Source: an uncultured Candidatus Saccharibacteria bacterium
Lineage (GTDB): Bacteria; Patescibacteriota; Minisyncoccia; Phycocordibacterales; 2-02-FULL-43-11
NCBI GenBank assembly: GCA_964348785.1
Contig: CAYGDO010000001.1
Span: 21,724 to 85,723, forward strand
Direction: 5' to 3'
Length of the DNA: 64,000 nt
Below the pieces are notes generated by a model. The model had not been told where the DNA came from, made no database searches, and saw only the letters and a program-made list of their open reading frames with translations. How positions within the stretch are numbered: the first letter of the stretch is position 1; each line of letters opens with the position of its first letter. This document shows positions 1 through 64,000 of the stretch, one piece after another. Position numbers and translations under genes: made by a program.

Positions 1-1362
1 TCGGCAATAATAGGAATGTGTCTGAAATTAATATGATTTGTTGGTTCATCTAAAATTAAAAGTCCGGGTTTTTGAAGTACAAGACGAGCAAAAGAAACTA
101 GACCCTTTTGACCTTCTGACAAGTCACCAATTTTACTAAAAATCATATCTCCTGTTATCAAAAAACTGGCAGCGGTTGAACGCATATGTTCAACAATTTG
201 TTTTTCCATTACAGATAACAACGAATCATAAACAGTATCTTCAAAATTTAAAGTCGAGAAATCCTGTCTGTAATAACCAACCTTAACGCCTGGAGTGATC
301 TTGGCTCCTTTGGCGTTTCCTGTAGCCAAAGATTCGAGCAAAGAACTCTTGCCTATTCCGTTTGGACCAGCCAGTAATAAATGCTCTCGTTTTTTCAAAG
401 AAATGCCCATCTTTCTTGTAACAGGTTTATGATTTTTTATTACTGTAAAAGAAGAGATACTCAAAACTTCTGGAGCCACATCTTGCTGAACAGGGATAAC
501 AAACGGCTTAATCGTCTTGTCCTCTCTTCTAACATCAACTTTTTCTTCTTCTAAAATTTCAACTTTCTCACGCATTCTTTTTGCCACCAATCTCATTTGT
601 CCACCTTTCATGGCGAAAAAATTGGCCTTGTCCTTGTTTTCTTGGATTTCTTTTGCCAACTGAGCATTTTTTCTATTCTCTTTTTCAATACGAGCAGAAA
701 TTTCTTTCATCACATCAAAATAGTCACCGACATATTGTTCAATCTTTTTAGTATAGACATCAAGATAAATAACTCCATGAGTAAAAGCATTTAGAAAATC
801 GGCATCATGGGAAATGACCATCACTGTTTTATCATAATCAACCAAAAACTTTGTAAGATGTTCAATTCCGGCTTTATCCAAATTATTAGTTGGCTCATCA
901 AGAAGCAACAAATCAGCATCTTGAATTAAAGCTGAAGCCAAAAGAAGTCTAGCCTGTTGCCCACCAGAAAATGAACCGACGATTCTGTCTTTTATATCCG
1001 CATGAGGATTTTTTAAATTCACCAACTCCAAAACCTCATCAATTCTAGGATCAATGTCATAAATTTTCTTCTCAAAGGATTTTTGGAAAAATTCTCTTAC
1101 GGTAATTTTTAGTTGATCACGTGGAATGACTTGCCTAGCGCTCGCAATAGAAACATTATTCATCACATTTATCACTCCCTCTTCAGGCTCCAACTCTCCA
1201 TTAATCAATTTAAAAATCGTACTCTTCCCAGCACCATTTTGCCCCATAAGGGTTATTTTTGATCCACGTCTCAAAGAAAAACTGGCTTCTTCCAAAATCG
1301 GCTGATTTATCCCAAAACCAAAAGATACGTCTTCAAATTTAAGTATTGTGTCATTTTTTGAC
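1..1362 (-). CDS. ABC-F family ATP-binding cassette protein (Uup/EttA-like translation factor), partial (C-terminus beyond window start)
   Basis: Reverse-strand translation from ATG at 1362 gives MSKNDTILKFEDVSFGF... with two ABC ATPase cassettes (Walker A GQNGAGKST and GPNGIGKSS; signature LSGGQQARLLLA and LSEGQKGLVSFA) separated by a charged linker; runs off the window edge. Confidence 0.8.
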
Positions 1363-1510
1363 ATAACTGGGACATACTAACACAAATTTGGCAAAAAGCC
1401 TCTTTTTTATAATAAAAAAATCATAACGAAACGACCACTGAGGCCGAAACAGAAAGGGTGCAAAAGCCTTTTTAAATTAGCCCTTTCAACTTACAACCTT
1501 AACCTTTAAT

Positions 1511-2461
1511 CTATTTCAAACACACCCTGCCATCTCTAAAAATCTCAACTGGATATTTAAAATCTTTAATACTGTCCCCATCAAATTCAACGAGGACCGC
1601 CAAACCATTTCGGACACCGTCTTCCCAATACTGATCAAAAATAAAATTGCCAAGAGAATAATAAACCGGCACGCCATCAATATTTTCATTTGGTAAAACT
1701 ATGTGAGGATGAGAACCAACAATCAAATCCGCACCATTTTCTATAAAAACTTCAGCAATTTTTCGCAGACTATCAACGTCTTCTTTATACTCCTCCCCCC
1801 AATGAGTAAAAACTATTACTTTATTTCCAAAATCATCTTCAGCTTTAATTTTTCTAGCCACTAAATCAAAATCATCACCGCCAAAAGCATTGAAAGAAAT
1901 AAAAGAAAAATTAACCCCCCCAATATTTTCAAAATAGATTTTTTCTTCTCCCTTCAATCCACCAAAATATCCAACGCCTGATCCTTCTAAAAACTTAATA
2001 GTTTCTAAAAAACCCTCTGACCCAAAATTACCAATATGATTGTTACCCAAATTAACAATTTTAATATTATGTTTAAAAAGCAAACCGGCAGTAGTTGTTG
2101 GAAAAGTAAACCTATAATTGTTTGGACTGCCAACAACGCTACCCTTACTTACTGACTTATTACTAGTTATAGGACCTTCTAAATTCCCCACCACAACATC
2201 CGCCCTTTTTAATAAATCATCTACGCAAGAAAAAATATAATCGCCACCATTCTTCTCAGTAATTTCTCTGATCCTTCTATCAAACATCATATCACCCACG
2301 AATAAAATCCTTGTCTTTTTAGATTTTTTATTTTCCCATTTTTTTTCAAATTGAATGTTTTGCTTTTGTTCTTTAAAGTCCATTGGAAAATAGTCCGTCA
2401 CAATTAAAACCACTCCAATAAAAAAACAAGAAAAAGCTATAATCTTTAAGAACCTAGACAT
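1511..2461 (-). CDS. CapA/PgsA-family metallophosphoesterase-like protein (poly-gamma-glutamate/capsule synthesis family)
   Basis: 316 aa ORF; N-terminal TM; motifs ILFVGDMMFDR, VVVGNLEGP, LGNNH, VGSHPHIVLP typical of CapA family. Confidence 0.65.
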   Translation of the reverse strand: MSRFLKIIAFSCFFIGVVLIVTDYFPMDFKEQKQNIQFEKKWENKKSKKTRILFVGDMMFDRRIREITEKNGGDYIFSCVDDLLKRADVVVGNLEGPITSNKSVSKGSVVGSPNNYRFTFPTTTAGLLFKHNIKIVNLGNNHIGNFGSEGFLETIKFLEGSGVGYFGGLKGEEKIYFENIGGVNFSFISFNAFGGDDFDLVARKIKAEDDFGNKVIVFTHWGEEYKEDVDSLRKIAEVFIENGADLIVGSHPHIVLPNENIDGVPVYYSLGNFIFDQYWEDGVRNGLAVLVEFDGDSIKDFKYPVEIFRDGRVCLK

Positions 2462-2539
2462 ATAAACAGAATATAGCTTTATTAAATTTTAGACAATAAT
2501 TAAACAATAAAAAAGCTCGACCTAAAAAGCCGAGCAAAA

Positions 2540-2884
2540 TCAATTCCGTGCCATCTTGGGAGAACTCACACGAGGAGACACCACAACCGCCCCGGAAACC
2601 ATAGCAAGGTTGGAATGTTCTGCGACCATTGCCTCGATTTCTTGAAGCGTATAACACAACTTCCAACCAATGAGACCCCCAAGTAGCAACGCCCTAGAGG
2701 CCTCTAAAACCGCCCGAGGAATATTGCCATCCTCTGGGTAAGGAATAGAATATGCCCCACCTCGAACCAGCAATTCTTTGATGGGGCTGTCTTTCTTAAC
2801 CGGCCCCCACACTCCATAGCACCAAAAAACGACAGTACCACGGTGAACCTGCACCTTCTTAGCGCGTTTTCTTTTTGAGCTCAT
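2540..2884 (-). CDS. hypothetical small protein, locally GC-richer
   Basis: 114 aa ORF with AGGAT upstream of ATG; basic N-terminus; no family recognised. Confidence 0.35.
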   Translation of the reverse strand: MSSKRKRAKKVQVHRGTVVFWCYGVWGPVKKDSPIKELLVRGGAYSIPYPEDGNIPRAVLEASRALLLGGLIGWKLCYTLQEIEAMVAEHSNLAMVSGAVVVSPRVSSPKMARN

Positions 2885-3041
2885 TCTAACCTAAATCCTA
2901 CACACACATCCAAAAAAGACAAATATTAAATATGCTTGGGCAAAAAACACATCTATTTCAAACATATTTAAGCACATTAGTTAAATCTAACAAAAAAGGT
3001 CAAATTTATGCATTACCCCACGCTATTGAATTATAATAAAA

Positions 3042-5318
3042 ATGTTTTATAATTATCATCTTATGATTGGTTATCCAAAATCAAGCCAGCCTTGGATTGT
3101 CTACGTGTCCACTTTTCCCCCTCGCACCTGTGGTATAGCCACTTTTACTCAAGATCTAATGGATACATTTGATAATCTTTACGCACCAAAAGAAAAATCC
3201 AAAGTAATAGCTATGAATATTGATAAAAAATCAAATTTCAAATATGACAAAAACAGAGTAATTTTTAAAATAAACCAAAATGAAAAAGAGGAATACATAA
3301 AAACAGCGGAACAAATAAACAACCTTCAAAACGTAATGGTTGTTAATATTCAGCACGAATTTGGTATTTTTGGAGGTGAATATGGAGATTATATTATTGA
3401 TTTTATAAAAGAACTGTCAAAACCCATCGTCCTTACCTTACACACAGTCCTTCCGTCACCCAACGAAAAACTTAAAAAAAACGTTGAGGAATTAGGAAAA
3501 AATGTCGATGTAATCATAGTGATGACAGAAACTTCAAAAAAGATTCTATTAAAAGATTACACAATTGACGAAAATAAAATTAAAATAATTCCACACGGTA
3601 TTCACCCTGAACTATTTTCAGACGGTATAAAAGAAAAAGCTATTCTAGGGCTATCCAATAAAATTGTTTTATCTACATTCGGATTATTAAGCAAAGGCAA
3701 GGGTATTGAATACGGAATTGAAGCTCTACCTCAAATAGTTGAAAAATATCCCGATGTTGAATACCACATAATAGGCGCCACTCACCCCGTAGTAGTAAAG
3801 GAAGAAGGTGAAGTATACAGAGAATCTTTAATTGAAAAAGTAAAAAAACTAAAATTAGAAAAAAATGTATTTTTTCACAACAAATACTTAGATCTTTCTG
3901 AGTTACTCTGTTTTTTAAAAGCTACAGACATATATATGTCACTTCCTCTTGATCCCAACCAGGCAGTTTCAGGAACTCTTTCTTATGCATTAGGAACAGG
4001 TAGACCAGTTATCGCCACTTCGTTCGCACAAGCAAAAGAAGATGTTACCCCAGAAATCGGTATTCTAGTTGATTTTAAAAATCCAAAAGAAATCACGGAG
4101 GCACTCTTCAACCTTCTTGATAAACCTGAACAATGTAAAGAAATGGGTAAAAAAGCCTACTTTAGAACTCGAAGTAAAACTTGGCAAAATGCAGCTTTAT
4201 CATATATGAATGAATACATAAAACTTGCACCGAATTTGGCCAAAATTGAAAAAAATCTTCCACAAATTAAACTCGACCATATTATTGAATTAACAGATGA
4301 ATTTGGAATGATTCAGTTCGCCAAACTAACGAAGCCCGATACATCATCTGGTTACACCATAGATGATAATGCTCGCGCCCTTATTGCAATCACAAAGTGT
4401 TTCGAGCAACATAAAAGTGAAAAATTACTTGATTTGATAAAAATTTACCTAAATTTTATTGATTACGTAGCTCAATTTTTTGGAGAATTTTATAACTACG
4501 TAAATTATGATCGCAGTATCCCAATTGAAAAAAACCATACTGACAGTTTAGAAGATGCCCGAGCTAGAGCTCTATGTGCCCTATCTTACGTCGCCACATC
4601 TTCATCAATTCCAGAAAATCTTAAAGACAAAGCTTCAACCTTATTCAAATACAGTATGGAGACCTTTTTTCCAGAACACCCACGCTCTATCGCTTTTTTT
4701 ATAAAATCTTTAACAACTTGGTATTCAGTTGATTCATCAGAAAAAAATAAATCAAAAATAATTGAATTGTCAGACAAAATAATAACGATGTACAGAGAAA
4801 ATTCAAATCAAAACTGGCACTGGTTCAGTGACTCCTTAACGTATTCTAACGCCATCCTACCAGAAGCCTTAGCTCTGGCTTACAAAATAACACAAAAAGA
4901 AGAATTTCTAAAAATTTCTGAAGAAAGTATGGACTTTTTAATAAATTACAGTTTTGGTGAAAAATTATGTATGCCTATAGGTCAAAAAGGTTGGTTGCAA
5001 AAAGGGGGTGAAAAACAATTATATGATCAGCAACCAGAAGAGGTATCTACTTTAATAGAAGCACTGGTGACCTTATATAAAATTACAAAAAAAGAACGCT
5101 ATAAAGAATTATCAAGAAATGCATTTGATTGGTTTTTGGGACATAACACTCTACAACAAGTAGTCTATGACCAAACAACTGGGGGTTGTTACGATGGCGT
5201 AGGAAAAGAATATATCAACCTTAATCAAGGAGCGGAATCAACAGTCATGTACCTGTTGGCACGAATAGCAATAGAAAATATTTCAGAAAATATCTCCGAT
5301 TTATACGACCCCGCTTAA
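3042..5318 (+). CDS. glycosyltransferase family 4 (GT1-fold) protein with long C-terminal alpha-helical (glycoside-hydrolase-like) extension
   Basis: 758 aa; N-terminal half resembles Glycos_transf_1 (HIIGATHP... EXXXXXXE-type region GTGRPVIATSFAQAKEDV); C-terminal 350 aa of unknown function. Confidence 0.65.
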   Translation: MFYNYHLMIGYPKSSQPWIVYVSTFPPRTCGIATFTQDLMDTFDNLYAPKEKSKVIAMNIDKKSNFKYDKNRVIFKINQNEKEEYIKTAEQINNLQNVMVVNIQHEFGIFGGEYGDYIIDFIKELSKPIVLTLHTVLPSPNEKLKKNVEELGKNVDVIIVMTETSKKILLKDYTIDENKIKIIPHGIHPELFSDGIKEKAILGLSNKIVLSTFGLLSKGKGIEYGIEALPQIVEKYPDVEYHIIGATHPVVVKEEGEVYRESLIEKVKKLKLEKNVFFHNKYLDLSELLCFLKATDIYMSLPLDPNQAVSGTLSYALGTGRPVIATSFAQAKEDVTPEIGILVDFKNPKEITEALFNLLDKPEQCKEMGKKAYFRTRSKTWQNAALSYMNEYIKLAPNLAKIEKNLPQIKLDHIIELTDEFGMIQFAKLTKPDTSSGYTIDDNARALIAITKCFEQHKSEKLLDLIKIYLNFIDYVAQFFGEFYNYVNYDRSIPIEKNHTDSLEDARARALCALSYVATSSSIPENLKDKASTLFKYSMETFFPEHPRSIAFFIKSLTTWYSVDSSEKNKSKIIELSDKIITMYRENSNQNWHWFSDSLTYSNAILPEALALAYKITQKEEFLKISEESMDFLINYSFGEKLCMPIGQKGWLQKGGEKQLYDQQPEEVSTLIEALVTLYKITKKERYKELSRNAFDWFLGHNTLQQVVYDQTTGGCYDGVGKEYINLNQGAESTVMYLLARIAIENISENISDLYDPA

Positions 5319-5332
5319 AACACTATTAAAAA

Positions 5333-5980
5333 CTAGACTTCCACCTCTTTTAAGCCAGATATTATGGGCAAAATACTTTGATCGGTTACATCTTCAGGTT
5401 TCATAAAAGTCTTAGAAAATATTTCTTTCTCAATTCTTTTTAATGATTCAACCACCGTTTCAAAATCCTCATTACTATATTTTTCCAAAATTATTTTCCC
5501 ATATCTTTCTCGTAAATCTTTCATTCTTTGATCTAAAGAAACGACTCCGTGAGGCCCAACCCTCATATCAGAATATGAACAAATTTTCTGCTCCAAAGAT
5601 CCGTTTTTTTCTATCTCCGGTACATTACCAAAACCAATTTTTTCTATAATATTCAAAACTCTTTCTGGTAAATTAAGTTCTTTGGATATAGACATAGTGG
5701 CCAAGTGAACATCATCACCATATTTTTCAATAAAATCACTCTTAACTTTTTGCCAATACTCTAAACCCTCGGGTTGTACAAAATCGGGAAACTTACTTAA
5801 ATCTGATTTAATAATATTTCCCATATCATGAAAAAGGCAGGCCAAAACCAAATCCTTAGAATCTATTTTTGTGGAGAAACTACTGGATATTAAATCAGCA
5901 ACAGAGGCCACCCTAAAATGATGCTCTGCTAGACTAGGCGGAATTTTATAAGAAGAATATATATTTTGAATTTTGGACAT
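5333..5980 (-). CDS. HD-domain phosphohydrolase
   Basis: 215 aa; HHF...LFHDMGN motif of HD superfamily. Confidence 0.6.
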   Translation of the reverse strand: MSKIQNIYSSYKIPPSLAEHHFRVASVADLISSSFSTKIDSKDLVLACLFHDMGNIIKSDLSKFPDFVQPEGLEYWQKVKSDFIEKYGDDVHLATMSISKELNLPERVLNIIEKIGFGNVPEIEKNGSLEQKICSYSDMRVGPHGVVSLDQRMKDLRERYGKIILEKYSNEDFETVVESLKRIEKEIFSKTFMKPEDVTDQSILPIISGLKEVEV

Positions 5981-6064
5981 AAAATTATTTTAGCTACAAA
6001 CAGATTATATCAGATAGAAAAAATTCCCAGTAGGTTTAATCTGGAATATAATTAGATAAAGTTA

Positions 6065-6553
6065 ATGAATAACAAAATAAAAATTTTTGCTGTTTTAATA
6101 ACTTGCCTATATTTCTGGTATTACGTTTTTACATATACAGAATGGCATTTTATAGACTCAGTTAATCTGGCCTTTCACGAAGCGGGACACGCAATATTTT
6201 TCTTTTTAGGTAAATTCCTCAACATTCTTGCAGGGAGCGCTTTTCAAATTATTCTACCAACGGCACTCTCGTTATATTTTTTCTATAAAGGTGAAAAAAT
6301 TTCTGGTTCGCTCTGTCTCCTTTGGGTAGCGCAAAATTTCCTAAATACCTCTATTTATGTAGGAGACGCAATGAAAATGGAACTAGATCTTATTGGCGGA
6401 GAGTATGTTACCCACGATTGGAATTATATTCTCAACACTTTGGGAATCATAAAATACACCAACACCATTTCAACAATATTTTATAATCTAGGAATGATGA
6501 TTATGACCGCCGGCACAGTTCTATCCATATTTTTTAGCACCAAAGACAACTAA
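6065..6553 (+). CDS. integral membrane protein with HExxH motif (putative membrane metallopeptidase-like, DUF3267-like)
   Basis: 162 aa, 4 hydrophobic segments, HEAGHAIFF motif. Confidence 0.45.
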   Translation: MNNKIKIFAVLITCLYFWYYVFTYTEWHFIDSVNLAFHEAGHAIFFFLGKFLNILAGSAFQIILPTALSLYFFYKGEKISGSLCLLWVAQNFLNTSIYVGDAMKMELDLIGGEYVTHDWNYILNTLGIIKYTNTISTIFYNLGMMIMTAGTVLSIFFSTKDN

Positions 6554-6590
6554 CAAAAAACCTCCGACATCGGAGGTTTTTTGTTAGTTG

Positions 6591-7127
6591 TTATTTAGTC
6601 TTTTTTGCTGAAGCTTTTTTCTTTTTTGGTTTAGAATTTACGTCTTTAACTTCTCCATCCTTATTGGCCAAAGAAGAAACCACGACTTCTTTCAAAGTGG
6701 TCTTATCTTGAACTGGTTTACTAGAAGAAATAGATTTAACAACTTCAGTTAATCTATCAATCTTTGAACTCAATTCTTCAATTTTTTTAGAAAGATTGTT
6801 ATCTCCACCTACATTAGATGTACTTGATCCTCCAAAACTAGATCTTTGAGGTCTATCATTAAACTCTCTTCTGTCACCACCAAATCTTTCTTCTCTTCCC
6901 GCGCCACCACCATTAAGTTTAAAACAATCACTGCAATAAACTGGCTTACCGCTAGTTGGTCTAAAAGGCACTTCACAAGATTTTCCGCACTCGCTACAAG
7001 TGGCCTTATGCATTTCTTTATCAAATCCACCTCCAAAACCACCACTTCTTCTTGGCCCTCCGCCAAAACTAGGCCTACCACCTCTTCCTCCTCCTCCAAA
7101 ACCACCACCTCGATTAAAATTACCCAT
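6591..7127 (-). CDS. Gly/Arg-rich (RGG/GAR-like) protein with CxxC...CxxC zinc ribbon
   Basis: 178 aa; N-terminus GNFNRGGGFGGGGRGGRPSFGGGPRRSGGFGGGFD; CSECGKSCEVPFRPTSGKPVYCSDCF zinc-ribbon; C-terminal Lys-rich tail. Confidence 0.5.
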   Translation of the reverse strand: MGNFNRGGGFGGGGRGGRPSFGGGPRRSGGFGGGFDKEMHKATCSECGKSCEVPFRPTSGKPVYCSDCFKLNGGGAGREERFGGDRREFNDRPQRSSFGGSSTSNVGGDNNLSKKIEELSSKIDRLTEVVKSISSSKPVQDKTTLKEVVVSSLANKDGEVKDVNSKPKKKKASAKKTK

Positions 7128-7271
7128 ATATATTATTTATTATATAAAACTTACTAAAGTCTATGCCCTTCTATCGCTAATAGCAAGAAACATACAGACC
7201 TATTTAAAATAAACTCGTTCGGCCAAAAGAAAACCACCCATCACTTACGTTCTGGGTGGTTTTCTTAAAAG

Positions 7272-7469
7272 TTATGCCTTGGCTACGTTTGTAGCAGCTG
7301 GCCCCTTTTCAGTTTGAACAACTTCAAAAGTGACATTGTCACCGACTTTGAGTTCTTCAAATGTTACGCCATTCAACTCTTTTGAGTGAAAGAAAAGATC
7401 CTTTGTCTCACCTGGGCGAGCAATGAATCCAAATCCTTTTTCTGTAAGAGTCTTGATTGTTCCGTTCAT
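7272..7469 (-). CDS. cspA: cold-shock protein (CspA family)
   Basis: MNGTIKTLTEKGFGFIARPGETKDLFFHSKEL... classic CSD RNP1/RNP2 motifs; start placed at internal ATG (7469) rather than track start 7535. Confidence 0.85.
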   Translation of the reverse strand: MNGTIKTLTEKGFGFIARPGETKDLFFHSKELNGVTFEELKVGDNVTFEVVQTEKGPAATNVAKA

Positions 7470-7577
7470 TTGTTTGTTTAATTTTTTTGAGAAACCCGAC
7501 TTCGTTTTTCCGTACTTAAATGTACGTAAGGTCAAGTATATACCAAAAGCAATATTTTGTCAAGACAATTTACAAAC

Positions 7578-8192
7578 CTATATAGCTTTTGATGCGCCTA
7601 CAACTTTTCTAGTTGCATCATTTTCGCGAGCCATCCCACAAGAAATATCTAACAAATCCTTTAATCCTGCCACATAAGCTTGAGCCCCCAATGCTTGTCT
7701 ACCAAACTCTTTCCAATCATTATCTGATATAGCTCTCTTGCAATCCTGTAATCTAGTTTTCAACTGAGAAAGAGCTTGCGACTCAGCTTTCACTTCGTAT
7801 CGAGTAATAACATCGAGATAACCATCTATCACTAAAACTTCCTCTTTCCTCTTCCTATCTAAAAATCTCTGAAGAGCGGTTTGTAAATCAGCCTCAGAAA
7901 TTTCTTCTGGTTTTGTAGAACTCAAGCCCAAATTTCTGACTGCATATCTCCTCGGATCATCAATGGTTTGTTGAACATAATCTGGTATCGAATCAGATTT
8001 TAAAAAGCCACTACAAACCAATAAATCTTCCATCACCATTTTTGCTCTCAATAAATCTTGAAATCCCCTTTTTTCGTTAAAGGCCCGTTCTCTTTTTCTA
8101 ACTTCTACAATCTCAGGAGTTTCCAATTCATCCTCTCTACGATCATATCTCGACAAATCTTGTTCGCCCAGATTAAATCTTTCAAAACCCAT
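7578..8192 (-). CDS. hypothetical protein
   Basis: 204 aa ORF, charged, no recognised family. Confidence 0.45.
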   Translation of the reverse strand: MGFERFNLGEQDLSRYDRREDELETPEIVEVRKRERAFNEKRGFQDLLRAKMVMEDLLVCSGFLKSDSIPDYVQQTIDDPRRYAVRNLGLSSTKPEEISEADLQTALQRFLDRKRKEEVLVIDGYLDVITRYEVKAESQALSQLKTRLQDCKRAISDNDWKEFGRQALGAQAYVAGLKDLLDISCGMARENDATRKVVGASKAI

Positions 8193-8305
8193 AAATTTAA
8201 AATTAAATAATAAAAACTAAATAAAATCCTACTAAGATACATTATAGAACAAGCCCAAAAAAGGTCTACCACCTCCCCAATCTCAAAAAACCTAAAACCC
8301 ACAAA

Positions 8306-10024
8306 CTATTTCTTATAAAACAACTTGGCCAAACGTATCAAATCATAAGAATGTTGGCCATCTAAATATTCAAAAACCGGTTTCAATTTTTCCGTCCCAA
8401 TTTTATCAAACGCCAAATGAATTTCTTTAATTTCTAAAGCTTTCTTTTTGTCTTGAGGTATAACTTTCATTAAATCAGTATTATCAATTTGTTTTAAAGA
8501 TAAGAGGTGTTCCAAATGATCAACAACGGTTCCCTGCTTTATTCCTCTTAAAAGAGCGATCTCAGAAACACTTTTGCCTTGAAAAAGTAACTCCTTCGTC
8601 TCACCGTAAGTATCTCTTCCAACACTTGTACTTTTTTTATAAATTTTTTGTGATTTTCCTAAACTTAAATCAGTTTTCAGTTCTTCCTCAGTTTTAAATT
8701 TTCCTCCAAGTGCTTTTATGAAATTTTTATGAAATTCCAAAAGCTCTTCGGCGTTAATTGATTCAAATTTGACCCTAGCTTCCGCCGAAGCCAATTTAAA
8801 TTCCCTATCTTTCTCTAAAATATCAGGATGAACTTTTAAAGATTTTTCATTAAAACCTTCCAAAAATAAACCGGACAAACGACGCACCCGTGAAAGAGCC
8901 ACATAACCCTGACCGTATTCAAAAACATCTGATAAATTCATAACCGCTTCATCAAGCGACATTCCCTGACTCTTATGTATCGTTATAGCCCAAGCCAAAC
9001 GAAGTGGCGTCTGCATTATACGCGCTTTCACCTGGCCGTTTTCTTCAAGCAACCATTCCATTGGTTCTATTTCAATTTTTCTTCCTGATTTAGTTCGGAC
9101 AATCGGATTGCCCATCGTTTTTTCAAAATCAACAACCTCACCCAAAGTACCATTTACAAATCCTTTGGTGGGATTATTTTTTGTGCACATCACAATCGCA
9201 CCAACTTTCAATTCCAAATTTTCAGGTGACAAGCATCCCCTCTTTAAAGATTCCACAGGGCCTTCTTTACCCGAAGTGCCCATCACAAACATTTTCACCT
9301 TGCCATCTATCATTCCCAATCTTTCGTTGTTCAATCTATCAACATTTTCATTGTGAGAAAAAAGTCTAGTCATAGTATGAGTTTTGTCTTCATGTTTACC
9401 CAGTCTTTTTTTGAGAGAAATTCTATGATCATCATTAAAACTATTTTTCCTAATTGAAGAAAGCAAGGATAAATATTCTTTATCATCTTGTCTGTGTTGT
9501 TCAGATAAATAGCAGACAATCGGTTTTGCATCACGCCAAGTTCGTGAATTATATGAAAAGTTGGGCGACATCTCTCCGTTAGCCACAATTGGTGGCAACT
9601 GAAAAAAATCTCCAACAAAAACAACTTGCATACCCCCGAAGGCCTCCATCGGATTACCTCTAACATTTCTACATACAGCATCAGCCGATTCCATAGTTGA
9701 AGCATCAAGCATAGACACCTCATCAATTATCAAAACTTGAGTATTTTTTATACGTTTATATATATTAGATTTATCGGCAATAGTTTCCACTTCATATTTT
9801 GAAAGATTTTTCTTTGTGCCAATTCCAGACCATGAATGAATCGTCATACCGTGAATATGAGTTGAAGCAATGCCAGTTGAAGCTGTTATGGCTGGTTCAA
9901 TTCCAAAATTACGCAAATACTCAACATACGTTCTTATAGTATGAGATTTTCCACTTCCTGGCTCGCCTGTTAAAAAAACATTGGCGCCAGTTTTCAAAAT
10001 CTGCAAAGCAGTTTCCTGAGTCAT
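8306..10024 (-). CDS. PIF1/RecD-like AAA ATPase DNA helicase with C-terminal helix-turn-helix-like domain
   Basis: 572 aa; Walker A GEPGSGKSH, Walker B VLIIDEVSML, FVGDFFQLPPI motif typical of Pif1/RecD helicases. Confidence 0.75.
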   Translation of the reverse strand: MTQETALQILKTGANVFLTGEPGSGKSHTIRTYVEYLRNFGIEPAITASTGIASTHIHGMTIHSWSGIGTKKNLSKYEVETIADKSNIYKRIKNTQVLIIDEVSMLDASTMESADAVCRNVRGNPMEAFGGMQVVFVGDFFQLPPIVANGEMSPNFSYNSRTWRDAKPIVCYLSEQHRQDDKEYLSLLSSIRKNSFNDDHRISLKKRLGKHEDKTHTMTRLFSHNENVDRLNNERLGMIDGKVKMFVMGTSGKEGPVESLKRGCLSPENLELKVGAIVMCTKNNPTKGFVNGTLGEVVDFEKTMGNPIVRTKSGRKIEIEPMEWLLEENGQVKARIMQTPLRLAWAITIHKSQGMSLDEAVMNLSDVFEYGQGYVALSRVRRLSGLFLEGFNEKSLKVHPDILEKDREFKLASAEARVKFESINAEELLEFHKNFIKALGGKFKTEEELKTDLSLGKSQKIYKKSTSVGRDTYGETKELLFQGKSVSEIALLRGIKQGTVVDHLEHLLSLKQIDNTDLMKVIPQDKKKALEIKEIHLAFDKIGTEKLKPVFEYLDGQHSYDLIRLAKLFYKK

Positions 10025-10120
10025 TAAAACAGTTTACATTAAATGTGATACGCAAACCACAAAAAAACAACAACAAAACACATTACAGAGTACGTATGTA
10101 TAAAGTACCTGCGTAATGTT

Positions 10121-11107
10121 CTATTTTGCTTTGGCGATAAATTTTCTGTTTAAATAAACAGTCATGTAGCCAACACCAATAACCAAAAAACCAATTAGGA
10201 TAAGAGCAAGAGACCAATTTATTGAATCACGGAAAAATCTCGATGTCAGTTTGATAATATGCCCGACTAGAAAACCTGAGCTCAAAACAAGCATTATTCC
10301 GCTTCTCAAAAATACACTAGCGTAAAAAGCACCAAATAAAATAAGGATGAAAATAAAATCAAACGAGCCTCCAAAAGCAATTCCCGATCCTAAAACGGCC
10401 AGAGTCCCAAGCCCGTAAAAAATATTCTGAACAATTTTTCTCTCCTTGTCGCCGATAGACGAATAATCGGCCCAAAGACGCTTGAAAGCATAAGCCAAAA
10501 AGATATAAGAAAAACCAAGAAGCATAGTGGCCCACTTAACCAAATCACCATCAAAATCAGAAAAATTAAATATCTTTGAAAGCAAGGCGTAGTATGCCCA
10601 AGTTAAAAAACCGATAACGGAAACAAAAAGAATACTTTTCTTACTTATATACATAGCAACACCAAATATGATAGACAAAATGATTGCCGTGAAAAAATTA
10701 CTTTGCCAATTAAAACTAACTGACATTTCTTTGAGTAAAACAAAAGCACCTATCGGAGCAAGAATTACTGAAATGCCAAACATCACGTTGGACATAATAG
10801 AGTGCTCATTATCCCTTACCAAAAGACCTGCAACATAACAAACAAAAGCCACACCCAATGTTGATAATAACCTACCAACGGCACCGATATCGTTCCAATT
10901 TTGTGCAATCAACGTAATGACTCCAATTACAGCGATAATTCCACCTATAAGATAAAAAAGGTTTGTTAATTTTTTACCAAAAGAAACAGGCTCAAAATTA
11001 TCAGATTCTAAAATTTCATGATTTAAAAATCCAAGTAACTCCTCTCTGGAAACGTTTCCCCCTTGGAGTTCAGAGCTAATCAGAGAAAATAGTTGTTTTT
11101 TATCCAT
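10121..11107 (-). CDS. polytopic membrane protein, hypothetical
   Basis: 328 aa, about 8 hydrophobic helices. Confidence 0.5.
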   Translation of the reverse strand: MDKKQLFSLISSELQGGNVSREELLGFLNHEILESDNFEPVSFGKKLTNLFYLIGGIIAVIGVITLIAQNWNDIGAVGRLLSTLGVAFVCYVAGLLVRDNEHSIMSNVMFGISVILAPIGAFVLLKEMSVSFNWQSNFFTAIILSIIFGVAMYISKKSILFVSVIGFLTWAYYALLSKIFNFSDFDGDLVKWATMLLGFSYIFLAYAFKRLWADYSSIGDKERKIVQNIFYGLGTLAVLGSGIAFGGSFDFIFILILFGAFYASVFLRSGIMLVLSSGFLVGHIIKLTSRFFRDSINWSLALILIGFLVIGVGYMTVYLNRKFIAKAK

Positions 11108-11111
11108 AAAA

Positions 11112-11714
11112 TTATTTTATCCAACCAATAAGGTTGAAGTCGCCGTTATAATAATAAGAAGTATTTGATGTCGTTAGACCTTCAAGCCTTTTTTTAGCCT
11201 TTCCTTTAGAAATAAAGTAGCCTCGATTGCTATTGTCAGAACCAAATAGTTCAAAAATACCATAATTACCACCCTCATAAGTGACGTTGTAACCATCAGG
11301 TGATGACGGACCAGCATCAAACGTCATCTTCTTTGCCTCCTCAAAAGAAATTTTCTTTGAAGAACTGTTTTTAACATCATACACAAACAAATCTGGAGCT
11401 TCTTTCCTATTTTCAACCTTATCGTAACTGTTTAAAGGTATTGGTGACAAAACCAAATTTCCATCTTTTATATCGTATTTATTTTTATAGCCATAACTTA
11501 CATAACCATCTGCACTGTAAATAAAATTATAAGTTGGTTTTATTGAAAATGTTGGTAAAAAAACCACTAACAAAATTACTGCTAAAAAGACTATAGGTAA
11601 TGCTATAGCCACTATAATTGGCAAGTTTTTATTATTCATACTCTCAATTCTACACCCATTAGCCCCTCCTGCAAATGTAGACTCGCAGATGTTACAGATG
11701 GTGCCCATCTGCAA
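11112..11714 (-). CDS. membrane-anchored hypothetical protein
   Basis: 200 aa; single TM then soluble domain; true start may be internal MNNKN. Confidence 0.45.
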   Translation of the reverse strand: MQMGTICNICESTFAGGANGCRIESMNNKNLPIIVAIALPIVFLAVILLVVFLPTFSIKPTYNFIYSADGYVSYGYKNKYDIKDGNLVLSPIPLNSYDKVENRKEAPDLFVYDVKNSSSKKISFEEAKKMTFDAGPSSPDGYNVTYEGGNYGIFELFGSDNSNRGYFISKGKAKKRLEGLTTSNTSYYYNGDFNLIGWIK

Positions 11715-11720
11715 TTGATA

Positions 11721-12350
11721 TTATTTTTCACCAAACATCATCTTTAAGGTAGGCGGTAAATCTTCGGGTCTATCAATTATTTTATAAGGATTACCAAGTA
11801 AAAGAGTTTCTCTATTATGAAAACCCCAACTTACAGCCAACGATTTTACACCTGTTTCGGTGGCTTCTTTTACATCTCCCAAAGTATCAGTCACAAAAAC
11901 GCAATCGCGCGGACCAATATTATATTTAGCAAAAACCATTTTAATCTTTTCTACCTTACTTGTATGAACATCATTCCCCATAATTTCTGTAAAATGTTTT
12001 GCCAAATCAAATTTCACCAAAATTTCCAATAAAGGAGCAGAAATTGTAGAAGAAATGACAATGAGAATATAATCCTTAGAAATTTTTTCTATCGCCTGTT
12101 TCATGCCAGGAAAAACTTTAACCTGAGAACGCATTCTAGGAACATATTCATCAAAAAAATTTATATCATGACGACATTTATCAGAATGTTTTTCATCAAA
12201 CTTTTCCCAATCATTTATATTGCCTTCAAATCGCTTTTTGTGACCCTCAGCGGTGATATGTGGACACATCATTTGAGCAACACCAAGCGCAATGTTAAAA
12301 GAATCAACAATTACCCCATCAAAATCAAAAAGTATAAAAGATTTTTTCAT
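11721..12350 (-). CDS. HAD-superfamily hydrolase
   Basis: 209 aa; motif I FDFDGVIVDS, C-terminal VTDTLGD. Confidence 0.7.
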   Translation of the reverse strand: MKKSFILFDFDGVIVDSFNIALGVAQMMCPHITAEGHKKRFEGNINDWEKFDEKHSDKCRHDINFFDEYVPRMRSQVKVFPGMKQAIEKISKDYILIVISSTISAPLLEILVKFDLAKHFTEIMGNDVHTSKVEKIKMVFAKYNIGPRDCVFVTDTLGDVKEATETGVKSLAVSWGFHNRETLLLGNPYKIIDRPEDLPPTLKMMFGEK

Positions 12351-12466
12351 ATTATTTTTTTATCCAATTTTTTGACAAATTAAGAATCCGACACCTGCCA
12401 TTAAATCCTTTATTATCAATGTATTATAACAATTTTCCGCTTATTCACATCAATATATTAAATACC

Positions 12467-12495
12467 ATTGACACTATTAAATTGACGTGGTAATT
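12467..12495 (+). promoter_or_regulatory. sigma70-like promoter TTGACA-N17-TAATTT driving GC-rich cassette gene 1 (contains internal TTGAC direct repeat)
   Basis: cattgacactattaaattgacgtggtaattta; near-identical copy at 13287-13315. Confidence 0.55.
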
Positions 12496-12541
12496 TACTC
12501 TCTAACTTGCCCAACGCGGGCGAGAGTACACCAAGAATCAA

Positions 12542-13159
12542 ATGAGCACACAGGCAAAAACCCCGGAAACCCCGACTCCCAACGCCAAACCCGAACCGCC
12601 GAAGGCCTCCGTGCCTCCGCCGCTACCGAAGCCGTCACTCGAGCAGGTCTTCACGACCCGCCTCGACGCGATCTTCGCAGGCCAGCGGACCCCCGAAGCG
12701 GAGCTGTTCGAGCCCCTCGAAAGGCTCGACCCCAGAAAGCACGAGATCATCGGGATCGTCACCGACCAGAAGAGCCGGGAGCTCTTCTCCCTGGCCCGGC
12801 GACTGGAGGAAGAGCAGAAAGGTGTCCCTCTGGCCCGCAAGCCCGGACAAATCCCCCAACACGAGACCGATGTCGCGACGATCAACAATCAGCGCAAAAC
12901 GGTCTTGAGCCTCTTCTGGCATCATGCCAAAGCAACGGGCATCAAGGCGGGAACGCCCACCGACATGTCGATTGGGATCGTGCAGGGATGGAAACTGGTC
13001 ATTGCTCCCAGTGAGGGAGAAGTCCTCGGTGGACTCGTCGAAATCATGGGCATGGGGCTTCCTCCCGGGCTCCTCGACCACCTCCGTCGCGGTCAAGACG
13101 GTGATCCCGGCGACGACCGCCGGCCCAGCAGGGGCTTCGGTAGCCCCGAAGGCGACTAA
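12542..13159 (+). CDS. GC-rich Pro-rich hypothetical protein, paralogue 1 of tandem cassette
   Basis: 205 aa; shares RLDAIFAGQRTPEAELFEP / DQKSRELFSLARRLEEE block with paralogue 2 (RLAAIFTGATTPKEDLFEP / DQRSRELYSLAQLLKEE); flanked by promoter and terminator on + strand. Confidence 0.55.
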   Translation: MSTQAKTPETPTPNAKPEPPKASVPPPLPKPSLEQVFTTRLDAIFAGQRTPEAELFEPLERLDPRKHEIIGIVTDQKSRELFSLARRLEEEQKGVPLARKPGQIPQHETDVATINNQRKTVLSLFWHHAKATGIKAGTPTDMSIGIVQGWKLVIAPSEGEVLGGLVEIMGMGLPPGLLDHLRRGQDGDPGDDRRPSRGFGSPEGD

Positions 13160-13188
13160 ACCCGCCTCGCTCACCTCGACCCCCTCAC

Positions 13189-13222
13189 GCGCAGCGTCCT
13201 CCCTGGACACTGCGCTTTTTTT
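13189..13222 (+). terminator. rho-independent terminator (GCGCAGCGTCC-TCCC-TGGACACTGCGC + T7)
   Basis: hairpin plus U-run; near-identical copy at 14147-14180. Confidence 0.7.
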
Positions 13223-13286
13223 ATTCAAAATTTTAAATACCCTTCAAAATATTTTTTACTCATTATAATCTCCATATTTTCCATCA

Positions 13287-13315
13287 TTGACACTATCAAA
13301 TTGACGTGGTAATTT
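13287..13315 (+). promoter_or_regulatory. second copy of cassette promoter TTGACA-N17-TAATTT
   Basis: catcattgacactatcaaattgacgtggtaattta. Confidence 0.55.
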
Positions 13316-13376
13316 ATTTTCACTTGGCCAATGGTGGTCAAGAGTACACACAAGAACCAAATCATCAGGCAAAACC

Positions 13377-14114
13377 ATGAATCCTCAACACGAGACACCG
13401 CCCGACAGCGCCAGTGCCGTCCCGAACGAAGTGCCCCCGCCGACCGAAGGCGAGCAACAACAGGGACTTCCTCCTGTGATCGGCCCGGAACTCACCGCCG
13501 CACCGCCCGAACCCCAGGTCGCCGCTGAAGGAAACGATGCACCCCCGACCACGAAACCGGCGCCGGAGACTCAGCCGGCACCCTCGCTGGCGTGGGTCTT
13601 CATGAATCGCCTGGCCGCGATCTTCACGGGAGCAACCACCCCGAAAGAGGACCTGTTCGAGCCGATCCAGGACTACGGCTTCGACCGAATCGACGGACTT
13701 GAATTCGCCGGCGTCATCCACGACCAGCGGAGCCGGGAGCTCTACTCCCTCGCACAGCTCCTCAAGGAAGAACGGGGCTCCCTCCGTCAACCCCGCAAGT
13801 CGAAAGAGGTCAAAGACCACGACCTGCGGAGTGCGATTCTCCAGGAGCAAGAGAAACTCGCCATGGCACTCTTCGTCCAAGCGGTCAAAGCCGAACTGCC
13901 GAAGGCCGACGTTAACGACCTCACTATCGCTGTGTTCGAGGACTGGCGAGTCGGCGTCGCAAGGCAAGACAATCAGGATGGTGGTTTCCAGTCCCGTCTC
14001 GCCGAGGCCATCGGCCTTCCGCCGGAGCTCATCGCCCATCTCAGTCGCCGTTCGCGCGACGAAGACCCCCACGCTCGCGAAGAGCGACTCTACCCCGGTG
14101 GCGGACGCGGTTGA
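13377..14114 (+). CDS. GC-rich Pro-rich hypothetical protein, paralogue 2 of tandem cassette
   Basis: 245 aa; paralogous to 12542-13159 at protein level with synonymous-type nucleotide divergence. Confidence 0.55.
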   Translation: MNPQHETPPDSASAVPNEVPPPTEGEQQQGLPPVIGPELTAAPPEPQVAAEGNDAPPTTKPAPETQPAPSLAWVFMNRLAAIFTGATTPKEDLFEPIQDYGFDRIDGLEFAGVIHDQRSRELYSLAQLLKEERGSLRQPRKSKEVKDHDLRSAILQEQEKLAMALFVQAVKAELPKADVNDLTIAVFEDWRVGVARQDNQDGGFQSRLAEAIGLPPELIAHLSRRSRDEDPHAREERLYPGGGRG

Positions 14115-14146
14115 GTGATTCTCTCCAGTCCGAATCGACCTCTCGC

Positions 14147-14180
14147 GCGCAGCGTCCTCCCTGGACACTGCGCTTTTTTT
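14147..14180 (+). terminator. rho-independent terminator, copy 2
   Basis: gcgcagcgtcctccctggacactgcgcttttttt. Confidence 0.7.
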
Positions 14181-14212
14181 ATTCAAAATTTTTTATGCTC
14201 TTAACTAAAAAA

Positions 14213-14833
14213 CTAAATAGTTGCCCCATCTCCAAGGCCCATTCTTTCTTTGTATTGTTCAATAACTTCTGGATATTTTCCTTCTTTACATTCCGCAACA
14301 AATTTATCCGCCTTCTCTCCATTTTCAAATGTCATATACATCAATGATTCTTCACATACAACATTTATATTTAATTTTCCTTGAACTGCGGGTGAACTTG
14401 ATAACATTTTTGTAACAGTAAATATTCCCTCCATATTATATCTGCCCCACTGATTGGCACTTAACGCTTCTTTAATTACGGTGAAACCTTCAGCTTTAAT
14501 TTTTTTACCATTAGTAAAATCCTTTATAGCTTGAGATGATGCACCAAAATTTACAGCGTAATATTTTCCATCATCTGTCTTAATTCCAAAAGTACATTCG
14601 TCTGGATACAAACGAGTATTATCTTTGTGAGGTAAACAAACATAAACACCACTAAGAGTCACATTTTTTGGAGTTGGGTCTAAATCAGTATTAACCTTTC
14701 CTGAATTACTAAAAAAGATTGGATACGGCTCAGCTGGTCTTCTTCTTGAATTATCAAAAAAGAAATAGCAGGCACTCAGTATGTTCAATATAACAAAAAT
14801 TATAAAAAAAATAATTATATTTTTTGTTTTCAT
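14213..14833 (-). CDS. secreted/membrane-anchored hypothetical protein
   Basis: 206 aa with N-terminal hydrophobic signal-like segment. Confidence 0.5.
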   Translation of the reverse strand: MKTKNIIIFFIIFVILNILSACYFFFDNSRRRPAEPYPIFFSNSGKVNTDLDPTPKNVTLSGVYVCLPHKDNTRLYPDECTFGIKTDDGKYYAVNFGASSQAIKDFTNGKKIKAEGFTVIKEALSANQWGRYNMEGIFTVTKMLSSSPAVQGKLNINVVCEESLMYMTFENGEKADKFVAECKEGKYPEVIEQYKERMGLGDGATI

Positions 14834-14861
14834 AATTTAAATAAAAAAATAATAAAATTTG

Positions 14862-15482
14862 TTACCTCAAAACAGATATTAACACTGGGTACACTTTCTC
14901 CGCAATAATTTTATACCCTTCATCGTTTGGATGTATGCCATCCGACATAAATTTTGGATTACCAAACAATCCATCAAGAACATTAGGAACAAAAGCTGTC
15001 CGATACTTCTGACTAATTTCTTTAAATTCAGGTTTAAACTTATCTCCAAGCAATCCACCCTTTACTCCAAGAAGCAAAACAACCGCTCCAGTCGAATGAA
15101 CTTTTTGTATAATCAACTCTAAATTTTTAAACGTGGTTTCAGTCTTTATTCTTCTTATTGCATCATTGCCCCCCAGCAATATCATAACCACCTTTGGATT
15201 ATATTTTTCAATTTCTCCAATGCGTTTCAAACCATCTTCAGTCGTGTTGCCTGAAATCCCAAGATTCATAATTTCTCTCCCAGTTTTTTTGGACAACAAA
15301 GATACAAAATCATTTCCCACCGTAGAGCCTACCCCTTCAACCAAACTGTCTCCAAAAGCAATAATTTCTGTACCAGAAGAGGGATAATTTTTTATCTGAT
15401 AATTGTCTTTTTTGAATAACCAAAAAAAGCCGATGATCAAAAACACCAGCGCAATTATCAATAAATAATATTTTTTGCTCAT
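14862..15482 (-). CDS. SGNH/GDSL-family hydrolase (arylesterase/lipase-like)
   Basis: 206 aa; IIAFGDSLVEG (block I GDS), LGGNDA (block III), DGIHPN (block V). Confidence 0.7.
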   Translation of the reverse strand: MSKKYYLLIIALVFLIIGFFWLFKKDNYQIKNYPSSGTEIIAFGDSLVEGVGSTVGNDFVSLLSKKTGREIMNLGISGNTTEDGLKRIGEIEKYNPKVVMILLGGNDAIRRIKTETTFKNLELIIQKVHSTGAVVLLLGVKGGLLGDKFKPEFKEISQKYRTAFVPNVLDGLFGNPKFMSDGIHPNDEGYKIIAEKVYPVLISVLR

Positions 15483-16027
15483 TTAGCAAAAATCTTAACA
15501 CTGTCTTTAATCGTTACAAAATCCTGAATTATTTGCTCGCCCATTTCTAAATAAGTGACAGAAAAAACATAGACCCAATTTGGTTGTGCTGTAACGATTG
15601 TTGTACCCTCATAAAGCCCAGACCAGCGATAAGAAAGTGCAGGAAAACTACCGATAGTTGTTGAAGATAATCTACCTTCGCCAAGTTTGAAATTTGATTC
15701 ACTCGTATTACGTATCCAATCTTCCGTCGTCTGTTTATCAAGATTATTCTGATAGATATCTATATTTATAGACACAGGACCTTCACCTCCAACTGGTGGT
15801 GGCAAATCTTTTTTTTGGATTAAAGTAATAATGTGATGTTTTCTCATTCCACTTCCCGGAGCATCTATTTCCGTCAAAACGTAATCTTTTGGATAATAAA
15901 ATAAAATACCGTATTCATCACTTGAATATTTTAAAATATCAGCTTTCTTAGTTGTTAAAGCTAAATAAATAGTCACAGCAACTAATAAAACTAAAATGAG
16001 TACAAATAATTTTTTTAATGTTTTCAT
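15479..16027 (-). CDS. membrane-anchored hypothetical protein
   Basis: 182 aa, N-terminal TM, overlaps downstream gene start by 4 nt. Confidence 0.5.
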   Translation of the reverse strand: MKTLKKLFVLILVLLVAVTIYLALTTKKADILKYSSDEYGILFYYPKDYVLTEIDAPGSGMRKHHIITLIQKKDLPPPVGGEGPVSINIDIYQNNLDKQTTEDWIRNTSESNFKLGEGRLSSTTIGSFPALSYRWSGLYEGTTIVTAQPNWVYVFSVTYLEMGEQIIQDFVTIKDSVKIFAK

Positions 16028-16042
16028 AAATTATAAATAAAA

Positions 16043-16651
16043 TTAAGCTCCCACCTGCCAAGCTTTTACCGCTTCAGATGGATAAACAAACATAAGAATG
16101 TTTAATAACAAACCGTCACGCACAAAATAAGCCGTCATAATTTCAAAAACTACAGCAATCAAGACAATAGACCAGACCGGCAATTTTCTTGCCATAACAA
16201 AACCGATAGCCATCCAAACAACATCAAAAACTGAATTCAAAATGCTATCGCCGATATAACCAAGAGAGACTGTATTGTTTCTATAATATTCAATTATCCA
16301 GGTTGAATTTTCAATAACCTCCCAAGTGGTTTCCAAAAGCACAGCACCAATAAACATTAGACCGAGAGGCAAACCGCCTTTTTTCCCGAAAAATTTTTTG
16401 GAAATCCAAATAAAAAAACCATAAAACACGAAGCCGTGAATGATATGAGAAAAGGTATACCAATCAGCGATTTGTTGAGAATTTGAAGAGCTCATCACAT
16501 CACCCTCCCAAAATTTTATAAAACCACACTCACATATTGCCTGCCTACCCATAACATAGAGAATTAAAATCTGGGCCAAAACAATGCCAAGGAAAATAAG
16601 CACATAAGTCGGCACCGTTATTTTTTTATACCAAGGAGAATTTTCTTGCAT
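16043..16651 (-). CDS. integral membrane protein, hypothetical
   Basis: 202 aa, multiple hydrophobic helices. Confidence 0.5.
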   Translation of the reverse strand: MQENSPWYKKITVPTYVLIFLGIVLAQILILYVMGRQAICECGFIKFWEGDVMSSSNSQQIADWYTFSHIIHGFVFYGFFIWISKKFFGKKGGLPLGLMFIGAVLLETTWEVIENSTWIIEYYRNNTVSLGYIGDSILNSVFDVVWMAIGFVMARKLPVWSIVLIAVVFEIMTAYFVRDGLLLNILMFVYPSEAVKAWQVGA

Positions 16652-16668
16652 ATGCCTCTATTCTAGCA

Positions 16669-17214
16669 TTATTTCGAGTTCATTTTCACCAACTCGCTTA
16701 ATTTCCTAACAGTATTCACATTTCTTGCTGTCATATTTTTATATAACAACGAACCAATAAATTTATTCATACCACTTTTTGTGTAATTTTTTCTATCAAT
16801 ATTCCAAATTATCGCCCCATCAACATAAATCAAATTATCAATACCCTCTTTTTTATTGATTAAATCAAGAGATTTTTTATTATCAAATTCTTCCCATAAA
16901 AACAAAACATCAGTTTTCATATCATCATTATTTTCCCATTTGGTAGGAATATTTTTACAAACTTTTTCAATATTTTTGCCGTCTCTTAAAACCACTCTAA
17001 TTTCAAATTTAAAATTATCTTTTAGTGCTTTCTCTATTTCTTTTTTTAACATCTCATCATTTTTCTCTTCAGTCTCAAAAATGACATTCCCAGTATTTAT
17101 ATATGTAGAAACATTCAAATAACCCAAATCCTCAAAAGTCTTTTTAAGTTTTGGCATCTCAACCTTATTATTTCCTCCAACATTTATTCCTCTAAGTAAT
17201 GCGATGTATTTCAT
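16669..17214 (-). CDS. DUF1697-family protein
   Basis: 181 aa; N-terminal MKYIALLRGINVGGNNKV characteristic of DUF1697. Confidence 0.55.
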   Translation of the reverse strand: MKYIALLRGINVGGNNKVEMPKLKKTFEDLGYLNVSTYINTGNVIFETEEKNDEMLKKEIEKALKDNFKFEIRVVLRDGKNIEKVCKNIPTKWENNDDMKTDVLFLWEEFDNKKSLDLINKKEGIDNLIYVDGAIIWNIDRKNYTKSGMNKFIGSLLYKNMTARNVNTVRKLSELVKMNSK

Positions 17215-17676
17215 TTACAACATTCCCAATTTAGTAAAAAGTTCAACAGAAGGCGGACTAAGTTTAAAATTTTTCAAATCCGATATTTCCACCCACTCAT
17301 ATTCATCAAATTCTTCAATATCAAGAACAACAGATATTTCCTTTGCAGGTTTATCCAAAACAACTTTATAAGTGAAAAATTTCATTTTGGCGATAACTCG
17401 CTCACCCGTATCACGTAAAGTTTTTTCTGCTTCGCCGATCATAGAATCATCTACCAATTCTGCTTCACAAAAAGAAACGTCAATACCTGTTTCCTCTTTC
17501 ACTTCTCTTATTAAAGCTTCGATTCTTGTTTCTCCACTTTCTACACCACCACCGGGAATTTTCCAACAATCGCCATAAACCACACCAGCATTGGCCTTAG
17601 TATTTCTGGCCAAAAACAATTTTCCATCACTTGAATATATATGTCCTGCTACAATTTCACGTTCTATAGTTCTCAT
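17215..17676 (-). CDS. NUDIX hydrolase
   Basis: 153 aa; Nudix box GGGVESGETRIEALIREVKEETG. Confidence 0.7.
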   Translation of the reverse strand: MRTIEREIVAGHIYSSDGKLFLARNTKANAGVVYGDCWKIPGGGVESGETRIEALIREVKEETGIDVSFCEAELVDDSMIGEAEKTLRDTGERVIAKMKFFTYKVVLDKPAKEISVVLDIEEFDEYEWVEISDLKNFKLSPPSVELFTKLGML

Positions 17677-18005
17677 AAAAGTCTAAACTTAATCATCTTT
17701 ACAACACTGTCCTCATTTACTTTTTCTCCGTAATATTTTTTGTAAGTTTCAAACATCCTTTCTTTACTTTCAAATTTTTCATGCCCGTCAAAATCATTGA
17801 CCTCAATTTCCCCGAGTCTTTTTTCTCTAACAGAAAGAACAACAGCTTCCCCAAATTTCTTTCCACTTTCTTTTTCCACCAAAGATAACTTATCACCAAC
17901 TTTTAAATCCTTATCGTCAAAAAGACGCCAAGTAGAATCTTTCTCTCCTGAAAGAATCAAAGAGACAAGTTTGCTGACAAATTTTAAAGTTTTATTATTT
18001 TTCAT
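17673..18005 (-). CDS. ASCH-domain protein
   Basis: 110 aa; ILSGEKDSTWR motif and beta-barrel-like pattern. Confidence 0.5.
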   Translation of the reverse strand: MKNNKTLKFVSKLVSLILSGEKDSTWRLFDDKDLKVGDKLSLVEKESGKKFGEAVVLSVREKRLGEIEVNDFDGHEKFESKERMFETYKKYYGEKVNEDSVVKMIKFRLL

Positions 18006-18548
18006 TTATTCTAAAATATAATCCCACCCTGGTTTCCAAGATTTTGTTTTTCTCCAATCTTCAGCAAAAGCTTGTTCCCAAGTCTTACCCTTCAAAATAA
18101 CATCAAGAGCAAGTTGAGGGGCTTTGTGAGCAACTATCGCAACACTTTTTCCATCATAATTATTTTTTAAATCTTTTAAAAAATTTAGAATTCTCATCCT
18201 AACATCCTCATAACTTTCTCCATTTGGCATAGGATTAAAAATTGATTTTTCTTGAAGAGGTTCAACAATGTCTGATAACTTTCCATTATAATCCCCATAA
18301 TTACATTCTCGTAATCTTTTATCTTGAACAATTGGCACAATTCCACCAAAAGTTAACTCCGCCGAATCAACCGCCCTTTTCAAATCAGAGGTAAAAACAA
18401 CATCAAATTTCTTATCTATTTGAGATAATAAATCTTTTGACTGTTTAATACCAAGTGGAGATAATTCAGCATCGTTCCAACCTGATGAAATTCCATTTTC
18501 ATTATCTATTGTCGTGCCGTGGACAAAATAAGTAATTTTTATTGACAT
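18006..18548 (-). CDS. histidine phosphatase superfamily protein (phosphoglycerate mutase-like)
   Basis: 180 aa; ITYFVHGTTIDN (RHG-like catalytic His), later AIVAHKAPQ. Confidence 0.65.
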   Translation of the reverse strand: MSIKITYFVHGTTIDNENGISSGWNDAELSPLGIKQSKDLLSQIDKKFDVVFTSDLKRAVDSAELTFGGIVPIVQDKRLRECNYGDYNGKLSDIVEPLQEKSIFNPMPNGESYEDVRMRILNFLKDLKNNYDGKSVAIVAHKAPQLALDVILKGKTWEQAFAEDWRKTKSWKPGWDYILE

Positions 18549-18643
18549 CTAGTGATTTTACCAGACAAAAGACTTTGAATAAATTAGAAACTTTTTTTGA
18601 CTTTAATAAACAAATTCGTTAATTTGTGATAAGGAGAAAACGC

Positions 18644-18916
18644 ATGAGCACGACGATAAAAAACCGACCTGTCGTTGGACAAGTTGTCCGATGGATTGAA
18701 CCGGGTGAGTACCCAAGAAACCCAGAATACATCACCAAAAAAAAGGCGGATTACCCAGGCGAACTGAGAATTCACTCAATTGAGAATCAGCCATCACGTG
18801 GGAAAGGATTCTTTTTCGTCACAGTATCTCACAACGGCTCGCCCATTATGAGCGCGGTAGACACGGGACGCCCTGCAATTTTTGATCCCTCTTGGTTCCA
18901 CTGGGATGGCGAGTAA
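18644..18916 (+). CDS. hypothetical small protein (moderately GC-rich)
   Basis: AGGAG 7 nt upstream of ATG at 18644; 90 aa. Confidence 0.4.
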   Translation: MSTTIKNRPVVGQVVRWIEPGEYPRNPEYITKKKADYPGELRIHSIENQPSRGKGFFFVTVSHNGSPIMSAVDTGRPAIFDPSWFHWDGE

Positions 18917-19147
18917 GTTCCTTACCATACATCTCCCAAACTGCCGATTCCCGGCGGTTTTTTTATTTACCCGCCAAACTTTATTACCGAACAATATTTA
19001 ATTTCTAATGTAATGCGCCTTACTTCTTTTATTAAAAAATCTCAAACATCTCAATTTCCATAAAGTTAGGCGGGTGAATCCCTAAAAAATTATAAAAACA
19101 ACGTACTTTAAATCCTTAAAGTACGTTGTCGACACTTCGCCATTCAA

Positions 19148-20548
19148 TCAACCAGAAAGAAGGTATCCGATGGCATCTGATGCTGTGTATGAGCCACGCT
19201 CGTGCGTCATTAACTGGCGCAAATACGCATGATCTTTCCCGAGCGTGACAATTGCAGATTCTCCTGGACTGCCGAGACCTACGGTCGCGGTCAACCCATT
19301 ACAAAGGCACCTAGCACCAATTGTATCTTCGGCTCGCCCACCCAGTCGTCCGTAATCACTAACAGGTTGTGCCCTGCAACGAAAACCGATTTCACCATCA
19401 GGTCTCTGATATGCGACTGACAGCGCGCACAAGTCACACACGCGAGGTCGATCTTCGTACACCTTTGCATCTGACAACGTGCCAGGTAGTTGCACTACCT
19501 GGAATGGAAACCCTGTAGGAGACGCGTTCGGATCGCTTAGGACCTCGAGTTCCCCCCGAAAACCCAGACGCCGAATTTCATTGCGATACTGTGACAAAAT
19601 GCCAGAATTATCGGAAAGCGCAAACATAGAGCCCACCTGAATTCCTGTTGCACCAAGATCTTGGGCTTCTCGTAGTCCAGCCGGAGAAGCAAGACTACCC
19701 CCAATCCAGAACGGGCGACCTAAATCGCGAATCTTTTGAAGGTTCGGCACATCACGTACGCCATAGACTGGTTCGCCTCGCGGATTCAATACCAACTGAC
19801 CACGAGGTGATGCATTATGTCCACCAGCACATTTTTTCTCAACGACAAATCCATAAATACCATCTCCAAGGCGTGCGTCCATTGCCATCGCAAGCACGTG
19901 AGATGAGACAATTGGCAAAAATAGCGGACGTGTTAGTCTCGGAAGCTTGTCTCCGAAATACCTCCTCGGATCAAAGTGAACCTCAATGTAACCAAGTGAA
20001 CTTCCTTCAACTACAACGCGGTACACCGCCGGCTCTCCTTTTGCGTATGCATCAAGTACTCCCGGCACCATCATGGGAATACCTGCTCCCATCGTCACGA
20101 CATGAACACCCGCAAGCATCGCGCCGTAAAGCTGGGCAAGAAGCATACACTGCATTTTCTCGAGCAAATTGATGCTGATTAATGCGCTGTGATCTTCCTT
20201 TGCCAACCAAACAATGGCGAATGTTGAAGCGACAGTAAGCTCAACCAGATCTGGACTTGGATTGAGATGAAATGCCGGCACAGGCTTAAACTGCTCTCCC
20301 TGTGCAATTCCACCATCAACGTAATACTTGCTGACAATCCTATCCGCAACACCTGCAAAAGGAAAATGCGCAAGTGCTCGCCTGAAGTGGCCACCAACAT
20401 CTCCCAGCTGAAGAATGCGCGACACCACAAACCAAGACGCAACACCGCTAACTGTAGACAAAACATCTGGAGATTTTGCACCTTCTTGTGCCAAATCCTT
20501 ATTAGAAACAGCGACACCCATACCGCCGATGATTATTCTTTTGTTCAT
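19148..20548 (-). CDS. nitronate monooxygenase/FabK-like NAD(P)H-dependent flavin oxidoreductase family protein (GC-rich)
   Basis: 466 aa; IIIGGMGVAVS N-terminus and GATGIQVGSMF TIM-barrel FMN motifs; AAAGGTG RBS. Confidence 0.5.
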   Translation of the reverse strand: MNKRIIIGGMGVAVSNKDLAQEGAKSPDVLSTVSGVASWFVVSRILQLGDVGGHFRRALAHFPFAGVADRIVSKYYVDGGIAQGEQFKPVPAFHLNPSPDLVELTVASTFAIVWLAKEDHSALISINLLEKMQCMLLAQLYGAMLAGVHVVTMGAGIPMMVPGVLDAYAKGEPAVYRVVVEGSSLGYIEVHFDPRRYFGDKLPRLTRPLFLPIVSSHVLAMAMDARLGDGIYGFVVEKKCAGGHNASPRGQLVLNPRGEPVYGVRDVPNLQKIRDLGRPFWIGGSLASPAGLREAQDLGATGIQVGSMFALSDNSGILSQYRNEIRRLGFRGELEVLSDPNASPTGFPFQVVQLPGTLSDAKVYEDRPRVCDLCALSVAYQRPDGEIGFRCRAQPVSDYGRLGGRAEDTIGARCLCNGLTATVGLGSPGESAIVTLGKDHAYLRQLMTHERGSYTASDAIGYLLSG

Positions 20549-20640
20549 AGCTCACACCTTTCTATCAATGAACTGTTAGAGTTGTTTAAAGTCTCACTCG
20601 CTAAATAATAACAGTTCTAAAAAAAATAATCCGAAGAAAT

Positions 20641-20949
20641 TTATAAAACTGAAGTGTAAACCAACAAAAACAACATAAGAGCTACAAAACAAAAAAATGT
20701 AACTAAAGTTTTAACAAAAAAAGATAGGGCTTCTTGCCTTTTATTTTCTAACAGCAATCTAACCGGTTCAAAAAAGAAAAGTATAGCCATGACAGCCACA
20801 GAAAGGACAAGCAGGCTAAGCATTGTCATAGGAATAATTATAGTATCTTCTGTTCCCATAATGCCTTTAATTATTGTACTCATTACAAGAACCCCTCCGA
20901 CTATATAACCTCCAGCCATCAATGCATTTATAAATGGATTTTTTAACAT
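20641..20949 (-). CDS. small membrane protein
   Basis: 102 aa, three hydrophobic segments. Confidence 0.4.
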   Translation of the reverse strand: MLKNPFINALMAGGYIVGGVLVMSTIIKGIMGTEDTIIIPMTMLSLLVLSVAVMAILFFFEPVRLLLENKRQEALSFFVKTLVTFFCFVALMLFLLVYTSVL

Positions 20950-21027
20950 TTTATTTTTTTATTATATAACAGAAACTGCTAAATAAGATGAGTTGTTACT
21001 TTTCTACCTCACAAAAATAAAATGATA

Positions 21028-21055
21028 TTTTTACAAAGGTCGAACCTTTGTAAAA
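21028..21055. repeat. perfect palindromic repeat TTTTACAAAGG-TCGAA-CCTTTGTAAAA (copy 1)
   Basis: 11-bp inverted arms, 5-nt loop; further copies at 24421-24448, half copy 23164-23183, inverted variant 45971-45990. Confidence 0.8.
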
Positions 21056-21108
21056 CAGTTGTTCCTACTTTACTTGACTAAACCACTACACTTTGATAAA
21101 GTGACGGC

Positions 21109-21423
21109 ATGAATTGGGAAAACAAAGAAAAAATAAAACTAATAAACGCCATTCTGGCCATCGAAACCGTTGATGAAGCCAGACGTTTTTTGCGTGACTT
21201 AATGACTGAATCCGAGATACAAGAATTTTCTAAACGACTTCAAACGGCCGAGTTGTTATCCAATAACATTCCCTACTCAACAATTGAAGAAAAGACCGGC
21301 TTAAGTTCAACAACTATCGCCCGAGTATCAAAATGGCTAAACGGCCGACAGGGTGGTTATAAAAATATAATAAATAAATTACATCATCACAGCTCTGCTC
21401 AAACAAGGAGAGGGTTGTCTTGA
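21109..21423 (+). CDS. YerC/YecD-family TrpR-like DNA-binding protein
   Basis: 104 aa; ...ARRFLRDLMTESEIQEFSKRLQ...TIARVSKWLNG pattern typical of Trp-repressor-like YerC family. Confidence 0.6.
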   Translation: MNWENKEKIKLINAILAIETVDEARRFLRDLMTESEIQEFSKRLQTAELLSNNIPYSTIEEKTGLSSTTIARVSKWLNGRQGGYKNIINKLHHHSSAQTRRGLS

Positions 21424-21546
21424 TATATGTAAAACAAGATTAATGAAGCTAACCCCCTCCTTGTTTGGAGGGGGTTTCGTTTGAGTTGTTGCAGACAACT
21501 CTCAAAAGAACTCGCCTTGAGTAACTAGCAGTTCATTAAAATCCAA

Positions 21547-22245
21547 TTGACTACCTACATGAATCCGCTCACTAAGATAGAGAAACTCCGGTCAGTAAGA
21601 CGAGTTGTGCATCCGAAGGAAATCTTTGGGATTACAAAAATCGACTTCCTGTTTTTTGTCTGCCCCAAAATGAAGAGTCCCGGCATCGTGGTAGAGAACG
21701 GCAAGTTGACCGCTCGATATGTTAACGGGCTTTCCAGCTTCACAAATGCCAGAATCCAAAAGGTAAATGCTTTTTTGGATGAATTGCGAGCGATTGAAAT
21801 AGATGGGTACGCCTTTTCGATCAAAGCGATTTTTGCCTCCGCCGACTCCTTCATTCTCTTCGAAACGCCAGTCGAACCTCCGAGCATGACTCCGGCCATT
21901 CCAGGCATTGAAGTCGTCAGCAATCTAGAGATATACAAAAGAAACCGCCCCACTAATCTAGAAACTCTTCTTGAGGAACGTCCATGGGAAAAAATACCGT
22001 CCAGACACCTTGAAGAACAAAGGCTGAAGAAACTTCTACCTGCTGATGCGACACGAGAGATGAGGCAACGCTTTGTCGAGAGGACATTTGCGGGGTTTGC
22101 TCTAGACGGCGTAGTCATCCGACATGATGCCTTTTCTTCCACTGCTCGCAACCCAGTAATTCTTGGAGTGGAGTCACCGGGGGTTGCCGACCTCCAAAAT
22201 GCGCAACTTGGAGAACATCCAATCCCGGTAGTTCAGTTGGTGTAA
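21547..22245 (+). CDS. hypothetical protein (moderately GC-rich); track start is TTG, alternative ATG at 21559
   Basis: 232 aa ORF followed by terminator. Confidence 0.45.
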   Translation: MTTYMNPLTKIEKLRSVRRVVHPKEIFGITKIDFLFFVCPKMKSPGIVVENGKLTARYVNGLSSFTNARIQKVNAFLDELRAIEIDGYAFSIKAIFASADSFILFETPVEPPSMTPAIPGIEVVSNLEIYKRNRPTNLETLLEERPWEKIPSRHLEEQRLKKLLPADATREMRQRFVERTFAGFALDGVVIRHDAFSSTARNPVILGVESPGVADLQNAQLGEHPIPVVQLV

Positions 22246-22251
22246 GCAGGT

Positions 22252-22290
22252 GGCGGGGCAGAGTTTTCTCTCCCCCGCCCCTATTTTTTT
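22252..22290 (+). terminator. rho-independent terminator
   Basis: GGCGGGGcagagttttctctCCCCCGCC + ctattttttt. Confidence 0.65.
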
Positions 22291-22314
22291 ACTTTTTAAT
22301 TCATCATAAATATT

Positions 22315-23157
22315 ATGTCTAAAAAAACAGAAACGATTATCAACCAGATAGAAAAATTTTCTTCAATACCTATCGAAAACAGGCCCTTGTTTTCAAGTTA
22401 CATTGACCAATCGCTTGAAGAAAACACACCGGTAACTTTTTATAACTGGGAATGTCCACCGCGCCGTATAAGCTATACCAAAAAAGGTGCGCCATTCATT
22501 AATTACGATATAGATCTTAAGGAGATATTTTTGAATAAAAAAATGGACAGGTATACTGAAATACCTAGGGTTGTGGCACAACAAAATAAGGAAATATCAA
22601 TAATCTCTTTTTTGAAAAGTCTCAACTTCCCATTTCGTTTTATAAAAATCGTAGCTGACACTAACGCCTATTATTTAACACCGGAATCCCTTGCCATCAC
22701 AGGTGAAAAAAAGATTTCAAAAAAATTTTCCGAGTTTAAAGACCTAATCCTCTCGACCAGCATTAATTACCCGATCAAAACGGAGGTCTTGCTATTCACA
22801 AAAATACTCCAGCCCTTTTTGGATACATACAAAAAAACATACAGTATCTGTTACAAAATTCTAAAAGAAAATCCCGAGATACTTTTACCCTTAACCACCC
22901 TTAACGAACAATTGGTCCGTACTAAAAAACACGTTGGTATAACCGACAAAAATTGGACTCTGGATTTTAGCATGAAAACAATTGCCACATATGCCGCAGA
23001 GGGTATAGTTTTCGATCGTCTTAGTAAAACAAGTGCTTTTTCAAACTGCGTCTGGCTTAACAATCACGAGGTAGACCGAAGGACTATAAAGATTACTAAC
23101 TGTTACAGAAAGAAAAAGAGAATCGGTAATTTACCGATGGTATTTTTTGATGGTTAG
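22315..23157 (+). CDS. hypothetical protein
   Basis: 280 aa AT-rich ORF. Confidence 0.5.
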   Translation: MSKKTETIINQIEKFSSIPIENRPLFSSYIDQSLEENTPVTFYNWECPPRRISYTKKGAPFINYDIDLKEIFLNKKMDRYTEIPRVVAQQNKEISIISFLKSLNFPFRFIKIVADTNAYYLTPESLAITGEKKISKKFSEFKDLILSTSINYPIKTEVLLFTKILQPFLDTYKKTYSICYKILKENPEILLPLTTLNEQLVRTKKHVGITDKNWTLDFSMKTIATYAAEGIVFDRLSKTSAFSNCVWLNNHEVDRRTIKITNCYRKKKRIGNLPMVFFDG

Positions 23158-23163
23158 CAATAA

Positions 23164-23183
23164 TTTTACAAAGGTCGAACCTT
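23164..23183. repeat. half copy of the palindromic repeat
   Basis: ttttacaaaggtcgaacctt. Confidence 0.6.
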
Positions 23184-23210
23184 AAATCATAAATTAAGGC
23201 GCGGTTTTAC

Positions 23211-24338
23211 TTATTGATAATTCTCATGCCCAAAATCTTTTAAATCCTTTTTTGCTTTGTTTACAAATTTTCCAAAATTCTTACTTTTTTGTCTTTTCTG
23301 ACTAGCGCTCATATCATTATATTCTGCCTCTTTTTTTAAATTAACGTAATTTGTATATTTCTCTCCATCTATCTGTCCAGATTTAACTGCACTTATGACA
23401 ACGCAACCAGGTTCATGAGTATGAGTACAATCAATATATTTACACTTTTGCCCCAACGCAGTAATTTCTTCAAAAAAGATATCAACACCCTCTCCGGCAT
23501 CAACTATACCGACCTCGCGAATTCCAGGATTATCTATAACAATTCCACCATTATCTAAAAAATACATTTGTCTTCTAGTGGTGGTATGTTTCCCCCTATC
23601 TGAGTAAAAACCGACATCACTAGTTATTATCAATTCTTCACCAATTAGCTTATTAATAAGTGAGGACTTGCCAACACCCGACGAACCAAGAAAACAATAC
23701 GTTTTACCTTTCTCAACATAATTTTTTAATTTATTGAGTCCGTCACTACTAACTGTGCTCACCATAATAATATCAATATTAGGAAATCTATCTTTTAATT
23801 CACTCAGTTTGACCTCCCTCTCTTTATCAGACAAAAGATCTATTTTATTTAAAATAATGGTCCCTTTCACTTCACTGTCTTTCAAAATAGTAAGATATCT
23901 CTCAAAACGGTTCAGATTATAATCACGATCAACAGATTCAACAACAAAACCTACATCTATGTTTGAGGCGATAATTTGAACATCACCTTTTTCTCCATAT
24001 TTGTTTTTATCGCCAAATCTTCTTTTTATTATTGTTTGTCTAGGTAATATACTTTTAATAACTACCTGCTCATTATCCGTTTCAGAGATTAAAACCCAAT
24101 CTCCAACAGCTGGATAATCTTCCCTACTTGTAGCTTCAAACCTTCGTTTGCCTGTTATTTTAGCCAAAAATTCTCCATTTATATTTTTAACTTTATACGC
24201 TCCCTTGTGTTCAGCAATTACTCGGGCAGGAGAAAAATGACCAGAATCCGCTTCATTTACTTTTGATTCGAAAAATGGATTAAAGCCCAACTCATTCAAA
24301 TTGTTGATCTTTTTTGAAACCTCTCCCATGAATACCAT
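23211..24338 (-). CDS. rsgA: ribosome small-subunit-dependent GTPase A (circularly permuted GTPase)
   Basis: 375 aa; permuted order NKIDL (G4) before GSSGVGKSSLINKL (G1) and DNPG (G3); C-terminal CxHxxExGC zinc knuckle. Confidence 0.75.
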   Translation of the reverse strand: MVFMGEVSKKINNLNELGFNPFFESKVNEADSGHFSPARVIAEHKGAYKVKNINGEFLAKITGKRRFEATSREDYPAVGDWVLISETDNEQVVIKSILPRQTIIKRRFGDKNKYGEKGDVQIIASNIDVGFVVESVDRDYNLNRFERYLTILKDSEVKGTIILNKIDLLSDKEREVKLSELKDRFPNIDIIMVSTVSSDGLNKLKNYVEKGKTYCFLGSSGVGKSSLINKLIGEELIITSDVGFYSDRGKHTTTRRQMYFLDNGGIVIDNPGIREVGIVDAGEGVDIFFEEITALGQKCKYIDCTHTHEPGCVVISAVKSGQIDGEKYTNYVNLKKEAEYNDMSASQKRQKSKNFGKFVNKAKKDLKDFGHENYQ

Positions 24339-24420
24339 TGTAACCTGTCCCGGGCTCCAACCAAATGAGTGTCTTGAAATGTAGTTATTCTAAAATTAGT
24401 AAAAAATACAGCTAGAAGAA

Positions 24421-24448
24421 GTTTTACAAAGGTCGAACCTTTGTAAAA
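24421..24448. repeat. palindromic repeat copy 2 (overlaps last codons of 24424-24813 gene)
   Basis: gttttacaaaggtcgaacctttgtaaaaac. Confidence 0.8.
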
Positions 24449-24813
24449 ACTACTTTGAAAAAAAAATCTAACAGTTTTGAAATTAAATCTTTCTGATTAA
24501 AATAAATAATAAAATCAGAAGCTATATATTTTAATGAATTCGACACCTTGCCACCTTCTTCCTTTGAAATACAAAGTATGGGTATATTCATTGTGTTTGC
24601 CCAACCTAATTCAATCCCTTGCCCCGTTGAAGGAAAAGAGACTTCAGCAATAACTAAATCACAATCTTTTAAAATTTCTTTGGTATTCAAATCTTTTTGG
24701 CCTTCGTGTGGAAAAAAGAAAGTATGTGATTCATTCAAAACCGACTCTCTTAATGGTTTATAGAGTTCATTTTCAAAATCAAATTTTCCAGAATGCGAGA
24801 TATATACTTTCAT
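24424..24813 (-). CDS. nucleoside 2-deoxyribosyltransferase-like protein
   Basis: 129 aa; MKVYISHS..., GQGIELGWA motif of the NDT/Rcl-like fold. Confidence 0.45.
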   Translation of the reverse strand: MKVYISHSGKFDFENELYKPLRESVLNESHTFFFPHEGQKDLNTKEILKDCDLVIAEVSFPSTGQGIELGWANTMNIPILCISKEEGGKVSNSLKYIASDFIIYFNQKDLISKLLDFFFKVVFTKVRPL

Positions 24814-24865
24814 ATGTGTATTATTTAATACCTAATACAAAATCAAAAACATTTTCAGCCACACT

Positions 24866-26347
24866 CTAAGATAATTTCCGAACAATTCCCTTATCAGCAT
24901 CAACTTCTATTATATCGCCATCTTTCAAAACTTTAGTAGCAATTTTAGTGCCAATAATACAAGTTTTATTTAATTCTCGACTGACGATCGCTGCGTGGCA
25001 AGTAATACCACCTTCATCAGTCACAATTGCACCTGACCTTTTCATAAGCGGAACAAATTCTGGCCTTGTCATACCAGTAACCAATATATCACCGTCTTTA
25101 AAATGTCCACCGAGTTCTGCATCAAGAATAATTCGTGCGATACCACGCACCTTACCCTTACAAGCAATCTGTCCTTTTATGATGTTTTCAACAGCCGGCT
25201 GTTCCAATTTAATATGATGCTCATTAATTTCTTTTTTTATTTCAACAAAATTATCATAATTAATTTTTATATCACCGTTAAACAACATATATATTATGTA
25301 ACCATCCGCCCTTTTTTCAATTTCTTTTTTAATAGATTTTATAAACTCAACACCTTTTGTAAGTTCCACAGTTGGCAAGACAAATCCAATATATTTTGGA
25401 TCAATACTTGCCTCTTTAAATATCCTTTCGGCTATACGCCAATTTACAGTTAAAACTTTAGCGAAAAAGTTTTTACGACGATCACGCACACGCATTACAG
25501 TCTGACAATAATCAGCAATGACTTTTTCTTCATCTAATAATTCTTTATACCACTTATTATATTCTTCAAGATTTTTTTTCTCATTAAAAAGAATCTCTTG
25601 CCTTTTATTTTCTGCATCAACTGTGTTTATGTCTCCGTATTTACTCATTAAACGTTTCCGAACTTCTGGCAACAATTGCACATCCCTGTAAGTTGCATAA
25701 AAGAATTGGCAATCTTCAGCTATCTCGGAAATCGTTTTACCTTGCGCAAGTAATGACAACCCAAAATATTCTTGCTCTCCGTCAAAAGATCTAAATATAG
25801 GCACCGTGGCTTTTTCCCATAATTTATCTAAATTTTCTTTTGTGATTGGATACTTTTTAGAAGAAAGAACGTTTGCGCACAATTCTTTATCAAAATAAAG
25901 CGAAAAATATAAAGATGAGTTAGAAATGTGAATTAAGTCAAAAGCTTTTTGTATCAATGGGTAAAGCACCTCTATGTTTTCATTCTTTATACGTTCATAT
26001 GTATATTCTTTATATATTTCATCAACCTGTCTTTCATTTTTGAGAAAATTATCTTCAAGATTTTTTGTAAAAAAACGATCATCCAAATAACGATTAAAAC
26101 CCTCTATTGAGTCATTAACAATTGGGTTCGTAGGTAAATATACCGTCAAGCTTTCTCCGTCATTTATATTTAACGCGGAATAATTAAAATGTTTCGTATA
26201 CGGTGTAAGTTTAAAATATTTCTCAGTATTAAATCCTGAACTAAAATAAAAAAGCCCGCAATTATTCATGGGCCATATTTTACCGGTACCCACATCCCCT
26301 AAAAAACCTTCTAAAATCTGTTGTTCTGTATTTCTTGAAATCATCAA
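24866..26347 (-). CDS. PEP-utilising-enzyme mobile (phosphohistidine swivel) domain protein with novel N-terminal domain (paralogue G)
   Basis: 493 aa; C-terminus [46 protein letters not shown] matches PEP-utilizers mobile domain with catalytic His. Confidence 0.7.
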
Positions 26348-26402
26348 TAAATTATACCAATATTAAAAAAGCTTGGTATGAAGTTGAGACTTATTTCAAA
26401 GC

Positions 26403-26945
26403 CTAAAAGTTCATCTTATACCAGTCCAAACCATAAGTATCCTGAATAAGGATTCTCTCGCCTTTCGCCCAAGTAGGATTTTTCCCTAATCCCAATAAAT
26501 CTATTGCTTCTTTTATATGTTCCTCACTGATACCTTCAATTTCTAAATATGCAGGCATCTTTGGATATTGGTCTATATCAAACTGCCAATCTTTATAAGA
26601 AAAAGATGTCCTATCTTTTTCTTGATGCGCATATTTCTCAAGTCCCAACTCTTCAAACAAATCCCCCAATTTTTCAGGTTCTTGAATATTAAAATTAATC
26701 TCTTTGTGTTTACGAACCACGCCCAATATATCAGATTTTGCCTTCCACGTTACTTCATGTTTACCTTCTGAATTAGACCGAATTCTCAAAAACCAAGGGT
26801 CTTCTCCTTCTTTGACTCCTTTTATTCGAAACCAATCAACAACCAGTCTTGTTTCTTGGATTTTCTTTGCACCAAGGGAATTTAATGCATTCTTTATGTT
26901 ATTCGCATCAATATCTAAAACTTTTGTTTCTATCTCATGTGCCAT
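26403..26945 (-). CDS. CYTH-domain protein (CyaB/thiamine-triphosphatase-like)
   Basis: 180 aa; N-terminal EIETKVL (ExExK) signature. Confidence 0.55.
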   Translation of the reverse strand: MAHEIETKVLDIDANNIKNALNSLGAKKIQETRLVVDWFRIKGVKEGEDPWFLRIRSNSEGKHEVTWKAKSDILGVVRKHKEINFNIQEPEKLGDLFEELGLEKYAHQEKDRTSFSYKDWQFDIDQYPKMPAYLEIEGISEEHIKEAIDLLGLGKNPTWAKGERILIQDTYGLDWYKMNF

Positions 26946-26969
26946 GTGGAATATTGTACTACAATCTAA

Positions 26970-27527
26970 CTATAAATTACTTACTGTTTTTTGATACAAT
27001 TCATTCAAATCTTTATCCTCAAATTTAATTTGTTCGATAAATTTACGAGCGCCCTTAGACATTCGTCTATACATAAAGATTATTTTATCTCTAGTTTGTT
27101 CTTCGCTATGTGTCTTTCTATACCAAGGAACAGAACCTTCAAAATAAGAAAGGCTGTCAGAATCAGTAAGAATTTGTAAATCATTATCATTACCTCCGAC
27201 TTCGTGATTTTTAATCAAGTATTCTACCTTCTTAATATCATCAGAAGGAAAATTAAACTTTGACATCAAACTTGCTACCATACGAGCAGATTTTTCTGCA
27301 TGAACTTGTTTATATTTTTCATAACTTTCATAATTTTCGCGTCTTTCTCTATCCGGGAAACTTCGTTCATAATCGTGAGCAAGAATCGCTATTTGCAAAG
27401 GGATATCAGCATCTGGCTTTTGTTTTAAAACCCACTTCCATGCGAGTTGAGAATGTGCGTTCTCATCAAATTCAGATTTTTTTAACTGATTTTCTATTTC
27501 TTTTTTAATTAAAACAAAATTTTCCAT
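26970..27527 (-). CDS. HD-domain protein
   Basis: 185 aa; ILAHDYERSF motif. Confidence 0.45.
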   Translation of the reverse strand: MENFVLIKKEIENQLKKSEFDENAHSQLAWKWVLKQKPDADIPLQIAILAHDYERSFPDRERRENYESYEKYKQVHAEKSARMVASLMSKFNFPSDDIKKVEYLIKNHEVGGNDNDLQILTDSDSLSYFEGSVPWYRKTHSEEQTRDKIIFMYRRMSKGARKFIEQIKFEDKDLNELYQKTVSNL

Positions 27528-27702
27528 AAATTAATTAGCGAGATAAAGCCTAAAAACATGGCACATTCACTCTACACCACAAGAGTACTCCCAAATTTCT
27601 AACTCTTAAATCTCATAAGAAATTTTGGTCGCTGAGCTCAGTATTCCCTCACTCACGTTCGGTTGCTGAACGCTTGGTATGAAGTGGAAACCTATTTCGA
27701 TT

Positions 27703-28074
27703 CTAAATCGGAAACTTTTTAGCATCATAATACTCTCTAAGCGAGCTAAACTTTCCATTTCTGTAAGTAAAAATGCCAACTTCTTTCATCTTTATCCTTA
27801 TTTGTCTGACAACATCAGTAAACTCTGCCTGCCATTCTGCAATAACAGTTTCCTTATCAATCCAAATATTCTGTAAATTAAATTTTATATCCGATTGCCC
27901 CTTAACAACTTTTTCTTGCCAATATTTTTTTATAGCTTGTTTCCCAATATTAATCGGCTCATGCGGATCATCATAAGTGGCATCCTCAGTAAATATTGTG
28001 GTTATTAAATCTGAATCGCGGTCCACCCAAGCTTTACCATAAACATCTAAAAGTTTTTTTATCTGAATTTCCAT
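27703..28074 (-). CDS. SnoaL/NTF2-like fold protein
   Basis: 123 aa; LLDVYGKAWVDRDSDLITTIFTEDATYDDP pattern. Confidence 0.5.
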   Translation of the reverse strand: MEIQIKKLLDVYGKAWVDRDSDLITTIFTEDATYDDPHEPINIGKQAIKKYWQEKVVKGQSDIKFNLQNIWIDKETVIAEWQAEFTDVVRQIRIKMKEVGIFTYRNGKFSSLREYYDAKKFPI

Positions 28075-28088
28075 CCATTAATTATAGC

Positions 28089-28109
28089 TTACAAACTGGG
28101 GGACTTGGA
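28089..28109 (-). repeat. 21-nt direct copy of tRNA-Gln 3' end (TTACAAACTGGGGGACTTGGA), about 180 bp downstream of the tRNA
   Basis: identical to 28271-28291. Confidence 0.8.
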
Positions 28110-28277
28110 ACGTGATTACACTTCTCGACTTCGACTCAAAGTTCGCCGTCTCTCACTTTGGTCTAGTCACCAGCTCGTCCGTTTCTTTTACTAAAGAAAC
28201 ATGACTCCGCTGTTCGAGTCCAAGTCGTAAGCAAAGCAGTTTACTTACTTCCCCACAGTTTTTCACTGCGTTACAAA

Positions 28278-28348
28278 CTGGGGGACTTGGACTCGAACCA
28301 AGATACTAGGCTTCAAAGGCCCATGTCCTACCATTAGACGATCCCCCA
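28278..28348 (-). tRNA. tRNA-Gln (anticodon TTG)
   Basis: Reverse strand folds as cloverleaf: acceptor TGGGGGA/TCCCCCA, D arm GTCT..GGAC, anticodon stem TGGGC/GCCTA with loop CTTTGAA, T arm CTTGG-TTCGAGT-CCAAG, discriminator G; CCA not encoded. Confidence 0.8.
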
Positions 28349-28577
28349 ATATTTAAAACTCAATCCTATACATTCAATCTTCACATTCGCCCTTCTGGGC
28401 TCAGTACTCCTTCGTTCTCACTCGGTCGCTGGGCTCAGTGTTTCCTCACACCACAAGGGCACTTCCAATTTCATAGTCGCTTCACTCCTTGAAATTTAGG
28501 TCGCTCTCGCTCGGTCATAAAATACCTTTTTTTGGTTAAAATTTCAACCCGATTTCTTATATTTGATATTTAATTTT

Positions 28578-29618
28578 TTACTTTTGATTTTGTTCTAGCG
28601 TCTCCACCACAGCTATCTCAAGCGGAATAGCGGGCATATCAGAACGAGCAGATTCGCCTTGAGCGACAAGAAGTCGGGACAAAGTTTTAGAAGTTATTTT
28701 TTCGCCATTTTTACCAGCAAGATTTTGAATAAATTTAAAATCTTCTTCAGAAAATTCTTGCTTCTTTGTTTCAATCAACTCCGGAGCAAAACGTAAGAGC
28801 ATAATTTGTCTAACTTTTTCAATCACTAAATTCAAAAAAACTTTAAAATCAAAATTACCCACTTCAACATCATTGATTACAGAAAGCGCTTTTGAAACTT
28901 CCCCACCAGCCAAAGCCAAAATAAAATCCTGGACCAAAGATTTTTTTGGAGCACCAGAAATAGACACGACATCTTCTTCTGTAATTTTGCTTTTCTTTGA
29001 TAAAGAAATGGCTTTTTGCAAAACCCCATGCGTATCACGAAAAGAGCCATCTCCCAAAACCACAATCAAATCAACTGCTTCTTTTTCTATTTCAAAACCT
29101 TCTTTCTTTGCCACTTTTTCAACCATCTGTTTCAAGATGGCATGATTTGGTTTTTTAAACATAAAATGCTGACATCTGGAAAGAATAGTTTCTGGCAATC
29201 GATCAGGTTCGGTTGTAGCTAAAATAAAAATGACGTGCGAGGGTGGTTCCTCAAGAGTTTTTAAAAGCGCATTAAATGCTTCTTTAGTCATCATATGAGT
29301 CTCGTCAACAATATAAACTTTATATTTTGATTCAAAAGGTAAAGTTAAAACGGCCTCTTTTAAAGCCCTTACTTCATCAATGCCTCTATTTGAAGCAGCG
29401 TCCATTTCATAAAGGTCATTATTTGAAGTACCAATAGCTTTTGCAAAAATTCTAGCAACAGAAGTCTTGCCTGTGCCACGTCCGCCAGAAAATAAATAAG
29501 CGTGAGAAATTTTCTCCTCTTTTATAGCACTTTTAAGAGCTTTAACTATATGCTCTTGTCCCAAAACTTCATCAAATTCTTGAGGACGATATTTTCTATA
29601 AAGCGATAATTCCGACAT
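28578..29618 (-). CDS. dnaX: DNA polymerase III subunit gamma/tau (short form)
   Basis: 346 aa; YRPQEFDEVLGQEHIV, GGRGTGKTS Walker A, IVDETHMM Walker B, SRC sensor. Confidence 0.75.
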   Translation of the reverse strand: MSELSLYRKYRPQEFDEVLGQEHIVKALKSAIKEEKISHAYLFSGGRGTGKTSVARIFAKAIGTSNNDLYEMDAASNRGIDEVRALKEAVLTLPFESKYKVYIVDETHMMTKEAFNALLKTLEEPPSHVIFILATTEPDRLPETILSRCQHFMFKKPNHAILKQMVEKVAKKEGFEIEKEAVDLIVVLGDGSFRDTHGVLQKAISLSKKSKITEEDVVSISGAPKKSLVQDFILALAGGEVSKALSVINDVEVGNFDFKVFLNLVIEKVRQIMLLRFAPELIETKKQEFSEEDFKFIQNLAGKNGEKITSKTLSRLLVAQGESARSDMPAIPLEIAVVETLEQNQK

Positions 29619-29769
29619 AAAAAGATTATAACATAGGATAAATTATCAATTTCCCACTCTATTTTATTTGGCAAAATAGGAGCAATAACCAATTTTCTAA
29701 GACCTAGCAGACTAACATCAATAATTAAATTCTTCAATTTAAGAAATAAAAAAGGATTGAATAAACAAA

Positions 29770-29925
29770 CTTTCAATCCCTGCCTTTGTCCGCAGTAGGA
29801 CCACCGGGCAAATGATATGCCCAACCGGAAGTTATGGGGTTCCCCCAAGCGTCAGTAGGACGTCCATCGGTGGAGCTCTTACGACTGCCACCTTTGCGTC
29901 TCGGTTTCCGAGGGTGGTTTTTCAT
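29770..29925 (+). ncRNA. candidate structured small RNA (unclassified) with intrinsic terminator
   Basis: AT-rich promoter-like region 29650-29760 then GC-rich segment with nested stems (CCACCG...CGGTGG, GGGCA...TGCCC) ending CCACC-tttgcgt-CTCGG-tttc-CGAGG-GTGG-TTTTT. Confidence 0.3.
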
Positions 29926-30145
29926 TCCAAATAAATTTTATCAAATATTTAAAAATATGAAAATAGAAGGGGTCGACCAAAATTACAAACTGGTCGACCC
30001 AGACACATTGCCCCTGCCTGTTTTGGGCGAACGCGTCTTAAATGTGGGAGAGTGACTTTGCCCTTAGTCGTAGATGTGACTTTGCCTTTAGCCACTCTGA
30101 AGATGATTTCATCCCACACAACTCAACTAAACCTATAATACGTCT

Positions 30146-30195
30146 TTAAAATATAAAAAGAAAGTCCCGAGGCCTGCGCGCACCTCGGGACCAAT
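30146..30195 (-). terminator. rho-independent terminator on minus strand (GTCCCGAGG-N10-CCTCGGGAC + T-run)
   Basis: perfect 9-bp stem followed on minus strand by TTTCTTTTTATATTTT. Confidence 0.55.
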
Positions 30196-30399
30196 CAGGA
30201 TGGAACAAGTTCAGCGTCAATGCAAAGACGCCGGGATGAGTGAGCCTTGGATGCTCTAGAGGAGTCTCATCTCTCCTTTTCGGAGGAAGGGCAGATGCCC
30301 GACCAAACGTCGTCTTCGACAAACCTTCCTCCTAGAAACCAGCAACCTCAAAACAACCCATATAAATCATAAACCTAGTAAAATAAAAGTAAAGGGGCG

Positions 30400-30435
30400 G
30401 TCGCATTGCGAACGACCGCCCCCGAACTGCAGACC
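30400..30435 (-). terminator. rho-independent terminator on minus strand (GGGGCGGTCG-loop-CGACCGCCCC + TTTACTTTTATTTT)
   Basis: perfect 10-bp GC stem, T-rich tail on minus strand. Confidence 0.55.
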
Positions 30436-30639
30436 AACCGATCCCCACTTTTCAGCGTGCCAAGAAGTCACGACAAGGGATCGGCTCTGACAGTCATCCT
30501 CCAAGCTGTCCCGTTAAAGACGCCAAGAAGAAAAGACTCCAGAAAAGAGCTGGAAAGTTCGAGCGCAAATTACGGCGAAGAACCGGATAGCTCAAACTGC
30601 TCTCTAAATGAATATGATGAACCTGATTTTAAAAAAGTA

Positions 30640-30675
30640 AAGCACCGCCCCGATTTTATCGGGGCGGTGCTTACA
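30640..30675 (-). terminator. terminator of the 544-aa surface-protein gene
   Basis: GCACCGCCCCGAT-aaa-ATCGGGGCGGTGC followed on minus strand by TTTACTTTTTT. Confidence 0.65.
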
Positions 30676-30681
30676 TGACTG

Positions 30682-32316
30682 TTATGAATTCAAGTATGGA
30701 CAATTTGTAGCAATTTCAGAAGTCATTTTTACTTTGCCAGTTTTAACATCCTTTGCATCTGGACATACAAATTTTGGTCTTGGACTTGGAAGCTGGATAT
30801 TTTTATAGTTCGTACTCTTCTTACAAACAATATCGTTTATTTTAGCTTTCGTAGTTATATACACACAACCAGTTGAACAATCTAATCCCCAACTTTCTTT
30901 CAAAACATCAAGCGCATATCTTTCTTGGAATTTTCTGACAATTTCAAATGTTGCATCATCATAAAGACCGGTAATCTTGATGTCGTATCCTTCATAATCT
31001 CTTAAGAATTTCTGAAGTTTAATAACTTCACTCTTTGCATCACCAAATCCACAACCAAGATAAGTTTTAAGATAAGGTTCACAAGGAGCGACAGGTTTAA
31101 CAATAGGTTTAGACTTTACAGCCTCAACAACTGTTGCCACCTGACTTTTAGTTTTTACTGAACCATTATAAACAGACCCCGTTTGCTTACTACCGCTAAA
31201 AAACGATCCTGATCTAGTTCCACCATTAAAAACAGATCCTGACTGTCCGCCTCCGCTAAAAATAGATCCTGAATCGTTACCATCATTTCCAACAGAAGAT
31301 AAATCTGTATTACCGTTTTGATCGGAACCATTTCCATAACTATCGCTATCCAAGTTCCCACCAAAAATATTATCTAAATTATTATTATCATTACCAAGAG
31401 AACCGTTATCACTAGAATCATTTCCACTTGAACCAGAATCTAAATTATTGTTTCCATAAGATAAATTAGTTTGACTTCCTGAACCATAAGAATAATTCCA
31501 GTATGAATCAGAATTTATAGAAGAAACATTTATCGCAACATTACCGCTTGAAATATTACCAGCTTGAATTGGCACAGAGTTACCCAAATTATTATTTCCA
31601 TTATTAAAGGAATTATTATTTGCAGATTGATTATTCAAAGAATTATTCAAAACTCCCCCAGTTTGAGAATTAAAATTAGAAGATGATTGAGAATTATTAA
31701 CACCGTTATTTTGTGATTGATTATTAGCTGAACCGCCTGAAACACTATTATTACCAGTAGTATTATTTAGTGATGATTGCGAATTAGAAGAATTATTATT
31801 TAAAACGCTATTACCAGTAGTTATATTATTAGCTGAATTAACATTTTGATTATTGTTAGAAACCGTTCCGCTTCTGTTAGTAGAACTATTTTGATTATTA
31901 TTTTGAGTAATACCAGATGACAAATTAGCATTCGATGAAGAAACGCTTGGAGTAATGCTGTTAGAAGCCGGTGACGGTCTCATTGCACTAATACCAACAC
32001 CCACAGAATTTGAATTGGAATTACCAACATTACTTTGAGTATCAAAAACTGAAGAAGCACCATGGCTTTGAATTTCAGAAGCACTAAATCCGTAAAAACT
32101 TAAAGGTTTCACTCCATCTGAAAAACTATTTTGTGTTGGAGTCGAACCGGTTCTAGGTAAAGGTTCAGAAGCTCCAGGAATAATCTGATAGTTGATTGTA
32201 TTGTCAGCAAAAATTGAAACTGGAAAAACCATTAATAACAAAACTGCAAAACACATAATTTTGCCCAAAAAATTCAAAGCAATTCCTCTTTTTACCGTAA
32301 AAATGTTTATACTCAT
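30682..32316 (-). CDS. secreted/cell-surface protein: signal/TM, long Ser/Asn/Gly-rich low-complexity region, C-terminal peptidoglycan-binding (PG_binding_1-like) domain and Cys-rich tail
   Basis: 544 aa; ...LKTYLGCGFGDAKSEVIKLQKFLRDYEGYDIKITGLYDDATFEIVRKFQERYALDV matches PG-binding domain. Confidence 0.6.
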   Translation of the reverse strand: MSINIFTVKRGIALNFLGKIMCFAVLLLMVFPVSIFADNTINYQIIPGASEPLPRTGSTPTQNSFSDGVKPLSFYGFSASEIQSHGASSVFDTQSNVGNSNSNSVGVGISAMRPSPASNSITPSVSSSNANLSSGITQNNNQNSSTNRSGTVSNNNQNVNSANNITTGNSVLNNNSSNSQSSLNNTTGNNSVSGGSANNQSQNNGVNNSQSSSNFNSQTGGVLNNSLNNQSANNNSFNNGNNNLGNSVPIQAGNISSGNVAINVSSINSDSYWNYSYGSGSQTNLSYGNNNLDSGSSGNDSSDNGSLGNDNNNLDNIFGGNLDSDSYGNGSDQNGNTDLSSVGNDGNDSGSIFSGGGQSGSVFNGGTRSGSFFSGSKQTGSVYNGSVKTKSQVATVVEAVKSKPIVKPVAPCEPYLKTYLGCGFGDAKSEVIKLQKFLRDYEGYDIKITGLYDDATFEIVRKFQERYALDVLKESWGLDCSTGCVYITTKAKINDIVCKKSTNYKNIQLPSPRPKFVCPDAKDVKTGKVKMTSEIATNCPYLNS

Positions 32317-32402
32317 TACTTATATATTATAACAAATTTATTAGCTATCTGTCAAGTCAATTTATAACGTTTATTCAAGCCTTAAATTAAGTTTTTCAGG
32401 AA

Positions 32403-32440
32403 ATAAAAAGGGGCCGACAAGCAAAGCTTGTCGGCCCAGA
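32403..32440 (-). terminator. rho-independent terminator
   Basis: GGGCCGACAAGC-tttg-GCTTGTCGGCCC then CTTTTTATTT on minus strand. Confidence 0.65.
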
Positions 32441-32456
32441 ATCCCAGCGTGGTTAT

Positions 32457-33587
32457 TCACCACCCGAGACGAAAGAAGCGTGAGGGCTCGAGTGCTCTCC
32501 CCACAACCACACCACGGTCGTAGATCGGGACTGTCCCGATATTGACCGGGTACTTGCCCGGCCAAATGGGATAGTCATAGACAGGAGCCCACGGACCCCG
32601 AGCGTCCGTCGCTGAGTACAATCGGGCCTGCTGGCTCCCGGTCGCTTGGAAGTCCATGAAGACTTGCCCCGCCCGAGAAATTTCCAACGTGAACGAAATC
32701 GGTGGCGAATAGCCCACCGGCAGGTCCAATCGGAGTTCCGCGAGGAGCTTTCCGGTAATGGCGCCCCAAACCCGATACCAGAAAACGTACTTGTTACAGG
32801 ACTGAAAGTCCCGTTGAATCTGGTAAAGATCACCAGAATACCTGGCCTCCTTGGCGGTGTAGAAACCGAGGGAATACAACTCATTCACACCCTGATAGTC
32901 AGGACCGGCCCGGATTGACTTGTCGTCACTCGTGCCCTTCCGACCATCGGGTCCGTATTGCACTCCTTGATTGGCGAAGCCGTAATCACCCAACCCGTAA
33001 TTCCAGAAGCTGTCGGTCCAGGGGTTTACTCCCCGAGAACCGTACTCGACTCGCTCGAGATTAACCGGCTCCGGCGATTGACGAATGGCGAGAAGTGCCA
33101 CCACTCGTGTACCCTGTTGAATGCACTCTTCGGATCGCAACTCCTGATTTCTCCAGAATCGAACGTTGCTTCCAGTGGCATCAACGAAGTCGTGCCACGC
33201 CAGTCCAGCGACCGGTGTAAAATCGGTAGGGGTATTCTGAACCGGGCTGGCCCCGCGTCCAGTCTGCAACCAACGCATGGCGTTCAAATTCCATGCATCC
33301 ACCGAGCATTCGGATGCCGGCGAAACGGCAATAGTGATGTCAGCGATGACTCCCGCGGCAAGGTAATTATTGGCAGGAGGGATTCCTTGCTTGGGATACC
33401 AGTCCCAGCTCTTCCAATCCTCCGCCCACGGATCCGTATCCGTGTAGAAGTGGATGGGCGCCGGTGTCCCGCACCCGTCACACCCGATAGTGGCCGGTTG
33501 GGTCACCGCGCCACCAATGGTGGCTTGGCCGAAGAGGTTGAGAACGAAACCGAAGACGAATCCGAGGGTAACGATACTGGTTTTCAT
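32457..33587 (-). CDS. GC-rich secreted hypothetical protein (Trp/Tyr/Gly-rich)
   Basis: 376 aa with N-terminal signal peptide; strongly GC-biased codons unlike neighbours. Confidence 0.5.
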   Translation of the reverse strand: MKTSIVTLGFVFGFVLNLFGQATIGGAVTQPATIGCDGCGTPAPIHFYTDTDPWAEDWKSWDWYPKQGIPPANNYLAAGVIADITIAVSPASECSVDAWNLNAMRWLQTGRGASPVQNTPTDFTPVAGLAWHDFVDATGSNVRFWRNQELRSEECIQQGTRVVALLAIRQSPEPVNLERVEYGSRGVNPWTDSFWNYGLGDYGFANQGVQYGPDGRKGTSDDKSIRAGPDYQGVNELYSLGFYTAKEARYSGDLYQIQRDFQSCNKYVFWYRVWGAITGKLLAELRLDLPVGYSPPISFTLEISRAGQVFMDFQATGSQQARLYSATDARGPWAPVYDYPIWPGKYPVNIGTVPIYDRGVVVGRALEPSRFFRLGW

Positions 33588-34087
33588 GGATTTCTGAGTG
33601 TCGAGGGTTGTTTGTGAAAAAGTTTTTTCGCTTCTTCCCTTATTTTTTTAGAAAAGAGCGAAACTCATCTCTTATTACTATAAAATTGACGAAAAGTCAA
33701 TGATATTGGGAATGAAAAAATGAAATCAAATTATGCTATTTTATTAATAAAATATTTTTACAAATTTACTATTTTTTCACACATACACCATTTTTTCGCT
33801 ATAGTGAAAAAATGGTGTATAGGTATTTGTTGTTTAATTGTTGTTTGAAATTTATTCACCCTAAAAATTTTATGGAAAATATTTTTTAACTATACTTTCT
33901 TTATAAAAATCAAAAAACAAATGCTTTGTAAAATAACTGTTGTTCAGTAATAAAATTGGGGGTCCATCCTATAAACTTTTTTGACATGTAAAATTTAGAA
34001 ACAAATCTAAAAATGTACAAAAGCAAAAGATAGTTTATAAAAAAGTTTTTAGGATAAATAAAAAAGACCCAGCATCTAGGACCCTTC

Positions 34088-34130
34088 AGGGGGATCTTTC
34101 GATGCTGGGTTCGCAAACGTGTGGTTGAGG
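34088..34130 (-). terminator. rho-independent terminator on minus strand
   Basis: ACCCAGCATC-loop-GATGCTGGGT followed on minus strand by CTTTTTTATTT. Confidence 0.55.
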
Positions 34131-34240
34131 CGGCCCGCCCGCTCCGTAGCGGGGATGAGTTATTTTCGGGGCTGATCATCACAGCCCTGAGATCTCGAGT
34201 TCGAGTTGCATGAGGAAGGTCCTCTGCGCGCCGGGGGACT

Positions 34241-34360
34241 TCAGGCGATGATGCCGATGGCGACGCCGATGGCCGTGGACGCGGAATTGACGATGGCGCT
34301 CTTGGTGCCGATGGTGTTCACGGTGATGTGCGCCGGGGGCGCGTGTTCGGTGGGCTTCAT
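34241..34360 (-). CDS. candidate 39-aa GC-rich small hydrophobic peptide (MKPTEHAPPAHITVNTIGTKSAIVNSASTAIGVAIGIIA)
   Basis: GAGGA 8 nt upstream of ATG; terminator about 110 nt downstream; alternative longer ORFs overlap in other frames. Confidence 0.3.
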   Translation of the reverse strand: MKPTEHAPPAHITVNTIGTKSAIVNSASTAIGVAIGIIA

Positions 34361-34511
34361 GGTGTTTGTCCTCGAGCTTGGTCGCGAATCTGCCCAATGC
34401 GGAGTTAGTGCCACACCAGTGACACACCTTTGGCAAAAGCCTTAGGTCGATAACTTGCAAAGAGCTGGGCAACCAAATAAAAATGCTACACCTGCCCCAA
34501 AAACCTGTCAA

Positions 34512-34523
34512 CCCCGTTAGAAG
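34512..34523 (-). repeat. CTTCTAACGGGG motif copy flanking GC-rich island at 34.1-34.5 kb
   Basis: accccgttagaagtaggacacgg. Confidence 0.55.
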
Positions 34524-34569
34524 TAGGACACGGACAAAATGTTTATGTTTCTAAAATTATGATAAAAAA

Positions 34570-35556
34570 TTATTTGAGTTTTAAATTTTTGATACTAGCT
34601 TTTATCAAACCTGCTACTTCTTTAGCAGAATTACAATTCATAAGTTCAATACGAAGTTCCTTTGCACCGTCAAATCCGCCACAATATGCCTTAAAATGTT
34701 TTTTCATAATTGCAAAATTTTTTCGCCCTTTAAACATTTTTTCAAACAATAAAGTATGCTCTCTTAAAACTTCCAATTTTTCTTTTGGAGAAATTGGAAG
34801 TTTTTTTCTTTTATTAAAAAGCCAAGGATTGCCAAAAATCGCTCTTCCCAGCATCACACCGTCTGCACCCGAATATTTTGCTTTCTCTTTTGCATCTTTT
34901 AAATCTTTTACATCCCCATTCCCCACTATCAAAGTTTCTGATTTTAATTCATCTCTAATTTGTACGGCTTTCTTGACCATATCCCACCTAGCTGGAACGA
35001 GTGACATTTCATTCCTGGTTCTTGCGTGTACGGTAATGACAGCAGGTTCCGTTTCAAGTAGTGCTTTAAGCCAGGTATCTAATTCGTCTTTTGCATAACC
35101 AATTCTTGTTTTTACAGAAACTGGAATTTTTTTGCCCGCAAGTCTAACACCCTCTTTAGCAGATAAAATAATTTGTTTAGCCAAATCATGATTTTTTATA
35201 AGACAAGCGCCTGCGCCACTTTTTTCAATTTTTCTTTCAGGGCAACCCATATTTATATCAATACCATCAAAACCCATTTTAGCTACCATTTTTGAGGCTT
35301 TTTTCATTGCGAGAGGATTTCCACTAAAAAGTTGAGCGACGATTGGCTTTTCCTTTTTAGAAAAAATTAAATTCATCATCAAAGCTTTTTTACCGTCTTT
35401 ATGGCACAGACCATCAGCTGAAGTAAATTCAGTCCAAGTAACATCGGGTTTACCGTATTTAGTAATAATCTGTCGAAAAGCGGCGTCTGTAACATCCGCC
35501 ATGGGCGCAAGACAGAAAAACGGTTTTTTCAATTTTTTCCAAAATCCTAATTCCAT
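34570..35556 (-). CDS. dus: tRNA-dihydrouridine synthase
   Basis: 328 aa; CLAPMADVTDAAFR, FMN TIM-barrel motifs, catalytic Cys region. Confidence 0.8.
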   Translation of the reverse strand: MELGFWKKLKKPFFCLAPMADVTDAAFRQIITKYGKPDVTWTEFTSADGLCHKDGKKALMMNLIFSKKEKPIVAQLFSGNPLAMKKASKMVAKMGFDGIDINMGCPERKIEKSGAGACLIKNHDLAKQIILSAKEGVRLAGKKIPVSVKTRIGYAKDELDTWLKALLETEPAVITVHARTRNEMSLVPARWDMVKKAVQIRDELKSETLIVGNGDVKDLKDAKEKAKYSGADGVMLGRAIFGNPWLFNKRKKLPISPKEKLEVLREHTLLFEKMFKGRKNFAIMKKHFKAYCGGFDGAKELRIELMNCNSAKEVAGLIKASIKNLKLK

Positions 35557-35581
35557 ACACTTCTAAACTATCAGAATAATA

Positions 35582-35616
35582 GAAAATAAAAAAGGCCACC
35601 TGAGAAAGTGGCCCCT
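35582..35616 (-). terminator. rho-independent terminator
   Basis: GGCCAC-ctgagaaa-GTGGCC with T-run on minus strand. Confidence 0.55.
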
Positions 35617-35634
35617 TAAAGAACACATCGAGAC

Positions 35635-37014
35635 TTACGCGTACTGGTCCGGTTTCCCTGGAACAGGATCTACGGACCGATACACTTCGAGTCTCAACCT
35701 ATCAACCCTGAAAATCGGGGCGAGCAGACGAAAGAGTCGTTCGTTTCGAACCGCATGTGATTTCGAACTAGCAGAGGTAAATAGATACTTAGACATATCT
35801 CTGCCAGAAAGAATTGAGGCGACGCCACTCTCCGCCGTAAGCAAGCTGGTCAAGACAATGTAGAAATGCACATCAAGCACCAACCTCTTTCGGGCCGGCA
35901 ACTGACAAGTGCAGTCCGCGTCCAAACCTGCCATTTCAACGAAAGAAGTGATGACATTGTCCACCGCTTCAGAGAGTGGGAATGACAGATTCCCCTCAAA
36001 GAACAATCGCTGGCTGTCCGCTGACAGAAAGCGATGAGTCTCTCCCTTCTCGTCAATCAAGCGATAGAAACGGCTAGGATCAGAGTTCGAGATTTCCTTG
36101 AGCACCCGCCTCAATCGTTCTTCGCCCAATGACCGAAACAAGAACGCCGAAGCCAACTCCACCTGCGGAAACATCACTTTGGTTGCGGCGACGTGGAAAG
36201 CAAACGGGCTCGCCGCCCGCAGGGCAATCCCCGGCAAACCATGATTCAAACTCTCCGGTAAGGTCCTGCTGGACCAGCGTGCAGAACCCGGCCAAAGGTT
36301 CTCATCGTCGGAAATGCGCACCCCAACACAATGGCACACACTGTGACCTTCGTTGTACGCACGTTCCATGAACTCGTGCATGAGAACCTTGCGCCCAGTA
36401 CGCGCCACCTCTTCAGGATTGGCACCGTGCCAAGAGCCAACGTGAGTCGTCCGAATACAACTTGGCGGGAGACCACTTATGTCTTTGTAGCCAGCATCGA
36501 CTACGACAAACAGTTTTTCCTCCTTCCTACGTGAGTCATCACCGTAAGGCCAGATGCAGAGATGATCGGCCCTGTCAGTCCAGTTCCTGCCGTGGAGCAC
36601 CCAAGTACTGATGATATTCCTAGCTAGACTATCCAAACGGCGATCAGTGTATTCCCTCCTCGTTCCCAACTTCCAAATGGCTGGCGAGACATTGGCGTAC
36701 CGACCAACTGAAAGGACCCAGATATCTCCCTCCTGCCTCGCGTCTTTCATCGAGCACGAGCAACTTTCAGGAGCATCCTCAAGAAACAAGCCCTCTTTCC
36801 GACCCAGAACGAGAGCAAGAGGCCTGGTCTCGCCAGTCACTTTAAAAGTCACCTGGCCTGTCCACTCACCGTCACCTGAAGATGAAAAAGAAAGTCCGAC
36901 CTGATCGGTGGAAAAGCCTCCAGCGATTTTTCTGAGGATGACCTCCGCGACCCCGCCCGAGTTAGCCGAGATAACCGACACCAACTCACTACCAGGTTTA
37001 ATTGTCGTTGTCAT
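35635..37014 (-). CDS. GC-rich hypothetical protein (about 459 aa from ATG at 37014)
   Basis: Track ORF extends to 37167 but upstream extension is AT-rich and contains a terminator hairpin (GGGCCC-tcaaacg-GGGGCC+TTTTCTT at about 37090-37120); no family recognised. Confidence 0.5.
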   Translation of the reverse strand: MTTTIKPGSELVSVISANSGGVAEVILRKIAGGFSTDQVGLSFSSSGDGEWTGQVTFKVTGETRPLALVLGRKEGLFLEDAPESCSCSMKDARQEGDIWVLSVGRYANVSPAIWKLGTRREYTDRRLDSLARNIISTWVLHGRNWTDRADHLCIWPYGDDSRRKEEKLFVVVDAGYKDISGLPPSCIRTTHVGSWHGANPEEVARTGRKVLMHEFMERAYNEGHSVCHCVGVRISDDENLWPGSARWSSRTLPESLNHGLPGIALRAASPFAFHVAATKVMFPQVELASAFLFRSLGEERLRRVLKEISNSDPSRFYRLIDEKGETHRFLSADSQRLFFEGNLSFPLSEAVDNVITSFVEMAGLDADCTCQLPARKRLVLDVHFYIVLTSLLTAESGVASILSGRDMSKYLFTSASSKSHAVRNERLFRLLAPIFRVDRLRLEVYRSVDPVPGKPDQYA

Positions 37015-37361
37015 TGCTTGCCTTGTTGTTTTGCCTGTTTTCGTCAAAGAACTTATCGCCCGTCTCCACACGGAGTAGCGATTAAGAAAAGGCCCCCGTT
37101 TGAGGGCCCGTTTCTTCAATTGATTTTTGCAATAAGAGAAACCGACCCTCAAACTTGTGGGGACCAAAAGCTAAAATAAAAGTTTGCAGTTCGGAATTTC
37201 ATAGTTATATATAAATCATACATAATCGTTTTTTTATGTCAAATGTAAAAAATCCACACCCCAAGGTCACACCTCCTATAAAAAACACTGTCAAACTAAG
37301 AGTGATTTTAAGATCTATATATGTAAAAAGTACAAAGTTCGACCTTGTAAGTAATTTGGTT

Positions 37362-39860
37362 TTAGTTTCTAACCTTAATCAAATCCTCAGAGCCAAAAAC
37401 AATTTTTGTTCCAGCAGGAGCTTCACCACGTAAAATTTTATCCGCCACCATGGTTTCTATTTTGTCCTGTATTGCCCTGTTCATAGGTCTAGCGCCAAAC
37501 GTAGGATCAGTACCTCTTTCAACTAAAGCATTTATGAGTTCAGGTGTAATCAAAACTTCCAAACCTTTTTCAACCAAACGCTTATTTAATTTTTTCATCA
37601 TAAGTTCTGCGATCTTGGCCAAATAAACTCTTGTTAGAGGTTTAAAGATTATGGCGCCATCAAAACGATTGATCAATTCTGGTTTAAAAATTCCTTGATT
37701 TACTATATAAGAAATAATTTCATCTTTGTTAATTGCGTTCTCCCCTTTCTCTTTAACAATCTTCCAAATCATTTCACTGCCAGCGTTTGATGTGGCGATA
37801 ATTATCAAATTTCTAGCATTCACTTTTCTGCCTGACATATCTGAAAAAATTCCTTCATCAAGAATCTGCAAAAATAAATCCATAACGTCTTTAGAAGTCT
37901 TTTCAAACTCATCCAAAAGCAACACACCATAAGGCTTATCCCGAAGCATTGAAGTTAAAACGCCTGGCTTTCCAATTGCAAAATTTCCTATAAGTCTTTC
38001 TAAGGCATCAATGGTTTTATATTCAGACATATCAAGACGCATAATGGCACCTTCGCCTCCAAAAAATGCGTCAGCCAAAGCCTTTGTGGTTTCCGTCTTT
38101 CCAACACCTGTAGGACCCAAAAATAAGAATGAGCCCATGGGACGATTTGGATTGCCCACTCCAGAATGAGAACGTCTTATGGCACTAGCTACAGACCTCA
38201 CGGCTTCTTCTTGCCCTATTACTCTTTCTAAAAGCAAATTCTCCAAATTTAATAAAATAGAAATATTCTTTTTATCTTCCGCGATGTTGGTTGGAACACC
38301 GGTTTTTTGCTCTACTACCTTCATAATATCTTCTCTGCCGATTGTCTTTCCCTTTGAACTATTCAAAGAAGCAACCTCAACTAGCAAATCGTCGGCCTTA
38401 CCTTCAACAGAAGATCCAAAGAAAAATCTTTCAGCACTTTCAGCGGAAGCACGCAATGCTTGATACAAAAAGTAAACTCCAGTCTGGCTTTCTATCCTTA
38501 AAGCTTCATCTTCCAAATATTTTAAAACTGGGCCAAGACCAACTGATTTCATAAGAACTCTTTCAAAGTTTCTCATAATTGCATCATTATTTTCCATTGT
38601 GGCATGAAAACTAGATACTGAAGCTGTTCCAATAATATGTACCTGTGGTGCATTAAAATACCAAGACAAAAGAGCAATCATATCAGAACCAATTTCTTTG
38701 GCAGAAGATATAAGGCCAGGCAAATCTTTTAAAACTAAAATAATATTGCCGGCTCTCAATGTTTCATTCAAAGCTGAACGAAAATGAGCTTCAAAAACAG
38801 TTTTTTCTTTTGAGGAAGAGATTATATTTGTATAATCTAAGACATAGATAAGTTTATGTTCCAAATTGGGAAAAACTAATCCTTTTTCTATCATATAACC
38901 CAGTCCACCAATAATTGACAGGGCTTCTTCGTTTGTGTCGGCTACGATTACCGCATTGGCTCCTTTTATTTTAGAAAGAACTTGTTCCAAATCCTCAATT
39001 TCCGTTTTCCTAATTGAAACAACATCCTCGGCACCATTGTAATATGGAGAATTAGTAATTAACGAAGCATATTTTGAAAGAGTAGGCACATCAGCATAAG
39101 CCCAATCTTTCCCAATGCCAGGAATCCTTCCCAATCTATCCTTACTCCACCACCTACCCCTCTTTCTAAGATTCAAAAGCATATTTTCAGCCCACAAAGA
39201 CGCGCCTACAAAATCCTCCTTTGTAACTCCTCTTGAGGAAAGAAAGATAACAAAATCTTTGTCAGCTTCAATAAGACCTCGTGAAAAATTTTCAAATCTA
39301 ATTTTTTGAGAATCGCTTTTAATTGAAAGGGAGTTGAGAGTTATTTTAGAAACAGATTTTGAATAAAAATCCACCACTTCGCTAAAATTTAGACCCAACC
39401 TTGATAAAGTAACCAATCCTGTTTTTGAATATAAAAAAGCTTCAACTGCCAACGTGCTTGAGTTCCTATAGAAAATCGAAGCGGATTCAAAAGTCATTTG
39501 CATATCATTTTCTTTCCCATCTTCATTCACCAAATCCAAAAAAGCATAAGAATGATAAAAAGCTTTTAATGCCAAAATCATTAGTTGAAACGCTAGACAT
39601 AAAAGAAAAGTACCGAAAACAATTGGTTCCCAATGTTCTATATCAGAAATAAACTTTTCCGAAAAGAAAACATTGGAATTCAACTTTGATGACAGAAAAA
39701 ATAACGATAAAAACCCGGAAACAACCGATAAAATATTTAAAACGAAACTGTATAGACTATGTGAAGAAAAACCAAAAAATTTATCGAGAAAAATCGCGGG
39801 ATAAAATCTTAGCGCTTCTCTTCTTAATTCTTCAATTGTTTTGTTATTGTTTTCAGTCAT
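37362..39860 (-). CDS. Clp/Hsp100-like AAA+ ATPase with N-terminal transmembrane region, degenerate first AAA module and intact ClpB-D2-like module
   Basis: 832 aa; LLERVIGQEEAV..., GPTGVGKTE Walker A, LLLDEFEK Walker B, sensor-2 region GARPMNRAIQ. Confidence 0.6.
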   Translation of the reverse strand: MTENNNKTIEELRREALRFYPAIFLDKFFGFSSHSLYSFVLNILSVVSGFLSLFFLSSKLNSNVFFSEKFISDIEHWEPIVFGTFLLCLAFQLMILALKAFYHSYAFLDLVNEDGKENDMQMTFESASIFYRNSSTLAVEAFLYSKTGLVTLSRLGLNFSEVVDFYSKSVSKITLNSLSIKSDSQKIRFENFSRGLIEADKDFVIFLSSRGVTKEDFVGASLWAENMLLNLRKRGRWWSKDRLGRIPGIGKDWAYADVPTLSKYASLITNSPYYNGAEDVVSIRKTEIEDLEQVLSKIKGANAVIVADTNEEALSIIGGLGYMIEKGLVFPNLEHKLIYVLDYTNIISSSKEKTVFEAHFRSALNETLRAGNIILVLKDLPGLISSAKEIGSDMIALLSWYFNAPQVHIIGTASVSSFHATMENNDAIMRNFERVLMKSVGLGPVLKYLEDEALRIESQTGVYFLYQALRASAESAERFFFGSSVEGKADDLLVEVASLNSSKGKTIGREDIMKVVEQKTGVPTNIAEDKKNISILLNLENLLLERVIGQEEAVRSVASAIRRSHSGVGNPNRPMGSFLFLGPTGVGKTETTKALADAFFGGEGAIMRLDMSEYKTIDALERLIGNFAIGKPGVLTSMLRDKPYGVLLLDEFEKTSKDVMDLFLQILDEGIFSDMSGRKVNARNLIIIATSNAGSEMIWKIVKEKGENAINKDEIISYIVNQGIFKPELINRFDGAIIFKPLTRVYLAKIAELMMKKLNKRLVEKGLEVLITPELINALVERGTDPTFGARPMNRAIQDKIETMVADKILRGEAPAGTKIVFGSEDLIKVRN

Positions 39861-39872
39861 TATCTAAAAAAT

Positions 39873-40259
39873 CTAAACCTGCAAAATAAAAAAACTTATT
39901 CCATACAAAATTAAACCGCCAAAAATTAAAGGTAAAGCTAACCAAAATATAAAACCCACAAAAAGAAATAAGGTAGCAAAGAGCGTAACAATTAGACCAA
40001 AAATTATAGTTGCACTCCTTATAAAGAAACCGCTAATTCTCATCAGAATGTTAACGATAAAATCGGTAAAAGCATTGGAGTGTCCATATTCATCTTTTGA
40101 AAGACGTTTCCAAGGAGAAAACAAAGTCTCAGTCAACAAACCAATTGAGAAAAAATTAGTTAAAAACCAAATAAGATTCTTTGAGACTCTAACATAATCT
40201 GTTAAAGCTCCCACATAATGCCACGCTAAATAAGTTGGAAGGATAGTTAAAAATCTCAC
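39873..40259 (-). CDS. small integral membrane protein
   Basis: 128 aa, four hydrophobic helices. Confidence 0.4.
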   Translation of the reverse strand: MRFLTILPTYLAWHYVGALTDYVRVSKNLIWFLTNFFSIGLLTETLFSPWKRLSKDEYGHSNAFTDFIVNILMRISGFFIRSATIIFGLIVTLFATLFLFVGFIFWLALPLIFGGLILYGISFFILQV

Positions 40260-40294
40260 ATCTAATATTATAACTTTTTTAAAAAACTAAATCA

Positions 40295-41101
40295 CTACCT
40301 CTTTATAAAAGCTCTATCTGAAAACCTCAAATCTATGTATTTAAAAAGTGGGTTGCCTTTTTCCATCTCTTGTTTTATCAAATCTAACTTATTTATAGTT
40401 TCATCTAAAATAAAATCTTCTGACAACTTGATTTCTGAATCAGATTTCAAAGAAATAACATAAAAACCCTCATAAACTGCTATCCGGTAAACTTTCCAAT
40501 CAAATTTTTCTAGAGCATTAGCCAAATCAACCACCTTTTTTACATCACCAAAAAAATTATCGCCGATTTTTGGTGATGTTGTGCTGACCTTGTCATCAAT
40601 TAAAAATATTTCAGTTTCAAAATCATTTTTGGAAAATTTTTTAAAAGCAAACCCTAGATCATCCACAATTAAACACTGCTCAGGTAAATCCTTTTGGCTA
40701 TAACACCAAACAGCAAATCCACTTCTCTCTGAAATTTTCAAAGTTAAATTCTTTAAACCGTCAAAATTAGCATCCAAATCTTTAACAATCGGATCTAGCG
40801 CATAAACCTGACCAAGAAAATTTTTCTTATCAAAAAAAATAAAGTTGTCGGTATCGATTAGGCCAAATAATTTTTGACTCTTTACGTTATCAAAAATTTT
40901 ATTAAGAGAATCTGTCGATATTTCTTTATTACCTACAACAGAAAAATTTTTAATAGAAATATAGTCTGAAGAGAAAAAAACATTAAGGCCAAAAAAAACA
41001 CAGCCAATTAAGATTAAAGATAAAGAAAACAAGAAAAAATACTTGGTTCTACGCTTTTTTTGCAATTTAGGTGAAGAAAGACATGCTTTTCGCAATTTCA
41101 T
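40295..41101 (-). CDS. membrane-anchored protein, possibly FtsQ/POTRA-like
   Basis: 268 aa, N-terminal TM, IKNFSVVGNKEIS region resembles FtsQ POTRA. Confidence 0.35.
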   Translation of the reverse strand: MKLRKACLSSPKLQKKRRTKYFFLFSLSLILIGCVFFGLNVFFSSDYISIKNFSVVGNKEISTDSLNKIFDNVKSQKLFGLIDTDNFIFFDKKNFLGQVYALDPIVKDLDANFDGLKNLTLKISERSGFAVWCYSQKDLPEQCLIVDDLGFAFKKFSKNDFETEIFLIDDKVSTTSPKIGDNFFGDVKKVVDLANALEKFDWKVYRIAVYEGFYVISLKSDSEIKLSEDFILDETINKLDLIKQEMEKGNPLFKYIDLRFSDRAFIKR

Positions 41102-41112
41102 CTAAATTAGAA

Positions 41113-42378
41113 TTATTTGCTAATGATATTTTTTCCAAAATATTTATGTAGAGCTTCTGGTATCAAAATGCTTCCATCCGCTTGTTGAAAATTTTCAACC
41201 ATAGAAACCAAAATCCTAGGAGTTGGAATAGCTGTGCAATTTAAAGAATGGGTATATTTTAATTTTCCATCAACATCTTTATATTTCGTATTAAATCTTC
41301 TTGTTTGAAAATCGTGAAAATATGAAGCTGAAGAAATTTCTCTATATTTATTTTCTTTTGGTACCCAGAGTTCAATATCATATTTCTTAACCTGACCAAG
41401 ACCTAAATCACCACCACAATTTAAAACAGTGTGATACGGAATGCCCAGTGATTCAATAAATTCTTCCGTGTTTCTATTTAATTCTTCGTGGTACTTAACT
41501 GACGTTTCGTGACTAGCTTCACATAAAATAACTTGTTCAAGTTTATAAAATTCATGAACACGAATGAGTCCTTTTACATCCTTACTGTGACTTCCTGCCT
41601 CCCTTCTAAAACACGGGGAAAATCCGATATACCTTTTTGGCAACTCATTATGATCTAAAACTTCATCGGCATGATAACCCATAACAGGCACCTCAGCCGT
41701 TCCAGCCAAAGCATCTTGGTCTTGAGTCATATAATAGTCCTCAACATCTCCAGGCAAATGACCGGTACCATACAAATTTATCTTTCTAACAATTACCGGC
41801 GGAATAACTGGAGTAAAATTCTTTTTTGAAAAAAAGTCCATTGCGTAATTCCAGATAGCAAAAGATAACCTTGCTCCTTCACCAGTTAAAAAATAACCTC
41901 TAAAACCGTGAACTTTCGCCCCTCTTTCAAAATCAACCATCTTTAAGTTAGTCATGAGTTCAACATGGTCTTTAGCGGGAAAAGTGAAATTTGGTTTGTT
42001 GCCCCAAGTCTTCACTTCTTTATTTTGAGCGTCACTATCACCATCAGGCACAGACATATCAGGAATATTAGGCACTTGAAGCATCAGCGCTTGCCACTCA
42101 CCCATTATTTTTTTCAAAGATTCTTCATCTTTTTGCATTGATTCTTTCAAAATTTTCATTTCAGAAAGCAATTGATTTTTTTCCTCAGGAGTTTTCAAAG
42201 AGGCTATTTTCAAAGACGCAGAATTTTGTTCTGCTCTTTTACCTTCGACGGAAAGAAGGAGTGCTCTTCTTTCATCATCTTTCTTTATTAGTTCATCAAC
42301 GGAAAAATTGACATGCTTTTTCTTTGCACCTAATGCCACTAAATCCTTATTTTCCCTTATGAACTTTATGTCCAACAT
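41113..42378 (-). CDS. serS: seryl-tRNA synthetase
   Basis: 421 aa; N-terminal coiled coil, class II motifs (FRREAGS, GLGQ...). Confidence 0.9.
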   Translation of the reverse strand: MLDIKFIRENKDLVALGAKKKHVNFSVDELIKKDDERRALLLSVEGKRAEQNSASLKIASLKTPEEKNQLLSEMKILKESMQKDEESLKKIMGEWQALMLQVPNIPDMSVPDGDSDAQNKEVKTWGNKPNFTFPAKDHVELMTNLKMVDFERGAKVHGFRGYFLTGEGARLSFAIWNYAMDFFSKKNFTPVIPPVIVRKINLYGTGHLPGDVEDYYMTQDQDALAGTAEVPVMGYHADEVLDHNELPKRYIGFSPCFRREAGSHSKDVKGLIRVHEFYKLEQVILCEASHETSVKYHEELNRNTEEFIESLGIPYHTVLNCGGDLGLGQVKKYDIELWVPKENKYREISSASYFHDFQTRRFNTKYKDVDGKLKYTHSLNCTAIPTPRILVSMVENFQQADGSILIPEALHKYFGKNIISK

Positions 42379-42454
42379 ATAAAAATATTAAAACCTAAAA
42401 TTAAAAATGAAACCTTAGTAACAATAATATCAAAAGTGATAAAATAAAGAAACC

Positions 42455-43309
42455 ATGGAAAAAACAATTATTGAAACAAAAATAATTCCAAGACGTCTAA
42501 AGGAAATTCCCGATCCTCCAAAAAAATTATTCATAAAAGGCAAAATACCTGATGAAAACTTTAAATGGCTTTGCGTTGTTGGTTCAAGAAAATATAGCCT
42601 TTATGGCAAACAAGTCACTGAAAAACTTATTAAATCTCTACGAGGTCTTCCTGTTGCCATCATTTCTGGCCTTGCTATTGGAATTGATTCGATAGCCCAC
42701 GAATCAGCGCTAGAAGTTGGCTTGCCCTGTGTTGGAGTTCCGGGTTCAGGGATTGATGACAAAGTCATATATCCAGCCCTTTCTAAAAATCTAGCTAAAA
42801 ATATTGTTAAAAATGGCGGATGTTTAATCTCAGAATTTGAACCGGATTTTAAAGCCACAACTTGGAGCTTTCCAAAAAGAAATAGAATTATGGCCGGACT
42901 TTCAGATGCAATATTAGTAATAGAAGCGGAGATAAAATCCGGCACTCTTATTACCTCAAAACTGGCGACCGAATACAACAGAAATGTGCTGACAGTACCG
43001 GGGTCTATTTTCTCTTCCAATTCAGAAGGACCAAATATGCTAATAAGACTCGGCGCCACCCCAATAACAAATGAGAACGATTTAAAAGAAGCTTTAGGTT
43101 TTAGCACTGAGCAACTAAATTTAAAAAAAGATTACAAAGACTGTTCCCAAGATGAATTAAAGATTATTGATCTTCTAAAAAATCCAATGGAAAAAGAAAT
43201 GCTTATAGAAATATCAGAAATGAATATAGGTAAAATAAACTCGATCATCTCTATTTTAGAAATTAAAGGAATTATAAAAGAAGAAATGGGAGAAATAAGA
43301 CTTGTTTGA
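42455..43309 (+). CDS. dprA: DNA processing protein DprA (Smf)
   Basis: 284 aa; CVVGSRKYSLYG, GLAIGIDSIAHESAL, Rossmann-like fold motifs. Confidence 0.8.
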   Translation: MEKTIIETKIIPRRLKEIPDPPKKLFIKGKIPDENFKWLCVVGSRKYSLYGKQVTEKLIKSLRGLPVAIISGLAIGIDSIAHESALEVGLPCVGVPGSGIDDKVIYPALSKNLAKNIVKNGGCLISEFEPDFKATTWSFPKRNRIMAGLSDAILVIEAEIKSGTLITSKLATEYNRNVLTVPGSIFSSNSEGPNMLIRLGATPITNENDLKEALGFSTEQLNLKKDYKDCSQDELKIIDLLKNPMEKEMLIEISEMNIGKINSIISILEIKGIIKEEMGEIRLV

Positions 43310-43763
43310 CTAAAATATAATTTGATTGCAATATCTAGGGAGAATGCACCCCAGACAGGCTATACTAGAAGTGGTAATTGGGGATACCATATCGCTCCCC
43401 AAAATGACCACAATAGTTCCTACGGTGGATAGTAGCCACACGGAACATATAGATGAAGGAAGAGAGGCAACCGTAGTTGAAGTAGACGGAAATAAAATCA
43501 CGGTTGAAATATTGGTTTTAATACCAACTTGCTATGGCGAACTCGAGGGCAATTACCGAAAACTCCACCGAATAACTTTCGTAGGAGAAGCAAGGTTTGG
43601 CTTAAGAACAATAAGAAGAACACCTCCAAAAGTCGCCCCCATACCAGAAGAAATTGGTGGCTGGTAACCGCAAGACTCTGCAACAGCGGAGTATTTTTTT
43701 GCAAAATTTTATACACAAATTTGCTCATTTTTTATTTTCCATGTAATACTTAACTTACAAAAT

Positions 43764-45962
43764 ATGAAATTGCTCATCGTGGAGTCGCCTTCAAAAGCGA
43801 AAACTATAGAGAAATATCTTGGAGGTAAATACAAAGTTGTAGCTTCGGTTGGACATGTCCGAGATTTACCAAAAAGCAACAAAAAGGCTATTGATATAGA
43901 AAATGGCTTTATTCCCCATTACGAAATTTCACCCGGTAAGGAAAAAGTAATAAACGAAATAAAAGAGTTGGTTGAGAAAGCAGATGAAGTACTCCTTGCG
44001 ACAGACCCTGATCGAGAAGGCGAAGCGATTGCTTGGCATTTAAAAGAAGCCCTGGGTCTTAAAAAATCTAAATTTAAAAGAGTCACATTCCACGAAATTA
44101 CTCCTGAAGCAATAGAAGAAGCTATAAAAGAACCGAGAGATATAGACGATAATTTAAAAAAGGCTCAAGAGGCAAGAAGGGTACTGGACAGAATTGTGGG
44201 GTACGATTTATCAGGTTTAATTTGGAAAAAAGTTAGATACGGTCTTTCGGCTGGCCGTGTCCAATCTCCCGCTCTTCGTATAGTAATGGAAAGAGAAAGA
44301 GAAATCAGAGCTTTCAAAAGTGAAAAATACTGGATTATCAGTGCAAAAGTAAAAACCAAAAAAGGTGAATTTTTTGAATTAAATTGTTCCAAAGAAATAT
44401 TTGATGAAAAAGAAGCAGGAAGAATTCTTGAAGTCGGTAAAAAAGCTAATTGGCAAATCTTAAAAGTAGATGAATCTGAAACTACCAGATCCCCACGTCC
44501 GCCATTTATGACTTCAACTCTCCAGCAATCAGGGAGCACCCGTCTTGGTTTTTCTCCAGGAAGAACTATGTCTATTGCTCAGAAACTCTACGAAGCTGGT
44601 CTCATTACATATATGAGAACAGACAGCACTCACCTTTCAACAGTTGCCGTCGCAGAGATAAAAGAAGCTGTAACAAAAAATTTTGGAGCAGAACATTTTT
44701 CTGAAAGAGTTCACAAAAATAAAGTAAAAAATGCTCAAGAAGCACACGAAGCCATTAGACCAACGCATGCAATAGATAAAAATGCTGGCAATGGCCCTGA
44801 TTTTAAAAAGCTATATGAATTGATTTGGAAAAGAACCGTCGCCTCTCAAATGACCGATGCCAGATTATTTAAAACCCGAATCTCTATATCTATAGAAGAT
44901 AAAATTCCTGAATTTTCGGCAAATGGTAGCCGTCTAATATATCCAGGATGGCTCTTGGCTGATCCAGAATCACGAGGAGAAGATGTCGAATTGCCAAAAG
45001 TCATAGAAGGTGAAAATTTGGAACTTATAGAAATAAATTCCACAGAAAAAGAAACCGAGCCACCAGGAAGATACACAGAAGCCGGACTCATAAAAGAATT
45101 GGAAAAAAGAGGAATTGGTAGGCCTTCAACCTACGCCTCAATTATGTCCACGCTTGAAAACAGAGGTTATTTAATAAAAGAAAATAAATCATTAAGACCA
45201 ACGGATACAGGTGAAGTCGTCAGTGATTTTATTGAAACAAATTTCAAAGACTATATTAGTGACACTTTTACAGCTGACATGGAAGACCAACTAGACCAAA
45301 TAGCTGATGGCACTCGTGAGTATGAAAAAACTCTCTCCACCTTCTACAAACCATTTCATAAAGATGTAAAATCCAAAGAAAAATTGGAAAAGGCCACAAA
45401 TTTGGGAGACGCCGATCCAAAATTTAAATGTCCAAAATGTGGTGATCCAATGATCATAAAACTAGGCCGTGGCGGAAAATTTATATCCTGTAAAAAATAT
45501 CCAGACTGTGATGGTGCTCTAACTATTGAAGGTGTACCACTTGAAGGACCAAAAGAAACAGGTGAAATGTGTCCTGACTGCCCGAATTCAACAAATCGTG
45601 CAATTCGAGAAAAACCTGGAAAACTTTTACAAAGAGATGGCCGTTTTGGAAAATTTATCGCCTGTTCAAATTATCCCAAGTGCAAATTTATTAAAAATGA
45701 CGAAAGTGTAAAACCAAATAGCAGTGGTGTTAAATGTCCGACTTGTACCGAAGGTGAAATTGTAGAAAGACGAGGTAGATTTGGAATTTTTTGGAGTTGC
45801 GCCAATTATCCAAAATGTAAATTCGCCATCAAAGCAAAACCGACAGGAAAAACTTGTCCTATGTGCAATTCTTTGATGATGCTTGGAACAAAAACCATAC
45901 CCGAACGTTGTTCAAATAAAACTTGCCTCAACCATAATCCTCATAAAATTTCTAAACCGTAA
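43764..45962 (+). CDS. topA: DNA topoisomerase I with C-terminal zinc ribbons
   Basis: 732 aa; Toprim MKLLIVESPSKAKT, DPDREGE, active-site region and four CxxC zinc-ribbon repeats. Confidence 0.9.
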   Translation: MKLLIVESPSKAKTIEKYLGGKYKVVASVGHVRDLPKSNKKAIDIENGFIPHYEISPGKEKVINEIKELVEKADEVLLATDPDREGEAIAWHLKEALGLKKSKFKRVTFHEITPEAIEEAIKEPRDIDDNLKKAQEARRVLDRIVGYDLSGLIWKKVRYGLSAGRVQSPALRIVMEREREIRAFKSEKYWIISAKVKTKKGEFFELNCSKEIFDEKEAGRILEVGKKANWQILKVDESETTRSPRPPFMTSTLQQSGSTRLGFSPGRTMSIAQKLYEAGLITYMRTDSTHLSTVAVAEIKEAVTKNFGAEHFSERVHKNKVKNAQEAHEAIRPTHAIDKNAGNGPDFKKLYELIWKRTVASQMTDARLFKTRISISIEDKIPEFSANGSRLIYPGWLLADPESRGEDVELPKVIEGENLELIEINSTEKETEPPGRYTEAGLIKELEKRGIGRPSTYASIMSTLENRGYLIKENKSLRPTDTGEVVSDFIETNFKDYISDTFTADMEDQLDQIADGTREYEKTLSTFYKPFHKDVKSKEKLEKATNLGDADPKFKCPKCGDPMIIKLGRGGKFISCKKYPDCDGALTIEGVPLEGPKETGEMCPDCPNSTNRAIREKPGKLLQRDGRFGKFIACSNYPKCKFIKNDESVKPNSSGVKCPTCTEGEIVERRGRFGIFWSCANYPKCKFAIKAKPTGKTCPMCNSLMMLGTKTIPERCSNKTCLNHNPHKISKP

Positions 45963-45970
45963 AACATAAA

Positions 45971-45990
45971 TACAAAGGTTCGACCTTTGC
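45971..45990. repeat. variant copy of palindromic repeat immediately after topA stop
   Basis: tacaaaggttcgacctttgc. Confidence 0.6.
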
Positions 45991-46134
45991 GGTTATCATT
46001 GACTTAATGGGTATATTTGTGTTAAGGTTTTTTTGGAATAGTTAGCCGAACTTTCCGAACCGATGAAAGTCTTCTCGGGTCGGGAGACTTGGGAAGATGC
46101 CTGAAAGCCATCAGTTCCAACTAGGCAAATTGAC

Positions 46135-46833
46135 ATGAACGAACAGACAACCTTCGGTGGACTCAACCTCAACAACCTGGACCGCACGCCGATCTGGTTG
46201 AGAGAAATTATCGGGCACCGCGATTTTGCTCAAGCCCTAGCATGGGCTGAGGCCCAAAAGAACCGGAGCGATTCCTACCACAAATGGGGATGGCGAGTTG
46301 CGCTGCTCGGGATGATTTTGACACTTCTCATCTTAGGGTTCTTTGGCCTAGCACTAAAGCATAAGTTCGAGATTCCCCCGCAAAGCGTGATGACCTTGTT
46401 TTTCTTACCGGTCATCATAATCTCTGTTGGGCTATACCTGCTCTATACATCCAGTGAGCATAAGCGCAAGGCTAACGAAGCCTTGAAGACAGAATTTTTC
46501 AAGATCACTCCGTTCATTGACCTGCTCACAGAGCTAGGGCTCGGACACATTTTGGTGACAGAATCCCACCACGGAGTGGGAAAGGAAGTCGAGATAAAAT
46601 TGATTGAATTCGCAGAGAGAGTCCTCAGTCTGGAAATTGAGTTCTCAAAGATCAGGTCAAGAGGTACCGGAATGGAGGGTTTTACCGATTTAATGCAGTT
46701 TGGTGATGGAATTCGCCAATTCAGGGGACTGTTAAACGGACTATGTGGTCATTTTGTACCCTGGAAGATGCCCTTCCAAATCGGACAGATTTTCAACAAA
46801 GCGGAAAACAGGATCCCCAAACCCGCCGCCTAA
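46135..46833 (+). CDS. membrane protein, hypothetical (moderately GC-rich)
   Basis: 232 aa, 2-3 TM segments, terminator at about 46850-46885. Confidence 0.45.
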   Translation: MNEQTTFGGLNLNNLDRTPIWLREIIGHRDFAQALAWAEAQKNRSDSYHKWGWRVALLGMILTLLILGFFGLALKHKFEIPPQSVMTLFFLPVIIISVGLYLLYTSSEHKRKANEALKTEFFKITPFIDLLTELGLGHILVTESHHGVGKEVEIKLIEFAERVLSLEIEFSKIRSRGTGMEGFTDLMQFGDGIRQFRGLLNGLCGHFVPWKMPFQIGQIFNKAENRIPKPAA

Positions 46834-46962
46834 TCCGCCGCCCCAGCAAGCTTTCACACCCCGTCCTCCATGGATGGGGCTTTTTTATATTCAAATATAC
46901 ACCGCGGGTAATTCTTTGTTATTCTCCTTGCACATATTTTAAATGAGCTATAACCTATAGTT

Positions 46963-48495
46963 ATGGCCACCTTTGAAGAAATAACAGCTCCAATAAAAGA
47001 TTTGTCTGAAAAGGATAAAAAACTTATTGAAAAAGCCTACAACTTTGCCGAAATTGCCCATAAAGAACAAAAAAGATTTTCTGGCGACCCGTATTTTTTG
47101 CATCTAACAGAAACGGCGAAAATTTTAGCGGAAACCAATATGGGAGCTTTGACGATTTCTGCTGGTCTTCTACACGACTCCATTGAAGATGCCAATGTAA
47201 CTCCTGAAACTATAGAAAGAGAGTTTGGCAAAGAAATAAAATTTATGGTTGAAGGCGTGACCAAACTTGGCAAACTTCGATATCGAGGAGCAGAAAGATA
47301 TGTTGAAAGCCTTCGAAAACTTTTTGTAGCAATGTCCCAAGATCTACGAGTTTTAATTATTAAACTTTGCGACAGACTACACAATGTAAGAACGCTCCAG
47401 TATGTCAGGCCGGAAAAACAAAGGCGAATCGCTCTTGAAACTCTTGAAATATATGCCCCTCTTGCCTACAGATTGGGAATCAGAAAACTCCACAGAGAAT
47501 TGGAAGACTTGTCTTTCCCCTACGTCTACCCTGATGAATACAAAAAAGTAAAAAATCTTTTAAAAAAGAAAAGCAAAGAAAATGCAAAAAACCTAGAACA
47601 TTTCCGCAAATCAATAATGAAATGTCTGGCCAAAGCTAATATAACAAGAGTTCACATTGATTACAGAATAAAAGGTCTGTACAGTTTATATAAAAAATTG
47701 GAAAGAAAAGAATGGGACATTGATGTCATCTACGACATTATGGCCACACGTGTGGTGGTAAAAGATGTTGAAGATTGTTACAAAGCCCTGGGTTTGATAC
47801 ACGGACACTGGAGGCCTCTACCGGGACGTATTAAAGACTATATTGCTTTTCCAAAACCAAACGGCTATCAGAGTCTTCACACCACAGTCTTCACAGGAGA
47901 TGGAAGTATTACAGAAATCCAAATCAGAACGGAAGAAATGCATAGAGAATCCGAGTACGGTATCGCCTCGCATTTTGGCTACAAAGAAAGTTTTGACCAA
48001 AAAAGCTTAAGAAGTAAAAACTCTTTCTCTTGGATAACACAATTTATGCCTTTATTTAATGCATCGGAAAAATCTGGAGAATTTGCCAAAAGCGGCATTA
48101 TAAATGCCGACATACCCACCTGGCTCAAAGAATTAGCCAAAGTAGAAACGATGGCGGAAGAACACGATGAATTCATAAAAGATATAAAATCGGACTTTTT
48201 CAAAACCAGAGTTTTTGTTTTTACACCAAAAGGAGATGTCGTTGATTTACCATCAGAGGCAAATCCTATAGATTTTGCTTATGCTATACATTCAAACATT
48301 GGTGATCATATGTCCGGAGTAAAAATAAACGGCAAACTGGTAGCCATTGATACACCCTTAAAAAATGGCGATATTGTTGAAATTGTTGCAAAAGAAAATT
48401 CTAAGCCAACGACACGTTGGGTTGAAATGGCAAAAACCAACCTAGCCAAAAGACACATAAGAAGTCTATTAAGTAAGAAAAATAATAGAAAATAA
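46963..48495 (+). CDS. rel: RelA/SpoT-family (p)ppGpp synthetase/hydrolase (short, HD + synthetase + TGS)
   Basis: 510 aa; HD motif HLTETAKIL...HDSIED, synthetase RVHIDYRIKGLYSLYKK...DIMATRVVV, TGS-like C-terminus VFVFTPKGDVVDLP. Confidence 0.8.
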   Translation: MATFEEITAPIKDLSEKDKKLIEKAYNFAEIAHKEQKRFSGDPYFLHLTETAKILAETNMGALTISAGLLHDSIEDANVTPETIEREFGKEIKFMVEGVTKLGKLRYRGAERYVESLRKLFVAMSQDLRVLIIKLCDRLHNVRTLQYVRPEKQRRIALETLEIYAPLAYRLGIRKLHRELEDLSFPYVYPDEYKKVKNLLKKKSKENAKNLEHFRKSIMKCLAKANITRVHIDYRIKGLYSLYKKLERKEWDIDVIYDIMATRVVVKDVEDCYKALGLIHGHWRPLPGRIKDYIAFPKPNGYQSLHTTVFTGDGSITEIQIRTEEMHRESEYGIASHFGYKESFDQKSLRSKNSFSWITQFMPLFNASEKSGEFAKSGIINADIPTWLKELAKVETMAEEHDEFIKDIKSDFFKTRVFVFTPKGDVVDLPSEANPIDFAYAIHSNIGDHMSGVKINGKLVAIDTPLKNGDIVEIVAKENSKPTTRWVEMAKTNLAKRHIRSLLSKKNNRK

Positions 48496-48506
48496 AAAAA
48501 AGATGG

Positions 48507-48731
48507 TCAAAACCATCTTGTCCAATAGTGGTTAGTTAGAAAAAACCCCAACCACAACGCCGTCATCCAATAAATAACACGGTACATCTTGTTGGCAATT
48601 CTAGCCCTCTCTACATTTCGTGAGGTGCCGTTGATCAGAGCTAGAATTCTAGTCCTTGAGACCATGCGACGTCCGGTCATAAAAGCCACTACTGGCACGA
48701 TCACAAACCCAAACACGTCGAGAACATTCAT
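48507..48731 (-). CDS. small membrane protein, hypothetical
   Basis: 74 aa hydrophobic ORF. Confidence 0.3.
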   Translation of the reverse strand: MNVLDVFGFVIVPVVAFMTGRRMVSRTRILALINGTSRNVERARIANKMYRVIYWMTALWLGFFLTNHYWTRWF

Positions 48732-48808
48732 ATTGGTATTTCGTGTAAATCGTTAAAAACAATTGTAATTAAAGAAAACAAAAAAATCAATAAAAAAGAC
48801 GCCCCCAA

Positions 48809-49039
48809 TTAGGACGCCCGACCGATAGGAAAAAGAAAGGCAAGCGTGATCAAAAAATACAGCCCCGCCAAAATTACCGTAAAAAACCACGCGACCGCAG
48901 TCGCACAGCCGGCGCTTACCCGAAGCCAGGTATCGCTTGAATATCGAGTCTGCCGTCTCATGAAAAATGCTAAACAGTGAACACTCGCGCAAAGAATGCC
49001 CGGGCCCACAACAAAAGCGAAAAATTGCAATGCTGTCAT
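48809..49039 (-). CDS. small membrane protein, hypothetical
   Basis: 76 aa, two hydrophobic helices; overlapping alternative frame 48753-48992 less convincing. Confidence 0.3.
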   Translation of the reverse strand: MTALQFFAFVVGPGILCASVHCLAFFMRRQTRYSSDTWLRVSAGCATAVAWFFTVILAGLYFLITLAFLFPIGRAS

Positions 49040-49116
49040 TGAGTACTTTTACCTTTCTACAAAAACATTAACACAAAATTTGTTCAAAGTAAATACTGTC
49101 TGAATTAAACCCCAGC

Positions 49117-50094
49117 TTATACAGAAAAATTCTTTATAGAATATAGATCCTCACTATTTTCTTCAGCAACTTTTTCTTCCTTACTTCTATCGTCTATTGG
49201 AGTTTCAAGCTCTACATTTTGTGTTTCTTTCGGAATATTTACCCCTTCCGTGTTTGAACCGAGATTATTGGCATTTTCCAATTTTTGCATTATATCTTTC
49301 AAATCATCAACAGAGAAAAAATCTATAGAAATTCTCCCGCCAGCTTCTTTCTTTTCTATACGCACTCTCGTACCCAAAAATACTTTTAGCTTATCCTCCA
49401 TATCAATCATATCTGGATCAATCATTCGATCAGGACGTCTAGCTCTTTCATAAGCAATACGTCTTGAAATTCCTTCGGCTTCTCTAACCGTCATTTTTTT
49501 AGCCATAATTTCTTTGAACAAAGTTCTTTGTTCCTCTGGTCGGTCAGTTAACATCAAAAGCGGTCTTGTATGCCCTTCAGTAATTTTTCCTTCAGCGAGA
49601 GCATCAATCATTTCTTCCGGCATATTCAAAACACGAAGAGTGTTTGCAACATATTCCCTACTTCGTCCCATCTTCTTTCCTATTTCACCGTGCTTCAAAC
49701 CAAATTCATCAACCAATCTTTTGAAAGCTCTGGCTCGATCAACCACATTTAAATCCTCTCTTTGCAAGTTTTCAATAATGGCCATCTCAAGTCTTTCTCT
49801 ATCAGAATCCTCCCCATCTCTAATCAAAACTGGTACTTGAACAAGTCCGGCCAGTCTAGAAGCACGCAATCTTCTTTCGCCAGAAATAAGTTCATACTCT
49901 GTAGAAAAACTACCGTCATCTCTTGCAACCTCTTTTCGAGTTACTACCAAAGGTTGCATCACTCCATACATTTTTATTGAATCAGAAAGTTCCTGGAGTT
50001 TTGCTTCATCAAATTCTTTTCTTGGCTGAAAGGGATTGGGTCTTATCTTATCAACCTCTACCCAAAATATTGCATCGTTAAAAAATTGAGACAC
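49117..50094 (-). CDS. parB: ParB/Spo0J chromosome-partitioning protein
   Basis: 325 aa; GERRLRASRLAGL ParB box, HTH region. Confidence 0.8.
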   Translation of the reverse strand: MSQFFNDAIFWVEVDKIRPNPFQPRKEFDEAKLQELSDSIKMYGVMQPLVVTRKEVARDDGSFSTEYELISGERRLRASRLAGLVQVPVLIRDGEDSDRERLEMAIIENLQREDLNVVDRARAFKRLVDEFGLKHGEIGKKMGRSREYVANTLRVLNMPEEMIDALAEGKITEGHTRPLLMLTDRPEEQRTLFKEIMAKKMTVREAEGISRRIAYERARRPDRMIDPDMIDMEDKLKVFLGTRVRIEKKEAGGRISIDFFSVDDLKDIMQKLENANNLGSNTEGVNIPKETQNVELETPIDDRSKEEKVAEENSEDLYSIKNFSV

Positions 50095-50186
50095 GTTTTT
50101 GTGAATTAAAATAAAAGATTATTTACATTTTAACATAAAAAAACCGCCCGGGAAGACACGGAGCGGTGATGAAGGTGGCATTTTGT

Positions 50187-50672
50187 TCAAATCTCACCGA
50201 AAAGTCGGTGGACAGAGATAACCCGTTCATAGTAAAACCTTGCATCTCTAGGCCACCGACGCATCATCTGACATTCTTCAAGGTAGGCCGTCCTAATAAT
50301 AAAAAAGTAGTAGGCTCCCGCGATGAGGAGTGCAAGGGCAGAATGATCGTAAGCAAGAAACACCAAATCAGCGACGATGTACGATGCGTAGGCGGGATGG
50401 GCGACAAACCGAAACGGTCCGTCCACTTTTAGCCTGAGGGCCCCCTGAACCATTTGTCGTGATAGGGAAAACAACACCCAACCGACAAACAAGATCCAAA
50501 GGACGATACCGACCTTGAGGAAAACGATGTGTTCCTGGGGCGCCTTCGCCCACAGAAAACGGTACGAAAACCAGTACCGGACGACCGCCAAGGCCATCAT
50601 CAGATACCAGTTGAAGTTGGAACGAAAAGACAAAGAGCTTGTATTCATGACTCGCGAGAAATTAACACTCAA
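50187..50672 (-). CDS. isoprenylcysteine carboxyl methyltransferase (ICMT/PEMT)-family membrane methyltransferase
   Basis: 161 aa; GPFRFVAHPAYASYIV motif. Confidence 0.6.
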   Translation of the reverse strand: MSVNFSRVMNTSSLSFRSNFNWYLMMALAVVRYWFSYRFLWAKAPQEHIVFLKVGIVLWILFVGWVLFSLSRQMVQGALRLKVDGPFRFVAHPAYASYIVADLVFLAYDHSALALLIAGAYYFFIIRTAYLEECQMMRRWPRDARFYYERVISVHRLFGEI

Positions 50673-50743
50673 TTATTGATATGTCAAACATTTATACCCG
50701 GTCTTGAATAATCAAAAATTTTAGAATAAACTATCCCCTACTT

Positions 50744-50827
50744 GCCGCGGTGGCGGAATTGGCAGACGCACGGGACTCAAAATCCCGCGATCGCGAGGTC
50801 ATGAGGGTTCAACTCCCTCCCGCGGCA
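50744..50827 (+). tRNA. tRNA-Leu (anticodon CAA)
   Basis: GCCGCGG acceptor, anticodon stem CGGGA/TCCCG with loop CTCAAAA, long variable arm, T arm GAGGGTTCAACTCCCTC, discriminator A. Confidence 0.8.
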
Positions 50828-50940
50828 TCAATCCTTACCTAGCTTTCAAAGAAAGCGTCAGGTGGGAGTTGAAGCCTTGTTGAGAAATTTTATAAGCGTA
50901 GCGAAATAAAATATCCAACAAGGGGACTGAAACTGTAAGT

Positions 50941-50960
50941 TTCAACTCCCTCCCGCGGCA
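50941..50960 (+). repeat. 20-nt direct copy of tRNA-Leu 3' end (TTCAACTCCCTCCCGCGGCA), about 110 bp downstream of the tRNA
   Basis: identical to 50808-50827. Confidence 0.8.
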
Positions 50961-51080
50961 CAAAACAAAGAAGTCTGATGTAACACATCAGCGACTATTA
51001 TTTTGTAGTACGCAAATTTGAGTTAAAAGACGGAGGCATTTTTATGATATTATAAAAACAATATAATTTTATAAAAATCT

Positions 51081-52178
51081 ATGGAACAAAATCTAGATAC
51101 CAATTCGTCAGAAAATTTTAAAACAACCACCACAACAAAAAGAAACCTTTTATGGCCCGTTGTGATATTAATAACAATTATCGCAATAGGATCAATAGGA
51201 TGTTTTATTTATTTAAAAAAATCCCCTGAAACAATAGCCACATCCAACCAAAACGCAAAAATTTCCTGGAAATACAATCCTTCAAAATTAATTTTCAACT
51301 TACCACAGAAAAATAATAATTCTACTATCAATATTGCCGCTATGTGTCTAAATGGAACAGATTGTAAAGACACTATCAATTCTAAACAAGAAAACCCGAG
51401 CTACTATACCTGCACTTCGGATAAACAATGTTCTTTTTTCAATGGATTCACTGGAGTAAAAAGTAAAAATGAACAACCCCTAAACAATGTCCCAGGGGAA
51501 ACAAGAAGAGCTGTTTCTGCATCAAATCAAAAACCAGGCGAAGGTACTACGATTACGGAACCTGCCCTACCAAAACAAAGCGCTGGTTCCTCAGAATGTT
51601 TCAATAAAGAAGAGCTAATAAAAAACGCGCTTAATAAAAACGAATTAAAAGAAGACCTTTCTATACAATGTGAGTGTGGAATCAAACCTCCAACAAATTC
51701 AGTTACCGCTTCTCCAAGTATAATAAATGCCGAAACAGGAGAAACTACACCCGGAACTATTTCAAATATTAAAAATAAAGCCGAAGATTTATGGGTTTGC
51801 ATGCAACCAGAGGCACGCCCAGATATTATGACTGATAATTTTATATTTCCTCAAAATATTGGCGTCAATGAACCCTTCTCAATTTCTTTTAATTACAAAA
51901 ATGTTGGAACAAAAGAATGTCTAGAAAGTTATTTTCAAGCTGATGTAACTAGAAAAACAGATAACAAAATAGAAAATCTGGGCTCAATCGGCGCACATTT
52001 ACTTTATGCAATACCTCTTAGTCCAAATAAAAATGAATCTTTTGTATTTGGTCATCAATTACTTCCAAAATTTGATATTGCCGGAGACTATCAATTAGAT
52101 ATTACAATGTTCTGCGAATTACCATTAGAAACACACATGATAAACGGCTTAAAAGAAATACATATTAAAGTAAATTAA
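51081..52178 (+). CDS. membrane-anchored extracellular hypothetical protein
   Basis: 365 aa, N-terminal TM, Cys-containing ectodomain. Confidence 0.5.
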   Translation: MEQNLDTNSSENFKTTTTTKRNLLWPVVILITIIAIGSIGCFIYLKKSPETIATSNQNAKISWKYNPSKLIFNLPQKNNNSTINIAAMCLNGTDCKDTINSKQENPSYYTCTSDKQCSFFNGFTGVKSKNEQPLNNVPGETRRAVSASNQKPGEGTTITEPALPKQSAGSSECFNKEELIKNALNKNELKEDLSIQCECGIKPPTNSVTASPSIINAETGETTPGTISNIKNKAEDLWVCMQPEARPDIMTDNFIFPQNIGVNEPFSISFNYKNVGTKECLESYFQADVTRKTDNKIENLGSIGAHLLYAIPLSPNKNESFVFGHQLLPKFDIAGDYQLDITMFCELPLETHMINGLKEIHIKVN

Positions 52179-52183
52179 TTTGC

Positions 52184-53119
52184 ATGTATCCTAGAAAAAG
52201 ATTTCTAATTCCTCTAATTTTTGCGACTCTATTTTTTATTTATTTCTACAAAAACCCAGAAGACATCTTTTACGTTCAAAAATTATTTGGCATAGCTCCT
52301 TGCCAAAAACCCATAACCTATAAAATTGAAGATTTAGATAGCGGATTCAATTTATCCAAGGAGGAGTTCATAAAAAATTTAAAACAAGCTGAGTTGGTTT
52401 GGGAAAAATCAATAGGAATAAATCTGTTTGAGTACAATCCTGAAGGCAAAATAAAAGTCAGTCTGATTTACGACTACAGACAAGAGACTACAAATGCCTT
52501 AAAAACCATAGACAAAAATATATCGAGTTCTAGACGGGAATACGAAAGGTTAAAATCAGAATACCTTAGTTTAAAAAACACTTACGAAACTAAAGACCGA
52601 GAATATGATTCTTTGGTTCTAGAATTGAATAAAGATAAAATAAATTTTGAGCAAAAAATAAAATCTTGGAACCAAAAAGGTGGTGCGCCAGAAAATGTGT
52701 ACCAAGAATTAAATATAGAAAAACAAGAATTGCAAAACAGAATTACTGAACTTAATAAAATAAATTATGAACTAAATGGTTTGATTTCTACTATAAATCA
52801 AAAAGCTTCAAATTTAAATAATTTAGCTAAAAGCTTAAACTTACACGTTGATACATACAATACAGTTGGACAAAAAACTGCAAAAGAATTCAACGAGGGT
52901 ATATATGAACAAAAAGGAATAGAGCAATCAATAAAAATCTATCAGTTTGAAAACAAAACAAAACTTATAAGAGTTTTGGCCCACGAATTTGGCCACGCCC
53001 TTAATCTTGATCATATAAACGAGAAAGAAGCCATAATGTATGAACTAAACACATCAAACAATATGACACCCACCCAAACAGAACTCAATCAATTAAAACA
53101 AATCTGCCACGTAAATTAA
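52184..53119 (+). CDS. matrixin/metzincin-like zinc metalloprotease with coiled-coil insert
   Basis: 311 aa; HEFGHALNLDH...M (HExxHxxGxxH + Met-turn candidate). Confidence 0.55.
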   Translation: MYPRKRFLIPLIFATLFFIYFYKNPEDIFYVQKLFGIAPCQKPITYKIEDLDSGFNLSKEEFIKNLKQAELVWEKSIGINLFEYNPEGKIKVSLIYDYRQETTNALKTIDKNISSSRREYERLKSEYLSLKNTYETKDREYDSLVLELNKDKINFEQKIKSWNQKGGAPENVYQELNIEKQELQNRITELNKINYELNGLISTINQKASNLNNLAKSLNLHVDTYNTVGQKTAKEFNEGIYEQKGIEQSIKIYQFENKTKLIRVLAHEFGHALNLDHINEKEAIMYELNTSNNMTPTQTELNQLKQICHVN

Positions 53120-53157
53120 CCTTATTTAATATTTTTGATATTTAATTTTTAATTTAT

Positions 53158-53379
53158 TTAAACTAATTTCTTCAATTCATCTTGATATTTCTTCATCACC
53201 TCCATCGTAACAGTCATTTGATCTCTTCCTGATTTCATTGCTTCTTCAATTTCTTTGCCTATTTTTGTAAACAAATCTGGATTTTTTTCCATCATAGCAA
53301 AAACCTTTTCTTGCTGATCTTTTGGAACATCTTTCATCTTTGCCTGTAATAATTTCTTCATCAAAAACTCTTTAAACAT
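53158..53379 (-). CDS. small charged hypothetical protein
   Basis: 73 aa. Confidence 0.35.
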   Translation of the reverse strand: MFKEFLMKKLLQAKMKDVPKDQQEKVFAMMEKNPDLFTKIGKEIEEAMKSGRDQMTVTMEVMKKYQDELKKLV

Positions 53380-53438
53380 AATTATGATTTTATCTTGTAA
53401 ATATAAATTAAATAAATTTCTTTAAATTCTATCACCTG

Positions 53439-53450
53439 CTTCTAACGGGA
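53439..53450 (+). repeat. CTTCTAACGGGA motif copy (upstream of GC-rich histidine phosphatase)
   Basis: same motif at 54395-54407 (+), 63738-63746 (+, partial), 54295-54307 (-), 34512-34523 (-), degenerate 61642-61653. Confidence 0.6.
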
Positions 53451-53594
53451 CAAGTCAAAAAATCTAATAATTTAGACCTTAAATTTAACATAATTTTAGA
53501 CCTTTTCTGAATTTGACTATTTACCACAAAAATGTTATTGTCCTTTTTGGATTCTTTTCCAACAACAGGCAAACCTCAACCTCAATCCTGAATA

Positions 53595-54236
53595 ATGAAC
53601 ACCACACCCAAAATCTGGGAATTGGTCAGTGTCCTTATCCTCGCCCGGCACGGCAAAGCCGTCGCCGCCGAAGGTCGCCCAGACGCCGAACGCAAGCTCA
53701 ACGAACTCGGGATCGCCCAGGCCAACGCCCTCGGCTTCTCCGTTCAAAAGCTCGAGATCGACATCGTTCTGTCATCCCCGCTCAAGCGGGTGGTGAGCAC
53801 CATGCGCACCGCGACCAACGACACTATCCCGATCCATCCGGTCGCCGAACTCACCTGCTCGGATGATCCGATTGACCCGATCCAGATCATGTGGGGCAAG
53901 CTCGGCAATGTCCCCATCTCTCGATACTTCGCTGAGGCCGCCGGCGAATATCTCAAGGTCTGGGGGCAAACAGCCCTCGGTGCCATCATCCGCGAACTCC
54001 AAAATGGCGGACACGACCAGAAGGTTCTCGTCGGCGGACATGCCGTTCTCCAGAATGCCCTCTTATGGGCAATCTCCCAGTCAGTCTCCGAGGACTGCTG
54101 GGCGGCGGCAGGAATGGACGAGGTCAATGAAATAGCCTGCCAAAACCTTCTCGGAGAAGGCGAGGCCTTCGTCCTGAGATTCCCATCACATGAGGCCGGT
54201 GTCACCACATGTGAACACCTCCGCCCCATGGCGTAA
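53595..54236 (+). CDS. histidine phosphatase superfamily protein (SixA/PGM-like), GC-rich
   Basis: 213 aa; LILARHGKA (RHG), SSPLKRVVSTM, VGGHA motifs; TTGACT-N17-TATTGT promoter-like upstream. Confidence 0.6.
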   Translation: MNTTPKIWELVSVLILARHGKAVAAEGRPDAERKLNELGIAQANALGFSVQKLEIDIVLSSPLKRVVSTMRTATNDTIPIHPVAELTCSDDPIDPIQIMWGKLGNVPISRYFAEAAGEYLKVWGQTALGAIIRELQNGGHDQKVLVGGHAVLQNALLWAISQSVSEDCWAAAGMDEVNEIACQNLLGEGEAFVLRFPSHEAGVTTCEHLRPMA

Positions 54237-54265
54237 CTCCGCTCACCCAGTTCTTTCTCTCAAGT

Positions 54266-54292
54266 CCCGATCCGCATCGGGGCTTTTTTATT
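54266..54292 (+). terminator. rho-independent terminator
   Basis: CCCGAT-ccgc-ATCGGGG + CTTTTTTATTT. Confidence 0.6.
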
Positions 54293-54294
54293 TA

Positions 54295-54307
54295 CCCCGT
54301 TAGAAGC
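54295..54307 (-). repeat. CTTCTAACGGGG motif copy (inverted) just after the histidine-phosphatase terminator
   Basis: ccccgttagaagc. Confidence 0.6.
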
Positions 54308-54394
54308 AACGTACACCAAATTTAAACCAAGAGACATTCTTAAAATTAATTTTAATCTAAAACCTACCAGAAAATGTTTGACCGGCCGTGTCCC

Positions 54395-54407
54395 GCTTCT
54401 AACGGGG
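54395..54407 (+). repeat. GCTTCTAACGGGG motif copy at the downstream boundary of the swivel-domain array
   Basis: gtgtcccgcttctaacggggt; close match to reverse complement of 34512-34535. Confidence 0.6.
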
Positions 54408-54440
54408 TTTATCCAAAAAACTTTATTACTAAAAAAACAG

Positions 54441-55727
54441 TTAACTACTTTTTATAATTTTTACTACACCCTTCTCCGCATCAACCTCTACCAAATCACC
54501 ATCTTTAAGAACTTTCGTGGCAATTTTGGTACCAATGATACAAGGCTTTTTCATTTCTCTAGCGACAATCGCAGCGTGAGAAGTTATCCCTCCTTCATCC
54601 GTGATAAAAGCTGAGGCTTTATTCATACCAATAATATACGAGGGCGCAGTAGTTGGAGCAACCAAAATATCTCCTTCTTTTACTTTTTCAATTTCATAAG
54701 CAGTCATTACAATTTTCACCGTCCCCCTTAAAACACCCTTATACGCAATTGCACCTTTTAACTCTTTAACATCGGCATAATCAGAAATAGCTAAAATCGG
54801 GCCTTCAAACAAAACTTGCTCCTCACCCATACCTACACAAGATACATTTTTATAAAACTTTAATTCACCAGAAATTAAACTATCGAAATCATACCACTTC
54901 AAATCTTCGAATTTAATTTTATATAAACTAGCGACCTCCTTTAAAATAGGCCTTAATCTATACATAAATTCCCAAAGGACATCCGTCCTAAATGTCCTGA
55001 AATAGACTAATTCTTGAGTGGCGACCACTAGATCTGATAATTCATCTGGTACATTCGGTCGATTAAATTTTTCTGTTATCCCATCTTTTTTAAGCCTTTG
55101 CCTTTCGGATGATAATTCCTCAATACTGTAAGGTTCGCCAAAGCCATCCCTTATTTTTATCCAGCCAAATTCTTGTTGAATTTTCTCCAAATCATCATCC
55201 CCCAAAAGAGCTTCTAAAAAATATGAATGCTTATTTTTCTTAACAGGATAACTAACATCACCAATAAATTTATTTATATCGCCTTGATAATATTTTGGTA
55301 TCTCTAATTTTAATTTATTTAAGTATAAATGTTCGAAAGCGTGTGTTAGCCAGGTATAAGCTATATTTTCACGAATCAATTTTCTAATTTCCATTAATTT
55401 ATCAGGGACCCGATCAGATGAATCTAAAATAGATTTTACCCTTTTTTTACCACTCTCATAAAATTTTTCACAATTACTTACAACCTCAAACAAATCAATT
55501 TTATTTTTGATTAATAAATCAACCTGTATATCCAAGACCTTGAGTGATTTATAAAAAGCACCGTTTTGAAATAAAAAAGCTTTTTGTTCCCAGTTTAAAC
55601 CAATTGTTTTAAAAGTCTGATAGCCATTTGCCATAAGAGAAAGCACAAAAGCTCCAAATGGACGATCCGCCCAATGTTCCCAATCATTGTAATCTAAAAC
55701 TTTCTTTTTTATTTCCTCTTTTGTCAT
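54441..55727 (-). CDS. PEP-utilising phosphohistidine swivel-domain protein, paralogue A (no ATP-grasp domain)
   Basis: 428 aa; C-terminus [46 protein letters not shown]. Confidence 0.7.
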   Translation of the reverse strand: MTKEEIKKKVLDYNDWEHWADRPFGAFVLSLMANGYQTFKTIGLNWEQKAFLFQNGAFYKSLKVLDIQVDLLIKNKIDLFEVVSNCEKFYESGKKRVKSILDSSDRVPDKLMEIRKLIRENIAYTWLTHAFEHLYLNKLKLEIPKYYQGDINKFIGDVSYPVKKNKHSYFLEALLGDDDLEKIQQEFGWIKIRDGFGEPYSIEELSSERQRLKKDGITEKFNRPNVPDELSDLVVATQELVYFRTFRTDVLWEFMYRLRPILKEVASLYKIKFEDLKWYDFDSLISGELKFYKNVSCVGMGEEQVLFEGPILAISDYADVKELKGAIAYKGVLRGTVKIVMTAYEIEKVKEGDILVAPTTAPSYIIGMNKASAFITDEGGITSHAAIVAREMKKPCIIGTKIATKVLKDGDLVEVDAEKGVVKIIKSS

Positions 55728-57175
55728 TTATTTAAAATCCTAACAACTCCACTGTTTGCGTCAACCTCCACCAAATCCCCGTCTTTAAGAACTTTCGTAG
55801 CAATTTTAGTGCCAATGATACAGGGTTTATGCATTTCGCGAGCCATGATGGCAGCATGGCAAGTAATCCCCCCTTCATCAGTAACAAATGCTACAGCTTT
55901 TTCTAAAGCAGGCATAAATGATGGAATAGTCATTGGAGCAACAACCACATCTCCTTTTTGGACTTTAACATTATCTGCGTCAGTTTTAAGAATTTTTACA
56001 ACCCCAGTTGCAAATCCTTTGTACGCAATTTTTCCCTTTAGTTCCTTTTGGTCATCATTTTGTCTTTTCAAAAAAGAATGGTTTTCGATAAATTTTTCAA
56101 CCTCACCCCCTTCCAAAACTACCGGTTCACCTAATCCGTAATAAATCAAAAAATTCTTTTTTCTTTCTTCAATATTTTTTTTATAATCTAATTTTCCTCG
56201 TAAAGCCAAAACTATTTCAGGAACACATAAATTGAGCATATTGTTGTAAGAAACATTAAGCACAAAGGCCACCTTAGACAGCAAAGGTCTAATGTGATAA
56301 CCCGATTCATGAAAGAAATCAGCGCGTTGATTCCTGACAAAAATTATTTCTCTAATTTTATCAACTATTTTTTTATCATCTACACTAAAATTTTTTGTTA
56401 AAACTTTAATTTTTTCTTCTTTTTCGAGTCGTTTATTCAATCTTTTTTCTAATTCTTTTTTTGCTTCTTCTTTAGAAATATTGTTAAGTCTATTCAATAC
56501 ATCCTCAGTCCTCCACGGCTCACCCAAGAAAAATCTCAAAGAAATCCAACCATATTTTTTAGCATGTTTACTGGCCAGTTCTTCTTTATTTAAAACATCA
56601 CTCGAAGCCAAAATTAAAAAATCTTTCTGTTCTTCTTCAACAACAGTATCTTTATTTGATACTGAAATGGCACTTAGTAATTCTTCAAACTCCTTTTCAT
56701 CTTTTGAATATTTTTTAACAAGACTCTTTGCAATATCAGTGGTCGGACCTTCAAATTGAGTTATGTTGTAAAAAACCGTGTACTTTATTTCTGTATCAAA
56801 AAACTCTTCCATCAACCTTGCTAATTCCTCATGATCTTCAATAAACAATGATTTTGCCGATAATTCCTTACATCTTTCCTGTAACTCATTGCCGAAAACC
56901 ATACATTTTTTAACCAACTCACTGACATAATCTAAGCCCTTAGAAGAAAATTTAAATTTTATTTCTTCTTCCTGCTTTTTTAAATCATTAATAAATTGAT
57001 AGAAAAAATAATTAACTTGTAACCATCTAACCAAAGTGTCTAAATCAAAAATTTCCTTTGTGGCTCTTTTATCCAACATTCCCCCAATTAAAAGATGGGA
57101 AATCATATAAGGCTCGATTCTCTCTCCAAAATAAACAATGTCCTCCTTTTTTAAATTTTCCAACTCTTTTGTCAT
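55724..57175 (-). CDS. PEP-utilising swivel-domain protein, paralogue B
   Basis: 483 aa; C-terminus [46 protein letters not shown]; 4-nt overlap with A. Confidence 0.7.
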   Translation of the reverse strand: MTKELENLKKEDIVYFGERIEPYMISHLLIGGMLDKRATKEIFDLDTLVRWLQVNYFFYQFINDLKKQEEEIKFKFSSKGLDYVSELVKKCMVFGNELQERCKELSAKSLFIEDHEELARLMEEFFDTEIKYTVFYNITQFEGPTTDIAKSLVKKYSKDEKEFEELLSAISVSNKDTVVEEEQKDFLILASSDVLNKEELASKHAKKYGWISLRFFLGEPWRTEDVLNRLNNISKEEAKKELEKRLNKRLEKEEKIKVLTKNFSVDDKKIVDKIREIIFVRNQRADFFHESGYHIRPLLSKVAFVLNVSYNNMLNLCVPEIVLALRGKLDYKKNIEERKKNFLIYYGLGEPVVLEGGEVEKFIENHSFLKRQNDDQKELKGKIAYKGFATGVVKILKTDADNVKVQKGDVVVAPMTIPSFMPALEKAVAFVTDEGGITCHAAIMAREMHKPCIIGTKIATKVLKDGDLVEVDANSGVVRILNK

Positions 57176-58632
57176 TTATTTAAAATCCTAACAACTCCCT
57201 TCTCCGCATCAACTTCTACCAAATCGCCGTCTTTAAAAACGTCAGTGGCGTTATTTATACCTACAACACAAGGAATCCCTAATTCACGAGAAACAACGGA
57301 CACATGAGCAGTAATGCCTCCATCTTCAGCCACCACGCCAGAAGCCTGGATCAAAACTGGCATAAAATCCGGACTCGTATTGGCCGCTATTAAAATATCA
57401 CCCTTATTAAACTTCTTAAAATCTTCCCCAGACAATACAACCTTAGCTATTCCTTTTGCAAATCCTTTTGAGGCCACTCTGCCTTTAAATTCTTTCTTAC
57501 CAATATCCTTATTTATCAAAAACCTTTCTTCAAACTTTTTAGCATCTTTTCCTAAAAGAATATTCAATTTGTTAGGAACGGCAATAACAATATTATATTT
57601 CGATCTTTCTTTGACCAAACTTTCGTCAGGCATCTGTCCACCTAGCGCAAATTCGATTATCTCCCTAGGATGTAAATCTTTTATAAAACCTATCGAGACA
57701 TCCTTCCTCCTTGCCAATTCCCCAAACAAAGGTTCGGCATAATACTCCAGCTTGTTTATACAAGATTTGTAATAATCTTTAAGATATGTAGCGAAAGATG
57801 CAATTCTTGCCAATTCTTTACCCTTTTCATCAAGTGATTTAACTAAATTTTCATAAGTTTTTTTATCATCAACAATTTTTTTCAAAAAATTATTTCTCTT
57901 TTGCGTAGGATTATCTTTTAATAAACCATCCAGCGTATTTTTGTAATCATTATATTCTTTAGGCTTTTCATCAAAATAACCCATAACGCCCCAAGCATAT
58001 TTACCAACAATTTCCGCAATTTTTTCTTTAATAGATTGAGAATTTATATCTTCTTTTTTTTCAAAAATAGAGGATGCTAGGTTGAGCAAATCTAATTCTT
58101 CAGATACAGATAACGTTGGCTTAATGGGTTGGGCTAAATTTATAATTATCTGATCAACATCAGATTGATTTAAAAAATGTTCCCTAATCTTTTTAACAAC
58201 AACTCTATCCAAAATTCTTAAAGTGCCCGCCGTCACCATAAATTCCCAATAAAACGTAAAATAACTATCGAAGACTTCAGCCAAATCATCATCTGTTAAT
58301 TTATTTAAATCCTTCAAAAATATTTTCTTTACGCCTTGTTCCATCTTTTCGGTAAGATATTTTTCCATTTCTTCCAATAACCCTTTATCTTTCCAAAAAC
58401 GATCAAAAACTTTTTGAAAATCTTCGTCGCTTAAAACAAAAATCCATTTTACATAGTGTTCGTTCATTAAAGAAATAATAAAACCTGTATGGGGCCAAAT
58501 TGTATGTATCTGTGAATATTGTGTAGTTATTAAATAGCATGGGTAAAAATAAGAAACACGGCCACCTTCTGAGTAAAGCTGTTTATTTTCAAAAATATTC
58601 CAATCAATTTTTTCATCTCCTTCAAAATTCAT
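57172..58632 (-). CDS. PEP-utilising swivel-domain protein, paralogue C
   Basis: 486 aa; C-terminus EDGGITAHVSVVSRELGIPCVVGINNATDVFKDGDLVEVDAEKGVV. Confidence 0.7.
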   Translation of the reverse strand: MNFEGDEKIDWNIFENKQLYSEGGRVSYFYPCYLITTQYSQIHTIWPHTGFIISLMNEHYVKWIFVLSDEDFQKVFDRFWKDKGLLEEMEKYLTEKMEQGVKKIFLKDLNKLTDDDLAEVFDSYFTFYWEFMVTAGTLRILDRVVVKKIREHFLNQSDVDQIIINLAQPIKPTLSVSEELDLLNLASSIFEKKEDINSQSIKEKIAEIVGKYAWGVMGYFDEKPKEYNDYKNTLDGLLKDNPTQKRNNFLKKIVDDKKTYENLVKSLDEKGKELARIASFATYLKDYYKSCINKLEYYAEPLFGELARRKDVSIGFIKDLHPREIIEFALGGQMPDESLVKERSKYNIVIAVPNKLNILLGKDAKKFEERFLINKDIGKKEFKGRVASKGFAKGIAKVVLSGEDFKKFNKGDILIAANTSPDFMPVLIQASGVVAEDGGITAHVSVVSRELGIPCVVGINNATDVFKDGDLVEVDAEKGVVRILNK

Positions 58633-58645
58633 AAAATTTACTTAA

Positions 58646-60040
58646 TTACAATGAATTGTTTTTAAGAATTGTGACCACACCCCTCTCCGCATCAACTTCC
58701 ACCACGTCACCGTCCTTAAGAACTTTAGTGGCGATTTTGGTGCCAATGATACATGGCTTTTTCATTTCCCGTGCAACAATAGCGGCATGAGAACTTATGC
58801 CCCCTTCATCAGTCACAAATGCCCCGGCAATTTTCATAAAAGGTAAAAATTCTGGTCTGGTCATGCTTGTAACTAAAATCTCTCCTTCTTCCATTTTTTT
58901 AGCATCTTCAGAGTGTGGATTCAAAATAACTCTCACTCTTCCTTTAACTAATCCCTTACAAGCCACAGAGCCTTTCAAATCAATATTTTTAGACTCTTGA
59001 GTATTTAAAACCTGTTCAACCATTTTCCAACATTTTTGACCTTCTTCAGAAAAATAATAATTATACTCTCCGTCTTCTGTCATGTGAACAAAAAAGCCTT
59101 CCTCTATTCTCTTTTTCAAATCATTTTCAGCTACAGTAGCAAAAAATAATTCCTCTACTCTATCAGGAATAAGACCGTTTAATAATTTTAAATCAATTTT
59201 CTGTCTTTTAGCTACCTCCCTTAAAATTTTCAACATTCCAAACAAACCAACGTAATTCAGTCTTTTTCTTTCATCACGCCATTTGGTTAATAAAACAAAT
59301 ACATCATATGGATTTTTATCAAGACCATATTTCTTTAAAATTAACTTCTTGTCAGGAGCTTCGATAATTTTTGATTCATCTAATTTTTGTAATTCAAGAT
59401 CAATAAAACCATCATCCACTTCAACAAAAGAAGAATAGTCTATTCCGTACCAGAAAAAAAGTTTCTTTAATTCATCTCTTGTTATTATCCCATTCTTTAA
59501 GTCAGACAATTTCTTATCCCATAAAGTAATAAATGATGGCTCATCTGGAATAAGAAGACTTTGTTTTTCTTCAATACCAAATTTATAGTTATTAGAAATC
59601 TTTTCTATCTCTTCGTGATCAATCCCTATATCAAAAGAATCTATAAAAATTCCACATGCCCACATTTCAAGATCCTTCTTATAAATTTCGTTATATCTTT
59701 TTATAAGATCTTCAATGTCTATAGAAGATAAATCAGTTTTGTATATTTCATACGATAGTAGTGTTAACTCTTTATCTAAAATATTCCAATCTTTTAGCCA
59801 ATCATCTACCCCTCCATCCTCAAATTTATTTAAAAAAGATTCTGATACTTTTCTCCATTGATCTTCATAAAAAGCAGCCCATAGATAATTATTTTTATAA
59901 AACAAAAAACCCTCACCCCAACTAAAAGGGAGATACTTCTGCATCATCTTACCTGCCGTCATGTACGGTAAAATAACTTGAAAGGCCCCGCATTTTCCTT
60001 CTTGTTTATAAAGTTTTCTATTGGGGTCTATTTTTATCAT
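58646..60040 (-). CDS. PEP-utilising swivel-domain protein, paralogue D
   Basis: 464 aa; C-terminus [46 protein letters not shown]. Confidence 0.7.
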   Translation of the reverse strand: MIKIDPNRKLYKQEGKCGAFQVILPYMTAGKMMQKYLPFSWGEGFLFYKNNYLWAAFYEDQWRKVSESFLNKFEDGGVDDWLKDWNILDKELTLLSYEIYKTDLSSIDIEDLIKRYNEIYKKDLEMWACGIFIDSFDIGIDHEEIEKISNNYKFGIEEKQSLLIPDEPSFITLWDKKLSDLKNGIITRDELKKLFFWYGIDYSSFVEVDDGFIDLELQKLDESKIIEAPDKKLILKKYGLDKNPYDVFVLLTKWRDERKRLNYVGLFGMLKILREVAKRQKIDLKLLNGLIPDRVEELFFATVAENDLKKRIEEGFFVHMTEDGEYNYYFSEEGQKCWKMVEQVLNTQESKNIDLKGSVACKGLVKGRVRVILNPHSEDAKKMEEGEILVTSMTRPEFLPFMKIAGAFVTDEGGISSHAAIVAREMKKPCIIGTKIATKVLKDGDVVEVDAERGVVTILKNNSL

Positions 60041-60073
60041 TTTTCATTTAGCAGACAAAGTCTTAATCAGTCT

Positions 60074-61573
60074 TTAATCTTCTTCGTATCTTTTAATAAT
60101 CTTTACAACACCTTCATTTACATTAACTTCTACCAAATCCCCATCTTTCAAAACTTTCGTGGCAATTTTCGTGCCGATAATGCAGGGAATTCCCAACTCT
60201 CTTGAAATAATCGCTGCGTGGCAAGCAATACCGCCTTCGTTTGTAATAATCGCTTTTGCTTTTCTCATTAATGGCACGAACTCAATTCTGGTCATTGATG
60301 TAACCAGAATCTCTCCGTCTTCAAAAATATCCTTGGAGGGATCAAGTACTACTCTGACTTTTCCTGAGAAATTACTTACACCTCCTCTACTTGCAACTTG
60401 TCCTTTTACAAAACCCTCGAATTTAAAAGCTGTCGCTACTGAAAAAAGCTCCTTGGCTTCGCCATCATAGAATATTTTCGCATTTTGTCCTTTTTCCCAT
60501 ACCATAAAAACTCCCGCTTTTCTTCTTCTTATCTCTTCCACATTTAATTTATATTCACTTTCTAAACATTTACCGAACTCATCAAAAGTATAAACCGCTA
60601 AATCCTCATAAGGAATATTGGATACTTTAGCAGTATGATCCATAGTCATTGCCAAGTAATAAAAAAATCTCATCATTCCGATTTTTCTTAAATCAATCCA
60701 CTGAATAACAAGTTTCGCAAAAGCTAAATCTCTTTTATCTATTTCGGTTAGCTCTATTGTACCCAGAATTTTTTTACGATTTTCATGTAAGACATCAAAA
60801 TTTTGTCTATTTTTTTCTATTTCCAATTCAATGCCCTCTTTTTTATTCTTAGAAATTTCAACGTAAACTTCTTTTAGAATTTTTTCCGGAGTAGTTTCTT
60901 CAGCCTTATAAAAATCACTTCGGAACCAAAAATACTTATCAATGTAACTTTTAATATTTTCTTTAAGAATTTTTCCAGAGGATACTTCAATGCAAATCCT
61001 CAAGAAATCCTCTCTTTCAAGATTGAAAACGGTTGGTTCTTCCGGATGTGCCAAAGTATTAAATATCTCATCTGCCTTATTAATTTCTAAATTATGACGT
61101 TTGGCAAAATGAGGAACTATTTCCTTATTTATAATAGCCCCCTTATCCTCCCAAAGAGAACAATAATGAAACCACTCTCCTGAAAGAATCGAAAATTTTT
61201 TATAAAAATCAAAAATTTTCTCTTTTGAATAAGTCGCGCCATTTTTAAAATATTCTTCCCAAGCTTTTTCTATCTCCTTTTCCAAAAAAATCTGACGTTC
61301 TATCATTTTATCTGCGCTCTTTGGATCACGTAAATAATCGTCGTATACTTTTTTAGCAATATCCTCAATTATCTTCTTAGCATTAAATTGATGGAACGAA
61401 CCCATCTTATCAAAAGAGAAAAAAGCGAAACCTGGACTGTATAGAACACCATGAAGCGAATCAGATTCTGTGTAAGACTTGAAAGCCATATCAAGCGCCA
61501 CCAAAGAGACGCCGGCAATAGCATTATCTAACTCATTATTTTTGAGATAGTTTATTATTTCGCCTTTTGTCAT
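60074..61573 (-). CDS. PEP-utilising swivel-domain protein, paralogue E
   Basis: 499 aa; C-terminus [46 protein letters not shown]. Confidence 0.7.
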   Translation of the reverse strand: MTKGEIINYLKNNELDNAIAGVSLVALDMAFKSYTESDSLHGVLYSPGFAFFSFDKMGSFHQFNAKKIIEDIAKKVYDDYLRDPKSADKMIERQIFLEKEIEKAWEEYFKNGATYSKEKIFDFYKKFSILSGEWFHYCSLWEDKGAIINKEIVPHFAKRHNLEINKADEIFNTLAHPEEPTVFNLEREDFLRICIEVSSGKILKENIKSYIDKYFWFRSDFYKAEETTPEKILKEVYVEISKNKKEGIELEIEKNRQNFDVLHENRKKILGTIELTEIDKRDLAFAKLVIQWIDLRKIGMMRFFYYLAMTMDHTAKVSNIPYEDLAVYTFDEFGKCLESEYKLNVEEIRRRKAGVFMVWEKGQNAKIFYDGEAKELFSVATAFKFEGFVKGQVASRGGVSNFSGKVRVVLDPSKDIFEDGEILVTSMTRIEFVPLMRKAKAIITNEGGIACHAAIISRELGIPCIIGTKIATKVLKDGDLVEVNVNEGVVKIIKRYEED

Positions 61574-61670
61574 AAGTTATTTTTTAGAATTGTGACTACC
61601 CCCTCTCCGCATCCATCCCAGTAGCAAAAATCAGAATTTCGCTACGGGACAAGCCTCCACCAATATATCA

Positions 61671-63722
61671 TTACTTACCCACTCTTTTAATTATTTTGAC
61701 AATGCCCTCGTTTGCATTAACTTCGACCTCATCACCGTCTTTCAAAACCTTCGTAGCAATTTTGGTGCCGATAATGCAAGGAATTCCTAATTCTCTAGAA
61801 ACTATTGCTGCATGAGATATTATTCCTCCCTCATCAGTTATGATTGCCCCAGCTTTTTTACAAGCCAATATCATTTCAGGGCCAGTAGAGCCCGCCACCA
61901 ACACTTCACCCTCCTTCATCATTTCTATTTCCGTCTTAAAATCAGTATCTGCGCTAAACATTATCTTTTTAACTTTCCCTTTATAAATTCCTTTATGTGC
62001 GACATTTCCCTTAAAACTCTCTAAATCTTTATCAACTTCTAAAAACTGCTTATAAAGAATTTCTGCTTCTTCACCCACGACATCTTCACCATTAGAAAAC
62101 AAGCCACGAACAATTGCGCCAGATCTTTTCGAAACTGAGATTTTGCGTCCACGTAACATTTCCACCAGTTCAGTGTATTTATAGTCCTCCACAGACAATT
62201 CAAGTGTAAGGCGTCTGGAAATTTCATCTAAAAAGGGCTTGAGAATATTAGGATCATACATTGTAAAATTAAGAAGTTTACGATATTCAAATTTTAATTC
62301 ACCAGCTTGTTTCAATTTTTTCTCTAAAGCAGGGTCTTTTTGCAACTTTGCAGCCACCAAATCTAAACTGTGATATTCCAAAGGAAAATAATTACGCCAC
62401 ATCTCTATAGACAAGATGGCTGATTTTTCCAAGAACTCTGCCAGTTCTTCATTCGAAAGCTTTTCCGTTTTTATCGTCAGTAATTCACTTATACTTTTTT
62501 CAAATTTCACCATCTTCTGTCTTAAGTCTGTCGTAAACTCTTCATATCTCTTAATAAATAAATTTAAACCTTCCTCCCCGAGTCTCTCGTGTTCAACCTT
62601 ACTAACAAAAAGACTGTTCGAACGCTCTTTGATAAAGAGGATAAAATCCTTATCTGCATAACCCGAATAGAAATGAGCGTCAGAAAAAATATACGGCACA
62701 CCAAACGTCCAAAGAAAATCATAATCTTTTACACTAGGAAAATTTTTAGGCTTTTCTTCTAAAATATCAATTTTCTTAGACAAAGTCGTAATTGGTCTCG
62801 ACTGAACAATATAGAATTTACCAGCCTCGTATGCCCATTCAATATCGCAAGGAAAACCATAGTGCTTTTCTATGCCGAGAATAATTTCCGACAATTCCAA
62901 AATTTGCTTTTCGCTTAATTTTTGCTTTTCGCCCTCAACGGCGGAAATATCTCTCCATTCATTTCCACCACCTACTTTCCTGAATAAGCCACGTTCCTGA
63001 ACGGAAATGTTTGAGTCAATAATTCTTCTTGGTTCTTTTTCTACAACATAAGAATCTGGCGTAATCTGTCCAGACACAATCGCTTCGCCAAGACCAAACC
63101 CGGCTTCAATAATCATCTGATTATAATCCTCTGTTACAGGGTGAACAGAAAAAGCGATTCCAGACACTTCGGATTCAACCATTTTTTGCACCACCACTGC
63201 CACAGAAATTTTTGTTTTATGTAAATCTTTTTCAAAACGATAAAAAATAGCACGAGGAGTAAACAAAGACGCCCAACACTTCCTCACATTTTTCAAAAGA
63301 TCAGACTCTTCTGTATTCAAAAAACTATCAAGTTGCCCTGCCCAAGCAGCAGAACTAGAATCTTCTGCCGTAGCAGAAGACCGAACAGCGACAAACCTAG
63401 CGCCTAACGCCTTAAAACCTTTCCTAATTTCCTCTCTAATATCTTCAGGCATTTCTTTTGCCAAAATCAAAGATTGAATTTGTTCTGATGCGTTTTCAAC
63501 TGTATGCATTTCAGCATGTTTTACCTTGTGAAGGATTGAATCTATTTCAATATTTAAATCTGTTTCTTCGCAAAATCTTTCAAAAGCACCAGCAAGAACA
63601 ACAAAACCCGGTGGAACCGGAATCCCCGCATTGGTCATTTCTCCAAGCGACGCACCTTTTCCTCCCGCAATTTCTGCATCATTTTTCGAAAGCTCTTTGA
63701 ATTCCTTGGTGAATTTTTGCAT
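61671..63722 (-). CDS. PEP synthase/rifampicin-phosphotransferase-like enzyme: N-terminal PEP/pyruvate-binding ATP-grasp domain (PPDK_N-like) + middle domain + C-terminal swivel domain, paralogue F
   Basis: 683 aa; N-terminus EIAGGKGASLGEMTNAGIPVPPGFVV... (PPDK_N), C-terminus [46 protein letters not shown]. Confidence 0.75.
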   Translation of the reverse strand: MQKFTKEFKELSKNDAEIAGGKGASLGEMTNAGIPVPPGFVVLAGAFERFCEETDLNIEIDSILHKVKHAEMHTVENASEQIQSLILAKEMPEDIREEIRKGFKALGARFVAVRSSATAEDSSSAAWAGQLDSFLNTEESDLLKNVRKCWASLFTPRAIFYRFEKDLHKTKISVAVVVQKMVESEVSGIAFSVHPVTEDYNQMIIEAGFGLGEAIVSGQITPDSYVVEKEPRRIIDSNISVQERGLFRKVGGGNEWRDISAVEGEKQKLSEKQILELSEIILGIEKHYGFPCDIEWAYEAGKFYIVQSRPITTLSKKIDILEEKPKNFPSVKDYDFLWTFGVPYIFSDAHFYSGYADKDFILFIKERSNSLFVSKVEHERLGEEGLNLFIKRYEEFTTDLRQKMVKFEKSISELLTIKTEKLSNEELAEFLEKSAILSIEMWRNYFPLEYHSLDLVAAKLQKDPALEKKLKQAGELKFEYRKLLNFTMYDPNILKPFLDEISRRLTLELSVEDYKYTELVEMLRGRKISVSKRSGAIVRGLFSNGEDVVGEEAEILYKQFLEVDKDLESFKGNVAHKGIYKGKVKKIMFSADTDFKTEIEMMKEGEVLVAGSTGPEMILACKKAGAIITDEGGIISHAAIVSRELGIPCIIGTKIATKVLKDGDEVEVNANEGIVKIIKRVGK

Positions 63723-63737
63723 ATAAACATTATATTA

Positions 63738-63746
63738 TCTAACGGG
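63738..63746 (+). repeat. TCTAACGGG motif copy in the promoter region at the upstream boundary of the swivel-domain array
   Basis: ttatctaacgggataaat. Confidence 0.45.
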
Positions 63747-63780
63747 ATAAATATTACACTTTTATAGAAAATCAGCAAAG

Positions 63781-63812
63781 AAAAAACCACTCTTTAAAAA
63801 TGGTTTTTTCTT
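63781..63812 (-). terminator. terminator of upstream partial gene (GAAAAAACCA-loop-TGGTTTTTTC)
   Basis: A/T-rich 9-bp stem followed by T-run on minus strand. Confidence 0.4.
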
Positions 63813-63833
63813 TTGAACAATACTAACGCTAAC

Positions 63834-64000
63834 CTACATTGTAGACGGAGTAGAAACGCACTCCTTACAAGTACTCTTGTGAGTTGCAACCTCAACGATT
63901 GCAGCAACACCAACAAGAACATAGACGATCATTTCAACCGTAGGCCAATTTCCCAAAAGCATATTAACAACATTGTAATCGAACGCTGTTAAGCCCCAGT
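63834..64000 (-). CDS. C-terminal part of a membrane-protein gene running off the window end
   Basis: minus-strand frame ...MIVYVLVGVAAIVEVATHKSTCKECVSTPSTM* ending at TAG (63834-63836). Confidence 0.3.
   Translation of the reverse strand, partial: WGLTAFDYNVVNMLLGNWPTVEMIVYVLVGVAAIVEVATHKSTCKECVSTPSTM

Follow-up and report, generated by a model that had tools for sequence, protein, structure and literature searches.

A GC-rich gene for a putative histidine phosphatase stands convergent on an array of genes for swivel-type phosphohistidine proteins and is flanked by copies of a short motif, an arrangement that raises the question of whether the phosphatase acts on the array and whether the motif belongs to either of them. 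This question was addressed in a 64-kb window (the whole stretch of DNA that was analysed) and in related loci recovered from other assemblies.

A complete phosphatase gene with its own expression signals

The open reading frame at 53595-54236 (+) encodes a protein of 213 aa, and its sequence establishes it as a real gene whose predicted product is a branch-1 histidine phosphatase with all catalytic residues, from an orphan subfamily linked to the arrays. Membership in the histidine phosphatase superfamily, which had been proposed from RHG...H motifs, was confirmed by a match to Pfam His_Phos_1 (PF00300; 47.9 bits, E = 1.7e-12, cut-off 21.7) that covers the N-terminal half of the protein only, and by conservation of the catalytic residues. 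The catalytic set (R18-H19-G20, R65, E85, and H149) is conserved family-wide, with R18, H19, R65, and H149 invariant and E85 nearly invariant in an alignment of 13 sequences, and with R65 invariant and R18, H19, and H149 nearly invariant in a wider alignment of 34. The features of branch 1, namely the RHG histidine nucleophile, a second arginine, a second histidine, and an alpha/beta fold, are all present. Moreover, the protein has a helical cap region of ~60 residues, as PhoE and CobC also do, and six cap residues (C88, M99, L103, G104, Y111, and K121) are invariant and family-specific in the alignment. On these predicted features, the protein is almost certainly an active phosphatase.

Judged by the sequences recovered, the subfamily is small and orphan and occurs on Patescibacteria-type contigs only. 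A word-indexed search returned 16 relatives, and 34 cluster representatives were obtained at E <= 1e-30; a scan of GTDB species representatives with the family alignment found no relative, and a JGI scan yielded one new locus only, a short one. In a Logan assembly built separately from a different run (L002), the junctions and the motif copies around the gene are identical.

The promoter-like sequence and terminator noted in the preliminary description were both recovered by dedicated scans. The promoter scan placed a sigma-70-type promoter with an extended -10 element (TTGACT, 17-nt spacer, TGtTATTGT) at 53513-53541 (+), and the terminator scan placed an intrinsic terminator, consisting of a G+C-rich hairpin with a 10-bp stem and a T-run, at 54262-54293 (+). 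The promoter core TTGAC...AAAAATG is invariant across six orthologous loci, as are the AAAAATG..A columns, and the same promoter type stands upstream of distant phosphatase relatives and of the LMW-PTP analogues described below, while equivalent hairpin terminators lie 3' of the gene in all orthologous loci. The promoter is followed by a C/A-rich leader of ~50 nt (53542-53594, +) that lacks a Shine-Dalgarno sequence, contains a small 5' hairpin (TTGGA-ttctt-TCCAA, 53547-53562, +), and aligns with ~85% conservation to that of L014, the closest orthologous locus. With its extended -10 promoter, SD-less leader, and hairpin terminator, the predicted phosphatase gene constitutes a self-contained transcription unit. 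Neither the leader nor the palindromic repeat described below contains a riboswitch or another known RNA element, as judged by an Rfam search of both that gave no match even at E <= 1.

The phosphatase accompanies swivel-domain arrays

The partner locus (54441-63722, -) comprises a head gene and five paralogues. The head gene (61671-63722, -) encodes a PPDK_N ATP-grasp plus swivel protein and matches PEP synthase and RPH, and each paralogue encodes an N-terminal domain and a swivel phospho-His domain. As originally described, the phosphatase gene is convergent on paralogue A (54441-55727, -), a 428-aa PEP-utilizers protein. The modelled structure of paralogue A is similar to rifampin phosphotransferase, which makes the arrays look like split small-molecule dikinases of the rifampin-phosphotransferase/HpeH-like kind, composed of one PPDK_N ATP-grasp and several substrate-binding/swivel His proteins. 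The PPDK_N ATP-grasp is fused in the head gene of the window and separate in L003, L005, and L008; an array carries 3-9 paralogues, which have diverged in their substrate-binding domains so far as to retain 33-38% identity, and several arrays also contain HAD and alpha/beta hydrolases. Because paralogue A has >6000 relatives, against the 16 or 34 of the phosphatase, the phosphatase must be regarded as a rare accessory of such arrays and not as a core component. A literature search on swivel arrays or linked phosphatases in Patescibacteria found nothing specific, the sole mention being of rph-like genes in surveys of CPR resistance genes (PMC8651080). A known anti-phage defence system was excluded as a candidate, as PADLOC matched neither the phosphatase nor the swivel proteins nor the GC-rich ORFs.

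A phosphatase relative (26-63% identity) was found beside or inside a PPDK_N + swivel array in all 11 distinct loci, with array linkage persisting down to 26% identity and common to loci whose flanks are quite different. In each of the 11, the phosphatase gene lies on the strand opposite to the array, for which the chance expectation is 0.5^11 if the loci are independent. Two arrays that lack the histidine phosphatase were also examined. In one of them (L022), the same slot is occupied by two LMW-PTP genes on the opposite strand (E = 4e-13 and 2.4e-5), and the other (L023) carries an opposite-strand gene of 171 aa with the same composition that was matched to no phosphatase family; all three genes show the promoter, leader, terminator, and composition signature of the phosphatase unit. 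We refer to units of this kind operationally as array-linked phosphatase cassettes, and the gene studied here displays all of the defining features, that is, adjacency to an array, opposite-strand orientation, its own promoter and terminator, and GC-/C3-richness. The suggestion that phosphatase and array are functionally coupled is thereby strengthened on two counts, the co-occurrence across genomes and the presence of an unrelated phosphatase family in the slot of one of the two arrays without the histidine phosphatase, and the initial caution that the juxtaposition could equally be coincidence no longer holds. A functional tie between the phosphatase and the array is, on this genomic evidence, very likely.

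A phosphatase no closer to SixA than to PhoE/CobC

Whether the protein is SixA-like or PGM/CobC-like had been left as a matter for profile searches and structure prediction, and the outcome was neither, with every curated cut-off missed. The protein scored 27.7 bits against the SixA equivalog TIGR00249 (cut-off 74.5), 27.3 bits against the cobC model (162.9), 19.3 bits against dPGM_arch (225), and 13.9 bits against PRK01112 (320). Weak NCBIfam matches were obtained to cobC, PspA, and dPGM (E = 1e-6 to 1e-3), and the best Foldseek matches of the fold were CobC and PhoE. Against SixA structures, 140-149 residues could be aligned, leaving extra helices at about residues 95-135, and at 213 aa the protein falls outside the compact domain of ~155-170 aa without cap insertion that characterizes SixA. 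By sequence profile and fold, the phosphatase is no closer to SixA than to the PhoE/CobC small-molecule phosphatases.

Composition is a conserved property of the gene

The marked GC-richness reported for the gene was substantiated, with a GC content of 0.595 against 0.29 and 0.34 in the 2-kb flanks and ~32% in the genome, a GC3 of 0.72 against 0.22-0.31 in neighbouring genes, and a C3 of 0.50. This anomaly is kept in every orthologue across all 11 loci, and the gene is an intragenic recombination mosaic; the GC- and C3-rich composition is, as far as the aligned sequences reveal, a conserved property of the cassette that accompanies intragenic mosaicism and not the trace of a recent one-off transfer. 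Simple recent horizontal transfer was ruled out by the presence of the anomaly in all 11 loci, by the conservation of promoter and leader with L014, and by a dS relative to L014 (1.04) comparable with the values of the neighbours (1.16-2.57). The mosaicism shows that recombination nonetheless occurs at this gene. Two further causes were considered and rejected. Long antisense ORFs exist, but their frames differ between orthologues, which excludes a conserved antisense gene as the source of the GC-richness. Ordinary translational selection was discarded as the source of the C3-richness, as in comparable genomes the genes for EF-Tu and ribosomal proteins show no such enrichment (C3 of 0.05-0.15 in L017 and 0.17-0.28 in L005, against 0.38-0.50 in the phosphatase genes).

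A broader reading, which we consider speculative and somewhat doubtful, is that Patescibacteria share a recombining pool of autonomous, moron-like antagonist cassettes placed antisense in swivel-dikinase arrays, with richness in GC and C-ending codons actively maintained. On that reading, the pool may so far include SixA-like and LMW-PTP phosphatases, and the maintained composition may stem from recombination-driven biased gene conversion or from nucleotide-level selection, for example through sense/antisense control of kinase versus phosphatase expression.

The flanking motif is probably a dispersed repeat

Exact copies of CTTCTAACGGG flank the phosphatase gene at 53439-53449 (+), 54296-54306 (-), and 54396-54406 (+), in agreement to within one base with the three copies listed at the outset. 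Copy A (GCTTCTAACGGGA, 53438-53450, +) lies in the divergent intergenic region, inside an insertion of 74 nt (53384-53458, +) that is lineage-specific and missing in L014, where both flanks align. Copies B (54295-54307, -) and C (54395-54407, +) belong to an unstranded palindromic repeat element of ~114 nt (54294-54407, inverted repeat I3), which lies in a ~137-nt downstream insertion relative to L014. They point outward and are 87 nt apart, with symmetry extending weakly to 54284-54418, and the palindrome, when folded, forms a terminal stem of 14 bp and a second stem inside it (z = -2.8). This element is homologous over ~124 nt (71%) to L017:3063-3184, an unrelated locus in another MAG. A previously unlisted fourth copy, D (CCGTGTCCTACTTCTAACGGGG, 34512-34524, -, with exact CTTCTAACGGG at 34513-34523), directly abuts the TTGACA -35 box driving another GC-rich unit (34060-34480), shares 22/24 nt with copy C, and matches L017:3140-3188 at 86% over 49 nt.

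The four exact copies of CTTCTAACGGG in the window compare with 0.56 expected, and at least four were seen in 0/100 shuffles; the 9-mer core TCTAACGGG occurs five times against 0.36 expected. The fifth core copy (63738-63746, +) lies in the promoter region of the array head gene, just upstream of the -10 box, and such a single 9-mer match could be chance, whereas five against 0.36 expected could not. TTTA and TTTGA flank two full elements, which, being short, are suggestive only as target-site duplications, and a RAYT or transposase gene was not found in the 64-kb window. None of the orthologous loci of the phosphatase gene contains the motif. The earlier view that the gene is enclosed by an inverted motif pair stands as a description, but the motif does not form part of the unit, in keeping with this absence. 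Two findings had been named that together would refute the coupling proposal; one of them, absence of the motif from orthologous loci, was observed, and the other, a firm PGM/CobC classification, was not. The pattern of copies indicates that CTTCTAACGGG belongs to a lineage-specific dispersed repeat, apparently REPIN/MITE-like, made up of a ~115-nt palindrome and solo half-copies, and the motif is probably unrelated to the function of the phosphatase.

An operator function of the motif, in which a regulator would bind CTTCTAACGGG(G) in this lineage and co-ordinate the phosphatase gene with the head promoter and with one or more further GC-rich units, appears unlikely. In its favour, the 10-kb region of array plus phosphatase is bracketed by four of the five core copies, one of which lies in the promoter of the head gene, three of the seven full copies (window plus L017) directly abut a TTGACA -35 box, and two different MAGs share an identical 22-nt core. 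On the other side, L014 lacks the motif despite a conserved promoter there, copy A stands 62 nt upstream of the -35 box, and copies B and C, which face no gene, are located 3' of the terminator in the gap between two convergent genes. The homology of the whole B-C palindrome (~120 nt) to an element at an unrelated site is, moreover, typical of a dispersed repeat. We consider it very unlikely that the inverted pair A/B marks the ends of a transposon- or integron-like mobile cassette that delivered the GC-rich gene to an accidental position beside the array. The pair spans 860 nt with the gene included, its 25-nt arms (53437-53461 and 54284-54308, 84% complementary) enclose exactly promoter, gene, and terminator, and the enclosed unit is autonomous, phage moron-like, a strong compositional outlier, and mosaic by recombination. 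Against this, L014 has the gene at the same site without the motif, linkage to the array holds in 11/11 loci with quite different flanks, the dS relative to L014 is like that of the neighbours, and neither an integrase nor a transposase gene was found in the window.

An integron attC site, for which an element of 57-141 nt in the order 5'-RYYYAAC...GTTRRRY-3' should lie 3' of an ORF with an integrase nearby, was rejected in particular, since the core sites of the B-C element read 5'-GTTAGAAG...CTTCTAAC-3', the reverse of the attC topology, and no ORF of at least 100 aa scanned in the window matched an integrase family. CCCG-CTTCTAA-CGGG in the motif looks like an Arg(UCU) anticodon arm; a tRNA-fragment or att-site origin was dismissed, as neither ARAGORN nor Rfam detected a tRNA at any of the copies or close to one. 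A Chloroflexota match to the 22-nt motif proved to be a coincidence inside a sigma-70 coding sequence (IGRVPLLTG).

Proposed role of the phosphatase

Our overall explanation, to which we assign a probability of about 0.5, is that the phosphatase is a dedicated antagonist of the array, acting on the swivel phospho-histidine as its preferred target, and that the motif is a separate repeat. The enzyme would serve as an "off switch" that removes the phosphoryl groups the array installs. One phosphatase could serve all paralogues because the swivel domain is the sole element conserved in all of them. SixA supplies known precedents for such a target: among the phospho-His carriers that it dephosphorylates is NPr, itself charged by a PEP-utilizer enzyme (PMC7948535, PMC6282199), and Ndk is a further substrate (PMC12934123). 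An antisense or convergent position would permit inverse expression of kinases and phosphatase. That the target is the swivel phospho-histidine rather than the products is put forward tentatively, as our leading guess, with phosphorylated products as its main rival. Two considerations run counter to a phospho-His target, namely that a dikinase whose catalytic phospho-His intermediate is hydrolysed would become an ATPase, a costly outcome for such cells, and that the helical cap is as in PhoE/CobC and accompanied by the conserved Glu (E85) of the metabolic branch.

A possible though less favoured role is that of a product phosphatase, which would hydrolyse the phosphomonoester products of the dikinase paralogues and so reverse or recycle the modification with the swivel histidine untouched, much like the pairing of a resistance kinase with a reactivating phosphatase. 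Small-molecule dikinases of the RPH/HpeH-like kind, to which the array proteins belong, are known to yield aryl or alcohol phosphates (PMC12167813), and HAD and alpha/beta hydrolases accompany several arrays. The LMW-PTPs in the L022 slot are classical aryl-phosphate hydrolases, and they fit a product phosphatase equally well because histidine phosphatase enzymes and LMW-PTPs both hydrolyse aryl-phosphates and phosphomonoesters well. Such an enzyme would, however, have to accept the products of 3-9 paralogues with strongly diverged substrate-binding domains, and the invariant cap residues suggest one conserved ligand. That the gene instead encodes an ordinary metabolic phosphatase or mutase of the PGM, CobC, or phosphoserine phosphatase type, placed beside the array by chance, is highly improbable. 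The weak NCBIfam and Foldseek matches point in this direction, but the curated cut-offs are missed widely (27 versus 163 bits for cobC and 19 versus 225 for dPGM), the genome already owns a canonical AT-rich His_Phos_1 gene of that type (18006-18548), and the family is confined to array contexts, with conserved linkage.

Significance

Arrays of swivel-domain paralogues are very common in Patescibacteria, and a dedicated phosphatase provides an experimental handle on them, in the form of a defined kinase/phosphatase module that can be reconstituted from purified PPDK_N protein, a swivel paralogue, and the phosphatase. If the swivel histidine is the target, phospho-His control of the SixA type would also apply to dikinases, at the level of their catalytic intermediates. 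Because the compositional anomaly persists in every orthologue, calls of recent horizontal transfer based on GC content can err in these genomes, and the conserved anomaly poses a population-genetic question of biased gene conversion, selection, or recurrent overwriting. Should the reading of a shared cassette pool be true, it would imply that these very small genomes hold a compositional regime specific to one gene class and linked to a layer of phospho-His control over a large family of dikinases.

Comparison with known systems

The phosphatase shares with SixA the fold and the Arg-His...Arg...His catalytic core, but it exceeds SixA by ~55 residues, has a helical cap, carries the conserved Glu (E85) typical of the metabolic branch, and has a catalytic swivel domain, not an HPt/HPr-type carrier, as its proposed target. 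From the PhoE, CobC, and phosphoserine phosphatase types it differs in being just 14-23% identical, in missing all curated family cut-offs, in its family-specific cap residues, and in its exclusive linkage to swivel arrays. The LMW-PTPs of L022 resemble the phosphatase cassette in slot, opposite-strand orientation, promoter/leader/terminator architecture, and GC-/C3-richness, whereas their unrelated fold and Cys nucleophile chemistry make them analogues, not homologues.

The partner array resembles HpeHI, CreHI, PpsAB, and rifampin phosphotransferase in having an HpeI-like PPDK_N ATP-grasp and HpeH-like proteins that combine a helical substrate-binding domain with a swivel His domain (PMC12167813), but it differs in the 3-9 paralogous carrier subunits per single ATP-grasp. 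A dedicated phosphatase is unmentioned in the literature found on these systems.

The motif likewise has counterparts among known repeats. REP/REPIN and MITE elements are palindromic intergenic repeats, and the motif resembles them in occurring both singly and as an inverted doublet with a long hairpin fold, in the intergenic position of all copies and their presence or absence between close relatives, and in the homologous element at a non-homologous site in another genome. It differs in that the copies seen number five to seven only (in 64 kb of a 222-kb contig, plus L017) and in that several abut -35 boxes. Finally, phage 'morons' are autonomous promoter-gene-terminator units of atypical composition, and the phosphatase unit is like them in being self-contained, unlike its surroundings in composition, and placed between resident genes. 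It differs from morons in that it is chromosomal and not part of a prophage, keeps its position across lineages, and is, in all likelihood, functionally linked to its neighbours.

The phosphatase gene and its product

The ORF at 53595-54236 (+) encodes a 213-aa product, assigned by Pfam to His_Phos_1, whose residues 18-20 form an RHG motif. Alignment with 13 relatives reveals that R18, H19, R65 and H149 are invariant and E85 nearly so, with family-specific residues in a helical insertion, and the AF2 model is confident (pLDDT 94.3). The preliminary description had left the choice between a SixA-like and a PGM/cobC-like enzyme to a profile search; this places the protein in the histidine phosphatase superfamily through His_Phos_1 and takes it to no NCBIfam equivalog (SixA, 27.7 bits vs a cut-off of 74.5; cobC, 27.3 vs 162.9). 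The protein thus represents an orphan subfamily that cannot be placed firmly with either SixA or the metabolic enzymes. A second, AT-rich His_Phos_1 gene at 18006-18548 (-) (180 aa, E = 2e-29) shares an operon with NUDIX and ASCH genes; cobC/PGM models are its top models and score it far better than the window protein, and it is the conventional histidine phosphatase of the genome.

The gene carries its own promoter (TTGACT-17-TGtTATTGT, 53513-53541) and hairpin/T-run terminator (54262-54293). It is convergent on paralogue A (54441-55727, -), the last of five swivel paralogues in a minus-strand array (54441-63722) that begins with a PPDK_N plus swivel head gene (61671-63722). The locus is reproduced in L002, which was assembled separately from a different run, and this, together with recomputation, confirms the RHG ORF, GC-richness, regulatory signals, convergence and motif copies as first described. 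A sixth PEP-utilizers (swivel) paralogue of 493 aa lies alone at 24866-26347 (-), well apart from the main array. Given its GC content of ~32%, Pfam matches that include ParB, RelA/SpoT, TopA, DnaX, Dus and seryl-tRNA synthetase, and swivel-gene relatives with source names such as Paceibacterota, Parcubacteria and Taylorbacteria, the window is chromosomal DNA of a Patescibacteria member.

Linkage to swivel arrays

Among 5.8 billion proteins, word-indexed searching returned only 16 relatives of the window protein, and full HMMER gave 34 cluster representatives at E <= 1e-30. Genomic context was compared at 11 distinct loci, the window included, where identities to the window protein as reference are 60% (L014), 56% (L003), 45% (L019), 40-41% (L008, L011, L015, L005), 38% (L024), 35% (L025) and 26% (L026). 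At every one of the 11, the phosphatase gene adjoins or sits within a PEP-utilizers (swivel) array with a PPDK_N gene, and lies on the opposite strand to it, a co-occurrence that supports the functional coupling suggested from the window alone. The converse linkage, from array to phosphatase, fails: paralogue A has > 6000 relatives, which makes the phosphatase an accessory found only rarely.

Two arrays of other Patescibacteria without the histidine phosphatase (L022 and L023) were also examined. L022 has two LMW-PTP genes, 4588-4986 (-) and 12941-13432 (-), one internal to the array and the other terminal, both on the opposite strand, and L023 has, likewise opposite, a 171-aa gene at 7749-8264 (-) for whose protein no family is detectable. 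That an unrelated phosphatase family fills the same slot in L022 argues strongly for a slot reserved for the array's own phosphatase, and functional coupling between the swivel array and an enzyme of the histidine-phosphatase fold is well supported by comparison across genomes.

Several further features of these arrays were observed. The true start of L022:4588-4986 is further upstream and restores a CLGNSDRS P-loop. A second, larger protein (267-321 aa), weakly His_Phos_1-like, recurs in several arrays (L003:8816-9781, L011:9808-10701, L005:10775-11653, L008:213-1016), its genes usually on the array strand and AT-rich like the array. At L026:4440-7109, two PIN/DUF433 toxin-antitoxin pairs and short PPDK_N fragments break up the swivel array, which suggests that such arrays are rearrangement-prone.

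Composition and recombination

The phosphatase gene has a GC content of 0.595 vs 0.29 and 0.34 in its flanks, and a GC3 of 0.72 vs 0.22-0.31 in its neighbours; C-ending codons make up half of it, and CTC serves for 16 of 22 Leu codons where neighbours use TTA. Across all 11 loci the phosphatase genes have GC 0.53-0.64 and C3 0.38-0.50 (backgrounds 0.33-0.56), except for one of two tandem copies in L025 (GC 0.49, C3 0.23), and a similar signature marks the opposite-strand genes of L022 (LMW-PTP) and L023 (171 aa). High expression was rejected as the cause of C3-richness, given that highly expressed genes lack the signature, and no conserved antisense ORF accounts for the composition. Between the window and L014, dS is 1.04 for the phosphatase gene, similar to its neighbours (1.16-2.57); as a rough inference from a simple two-rate model with equilibrium GC3 of 0.25, GC3 would fall below ~0.4 over that distance. 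The GC-rich composition may be kept up by recurrent overwriting from a GC-richer pool, by biased gene conversion or by selection.

Segment identities are mosaic: the first 45 codons have 82-91% DNA identity to L014, the last 45 have 71-78% identity to L003, and other stretches are 50-60% identical. The fragment P0005 joins a window-like middle (83%) to an L014-like C-terminus (74%); a 3950-bp JGI contig probably carries both P0005 and a 99%-identical copy of paralogue A. The cassette thus undergoes recombination between lineages, and HGT has been documented among Patescibacteria (PMC12455944).

The GC-richness extends beyond this gene, as the window of ~32% GC holds about ten further islands with promoters and terminators of their own, and the genome is a compositional mosaic. 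Eight islands of 48-64% GC lie at 12480-13260, 13370-14190, 19100-20550, 21650-22250, 32450-33620, 35600-37170, 46135-46833 and 50200-50700; several have a TTGACA promoter, long leader and hairpin terminator, and in most the ORFs have no Pfam match. Tandem paralogous GC-rich genes at 12542-13159 (+) and 13377-14114 (+) (C3 0.44), on the other strand from the adjacent HAD gene (11721-12350), have nearly identical promoters and terminators, Pro-rich N-termini and common motifs such as RL(D/A)AIF.G..TP...LFEP. Upstream of dnaX, a stretch of ~900 nt (29750-30650, 43-51% GC) has no ORF >= 100 aa and no Rfam match, relaxed thresholds included, and may be an undescribed structured RNA. Most AT-rich genes have no Shine-Dalgarno and carry a TATAAT-like box 6-12 nt before the ATG (e.g. 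3042, 6065; genes 28578-29618, 30682-32316 and 61671-63722), which suggests leaderless or near-leaderless mRNAs; GC-rich genes differ in having C/A-rich leaders of 50-140 nt.

The repeated motif

The motif CTTCTAACGGG occurs in the window at 53439 (+), 54296 (-), 54396 (+) and 34513 (-) (copies A, B, C and D; 4 matches vs 0.56 expected), and its 9-mer core recurs a fifth time at 63738, within the promoter region of the head gene. The copies flank the phosphatase gene as described; their enclosing it as a unit boundary did not hold, since the motif was found at no orthologous phosphatase locus. L014 has the flanking M10 peptidase, 73-aa gene and paralogue A in common with the window (64-82% identity), and the two align through promoter, leader, phosphatase gene and terminator; 74 nt upstream (53384-53458, with copy A) and ~137 nt downstream (with B and C) are extra in the window. 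B and C form the arms, 24 nt each with 87 nt between them, of a single palindrome that folds into a 14-bp terminal stem and an inner stem.

Scanning a 22-nt version against GTDB species genomes gave two matches, one dismissed as a coding coincidence within a sigma-70 gene. The other, in the low-GC MAG L017 (labelled Oligoflexia), is an inverted pair with a 91-nt spacer, 71% identical over 124 nt to the B-C element, at an unrelated locus beside EF-Tu, plus one solo copy; GC-rich small genes at 1768-2238 and 3384-3770 adjoin the copies there. The motif is interpreted as a dispersed, REPIN/MITE-like repeat that also occurs as solo half-copies and is separate from the phosphatase unit. No transposase or integrase gene turned up among the scanned window ORFs of at least 100 aa. 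A TTGACA -35 box is abutted by 3 of 7 copies and GC-rich genes adjoin all of them; a lineage-specific operator is nonetheless an improbable account. Copy D abuts the TTGACA promoter of a GC-rich unit (34060-34524, -) with a 39-aa ORF (34360-34241, MKPTEHAPPAHITVNTIGTKSAIVNSASTAIGVAIGIIA), a 3' region of ~170 nt and a strong terminator; this unit could specify an RNA or else a small, hydrophobic peptide.

Proposed function and comparison with known systems

The phosphatase would most likely remove the phosphate put on by the array. We prefer the swivel phospho-His as candidate target, at a probability of about 0.4; the swivel domain is the conserved element that every paralogue shares, and one phosphatase per array fits one such common target. 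That the target is instead the array's phosphomonoester products seems somewhat less likely, but the cap domain and conserved Glu of the window protein fit products equally well, as does the hydrolysis of aryl phosphates by HP enzymes and LMW-PTPs alike. The phosphatase may be expressed independently of the kinases, possibly inversely, because the unit is invariably opposite-strand and self-contained.

A limited literature search found no paper describing the system-level pattern, namely antisense, compositionally anomalous, recombining phosphatase cassettes within dikinase arrays; the pairing of a kinase with a SixA-like phosphatase is of a known kind. SixA dephosphorylates NPr (PMC7948535, PMC6282199) and also acts on Ndk (PMC12934123), which by analogy offers a precedent for the swivel target. 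On the array side, the ATP-grasp domain of the head gene gives matches to PEP synthase (E = 1e-97) and to rifampin phosphotransferase (E = 1e-76). At sequence level, paralogue A matches solved structures through its swivel domain only, the same outcome as reported for HpeH, the subunit of two-component small-molecule dikinases that joins substrate binding to a swivel domain whose His is charged by a separate ATP-grasp subunit (PMC12167813). Given these matches and the separate PPDK_N protein that L003, L005 and L008 share with HpeH-type dikinases, the arrays are best read as one ATP-grasp serving several putative HpeH-like carrier/substrate subunits.

Follow-up and report, generated by a model that had tools for sequence, protein, structure and literature searches.

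How would a cluster of genes that all encode a phosphohistidine swivel domain have its histidines charged, if only one of the genes carries the ATP-grasp domain that normally does so, and what would the other genes then be for? The question is raised by the window, a stretch of 64,000 nucleotides from an uncultured Candidatus Saccharibacteria bacterium (contig CAYGDO010000001.1, positions 21,724 to 85,723), in which an original prediction, made from the sequence alone, had picked out six such genes in tandem.

Layout of the array and its swivel domains

The array consists of six co-directional ORFs, A–F, all on the minus strand between 54441 and 63722, in exact agreement with the prediction in coordinates, overlaps and spacers. 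Gene F (61671–63722, 683 aa) is the head of the array, and its product combines an ATP-grasp domain with a reduced helical domain in the middle and a swivel. Directly downstream of it, as a tight operon, are E (60074–61573, 499 aa), D (58646–60040, 464 aa), C (57172–58632, 486 aa), B (55724–57175, 483 aa) and A (54441–55727, 428 aa), each consisting of an N-domain and a swivel. The C/B and B/A junctions are 4-nt overlaps, and the remaining spacers are 13, 33 and 97 nt long. A seventh module, G (24866–26347, minus strand, 493 aa, TTG start), which the prediction had also listed, has the same N-domain plus swivel composition and is unlinked, 28 kb from the array. The source genome thus contains at least seven such genes, about 10.7 kb in total, and the identical arrangement was found on a 222-kb ENA contig and in two independent Logan assemblies. 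The window contains no rRNA. A terminator-like hairpin at 54262–54285, a consensus match only, lies in the convergent gap between a His_Phos_1 gene and gene A and may be the 3′ end of the array transcript. It is weak evidence for a terminator, since it was called on the plus strand, opposite to the array, and such sites are no commoner than in shuffled sequences. Promoter and terminator scans gave the same counts as in shuffled sequence and were therefore uninformative.

In Pfam searches, each of the seven proteins ended in a PF00391 swivel (E 1e-23 to 1e-28), and the catalytic His of the GGxxxH motif was invariant, both as predicted. This residue is His384 in A (codon 54576–54578), His440 in B (55856–55858), His443 in C (57304–57306), His418 in D (58787–58789), His452 in E (60218–60220), His637 in F (61812–61814) and His451 in G (24995–24997). 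The motif reads TDEGGIxxH or a close variant, such as TNEGG in E and AEDGG in C, and all seven proteins show the T/S-x-x-G-G-x-x-x-H swivel feature of the RPH/PpsAB/CreHI/HpeHI class. PF01326 (PPDK_N ATP-grasp) was found in F only (residues 17–318, E 1.6e-97), leaving six swivels, plus that of G, to one ATP-grasp, in place of the 1:1 ratio of that class. PHROG matches were limited to the swivel of a phage “kinase”.

The near-identical C-termini are not due to recent gene conversion or cassette shuffling, as their 3′ ends are just 61–75% identical in DNA sequence. Concerted evolution and domain shuffling were likewise rejected, because the swivels are nearer to those of N-domain orthologues in other genomes (60–82% identity) than to their paralogues in the same genome (mean 48–61%). 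Swivel identity was 57% within loci and 54% between loci.

A shared helical N-domain in the acceptor proteins

The N-domains had been described as mutually dissimilar stretches of 350–600 aa. In A–E and G they are about 320–390 aa long, and they turned out to be related. An HMM built solely from the N-domain columns of B's family, and run on N-domains trimmed of their swivels, detected C (E 2.5e-26), E (1.4e-19), A (3e-16) and D (1.5e-6), compared to an E-value of 0.05 for the best of 1,400 shuffled sequences. BLASTP matches among the N-domains were collinear. At the sequence level, A–E thus share one divergent N-domain, predicted to be all-helical, which G probably has as well (E 3.6e-3).

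In its model, the B N-domain is all-helical and folds like the rifampin-binding domain of rifampin phosphotransferase (RPH), being neither an ATP-grasp nor a TIM barrel. The N-domains of A–E are divergent paralogues of one such domain. The second-substrate domain is thus of the type found in RPH. Recognizing this link required structure comparison or the segment adjoining the swivel: the N-domain matched no Pfam or NCBIfam model, an N-domain-only profile had no meaningful match among PDB sequences, and the PRK08296 models (“hypothetical proteins” of about 570–630 aa ending in a swivel) aligned over the swivel only. In the adjoining segment, E 290–493 aligns with RPH-Lm 663–866, and the R281/R284 motif of B (56321–56338) with RPH R666–K670, the region of the Arg/Glu/Lys network (R666/E667/K670) that catalyses the second phosphotransfer in RPH. 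In one phmmer alignment and MAFFT, A, B, D and G have Arg at the position of RPH R666, where C has Lys and E has Ile; C, D, E and G have an acidic residue at the E667 position, and all but C carry an additional Arg at +3. The Lys in C and the Ile in E count against the mechanism proposed below, although E keeps a downstream R-K pair. With an N-domain resembling the RPH rifampin-binding domain and this conserved motif, A–E are HpeH/PpsA-like acceptor subunits. For every paralogue, the nearest relatives are found outside its own genome, indicating that the N-domains form ancient subfamilies, which presumably differ in substrate.

These results refute the reading of the genes as ordinary PEP synthase or PPDK paralogues whose ATP-grasp and PEP-binding modules have diverged but are still complete, the outcome that the original prediction had named as its own refutation and to which we assign practically no probability. 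The database names of the proteins (“pyruvate,water dikinase”, “PEP-utilizing enzyme”) suggest such an identity, and their swivel and ATP-grasp domains do score best on PEP synthase models. However, the PF02896 PEP/pyruvate TIM barrel had no match in any of the seven proteins at E ≤ 1, A–E and G have no PPDK_N in the same chain as their swivel, and scores on the NCBIfam PEP synthase model were far below the 598-bit cut-off (429 bits for F, about 100 for the others). The all-helical N-domain of B points the same way.

The resemblance to RPH raises the possibility that the modules serve, as RPH does, to inactivate antibiotics or toxins from hosts or competitors, and are not kinases of metabolism or scavenging. 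This concerns the role of the array and fits the proposed chemistry, but we consider it unlikely. The sole solved homologue of the N-domain inactivates an antibiotic, diversification among tandem paralogues is typical of arms races, and surveys of the CPR resistome have counted rph-like matches (PMC8651080). On the other hand, the subfamilies are old and have been kept throughout CPR and DPANN without rapid turnover, and the conserved pocket candidates of B are rich in Arg (R19, R214, R229, R281, R284 and R338), whereas the rifampin cleft of RPH is hydrophobic (PMC4844700). All scores were also far under the NCBIfam RPH cut-offs of 999 bits (NF041857) and 1700 bits (NF000283): F reached 325 and 226 bits, respectively, and A–E and G 49–73 and 36–59 bits. 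PADLOC, whose models describe anti-phage defence systems, gave no matches for any of the seven proteins, and a defence-system reading was rejected.

Gene F and the proposed charging of the array

In F, the ATP-grasp domain lies at 62769–63674 (minus strand, as for the other F domains), the helical middle domain (approximately residues 325–570) at 62013–62750 and the swivel (PF00391, residues 603–673) at 61704–61916. The AlphaFold2 model (pLDDT 91) had full-length RPH (5hv1) as its top Foldseek match (E 1e-38). The ATP-grasp matched the RPH ATP domain (5hv6) with a TM-score of 0.92 and 37% identity, as well as HpeI (9goj) with 36% identity, and K22 and R114 fall in invariant columns of the F family. 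The middle domain, in which R481, E518 and R533 are near-invariant, opens with the topology of the B N-domain in the model, but is shorter. Its sequence homology to the N-domains was not significant, and a pooled HMM of 34 “short modules” (swivel ORFs of about 360 aa) gave an E-value of 0.09, inside the shuffle range; both results count against our best explanation. The extra module of fused F-relatives (P0122, P0130) was rejected as an orthologue of E, the alignment being confined to its C-terminal part. Of the two architectures suggested for F in the original prediction, that of RPH holds and that of PEP synthase does not: having no PEP/pyruvate TIM barrel, F is an RPH-like head comprising ATP-grasp, reduced helical domain and swivel.

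We think it probable that the array is a one-to-many member of the RPH/PpsAB/HpeHI class of ATP-dependent small-molecule dikinases. The domain composition, the fold, the conserved His and Arg motif, the operon layout, the recurrence of arrays and the natural fusions described below point to this reading; by analogy with the known members, charging in trans by F, dikinase chemistry and small-molecule substrates would be expected. F would provide the sole ATP-grasp of the array. As in RPH and PpsAB, a swivel His would attack the β-phosphate of F-bound ATP and the γ-phosphate would be hydrolysed, leaving phospho-His. F would charge its own swivel in cis and those of A–E (and G) in trans, via transient complexes. 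Each charged swivel would then dock back onto its own helical N-domain, where the conserved R-(D)-x-R/K site, putatively equivalent to Arg666/Glu667/Lys670 of RPH, would pass the phosphate to a hydroxyl-type acceptor in a module-specific pocket, with the net reaction ATP + H2O + X-OH → AMP + Pi + X-O-P. Given the age and distinctness of the N-domain subfamilies, every module presumably has a compound of its own to phosphorylate; scavenged host metabolites and xenobiotics are candidates. The core idea of the original prediction, a diversified phosphotransfer family of small-molecule phosphotransferases that could be charged in trans, is thus retained, but the two alternatives that it offered, charging in trans or a phosphotransferase family, are really one mechanism.

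A survey of 80 loci in other genomes, most of them CPR or DPANN, showed that such arrays recur. Arrays with as many as about 12 modules are common, often with a lone ATP-grasp gene at one end, and related genomes have at least 10 modules inside a 20-kb locus or one 11-kb gene. In single polypeptides of 2,700–3,800 aa, one ATP-grasp is fused to 5–8 swivel modules. For each ATP-grasp, there are up to about 10 swivels in arrays and up to 8 in a single polypeptide. Genes of the protein-phosphatase type (His_Phos_1, LMWPc) are found repeatedly beside arrays. The 114 neighbours surveyed fell into 117 Pfam families, with no conserved operon partners and no shared pathway pointing to function; this absence of pathway neighbours counts against the proposed mechanism.

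Alternatively, the proteins could be independent enzymes, with F a self-contained dikinase and A–E and G charged by another donor (PEP, a phospho-metabolite or another kinase encoded elsewhere in the genome), or with A–E acting as pure phospho-exchange transferases between phospho-compounds and acceptors. F could indeed be self-sufficient, having both a swivel and a conserved middle domain of its own, and HpeH alone moves phosphate from 4-phosphoacetophenone to acetovanillone (PMC12167813). G is distant from the array, and no ATP-grasp was found within 10 kb at 49 of the 80 loci, including 20 of the 23 single-module loci, in a scan of contigs of which many were truncated. This count and the possible self-sufficiency of F are the other points that speak against the one-to-many reading. 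However, no protein has the PEP-binding TIM barrel, a lone ATP-grasp gene recurs at array ends, the fusions join one ATP-grasp to 5–8 swivels, and the overlapping genes downstream of F form a tight operon. We therefore regard independent enzymes as rather improbable.

A phosphorelay, in which F would charge only its own swivel and the phosphate would then pass from His to His to the swivels of A–E, with the F middle domain as a docking platform rather than a pocket, appears very unlikely. The short F middle domain, with no detectable sequence homology to the N-domains, would fit such a role, and a head unit of ATP-grasp, middle domain and swivel is conserved both in F's family and at the N-terminus of the polyproteins. 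In many arrays, however, the ATP-grasp gene is bare (311–331 aa) and has no swivel of its own, which argues that swivels are in general charged directly in trans, in the manner of HpeHI and PpsAB. We know of no precedent for phosphate transfer between swivels.

Relation to known systems and significance

Trans pairs of an ATP-grasp protein and an acceptor consisting of substrate domain and swivel have been characterized biochemically in PpsAB, CreHI and HpeHI (PMC12167813). In HpeHI and PpsAB, a separate ATP-grasp protein (HpeI/PpsB) charges HpeH/PpsA, in which a domain like the RPH rifampin-binding domain is followed by a C-terminal swivel His (PMC12167813). The array shares this split architecture, with a PEPS/RPH-type ATP-grasp in F immediately upstream of the acceptors. 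The known systems, however, are 1:1 pairs in aromatic-catabolism clusters, with an acceptor of about 600–650 aa. Here, one ATP-grasp adjoins five acceptors (plus G) of 428–499 aa from different subfamilies, with no catabolic neighbours, and its carrier has its own swivel, unlike HpeI and PpsB. The swivel motif is also the PEP-synthase-like GGxT[S/C]H, whereas Met has been reported where PEP synthase has a regulatory Thr (PMC12167813). The principle was therefore known, a correction to the original prediction, and only the one-to-many layout and its prevalence in CPR and DPANN appear to be new; we found no published description of such arrays.

RPH itself (RPH-Lm, PDB 5HV1/5FBS-U) is a single chain of 865 aa with one swivel, whereas A–E have no ATP-grasp and the F middle domain is only about 250 aa; identities are 13–21%. 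PEP synthase and PPDK are closest in the sequence of ATP-grasp and swivel (F against archaeal PEPS 8a8e, E 9.5e-98) and share the GGxT[S/C]HAAI motif, but the substrate domain here has another, helical fold and is N-terminal to the swivel. For PTS Enzyme I, the swivel alone matched, and not the HPr-binding α subdomain or the PEP-binding TIM barrel. VadK (Rv1127c) and the prodiginine ligases PigC/RedH/HapC, like the present proteins, are PPDK-derived, with ATP-grasp and swivel kept and the PEP/pyruvate domain replaced (PMC13400623; NCBIfam matches). PigC/RedH are single-chain ligases of about 880 aa, VadK is a protein His kinase without a substrate domain, and neither forms arrays or multi-swivel proteins.

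VadK of M. tuberculosis, an ATP-grasp plus swivel histidine kinase with protein partners (PMC13400623), could suggest that the present proteins are regulatory kinases with an autophosphorylated swivel His and helical N-domains for protein–protein regulation, and the phosphatase-type genes beside arrays would be in keeping with this. We hold it to be highly improbable, as the N-domain folds like the substrate domain of RPH and keeps the Arg motif for small-molecule transfer. VadK has no such domain.

CPR bacteria and DPANN archaea depend on other cells and their genomes are tiny, yet this one, from an ultra-small CPR bacterium, contains several such genes. That the family is retained and heavily diversified in streamlined genomes suggests that it matters for their lifestyle. 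Annotations give it only as “PEP-utilizing enzyme” or, wrongly, as “PEP synthase”, and the present assignment corrects those metabolic reconstructions in which the genes figure as a gluconeogenic PEP synthase. A multi-acceptor relative of RPH and HpeHI would provide a concrete mechanism, F-dependent His phosphorylation, and, if true, one ATP-grasp shared by many swivels, eight of them on one chain, would be a new organization of the swivelling-domain mechanism. The two-part kinase as such is known; its multi-acceptor form is widespread in CPR bacteria and DPANN archaea and uncharacterized. We tentatively suggest that a single ATP-grasp “charger” serving a battery of substrate-specific phospho-His acceptors, whether arrayed as up to twelve genes or joined in polyproteins, may be a platform common to both groups, and a major undescribed means for episymbionts to capture or neutralize many small molecules from their hosts and surroundings.

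The array and its ATP-grasp protein

The array at 54441–63722 consists of six co-directional minus-strand genes, as the original prediction had placed them: F (683 aa) heads it, followed in the ORF listing by E (499 aa), D (464 aa), C (486 aa), B (483 aa) and A (428 aa). The expected two 4-nt overlaps are at the C/B and B/A junctions, and the remaining spacers are indeed short (13, 33 and 97 nt). The predicted seventh paralogue was found as G (24866–26347), which encodes 493 aa from a TTG start. Pfam searches with the seven proteins placed the PEP-utilizers swivel (PF00391) at every C-terminus (E 1e-23 to 1e-28) and the PPDK_N ATP-grasp (PF01326) in F only (E 1.6e-97), while the PEP/pyruvate TIM barrel (PF02896) was found in none of them. 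The histidine of GGxxxH is invariant across all seven, so the proposed C-terminal swivel with its catalytic residue is present in every copy, and the grasp is confined to F. The order F-E-D-C-B-A also occurs on a 222-kb ENA contig and in two independent Logan assemblies; the array is therefore real and not an assembly artefact. Its upstream neighbours are a DUF378 gene and a divergent miaA; on the downstream side follows a His_Phos_1 gene in convergent orientation.

F had been described as built like PEP synthase or rifampin phosphotransferase (RPH), and only the second likeness held. The predicted model (pLDDT 91, pTM 0.56, with a flexible linker at 317–324) is laid out as ATP-grasp, ≈250-aa helical region and swivel, and its best structural match was full-length RPH (E 1e-38, ≈900 columns). 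The grasp superimposed on the RPH ATP domain (5hv6) with a TM score of 0.92 and 37% identity, and was 36% identical to HpeI (9goj). Invariant columns of the F family include K22 and R114, which are collinear with RPH Lys22 and Arg117 and presumably equivalent to them residue by residue. In the models, the middle region opens with the same strand-helix-hairpin-helix topology as the B N-domain; R481, E518 and R533 are near-invariant, and “FEYRKLLNFTMY” may be the counterpart of “IGYREYPKYGMI” in RPH. With the PEP synthase model F reached 429 bits, where the cut-off is 598, and the PF02896 barrel is missing; F is therefore RPH-like and not a PEP synthase. The reading of the modules as ordinary PEP synthase paralogues is refuted.

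In PEP synthase and PPDK, the threonine two residues before the catalytic histidine is a regulatory phosphorylation site. A, B, C and G retain this threonine (GGIT[S/C/A]H), but D has Ser there, E has Ala and F has Ile. A Met is reported at the corresponding position of RPH and HpeH (PMC12167813).

Diverged N-domains with an RPH-like motif

The N-domains preceding the swivels had been called unrelated, which is wrong for A–E and probably for G. No model for the A–E and G N-domain was found in Pfam or NCBIfam. BLASTP with swivel-trimmed regions gave collinear matches for B–C (4e-9), A–B (1e-6), B–E (7e-4) and C–E (8e-4). An HMM made from only the N-domain columns of 66 B-family proteins matched C (2.5e-26), E (1.4e-19), A (3e-16), D (1.5e-6) and G (3.6e-3), compared to a best E-value of 0.05 among 1,400 shuffled control sequences; the F middle region did not match it significantly (0.13). 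Since these matches are all more significant than the best shuffled control, the N-domains of A–E are, judged by sequence, deeply diverged paralogues of one domain, to which that of G probably also belongs.

The predicted model of B has the fold of the RPH rifampin-binding domain. The RPH segment IGY-R666-E667-YP-K670-YGM aligned with IQWIDLRKIGMM in E, and through the paralogue alignment the R666 region aligns with a family motif R-D-x-R-K (FRTFRT in A, VRNQRA in B, LKDYYK in C, WRDERK in D and VRDRRK in G), of which R281 and R284 are invariant throughout the B family. In RPH, the second phosphotransfer, in which rifampin receives the phosphate from phospho-His, requires both Arg666 and Glu667 (PMC4844700). 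A–E and G thus look like catalytically competent RPH-type “substrate domain plus swivel” proteins, with the caveat that C has Lys and E has Ile in place of the first Arg. The invariant residues of the B family are rich in arginine (R19, R214, R229, R281, R284 and R338), which hints at an anionic acceptor. We hold with considerable confidence that the modules as such are RPH/HpeH-type dikinase modules; that they are instead VadK-like regulatory kinases seems most improbable. Residues 198–255 of B (gene 55724–57175), which include the conserved HAKKYGW...R...G.PW segment, match PF24741 (“AlkZ-rel”) in Pfam just below the threshold (E 3.8e-5, 23.7 vs. 26.5 bits); a match to this family is also precomputed for P0009, an N-terminal fragment homologue.

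The best N-domain identities in other genomes were 43% for A, 44% for B, 36% for C, 38% for E, 29% for G and 26% for D (E down to 1e-110, with some archaeal relatives), compared to at most 22% within their own genome. The swivels follow the same pattern, with 60–82% identity to those of orthologues vs. a mean of 48–61% to their own paralogues (57% within vs. 54% between loci), and the 3' ends of the array genes share 61–75% DNA identity. Thus, the array brings together ancient subfamilies, each evolving as an N+swivel unit. Recent expansion, gene conversion and domain shuffling were rejected on these identities. The striking conservation of one 23-residue stretch is due to family-wide purifying selection. 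That the subfamilies are ancient and conserved counts somewhat against an arms-race role, i.e., toxin inactivation rather than metabolite capture.

Genomic neighbourhood

The His_Phos_1 gene (53595–54236, plus strand, 213 aa), convergent with gene A, lies in an island of ≈60% GC (53400–54400) within surroundings of ≈30–33%. Because this arrangement is also present on the 222-kb contig, it is better explained by horizontal transfer than by chimerism. The best NCBIfam match of the protein was SixA, a phospho-His phosphatase, far below the cut-off (27.7 vs. 74.5 bits), and the protein shares 31% identity with a His_Phos_1 ORF adjoining an N+swivel gene pair at locus L037. A second GC-rich patch (50187–50829, 48–51% GC) holds a 161-aa minus-strand ORF (50187–50672) and tRNA-Leu(CAA) (50743–50829); tRNA-Gln(TTG) (28277–28349) is the sole other RNA gene, and no rRNA was found in the window. 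In the ORF list, three more stretches (12487–14186, 19148–20608 and 32453–33617) show clustered long ORFs that overlap one another on both strands. Locally GC-rich DNA such as the His_Phos_1 island typically gives this pattern, and these stretches may also be foreign. Beside G lie an ORF with weak likeness to nucleoside 2-deoxyribosyltransferases (24424–24813), a CYTH domain protein (26403–26945) and a DUF4202 protein (26970–27527); at locus L003, a DUF4202/HD gene lies ≈7 kb from a B-like gene pair.

No conserved array partner emerged from 114 flanking ORFs at homologous loci (L009–L088), which spread over 117 Pfam families. Several families recurred among them (His_Phos_1 and LMWPc three times each, HAD and HD twice each, Fic four times), each with fewer than two members among 150 control ORFs taken from the same loci at distances above 2.5 kb. 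With a post hoc grouping, and depending on unseen singletons, Fisher's p ranged from 0.0002 to 0.03; the recurrence of phosphatase-type genes and Fic beside arrays is thus suggestive only. At L001, a singleton module is followed immediately downstream by a HAD hydrolase gene. None of the seven swivel proteins had a PADLOC match.

A proposed single charger for many acceptors

Charging in trans, as the original prediction had envisaged, is already an established mechanism for 1:1 pairs through work on HpeHI, characterised in a 2025 study, and on CreHI and PpsAB, reviewed there (PMC12167813). HpeI, CreI and PpsB are separate ATP-grasp subunits that charge HpeH, CreH and PpsA, which consist of an RPH-like substrate domain and a swivel; activity is lost when the His is mutated, the complex forms only transiently, and RPH is the same arrangement in fused form (PMC12167813). 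Whereas these systems pair one grasp with one acceptor, the window array has one grasp and many putative acceptors.

By analogy with RPH, PpsAB and HpeHI, ATP would be bound by the grasp of F, and the swivel His would attack the β-phosphate, the γ-phosphate leaving as Pi. The swivel of F itself would be charged in cis, and those of A–E and G in trans. Each phospho-His swivel would then return to the helical domain of its own protein, and the R-x-x-R/K site there would pass the phosphate to a bound acceptor, presumably a small molecule, according to ATP + H2O + X-OH → AMP + Pi + X-O-P, with X differing per subfamily. We favour this overall picture, with some reserve.

With B as query, more than 4,000 relatives were retrieved. 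Most are swivel-only proteins of ≈480 aa that belong to Patescibacteria and DPANN archaea and carry no more specific name than “PEP-utilizing enzyme” in the database. An exhaustive search with the N-domain HMM gave 2,671 cluster representatives (814 at E ≤ 1e-10), mostly of 460–520 aa; some reach 900–2,300 aa with 2–4 N-domain stretches. Eighty loci from GTDB species representatives, annotated with local HMMs, were labelled by record title mostly as CPR phyla and Woese-, Micr-, Pace-, Nano- and Undinarchaeota. Sixteen carry other labels, including Planctomycetota, Clostridium and ten third-party “uncultured Gammaproteobacteria” MAGs; going by these labels and the 57% GC of L037, the family also occurs outside low-GC CPR and DPANN.

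The loci contain 309 swivel modules, with at least two family genes in 53, at least three modules in 44, at least five in 27 and uninterrupted runs of at least five genes in 14. These counts, and those of the grasp below, are minima, given the many truncated contigs. In each of the 80 loci, all family genes point the same way. An ATP-grasp is present in 31 loci, and in 21 of these it is a lone gene of 311–331 aa, placed first or last among the family genes in 17. The closest relatives of F (1,000–1,190 aa) have a grasp-mid-swivel-N-swivel layout with two PF00391 matches. In uninterrupted ORFs from Woesearchaeota (L076, 3,761 aa), Parcubacteria (L078, 3,111 aa) and Nanoarchaeota (L061, 2,711 aa), one grasp is fused to eight, seven and five swivels, respectively, each with GGxxxH. 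With many swivels physically tethered to a single grasp, these ORFs argue strongly, on comparative grounds, for one charger that serves many acceptors. That some other donor charges A–E independently of F is unlikely. A His-to-His relay via the swivel of F is more doubtful still, since many arrays have a bare grasp gene without a swivel.

An archaeal 2,374-aa polyprotein (L018, 2778–9902) has its grasp at the C-terminus (N-S ×4, S, G), and the swivel beside it (residues 1923–2025) is the only one seen among the large fusions to lack the GGxxxH His. A shorter module class is frequent in arrays and polyproteins (L013–L088), with ORFs of ≈340–390 aa (median ≈362 aa) that comprise a ≈250-aa unrecognised region and a swivel, about as long as F would be without its grasp. 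The pooled modules had no significant similarity to the F middle domain (E 0.09) and may be heterogeneous.

No description of these arrays was found in open-access papers or bioRxiv with CPR or DPANN combined with PEP-utilizing, phosphohistidine, dikinase or RPH; a resistome survey merely counted rph-like matches in CPR genomes (PMC8651080). What appears new here is a multi-acceptor form of the two-component RPH-type dikinase, encoded in arrays or polyproteins, one-to-many and widespread.

What the first reader, a model, noticed from the sequence alone, without database searches (positions are those of the whole stretch)
54441..61660. Evidence of gene conversion/recombination among array paralogues: near-identical 3' ends and a paralogue 3'-end remnant in the E-F spacer
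At nucleotide level the last 150 nt or so of genes A, B, D and G are much more similar than their protein-level divergence elsewhere would predict (e.g. ...ctttaagaactttcgtrgcaattttrgtgccaatgataca... shared). The A/B and B/C junctions share an identical 24-nt string (tttatttaaaatcctaacaactcc).

The E-F intergenic spacer contains agaattgtgactaccccctctccgcatcca (61586-61615). This is a non-coding remnant of the 3' end of a D-like copy (agaattgtgaccacacccctctccgcatcaac at 58662-58693).

Together this suggests ongoing concerted evolution or cassette shuffling of the variable N-domains onto a homogenised swivel domain.
Basis: seen in the sequence. Interest (0 to 1): 0.5.

Follow-up and report, generated by a model that had tools for sequence, protein, structure and literature searches.

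The report
Recombining tails in a dikinase-module gene array
Six tandem genes (plus one dispersed copy) of a candidate-phyla-radiation bacterium share a conserved 3' "swivel" end mainly because the protein is conserved. That shared end is also a real but occasional recombination site, which has produced a collapsed gene remnant, short copied tracts and strain-to-strain gain or loss of array members.

Summary
All quoted strings exist at or within 3 nt of the stated coordinates.

**Array.** It lies on the minus strand of a Patescibacteria contig. F carries an ATP-grasp domain, a middle domain and a phosphohistidine swivel. E, D, C, B, A and the dispersed copy G carry a rifampin-phosphotransferase-like substrate domain plus swivel.

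**3' similarity.** This is mostly protein conservation:
- The motif [23 protein letters not shown] recurs in arrays of many other genomes.
- Window paralogues are not each other's nearest relatives.
- Orthologues keep their own swivel signatures.
- Synonymous codons are near saturation (46% identical against 42% expected).

**Recombination at these ends is nevertheless real:**
- The spacer remnant is far beyond chance (0 of 2000 shuffles). It looks like a collapsed paralogue whose stop overlaps E's start.
- The B/C identity runs 35 nt (global p about 0.005 in the first of two runs of a home-made test).
- The 3' ends show a modest within-genome excess of synonymous identity (0.52 against 0.41, p about 0.001).
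- A 97%-identical strain carries a D/B chimera lacking C and most of B, with the breakpoint in the conserved motif.
- That strain also has 2-5-fold higher synonymous divergence in the A and E swivels (about 1.5-fold in D) and a D-like tract in gene A.

**Verdict.** Sporadic short-tract conversion and unequal crossover, not a homogenised domain.

The parts
61671..63722 (-). Gene F, 683 aa: ATP-grasp (PPDK_N) + middle domain + C-terminal phosphohistidine swivel. It is the only ATP-grasp domain of the array.
   Evidence: Pfam PF01326 (1.6e-97) and PF00391. Best solved relatives are PEP synthases and rifampin phosphotransferase 5FBS/5HV1.
61574..61670 (-). F-E spacer, 97 nt. It reads best as the collapsed remnant of a lost paralogue 'X'. 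An ATG overlaps F's TAA, and 'TTGGTGGAGG' (61654-61663) matches the ..DLVE.. codons of gene B. A hairpin follows (61615-61650), then a frameshifted tail DAERG/VVTILKNNL* (61577-61613). The tail's TGA overlaps E's ATG.
   Evidence: Three-frame translation and junction view. Alignment to D's tail 34/38, 0 of 2000 shuffles as good. Coordinates. Alignment to hairpin+tail modules of other genomes.
60074..61573 (-). Gene E, 499 aa: divergent substrate-type domain + swivel.
   Evidence: PF00391. Residues 287-493 align to rifampin phosphotransferase 660-866. Orthologues of 75% and 51% identity in L084 and L086 keep the E-type swivel signature.
58646..60040 (-). Gene D, 464 aa. Its tail (58656-58693, ..DAERGVVTILKNNSL*) is the closest relative of the spacer remnant. 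The stretch around 58689-58770 is the D-side crossover zone relative to strain L088.
57172..58632 (-). Gene C, 486 aa, with the most divergent swivel (GGITAHVSV..). It is absent from strain L088 and from species L090.
   Evidence: nearest swivel is L074_3, not a window paralogue.
55724..57175 (-). Gene B, 483 aa. Only its tail type survives in L088, attached to D. The B-side crossover zone is around 55758-55840.
54441..55727 (-). Gene A, 428 aa, last gene of the array.
   Evidence: The L088 orthologue differs at 1.8% of positions in the N-domain but 6.0% in the swivel, all synonymous there.
55716..55750 (-). B|A junction tract, 35 nt, identical to the C|B junction (GGAGTTGTTAGGATTTTAAATAAATGACAAAAGAG).
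   Evidence: Run of 14 polymorphic sites, global permutation p = 0.0046 for the coding part alone; p = 0.083 on a re-alignment that cut the last two codons.
57164..57198 (-). C|B junction tract, 35 nt, identical to the B|A junction.
24866..26347 (-). Gene G, 493 aa, a dispersed seventh paralogue with the same swivel tail motif and no ATP-grasp domain nearby.
   Evidence: tblastn with the swivel of A; ORF listing.

Best explanation
**What the locus is.** It is a one-to-many version of the rifampin-phosphotransferase-like small-molecule dikinases. One ATP-grasp domain is present (in F). Six proteins consist of a very divergent substrate-type domain plus a phosphohistidine swivel domain.

**Why the 3' ends look alike.** The last 35 or so residues of the swivel ([30 protein letters not shown]) are under strong purifying selection in every module, here and in arrays of many other Patescibacteria and DPANN genomes. 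I infer, but have not shown, that this is because every swivel must dock on the same ATP-grasp domain. That selection accounts for most of the 3' nucleotide similarity.

**What recombination adds.** The conserved stretch is the only sequence the paralogues share at DNA level, so it serves as an occasional substrate for homologous recombination. There are two outcomes.
- Short conversion tracts of tens of nucleotides, for example at the B|A and C|B junction.
- Unequal crossovers that remove or add whole modules and leave chimeric tails.

Other deletions leave orphan tails in spacers. The 97-nt F-E spacer is such a collapsed paralogue. Its tail is the closest relative of D's present tail.

**Net result.** Module turnover and patchy exchange, not a homogenised domain.
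For: **Domain make-up.**
- All seven proteins carry the PF00391 swivel; only F carries PPDK_N.
- A profile of the modules aligns to rifampin phosphotransferase 5FBS residues 559-866, covering substrate-binding and swivel domains.
- Relatives L084, L089, L090 and L091 have a stand-alone ATP-grasp gene next to such modules. This matches the published two-component dikinases HpeHI, CreHI and PpsAB (PMC12167813).

**Purifying selection explains most of the similarity.**
- N-domains are 21-24% identical.
- The tail motif recurs in arrays of dozens of other genomes.
- Window swivels have nearer neighbours in other genomes than in the window.
- Orthologue pairs keep gene-specific swivel signatures.
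- Identical codons at identical residues: 539 of 1169, against 495 expected from codon usage.

**Recombination is real.**
- Remnant score 54 against a shuffle maximum of 39.
- 35-nt junction identity, global p = 0.0046 in the first run of the test.
- Within-window synonymous identity at the 3' end is 0.522, against 0.414 +/- 0.030 for sets of seven swivels from different genomes (p = 0.0013). Upstream it is 0.419 against 0.369.
- Strain L088 is about 97% identical. Its D carries a B-type tail, C and the body of B are missing (a 2931-nt difference), and the switch of informative sites falls in the KKPCIIGTK stretch.
- L088 against the window: swivel dS 0.32, 0.27 and 0.11 against N-domain dS 0.068, 0.17 and 0.075 for A, E and D. 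Pooled differences are 5.1% against 2.2%, Fisher p = 4e-5, with swivel dN close to 0.
- In gene A of L088, 7 of 8 consecutive strain differences equal the window's D.
- In relative L084 the A and B orthologues share 63 of 69 nt at the extreme 3' end. That compares with 0.62 upstream and 0.72-0.78 to their window orthologues.
- Orphan tails and collapsed genes recur in other arrays.
Against: - Only one conversion tract in the window passed my permutation test, and only in the run that kept the last two codons (p = 0.0046). On a re-alignment that cut them it gave p = 0.083.
- Part of the 35-nt tract, ATGACAAAAGA, is a start motif (MTKEE) conserved in other genes and genomes (L084, L090, L091). 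Only the 24 coding nucleotides of the tail are informative.
- The polarity of the C+B difference is unresolved. L090 (about 81% identical) also has D with a B-type tail directly followed by an A-like start. The short form could therefore be ancestral and the long form an insertion.
- L088's B-type tail is only about 87% identical to the window's B tail.
- No relative with an intact gene between F and E was found.
- The docking explanation for tail conservation is inference only.
- The strain comparisons rest on short metagenomic contigs.
Confidence: 0.72

Rival explanations
1. Strong ongoing concerted evolution. Frequent gene conversion keeps the swivel 3' ends of all array members homogenised while the N-domains diverge.
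For: - Large contrast between N-domain identity (about 22%) and 3'-end identity.
- Modest within-genome excess of synonymous identity at the 3' end.
- Two Val codons are GTT in all seven copies, although GTT is only 49% of Val codons in these genes' N-domains.
Against: - Synonymous codons are near saturation: 46% identical against 42% expected, and 53% against 44% in the last 30 codons.
- Swivels from other genomes are as close or closer.
- The motif is conserved family-wide.
- Orthologues retain their own swivel signatures. C's unusual swivel has its nearest relative in another genome.
Confidence: 0.08
2. No recombination at all. Every similarity is purifying selection plus shared ancestry, the spacer match is a chance or ancient leftover, and the strain differences are assembly errors.
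For: - Most of the 3' similarity is indeed explained by protein conservation.
- The start part of the junction tract is a conserved motif.
- Of 21 pairs, 20 show no significant tract, and the B-C pair passed in only one of two runs.
Against: - The remnant is far beyond chance.
- The D/B chimera appears in two independent assemblies of different samples, L088 and L090.
- The window arrangement is identical in three assemblies.
- Paralogue identity across the breakpoint region is below 80%, with no long exact repeat for an assembler to collapse.
- Between strains, swivel dS exceeds N-domain dS with dN near 0, and there is a paralogue-matching tract.
Confidence: 0.07
3. The spacer 'remnant' is not a neutral scar. 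It is part of a conserved hairpin-plus-second-tail module with a function of its own. Candidates are an RNA processing or attenuation element between F and E, or a DNA hairpin that acts as a preferred breakpoint for module gain and loss.
For: - The same layout (own tail, hairpin-forming linker, second tail) occurs in L084 (twice), L034 (three times, in frame), L024 (in frame), L055, L013 and L047.
- Stems differ but stay complementary: 3 of 9 pairs have changes on both sides, 88.9% of cells are paired, and the covariation score is 0.294 against 0.155 +/- 0.039 in shuffles, 0 of 500 as high.
- The 5' flank GAGCGGAGTCC is shared by distant genomes.
Against: - The window instance scores only 14.8 bits (E = 2.7) with the model.
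- The spacer's folding energy is ordinary, z = -0.79.
- In L034 and L024 the element is simply translated as a Ser/Thr/Gly-rich loop insertion in the last beta-turn. Conservation may therefore be at protein level, with the palindrome a by-product of codons such as AGTACC..GGTACT.
- One L084 copy has a stop inside the hairpin.
- Only 8 sequences were available for covariation.
- No Rfam family matches.
Confidence: 0.15

Closest known systems
Two-component small-molecule dikinases HpeHI, CreHI and PpsAB, and single-chain rifampin phosphotransferase (RPH)
   Same: The domain set is the same: ATP-grasp, RIF-binding-like substrate domain and a swivel with the catalytic His in a GGxxxH motif. A-E and G have the HpeH-type layout (substrate domain + swivel). 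F has the RPH-type layout. Relatives carry a stand-alone HpeI-like ATP-grasp gene.
   Different: Here one ATP-grasp domain sits with five to six highly divergent H-type modules in one array, plus one elsewhere in the genome. The published systems are one-to-one pairs. The substrates are unknown, and trans-phosphorylation is inferred, not shown. In the window the ATP-grasp is fused to its own module (F) rather than free.
Unequal crossing-over and short-tract gene conversion in tandem paralogue arrays (general phenomenon; own knowledge)
   Same: Breakpoints lie in the only conserved stretch. The products are chimeric genes, copy-number differences between strains, and patches of paralogue-derived substitutions that raise divergence between orthologues.
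   Different: Exchange is too rare or too short to homogenise the repeats. Paralogues remain saturated at synonymous sites and cluster with their orthologues.
Rickettsia palindromic elements inserted in frame into protein-coding genes (own knowledge; literature lead only)
   Same: A short palindromic sequence lies inside a coding region. In some copies it is translated as a surface-loop insertion (L034, L024).
   Different: The element is much shorter (about 27-45 nt). It was seen only in swivel tails of this family, and there is no evidence of mobility or of copies elsewhere in these genomes.

Membership tests
PEP-utilising enzyme mobile (swivel) domain, PF00391 | Significant match to the Pfam model above the gathering score, with the catalytic His in a GGxxxH motif. 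| tested here: met
   All seven proteins score 81-96 bits (cut-off 23.1), and all have GGI..H.
Single-chain RPH-like small-molecule dikinase | ATP-grasp (PPDK_N) + substrate-binding domain + swivel in one polypeptide. | tested here: met
   Met for F only: PPDK_N residues 17-318, swivel 603-673, RPH hits 1.4e-76. A-E and G lack the ATP-grasp domain, so the feature is not met for them.
Two-component dikinase (HpeHI type), H component | RIF-binding-like domain followed by a swivel domain with conserved His, and no ATP-grasp. | tested here: met
   Profile of 13 modules aligns to RPH 5FBS residues 559-866 (E = 1e-30). E alone aligns to 660-866. Only the C-terminal ~200 residues of the N-domain could be aligned; the N-terminal half is unassigned.
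Two-component dikinase (HpeHI type), I component | Stand-alone ATP-grasp protein encoded next to the H component. | tested here: not met
   In the window the ATP-grasp is fused within F. It is stand-alone in relatives L084, L089, L090 and L091.
Two-component dikinase (HpeHI type), activity | ATP-dependent phosphorylation of the swivel His in trans and transfer to a small-molecule substrate. | not testable with these tools
   Needs biochemistry.
Concerted evolution by gene conversion | Paralogues within a genome are more alike than orthologues between genomes. | tested here: not met
   Nearest neighbours of window swivels are mostly in other genomes. Orthologue identity exceeds paralogue identity in the swivel upstream part.
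Concerted evolution by gene conversion | Synonymous sites homogenised among paralogues. | tested here: inconclusive
   Overall 46% against 42% expected. There is a modest significant excess at the 3' end only: 0.522 against 0.414, p = 0.0013.
Ectopic recombination among paralogues (conversion tracts, unequal crossover) | Discrete tracts or breakpoints, chimeric genes, and strain differences that match paralogues. | tested here: met
   B-C tract p = 0.0046 in one of two runs (0.083). D/B chimera in L088. D-like tract in L088 gene A, 7 of 8 sites. Swivel dS above N-domain dS.
Integron gene cassettes or diversity-generating retroelement | Integrase plus attC sites, or a reverse transcriptase plus template repeat, near the array. 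| tested here: not met
   Precomputed Pfam annotation of about 6 kb upstream and 5 kb downstream of the array lists no integrase or reverse transcriptase. The remnant is only about 40-90 nt. No dedicated attC or RT search was run.

The most novel reading that the evidence does not exclude
The conserved swivel tail, together with the hairpin-forming linker found next to orphan tails in several genomes, works as a built-in junction. Whole substrate-binding modules are gained, lost and swapped there between arrays and strains. Under this reading these tiny-genome organisms keep a recombining repertoire of small-molecule dikinase modules served by a single ATP-grasp domain. It would be a homology-driven cassette system for substrate range, not merely a decaying tandem array.
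Probability: 0.15. Interest if true: 0.7.

Novelty: new member of a known kind. Interest (0 to 1): 0.4.

Why it matters
The process itself, ectopic recombination in a tandem array, is ordinary. It matters here for two reasons.

First, it corrects an attractive but wrong inference. A conserved 3' end is not evidence of homogenisation. The decisive tests are synonymous sites, orthologues and close strains.

Second, it shows how a so far undescribed one-to-many array of rifampin-phosphotransferase-like modules turns over. These arrays are widespread in Patescibacteria and DPANN. Modules are removed or added at a breakpoint in the shared swivel tail, even between 97%-identical strains.

If the modules are detoxifying or scavenging kinases for different small molecules, this turnover would change the substrate range of organisms with very small genomes. 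I found no paper describing these arrays in the searchable library.

Tried and rejected
- **Metagenome scan with E** for orthologous arrays: no relatives found.
- **Upstream of the E orthologues in L084 and L086**: no remnant and no intact gene X. The lost-gene reading could not be confirmed by synteny.
- **Rfam on the whole window**: only two tRNAs, nothing in the array.
- **Promoter and terminator scan of the array**: counts at shuffle level.
- **Folding of the F-E spacer**: z = -0.79, not remarkable.
- **Strict no-mismatch tract test** (my own GENECONV-like script). It did not flag the x9/x11 tail in L084, although identity there is 63 of 69. The test is conservative.
- **First MAFFT alignment of the hairpin elements** misaligned two of six. 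I rebuilt it from four and then eight sequences.
- **An inference I withdrew.** From L088 I first concluded that the window's B|A junction had been overwritten very recently, because L088's junction differs in about 40 nt. L090 and L091 carry the window-type junction (AAATGACAAAAGAAGAAATAAAAAA). L088's junction is therefore the derived one, and the start part of the tract is a conserved motif.
- **Polarity of the C+B difference.** I first took it as a deletion in L088. L090 shows this is not settled.
- **DGR and integron readings**: considered and dropped, because no reverse transcriptase or integrase is annotated nearby.

Full report
**1. What is at the coordinates**

The region holds six co-oriented genes on the minus strand:
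- F 61671-63722
- E 60074-61573
- D 58646-60040
- C 57172-58632
- B 55724-57175
- A 54441-55727

All seven end in a PF00391 'PEP-utilisers' swivel domain. Only F also has the PPDK_N ATP-grasp domain.

The N-terminal 320-390 residues of A-E and G are only 21-24% identical to each other, where they align at all.

The window is part of a 222-kb metagenomic contig, and the array sequence is identical in three assemblies. Homologues of F place the organism among Patescibacteria.

**2. The observation**

Every quoted string is present. The spacer string is at 61586-61615. The D string starts at 58665 rather than 58662. The 24-mer is at 55727-55750 and 57175-57198, with none expected by chance.

- *The 24-nt identity is really 35 nt* (55716-55750 = 57164-57198). 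It runs from the last eight codons of B or C, through the ATGA stop/start overlap, into the first four codons of A or B. Identity breaks sharply on both sides.
- *The spacer match extends to a stop codon.* On the minus strand the spacer reads ..MDAERG, then a 1-nt frameshift, then VVTILKNNL*. D ends ..VDAERGVVTILKNNSL*. The remnant's TGA overlaps E's ATG, exactly like the B|A and C|B junctions.

The alignment to D's tail is 34 of 38 with one gap and scores 54. Dinucleotide shuffles of the spacer gave mean 18 and maximum 39. Random window pieces gave a maximum of 33. The match is not chance.

**3. Is the 3' similarity evidence of homogenisation? Mostly not**

- *Synonymous sites.* In a codon alignment of the swivel regions, the stretch [17 protein letters not shown] is conserved as protein in six of seven copies. 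Synonymous positions differ freely. At residues identical between two paralogues, the codon is identical in 539 of 1169 cases. Codon usage predicts 495. In the last 30 codons the figures are 254 of 482 against 213.5.
- *The motif is family-wide.* Of the 80 loci with an F homologue from other species, most show two to eight swivel genes downstream of the ATP-grasp gene. Their tails read ..[30 protein letters not shown].. again and again.
- *Nearest neighbours.* Over 95 aligned residues, window swivels have as close or closer relatives in other genomes (0.63-0.72 identity) than in the window. C's peculiar swivel finds its best match in locus L074.
- *Orthologues.* In the related genome L084 (E 75%, B 60%, A 49%, ATP-grasp 76% identical) and in L086 (E 51%), orthologues keep gene-specific swivel signatures. 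Examples are LMRKAKAIIT.EGGIACHAAI.SRELGIP for E and AREMHKPC for B.

The contrast between N-domain and swivel is therefore protein conservation, not a homogenised cassette.

**4. Recombination at these ends is nevertheless real**

*Within the window*
- A GENECONV-like permutation test that I wrote (shuffling polymorphic columns) singles out the B-C terminal tract. It is a run of 14 polymorphic sites, global p = 0.0046, not counting the part beyond the stop. On a re-alignment that cut off the last two codons, the same pair gave p = 0.083. No other pair is significant.
- Against a between-genome control (sets of seven swivels from different genomes with matched GC3), synonymous codon identity in the last 30 codons is 0.522 against 0.414 +/- 0.030 (p = 0.0013). 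Further upstream it is 0.419 against 0.369 (p = 0.02).
- Other arrays show the same 3' bias. This is a weak but consistent trace of exchange.

*Strain L088.* Searching D's N-domain found a 98%-identical protein on a JGI contig, L088.
- L088 matches the window at about 97% through E, D and A, but its order is E - D* - A.
- D* follows D up to the codons ..REMKK and then carries a B-type tail (..KDGDLVEVDANNGVVRILSK*).
- C and the body of B are absent. The homologous positions in D and B lie 2931 nt apart.

*Divergence between the two strains.*

| Gene | Swivel dS | N-domain dS |
|---|---|---|
| A | 0.32 | 0.068 |
| E | 0.27 | 0.17 |
| D (up to the crossover) | 0.11 | 0.075 |

- Swivel dN is close to zero. 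Pooled differences are 5.1% against 2.2%, Fisher p = 4e-5.
- The most conserved protein segment is thus the most divergent DNA between near-identical strains. That is what import of paralogue sequence produces.
- In L088's gene A, 7 of 8 consecutive strain differences equal the window's D. Outside that roughly 50-nt stretch only 1 of 11 does.

*Relative L084.* The A and B orthologues share 63 of 69 nt at the extreme 3' end, against 0.62 identity upstream and 0.72-0.78 to their window orthologues.

**5. Caveats I had to accept**

- A second, more distant relative, L090 (about 81% nt identity), also has D with a B-type tail directly followed by an A-like start. L090 and L091 carry the window-type junction AAATGACAAAAGAAGAAATAAAAAA. 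Three consequences follow.
  - The start part of the 35-nt tract is a conserved motif (MTKEE...).
  - L088's own junction is the derived one.
  - I cannot tell whether the short form arose by deletion, twice, or whether the long form arose by insertion. B-then-A order in L084 favours loss.
  - Either way the breakpoints sit in the conserved swivel tail.
- L088's B-type tail is only about 87% identical to the window's B tail. This fits the raised swivel divergence but is not proof of simple orthology.

**6. The spacer remnant**

- An ATG overlaps F's TAA.
- TTGGTGGAGG (61654-61663) matches the ..DLVE.. codons of B.
- A hairpin lies at 61615-61650.
- The frameshifted tail lies at 61577-61613.

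I read this as a collapsed paralogue X that once sat between F and E, translationally coupled on both sides. No relative with an intact X was found.

Orphan tails are common in this family. L084 has two. L008, L017, L024 and L060 have one each. L089 has the converse, a relic of an ATP-grasp 5' end in front of a stand-alone swivel.

**7. An unexplained extra**

In W, L084 (twice), L055, L034, L013 and L047 the second tail is preceded by a hairpin-forming linker with conserved flanks. In L034 and L024 the linker is in frame. It is translated as a Ser/Thr/Gly-rich insertion in the last beta-turn (..VEVDA-MPSTGTGAG-ADKGIV..) or as a linker between two tails.

Across eight instances the stem keeps pairing through changes on both sides in 3 of 9 pairs. 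The covariation score is 0.294 against 0.155 in shuffles, 0 of 500 as high.

The window copy fits the model only weakly (14.8 bits), and the spacer's folding energy is ordinary. I cannot decide whether this is a nucleic-acid element, a protein loop whose codons happen to be palindromic, or a preferred breakpoint.

**8. What the genes probably do (partly inferred)**

- F matches PEP synthases and rifampin phosphotransferase along the ATP-grasp and swivel.
- A profile of 13 modules aligns to rifampin phosphotransferase residues 559-866, covering the substrate-binding and swivel domains.
- The published two-component dikinases HpeHI, CreHI and PpsAB split the enzyme the same way, into an ATP-grasp protein and a substrate-domain-plus-swivel protein (PMC12167813).
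- Relatives of this array carry a free ATP-grasp gene.

The likely mechanism is as follows. The single ATP-grasp domain phosphorylates the swivel His of each module in trans, and each module passes the phosphate to its own small-molecule substrate. A shared docking partner would explain the extreme conservation of the tail. This last step is inference.

**9. Verdict**

Recombination among the paralogues' 3' ends is real and recent enough to distinguish strains.
- The process is a known kind. The array in which it acts appears undescribed in the literature I could search.

Noticed in passing
Loci L004-L083 (e.g. L035, L078, L011, L043): Arrays of two to eight swivel-domain genes downstream of an ATP-grasp (PPDK_N) gene are common in Patescibacteria and DPANN archaea. 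In L078, L011, L028 and L004 several modules run on in one open reading frame with no stop between them, giving giant multi-module proteins.
   Followed up: partly
window 61615-61650; L084 10887-10954 and 13710-13777; L034 11963-12025, 13430-13492 and 16813-16874; L024 5025-5090; L055 10944-11011: A conserved hairpin-forming linker lies next to a second swivel tail. It is in frame in L034 and L024 and non-coding elsewhere. Base changes in the stem are compensatory. Its function is unknown.
   Followed up: partly
L084 1158-2102; L089 9047-9991; L090 819-1769; L091 836-1786: In four relatives the ATP-grasp domain is a stand-alone 314-316 aa gene ending at ..SRPITTL... In L090 and L091 it is about 91% identical to the first 316 residues of F. 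The fused and split forms therefore interconvert among close relatives.
   Followed up: partly
L089 5190-5619 and L060 about 10950-11020: L089 has a stand-alone 112-aa swivel gene preceded by a relic of an ATP-grasp N-terminus (ELIRNFSKLGKDDAG..). L060 has a stand-alone ATP-grasp gene followed by an orphan tail KDGDLVEVDAEKGIVKVIK*. Both look like internally collapsed F-type genes.
   Followed up: no
window 54295-54307 and 54395-54407: A perfect 13-nt inverted repeat (CCCCGTTAGAAGC / GCTTCTAACGGGG), with copies 100 nt apart, lies in the spacer between gene A and the convergent His_Phos_1 gene. The core CCCGTTAGA also occurs just upstream of F (63738), at 53441 and at 34513.
   Followed up: no
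L088 3450-3950 versus window 53850-54300: Downstream of gene A the 97%-identical strain drops to about 68% identity and carries a different reverse-strand gene. This is a second structural difference at the array's edge.
   Followed up: no
L090 1771-3154: The D orthologue of this relative is called as two overlapping ORFs (135 and 344 aa). It is either frameshifted or a sequencing error.
   Followed up: no
window 12001-14000: A 2-kb stretch with 52% G+C sits in a window that averages about 36%. No rRNA or other Rfam family was found there at gathering thresholds.
   Followed up: no
L084 2540-2600: A long perfect palindrome (CTATTCTAGTATTCTATAGAATACTAGAATAG) lies just upstream of the E orthologue. 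It occupies the position where the window has the remnant.
   Followed up: no
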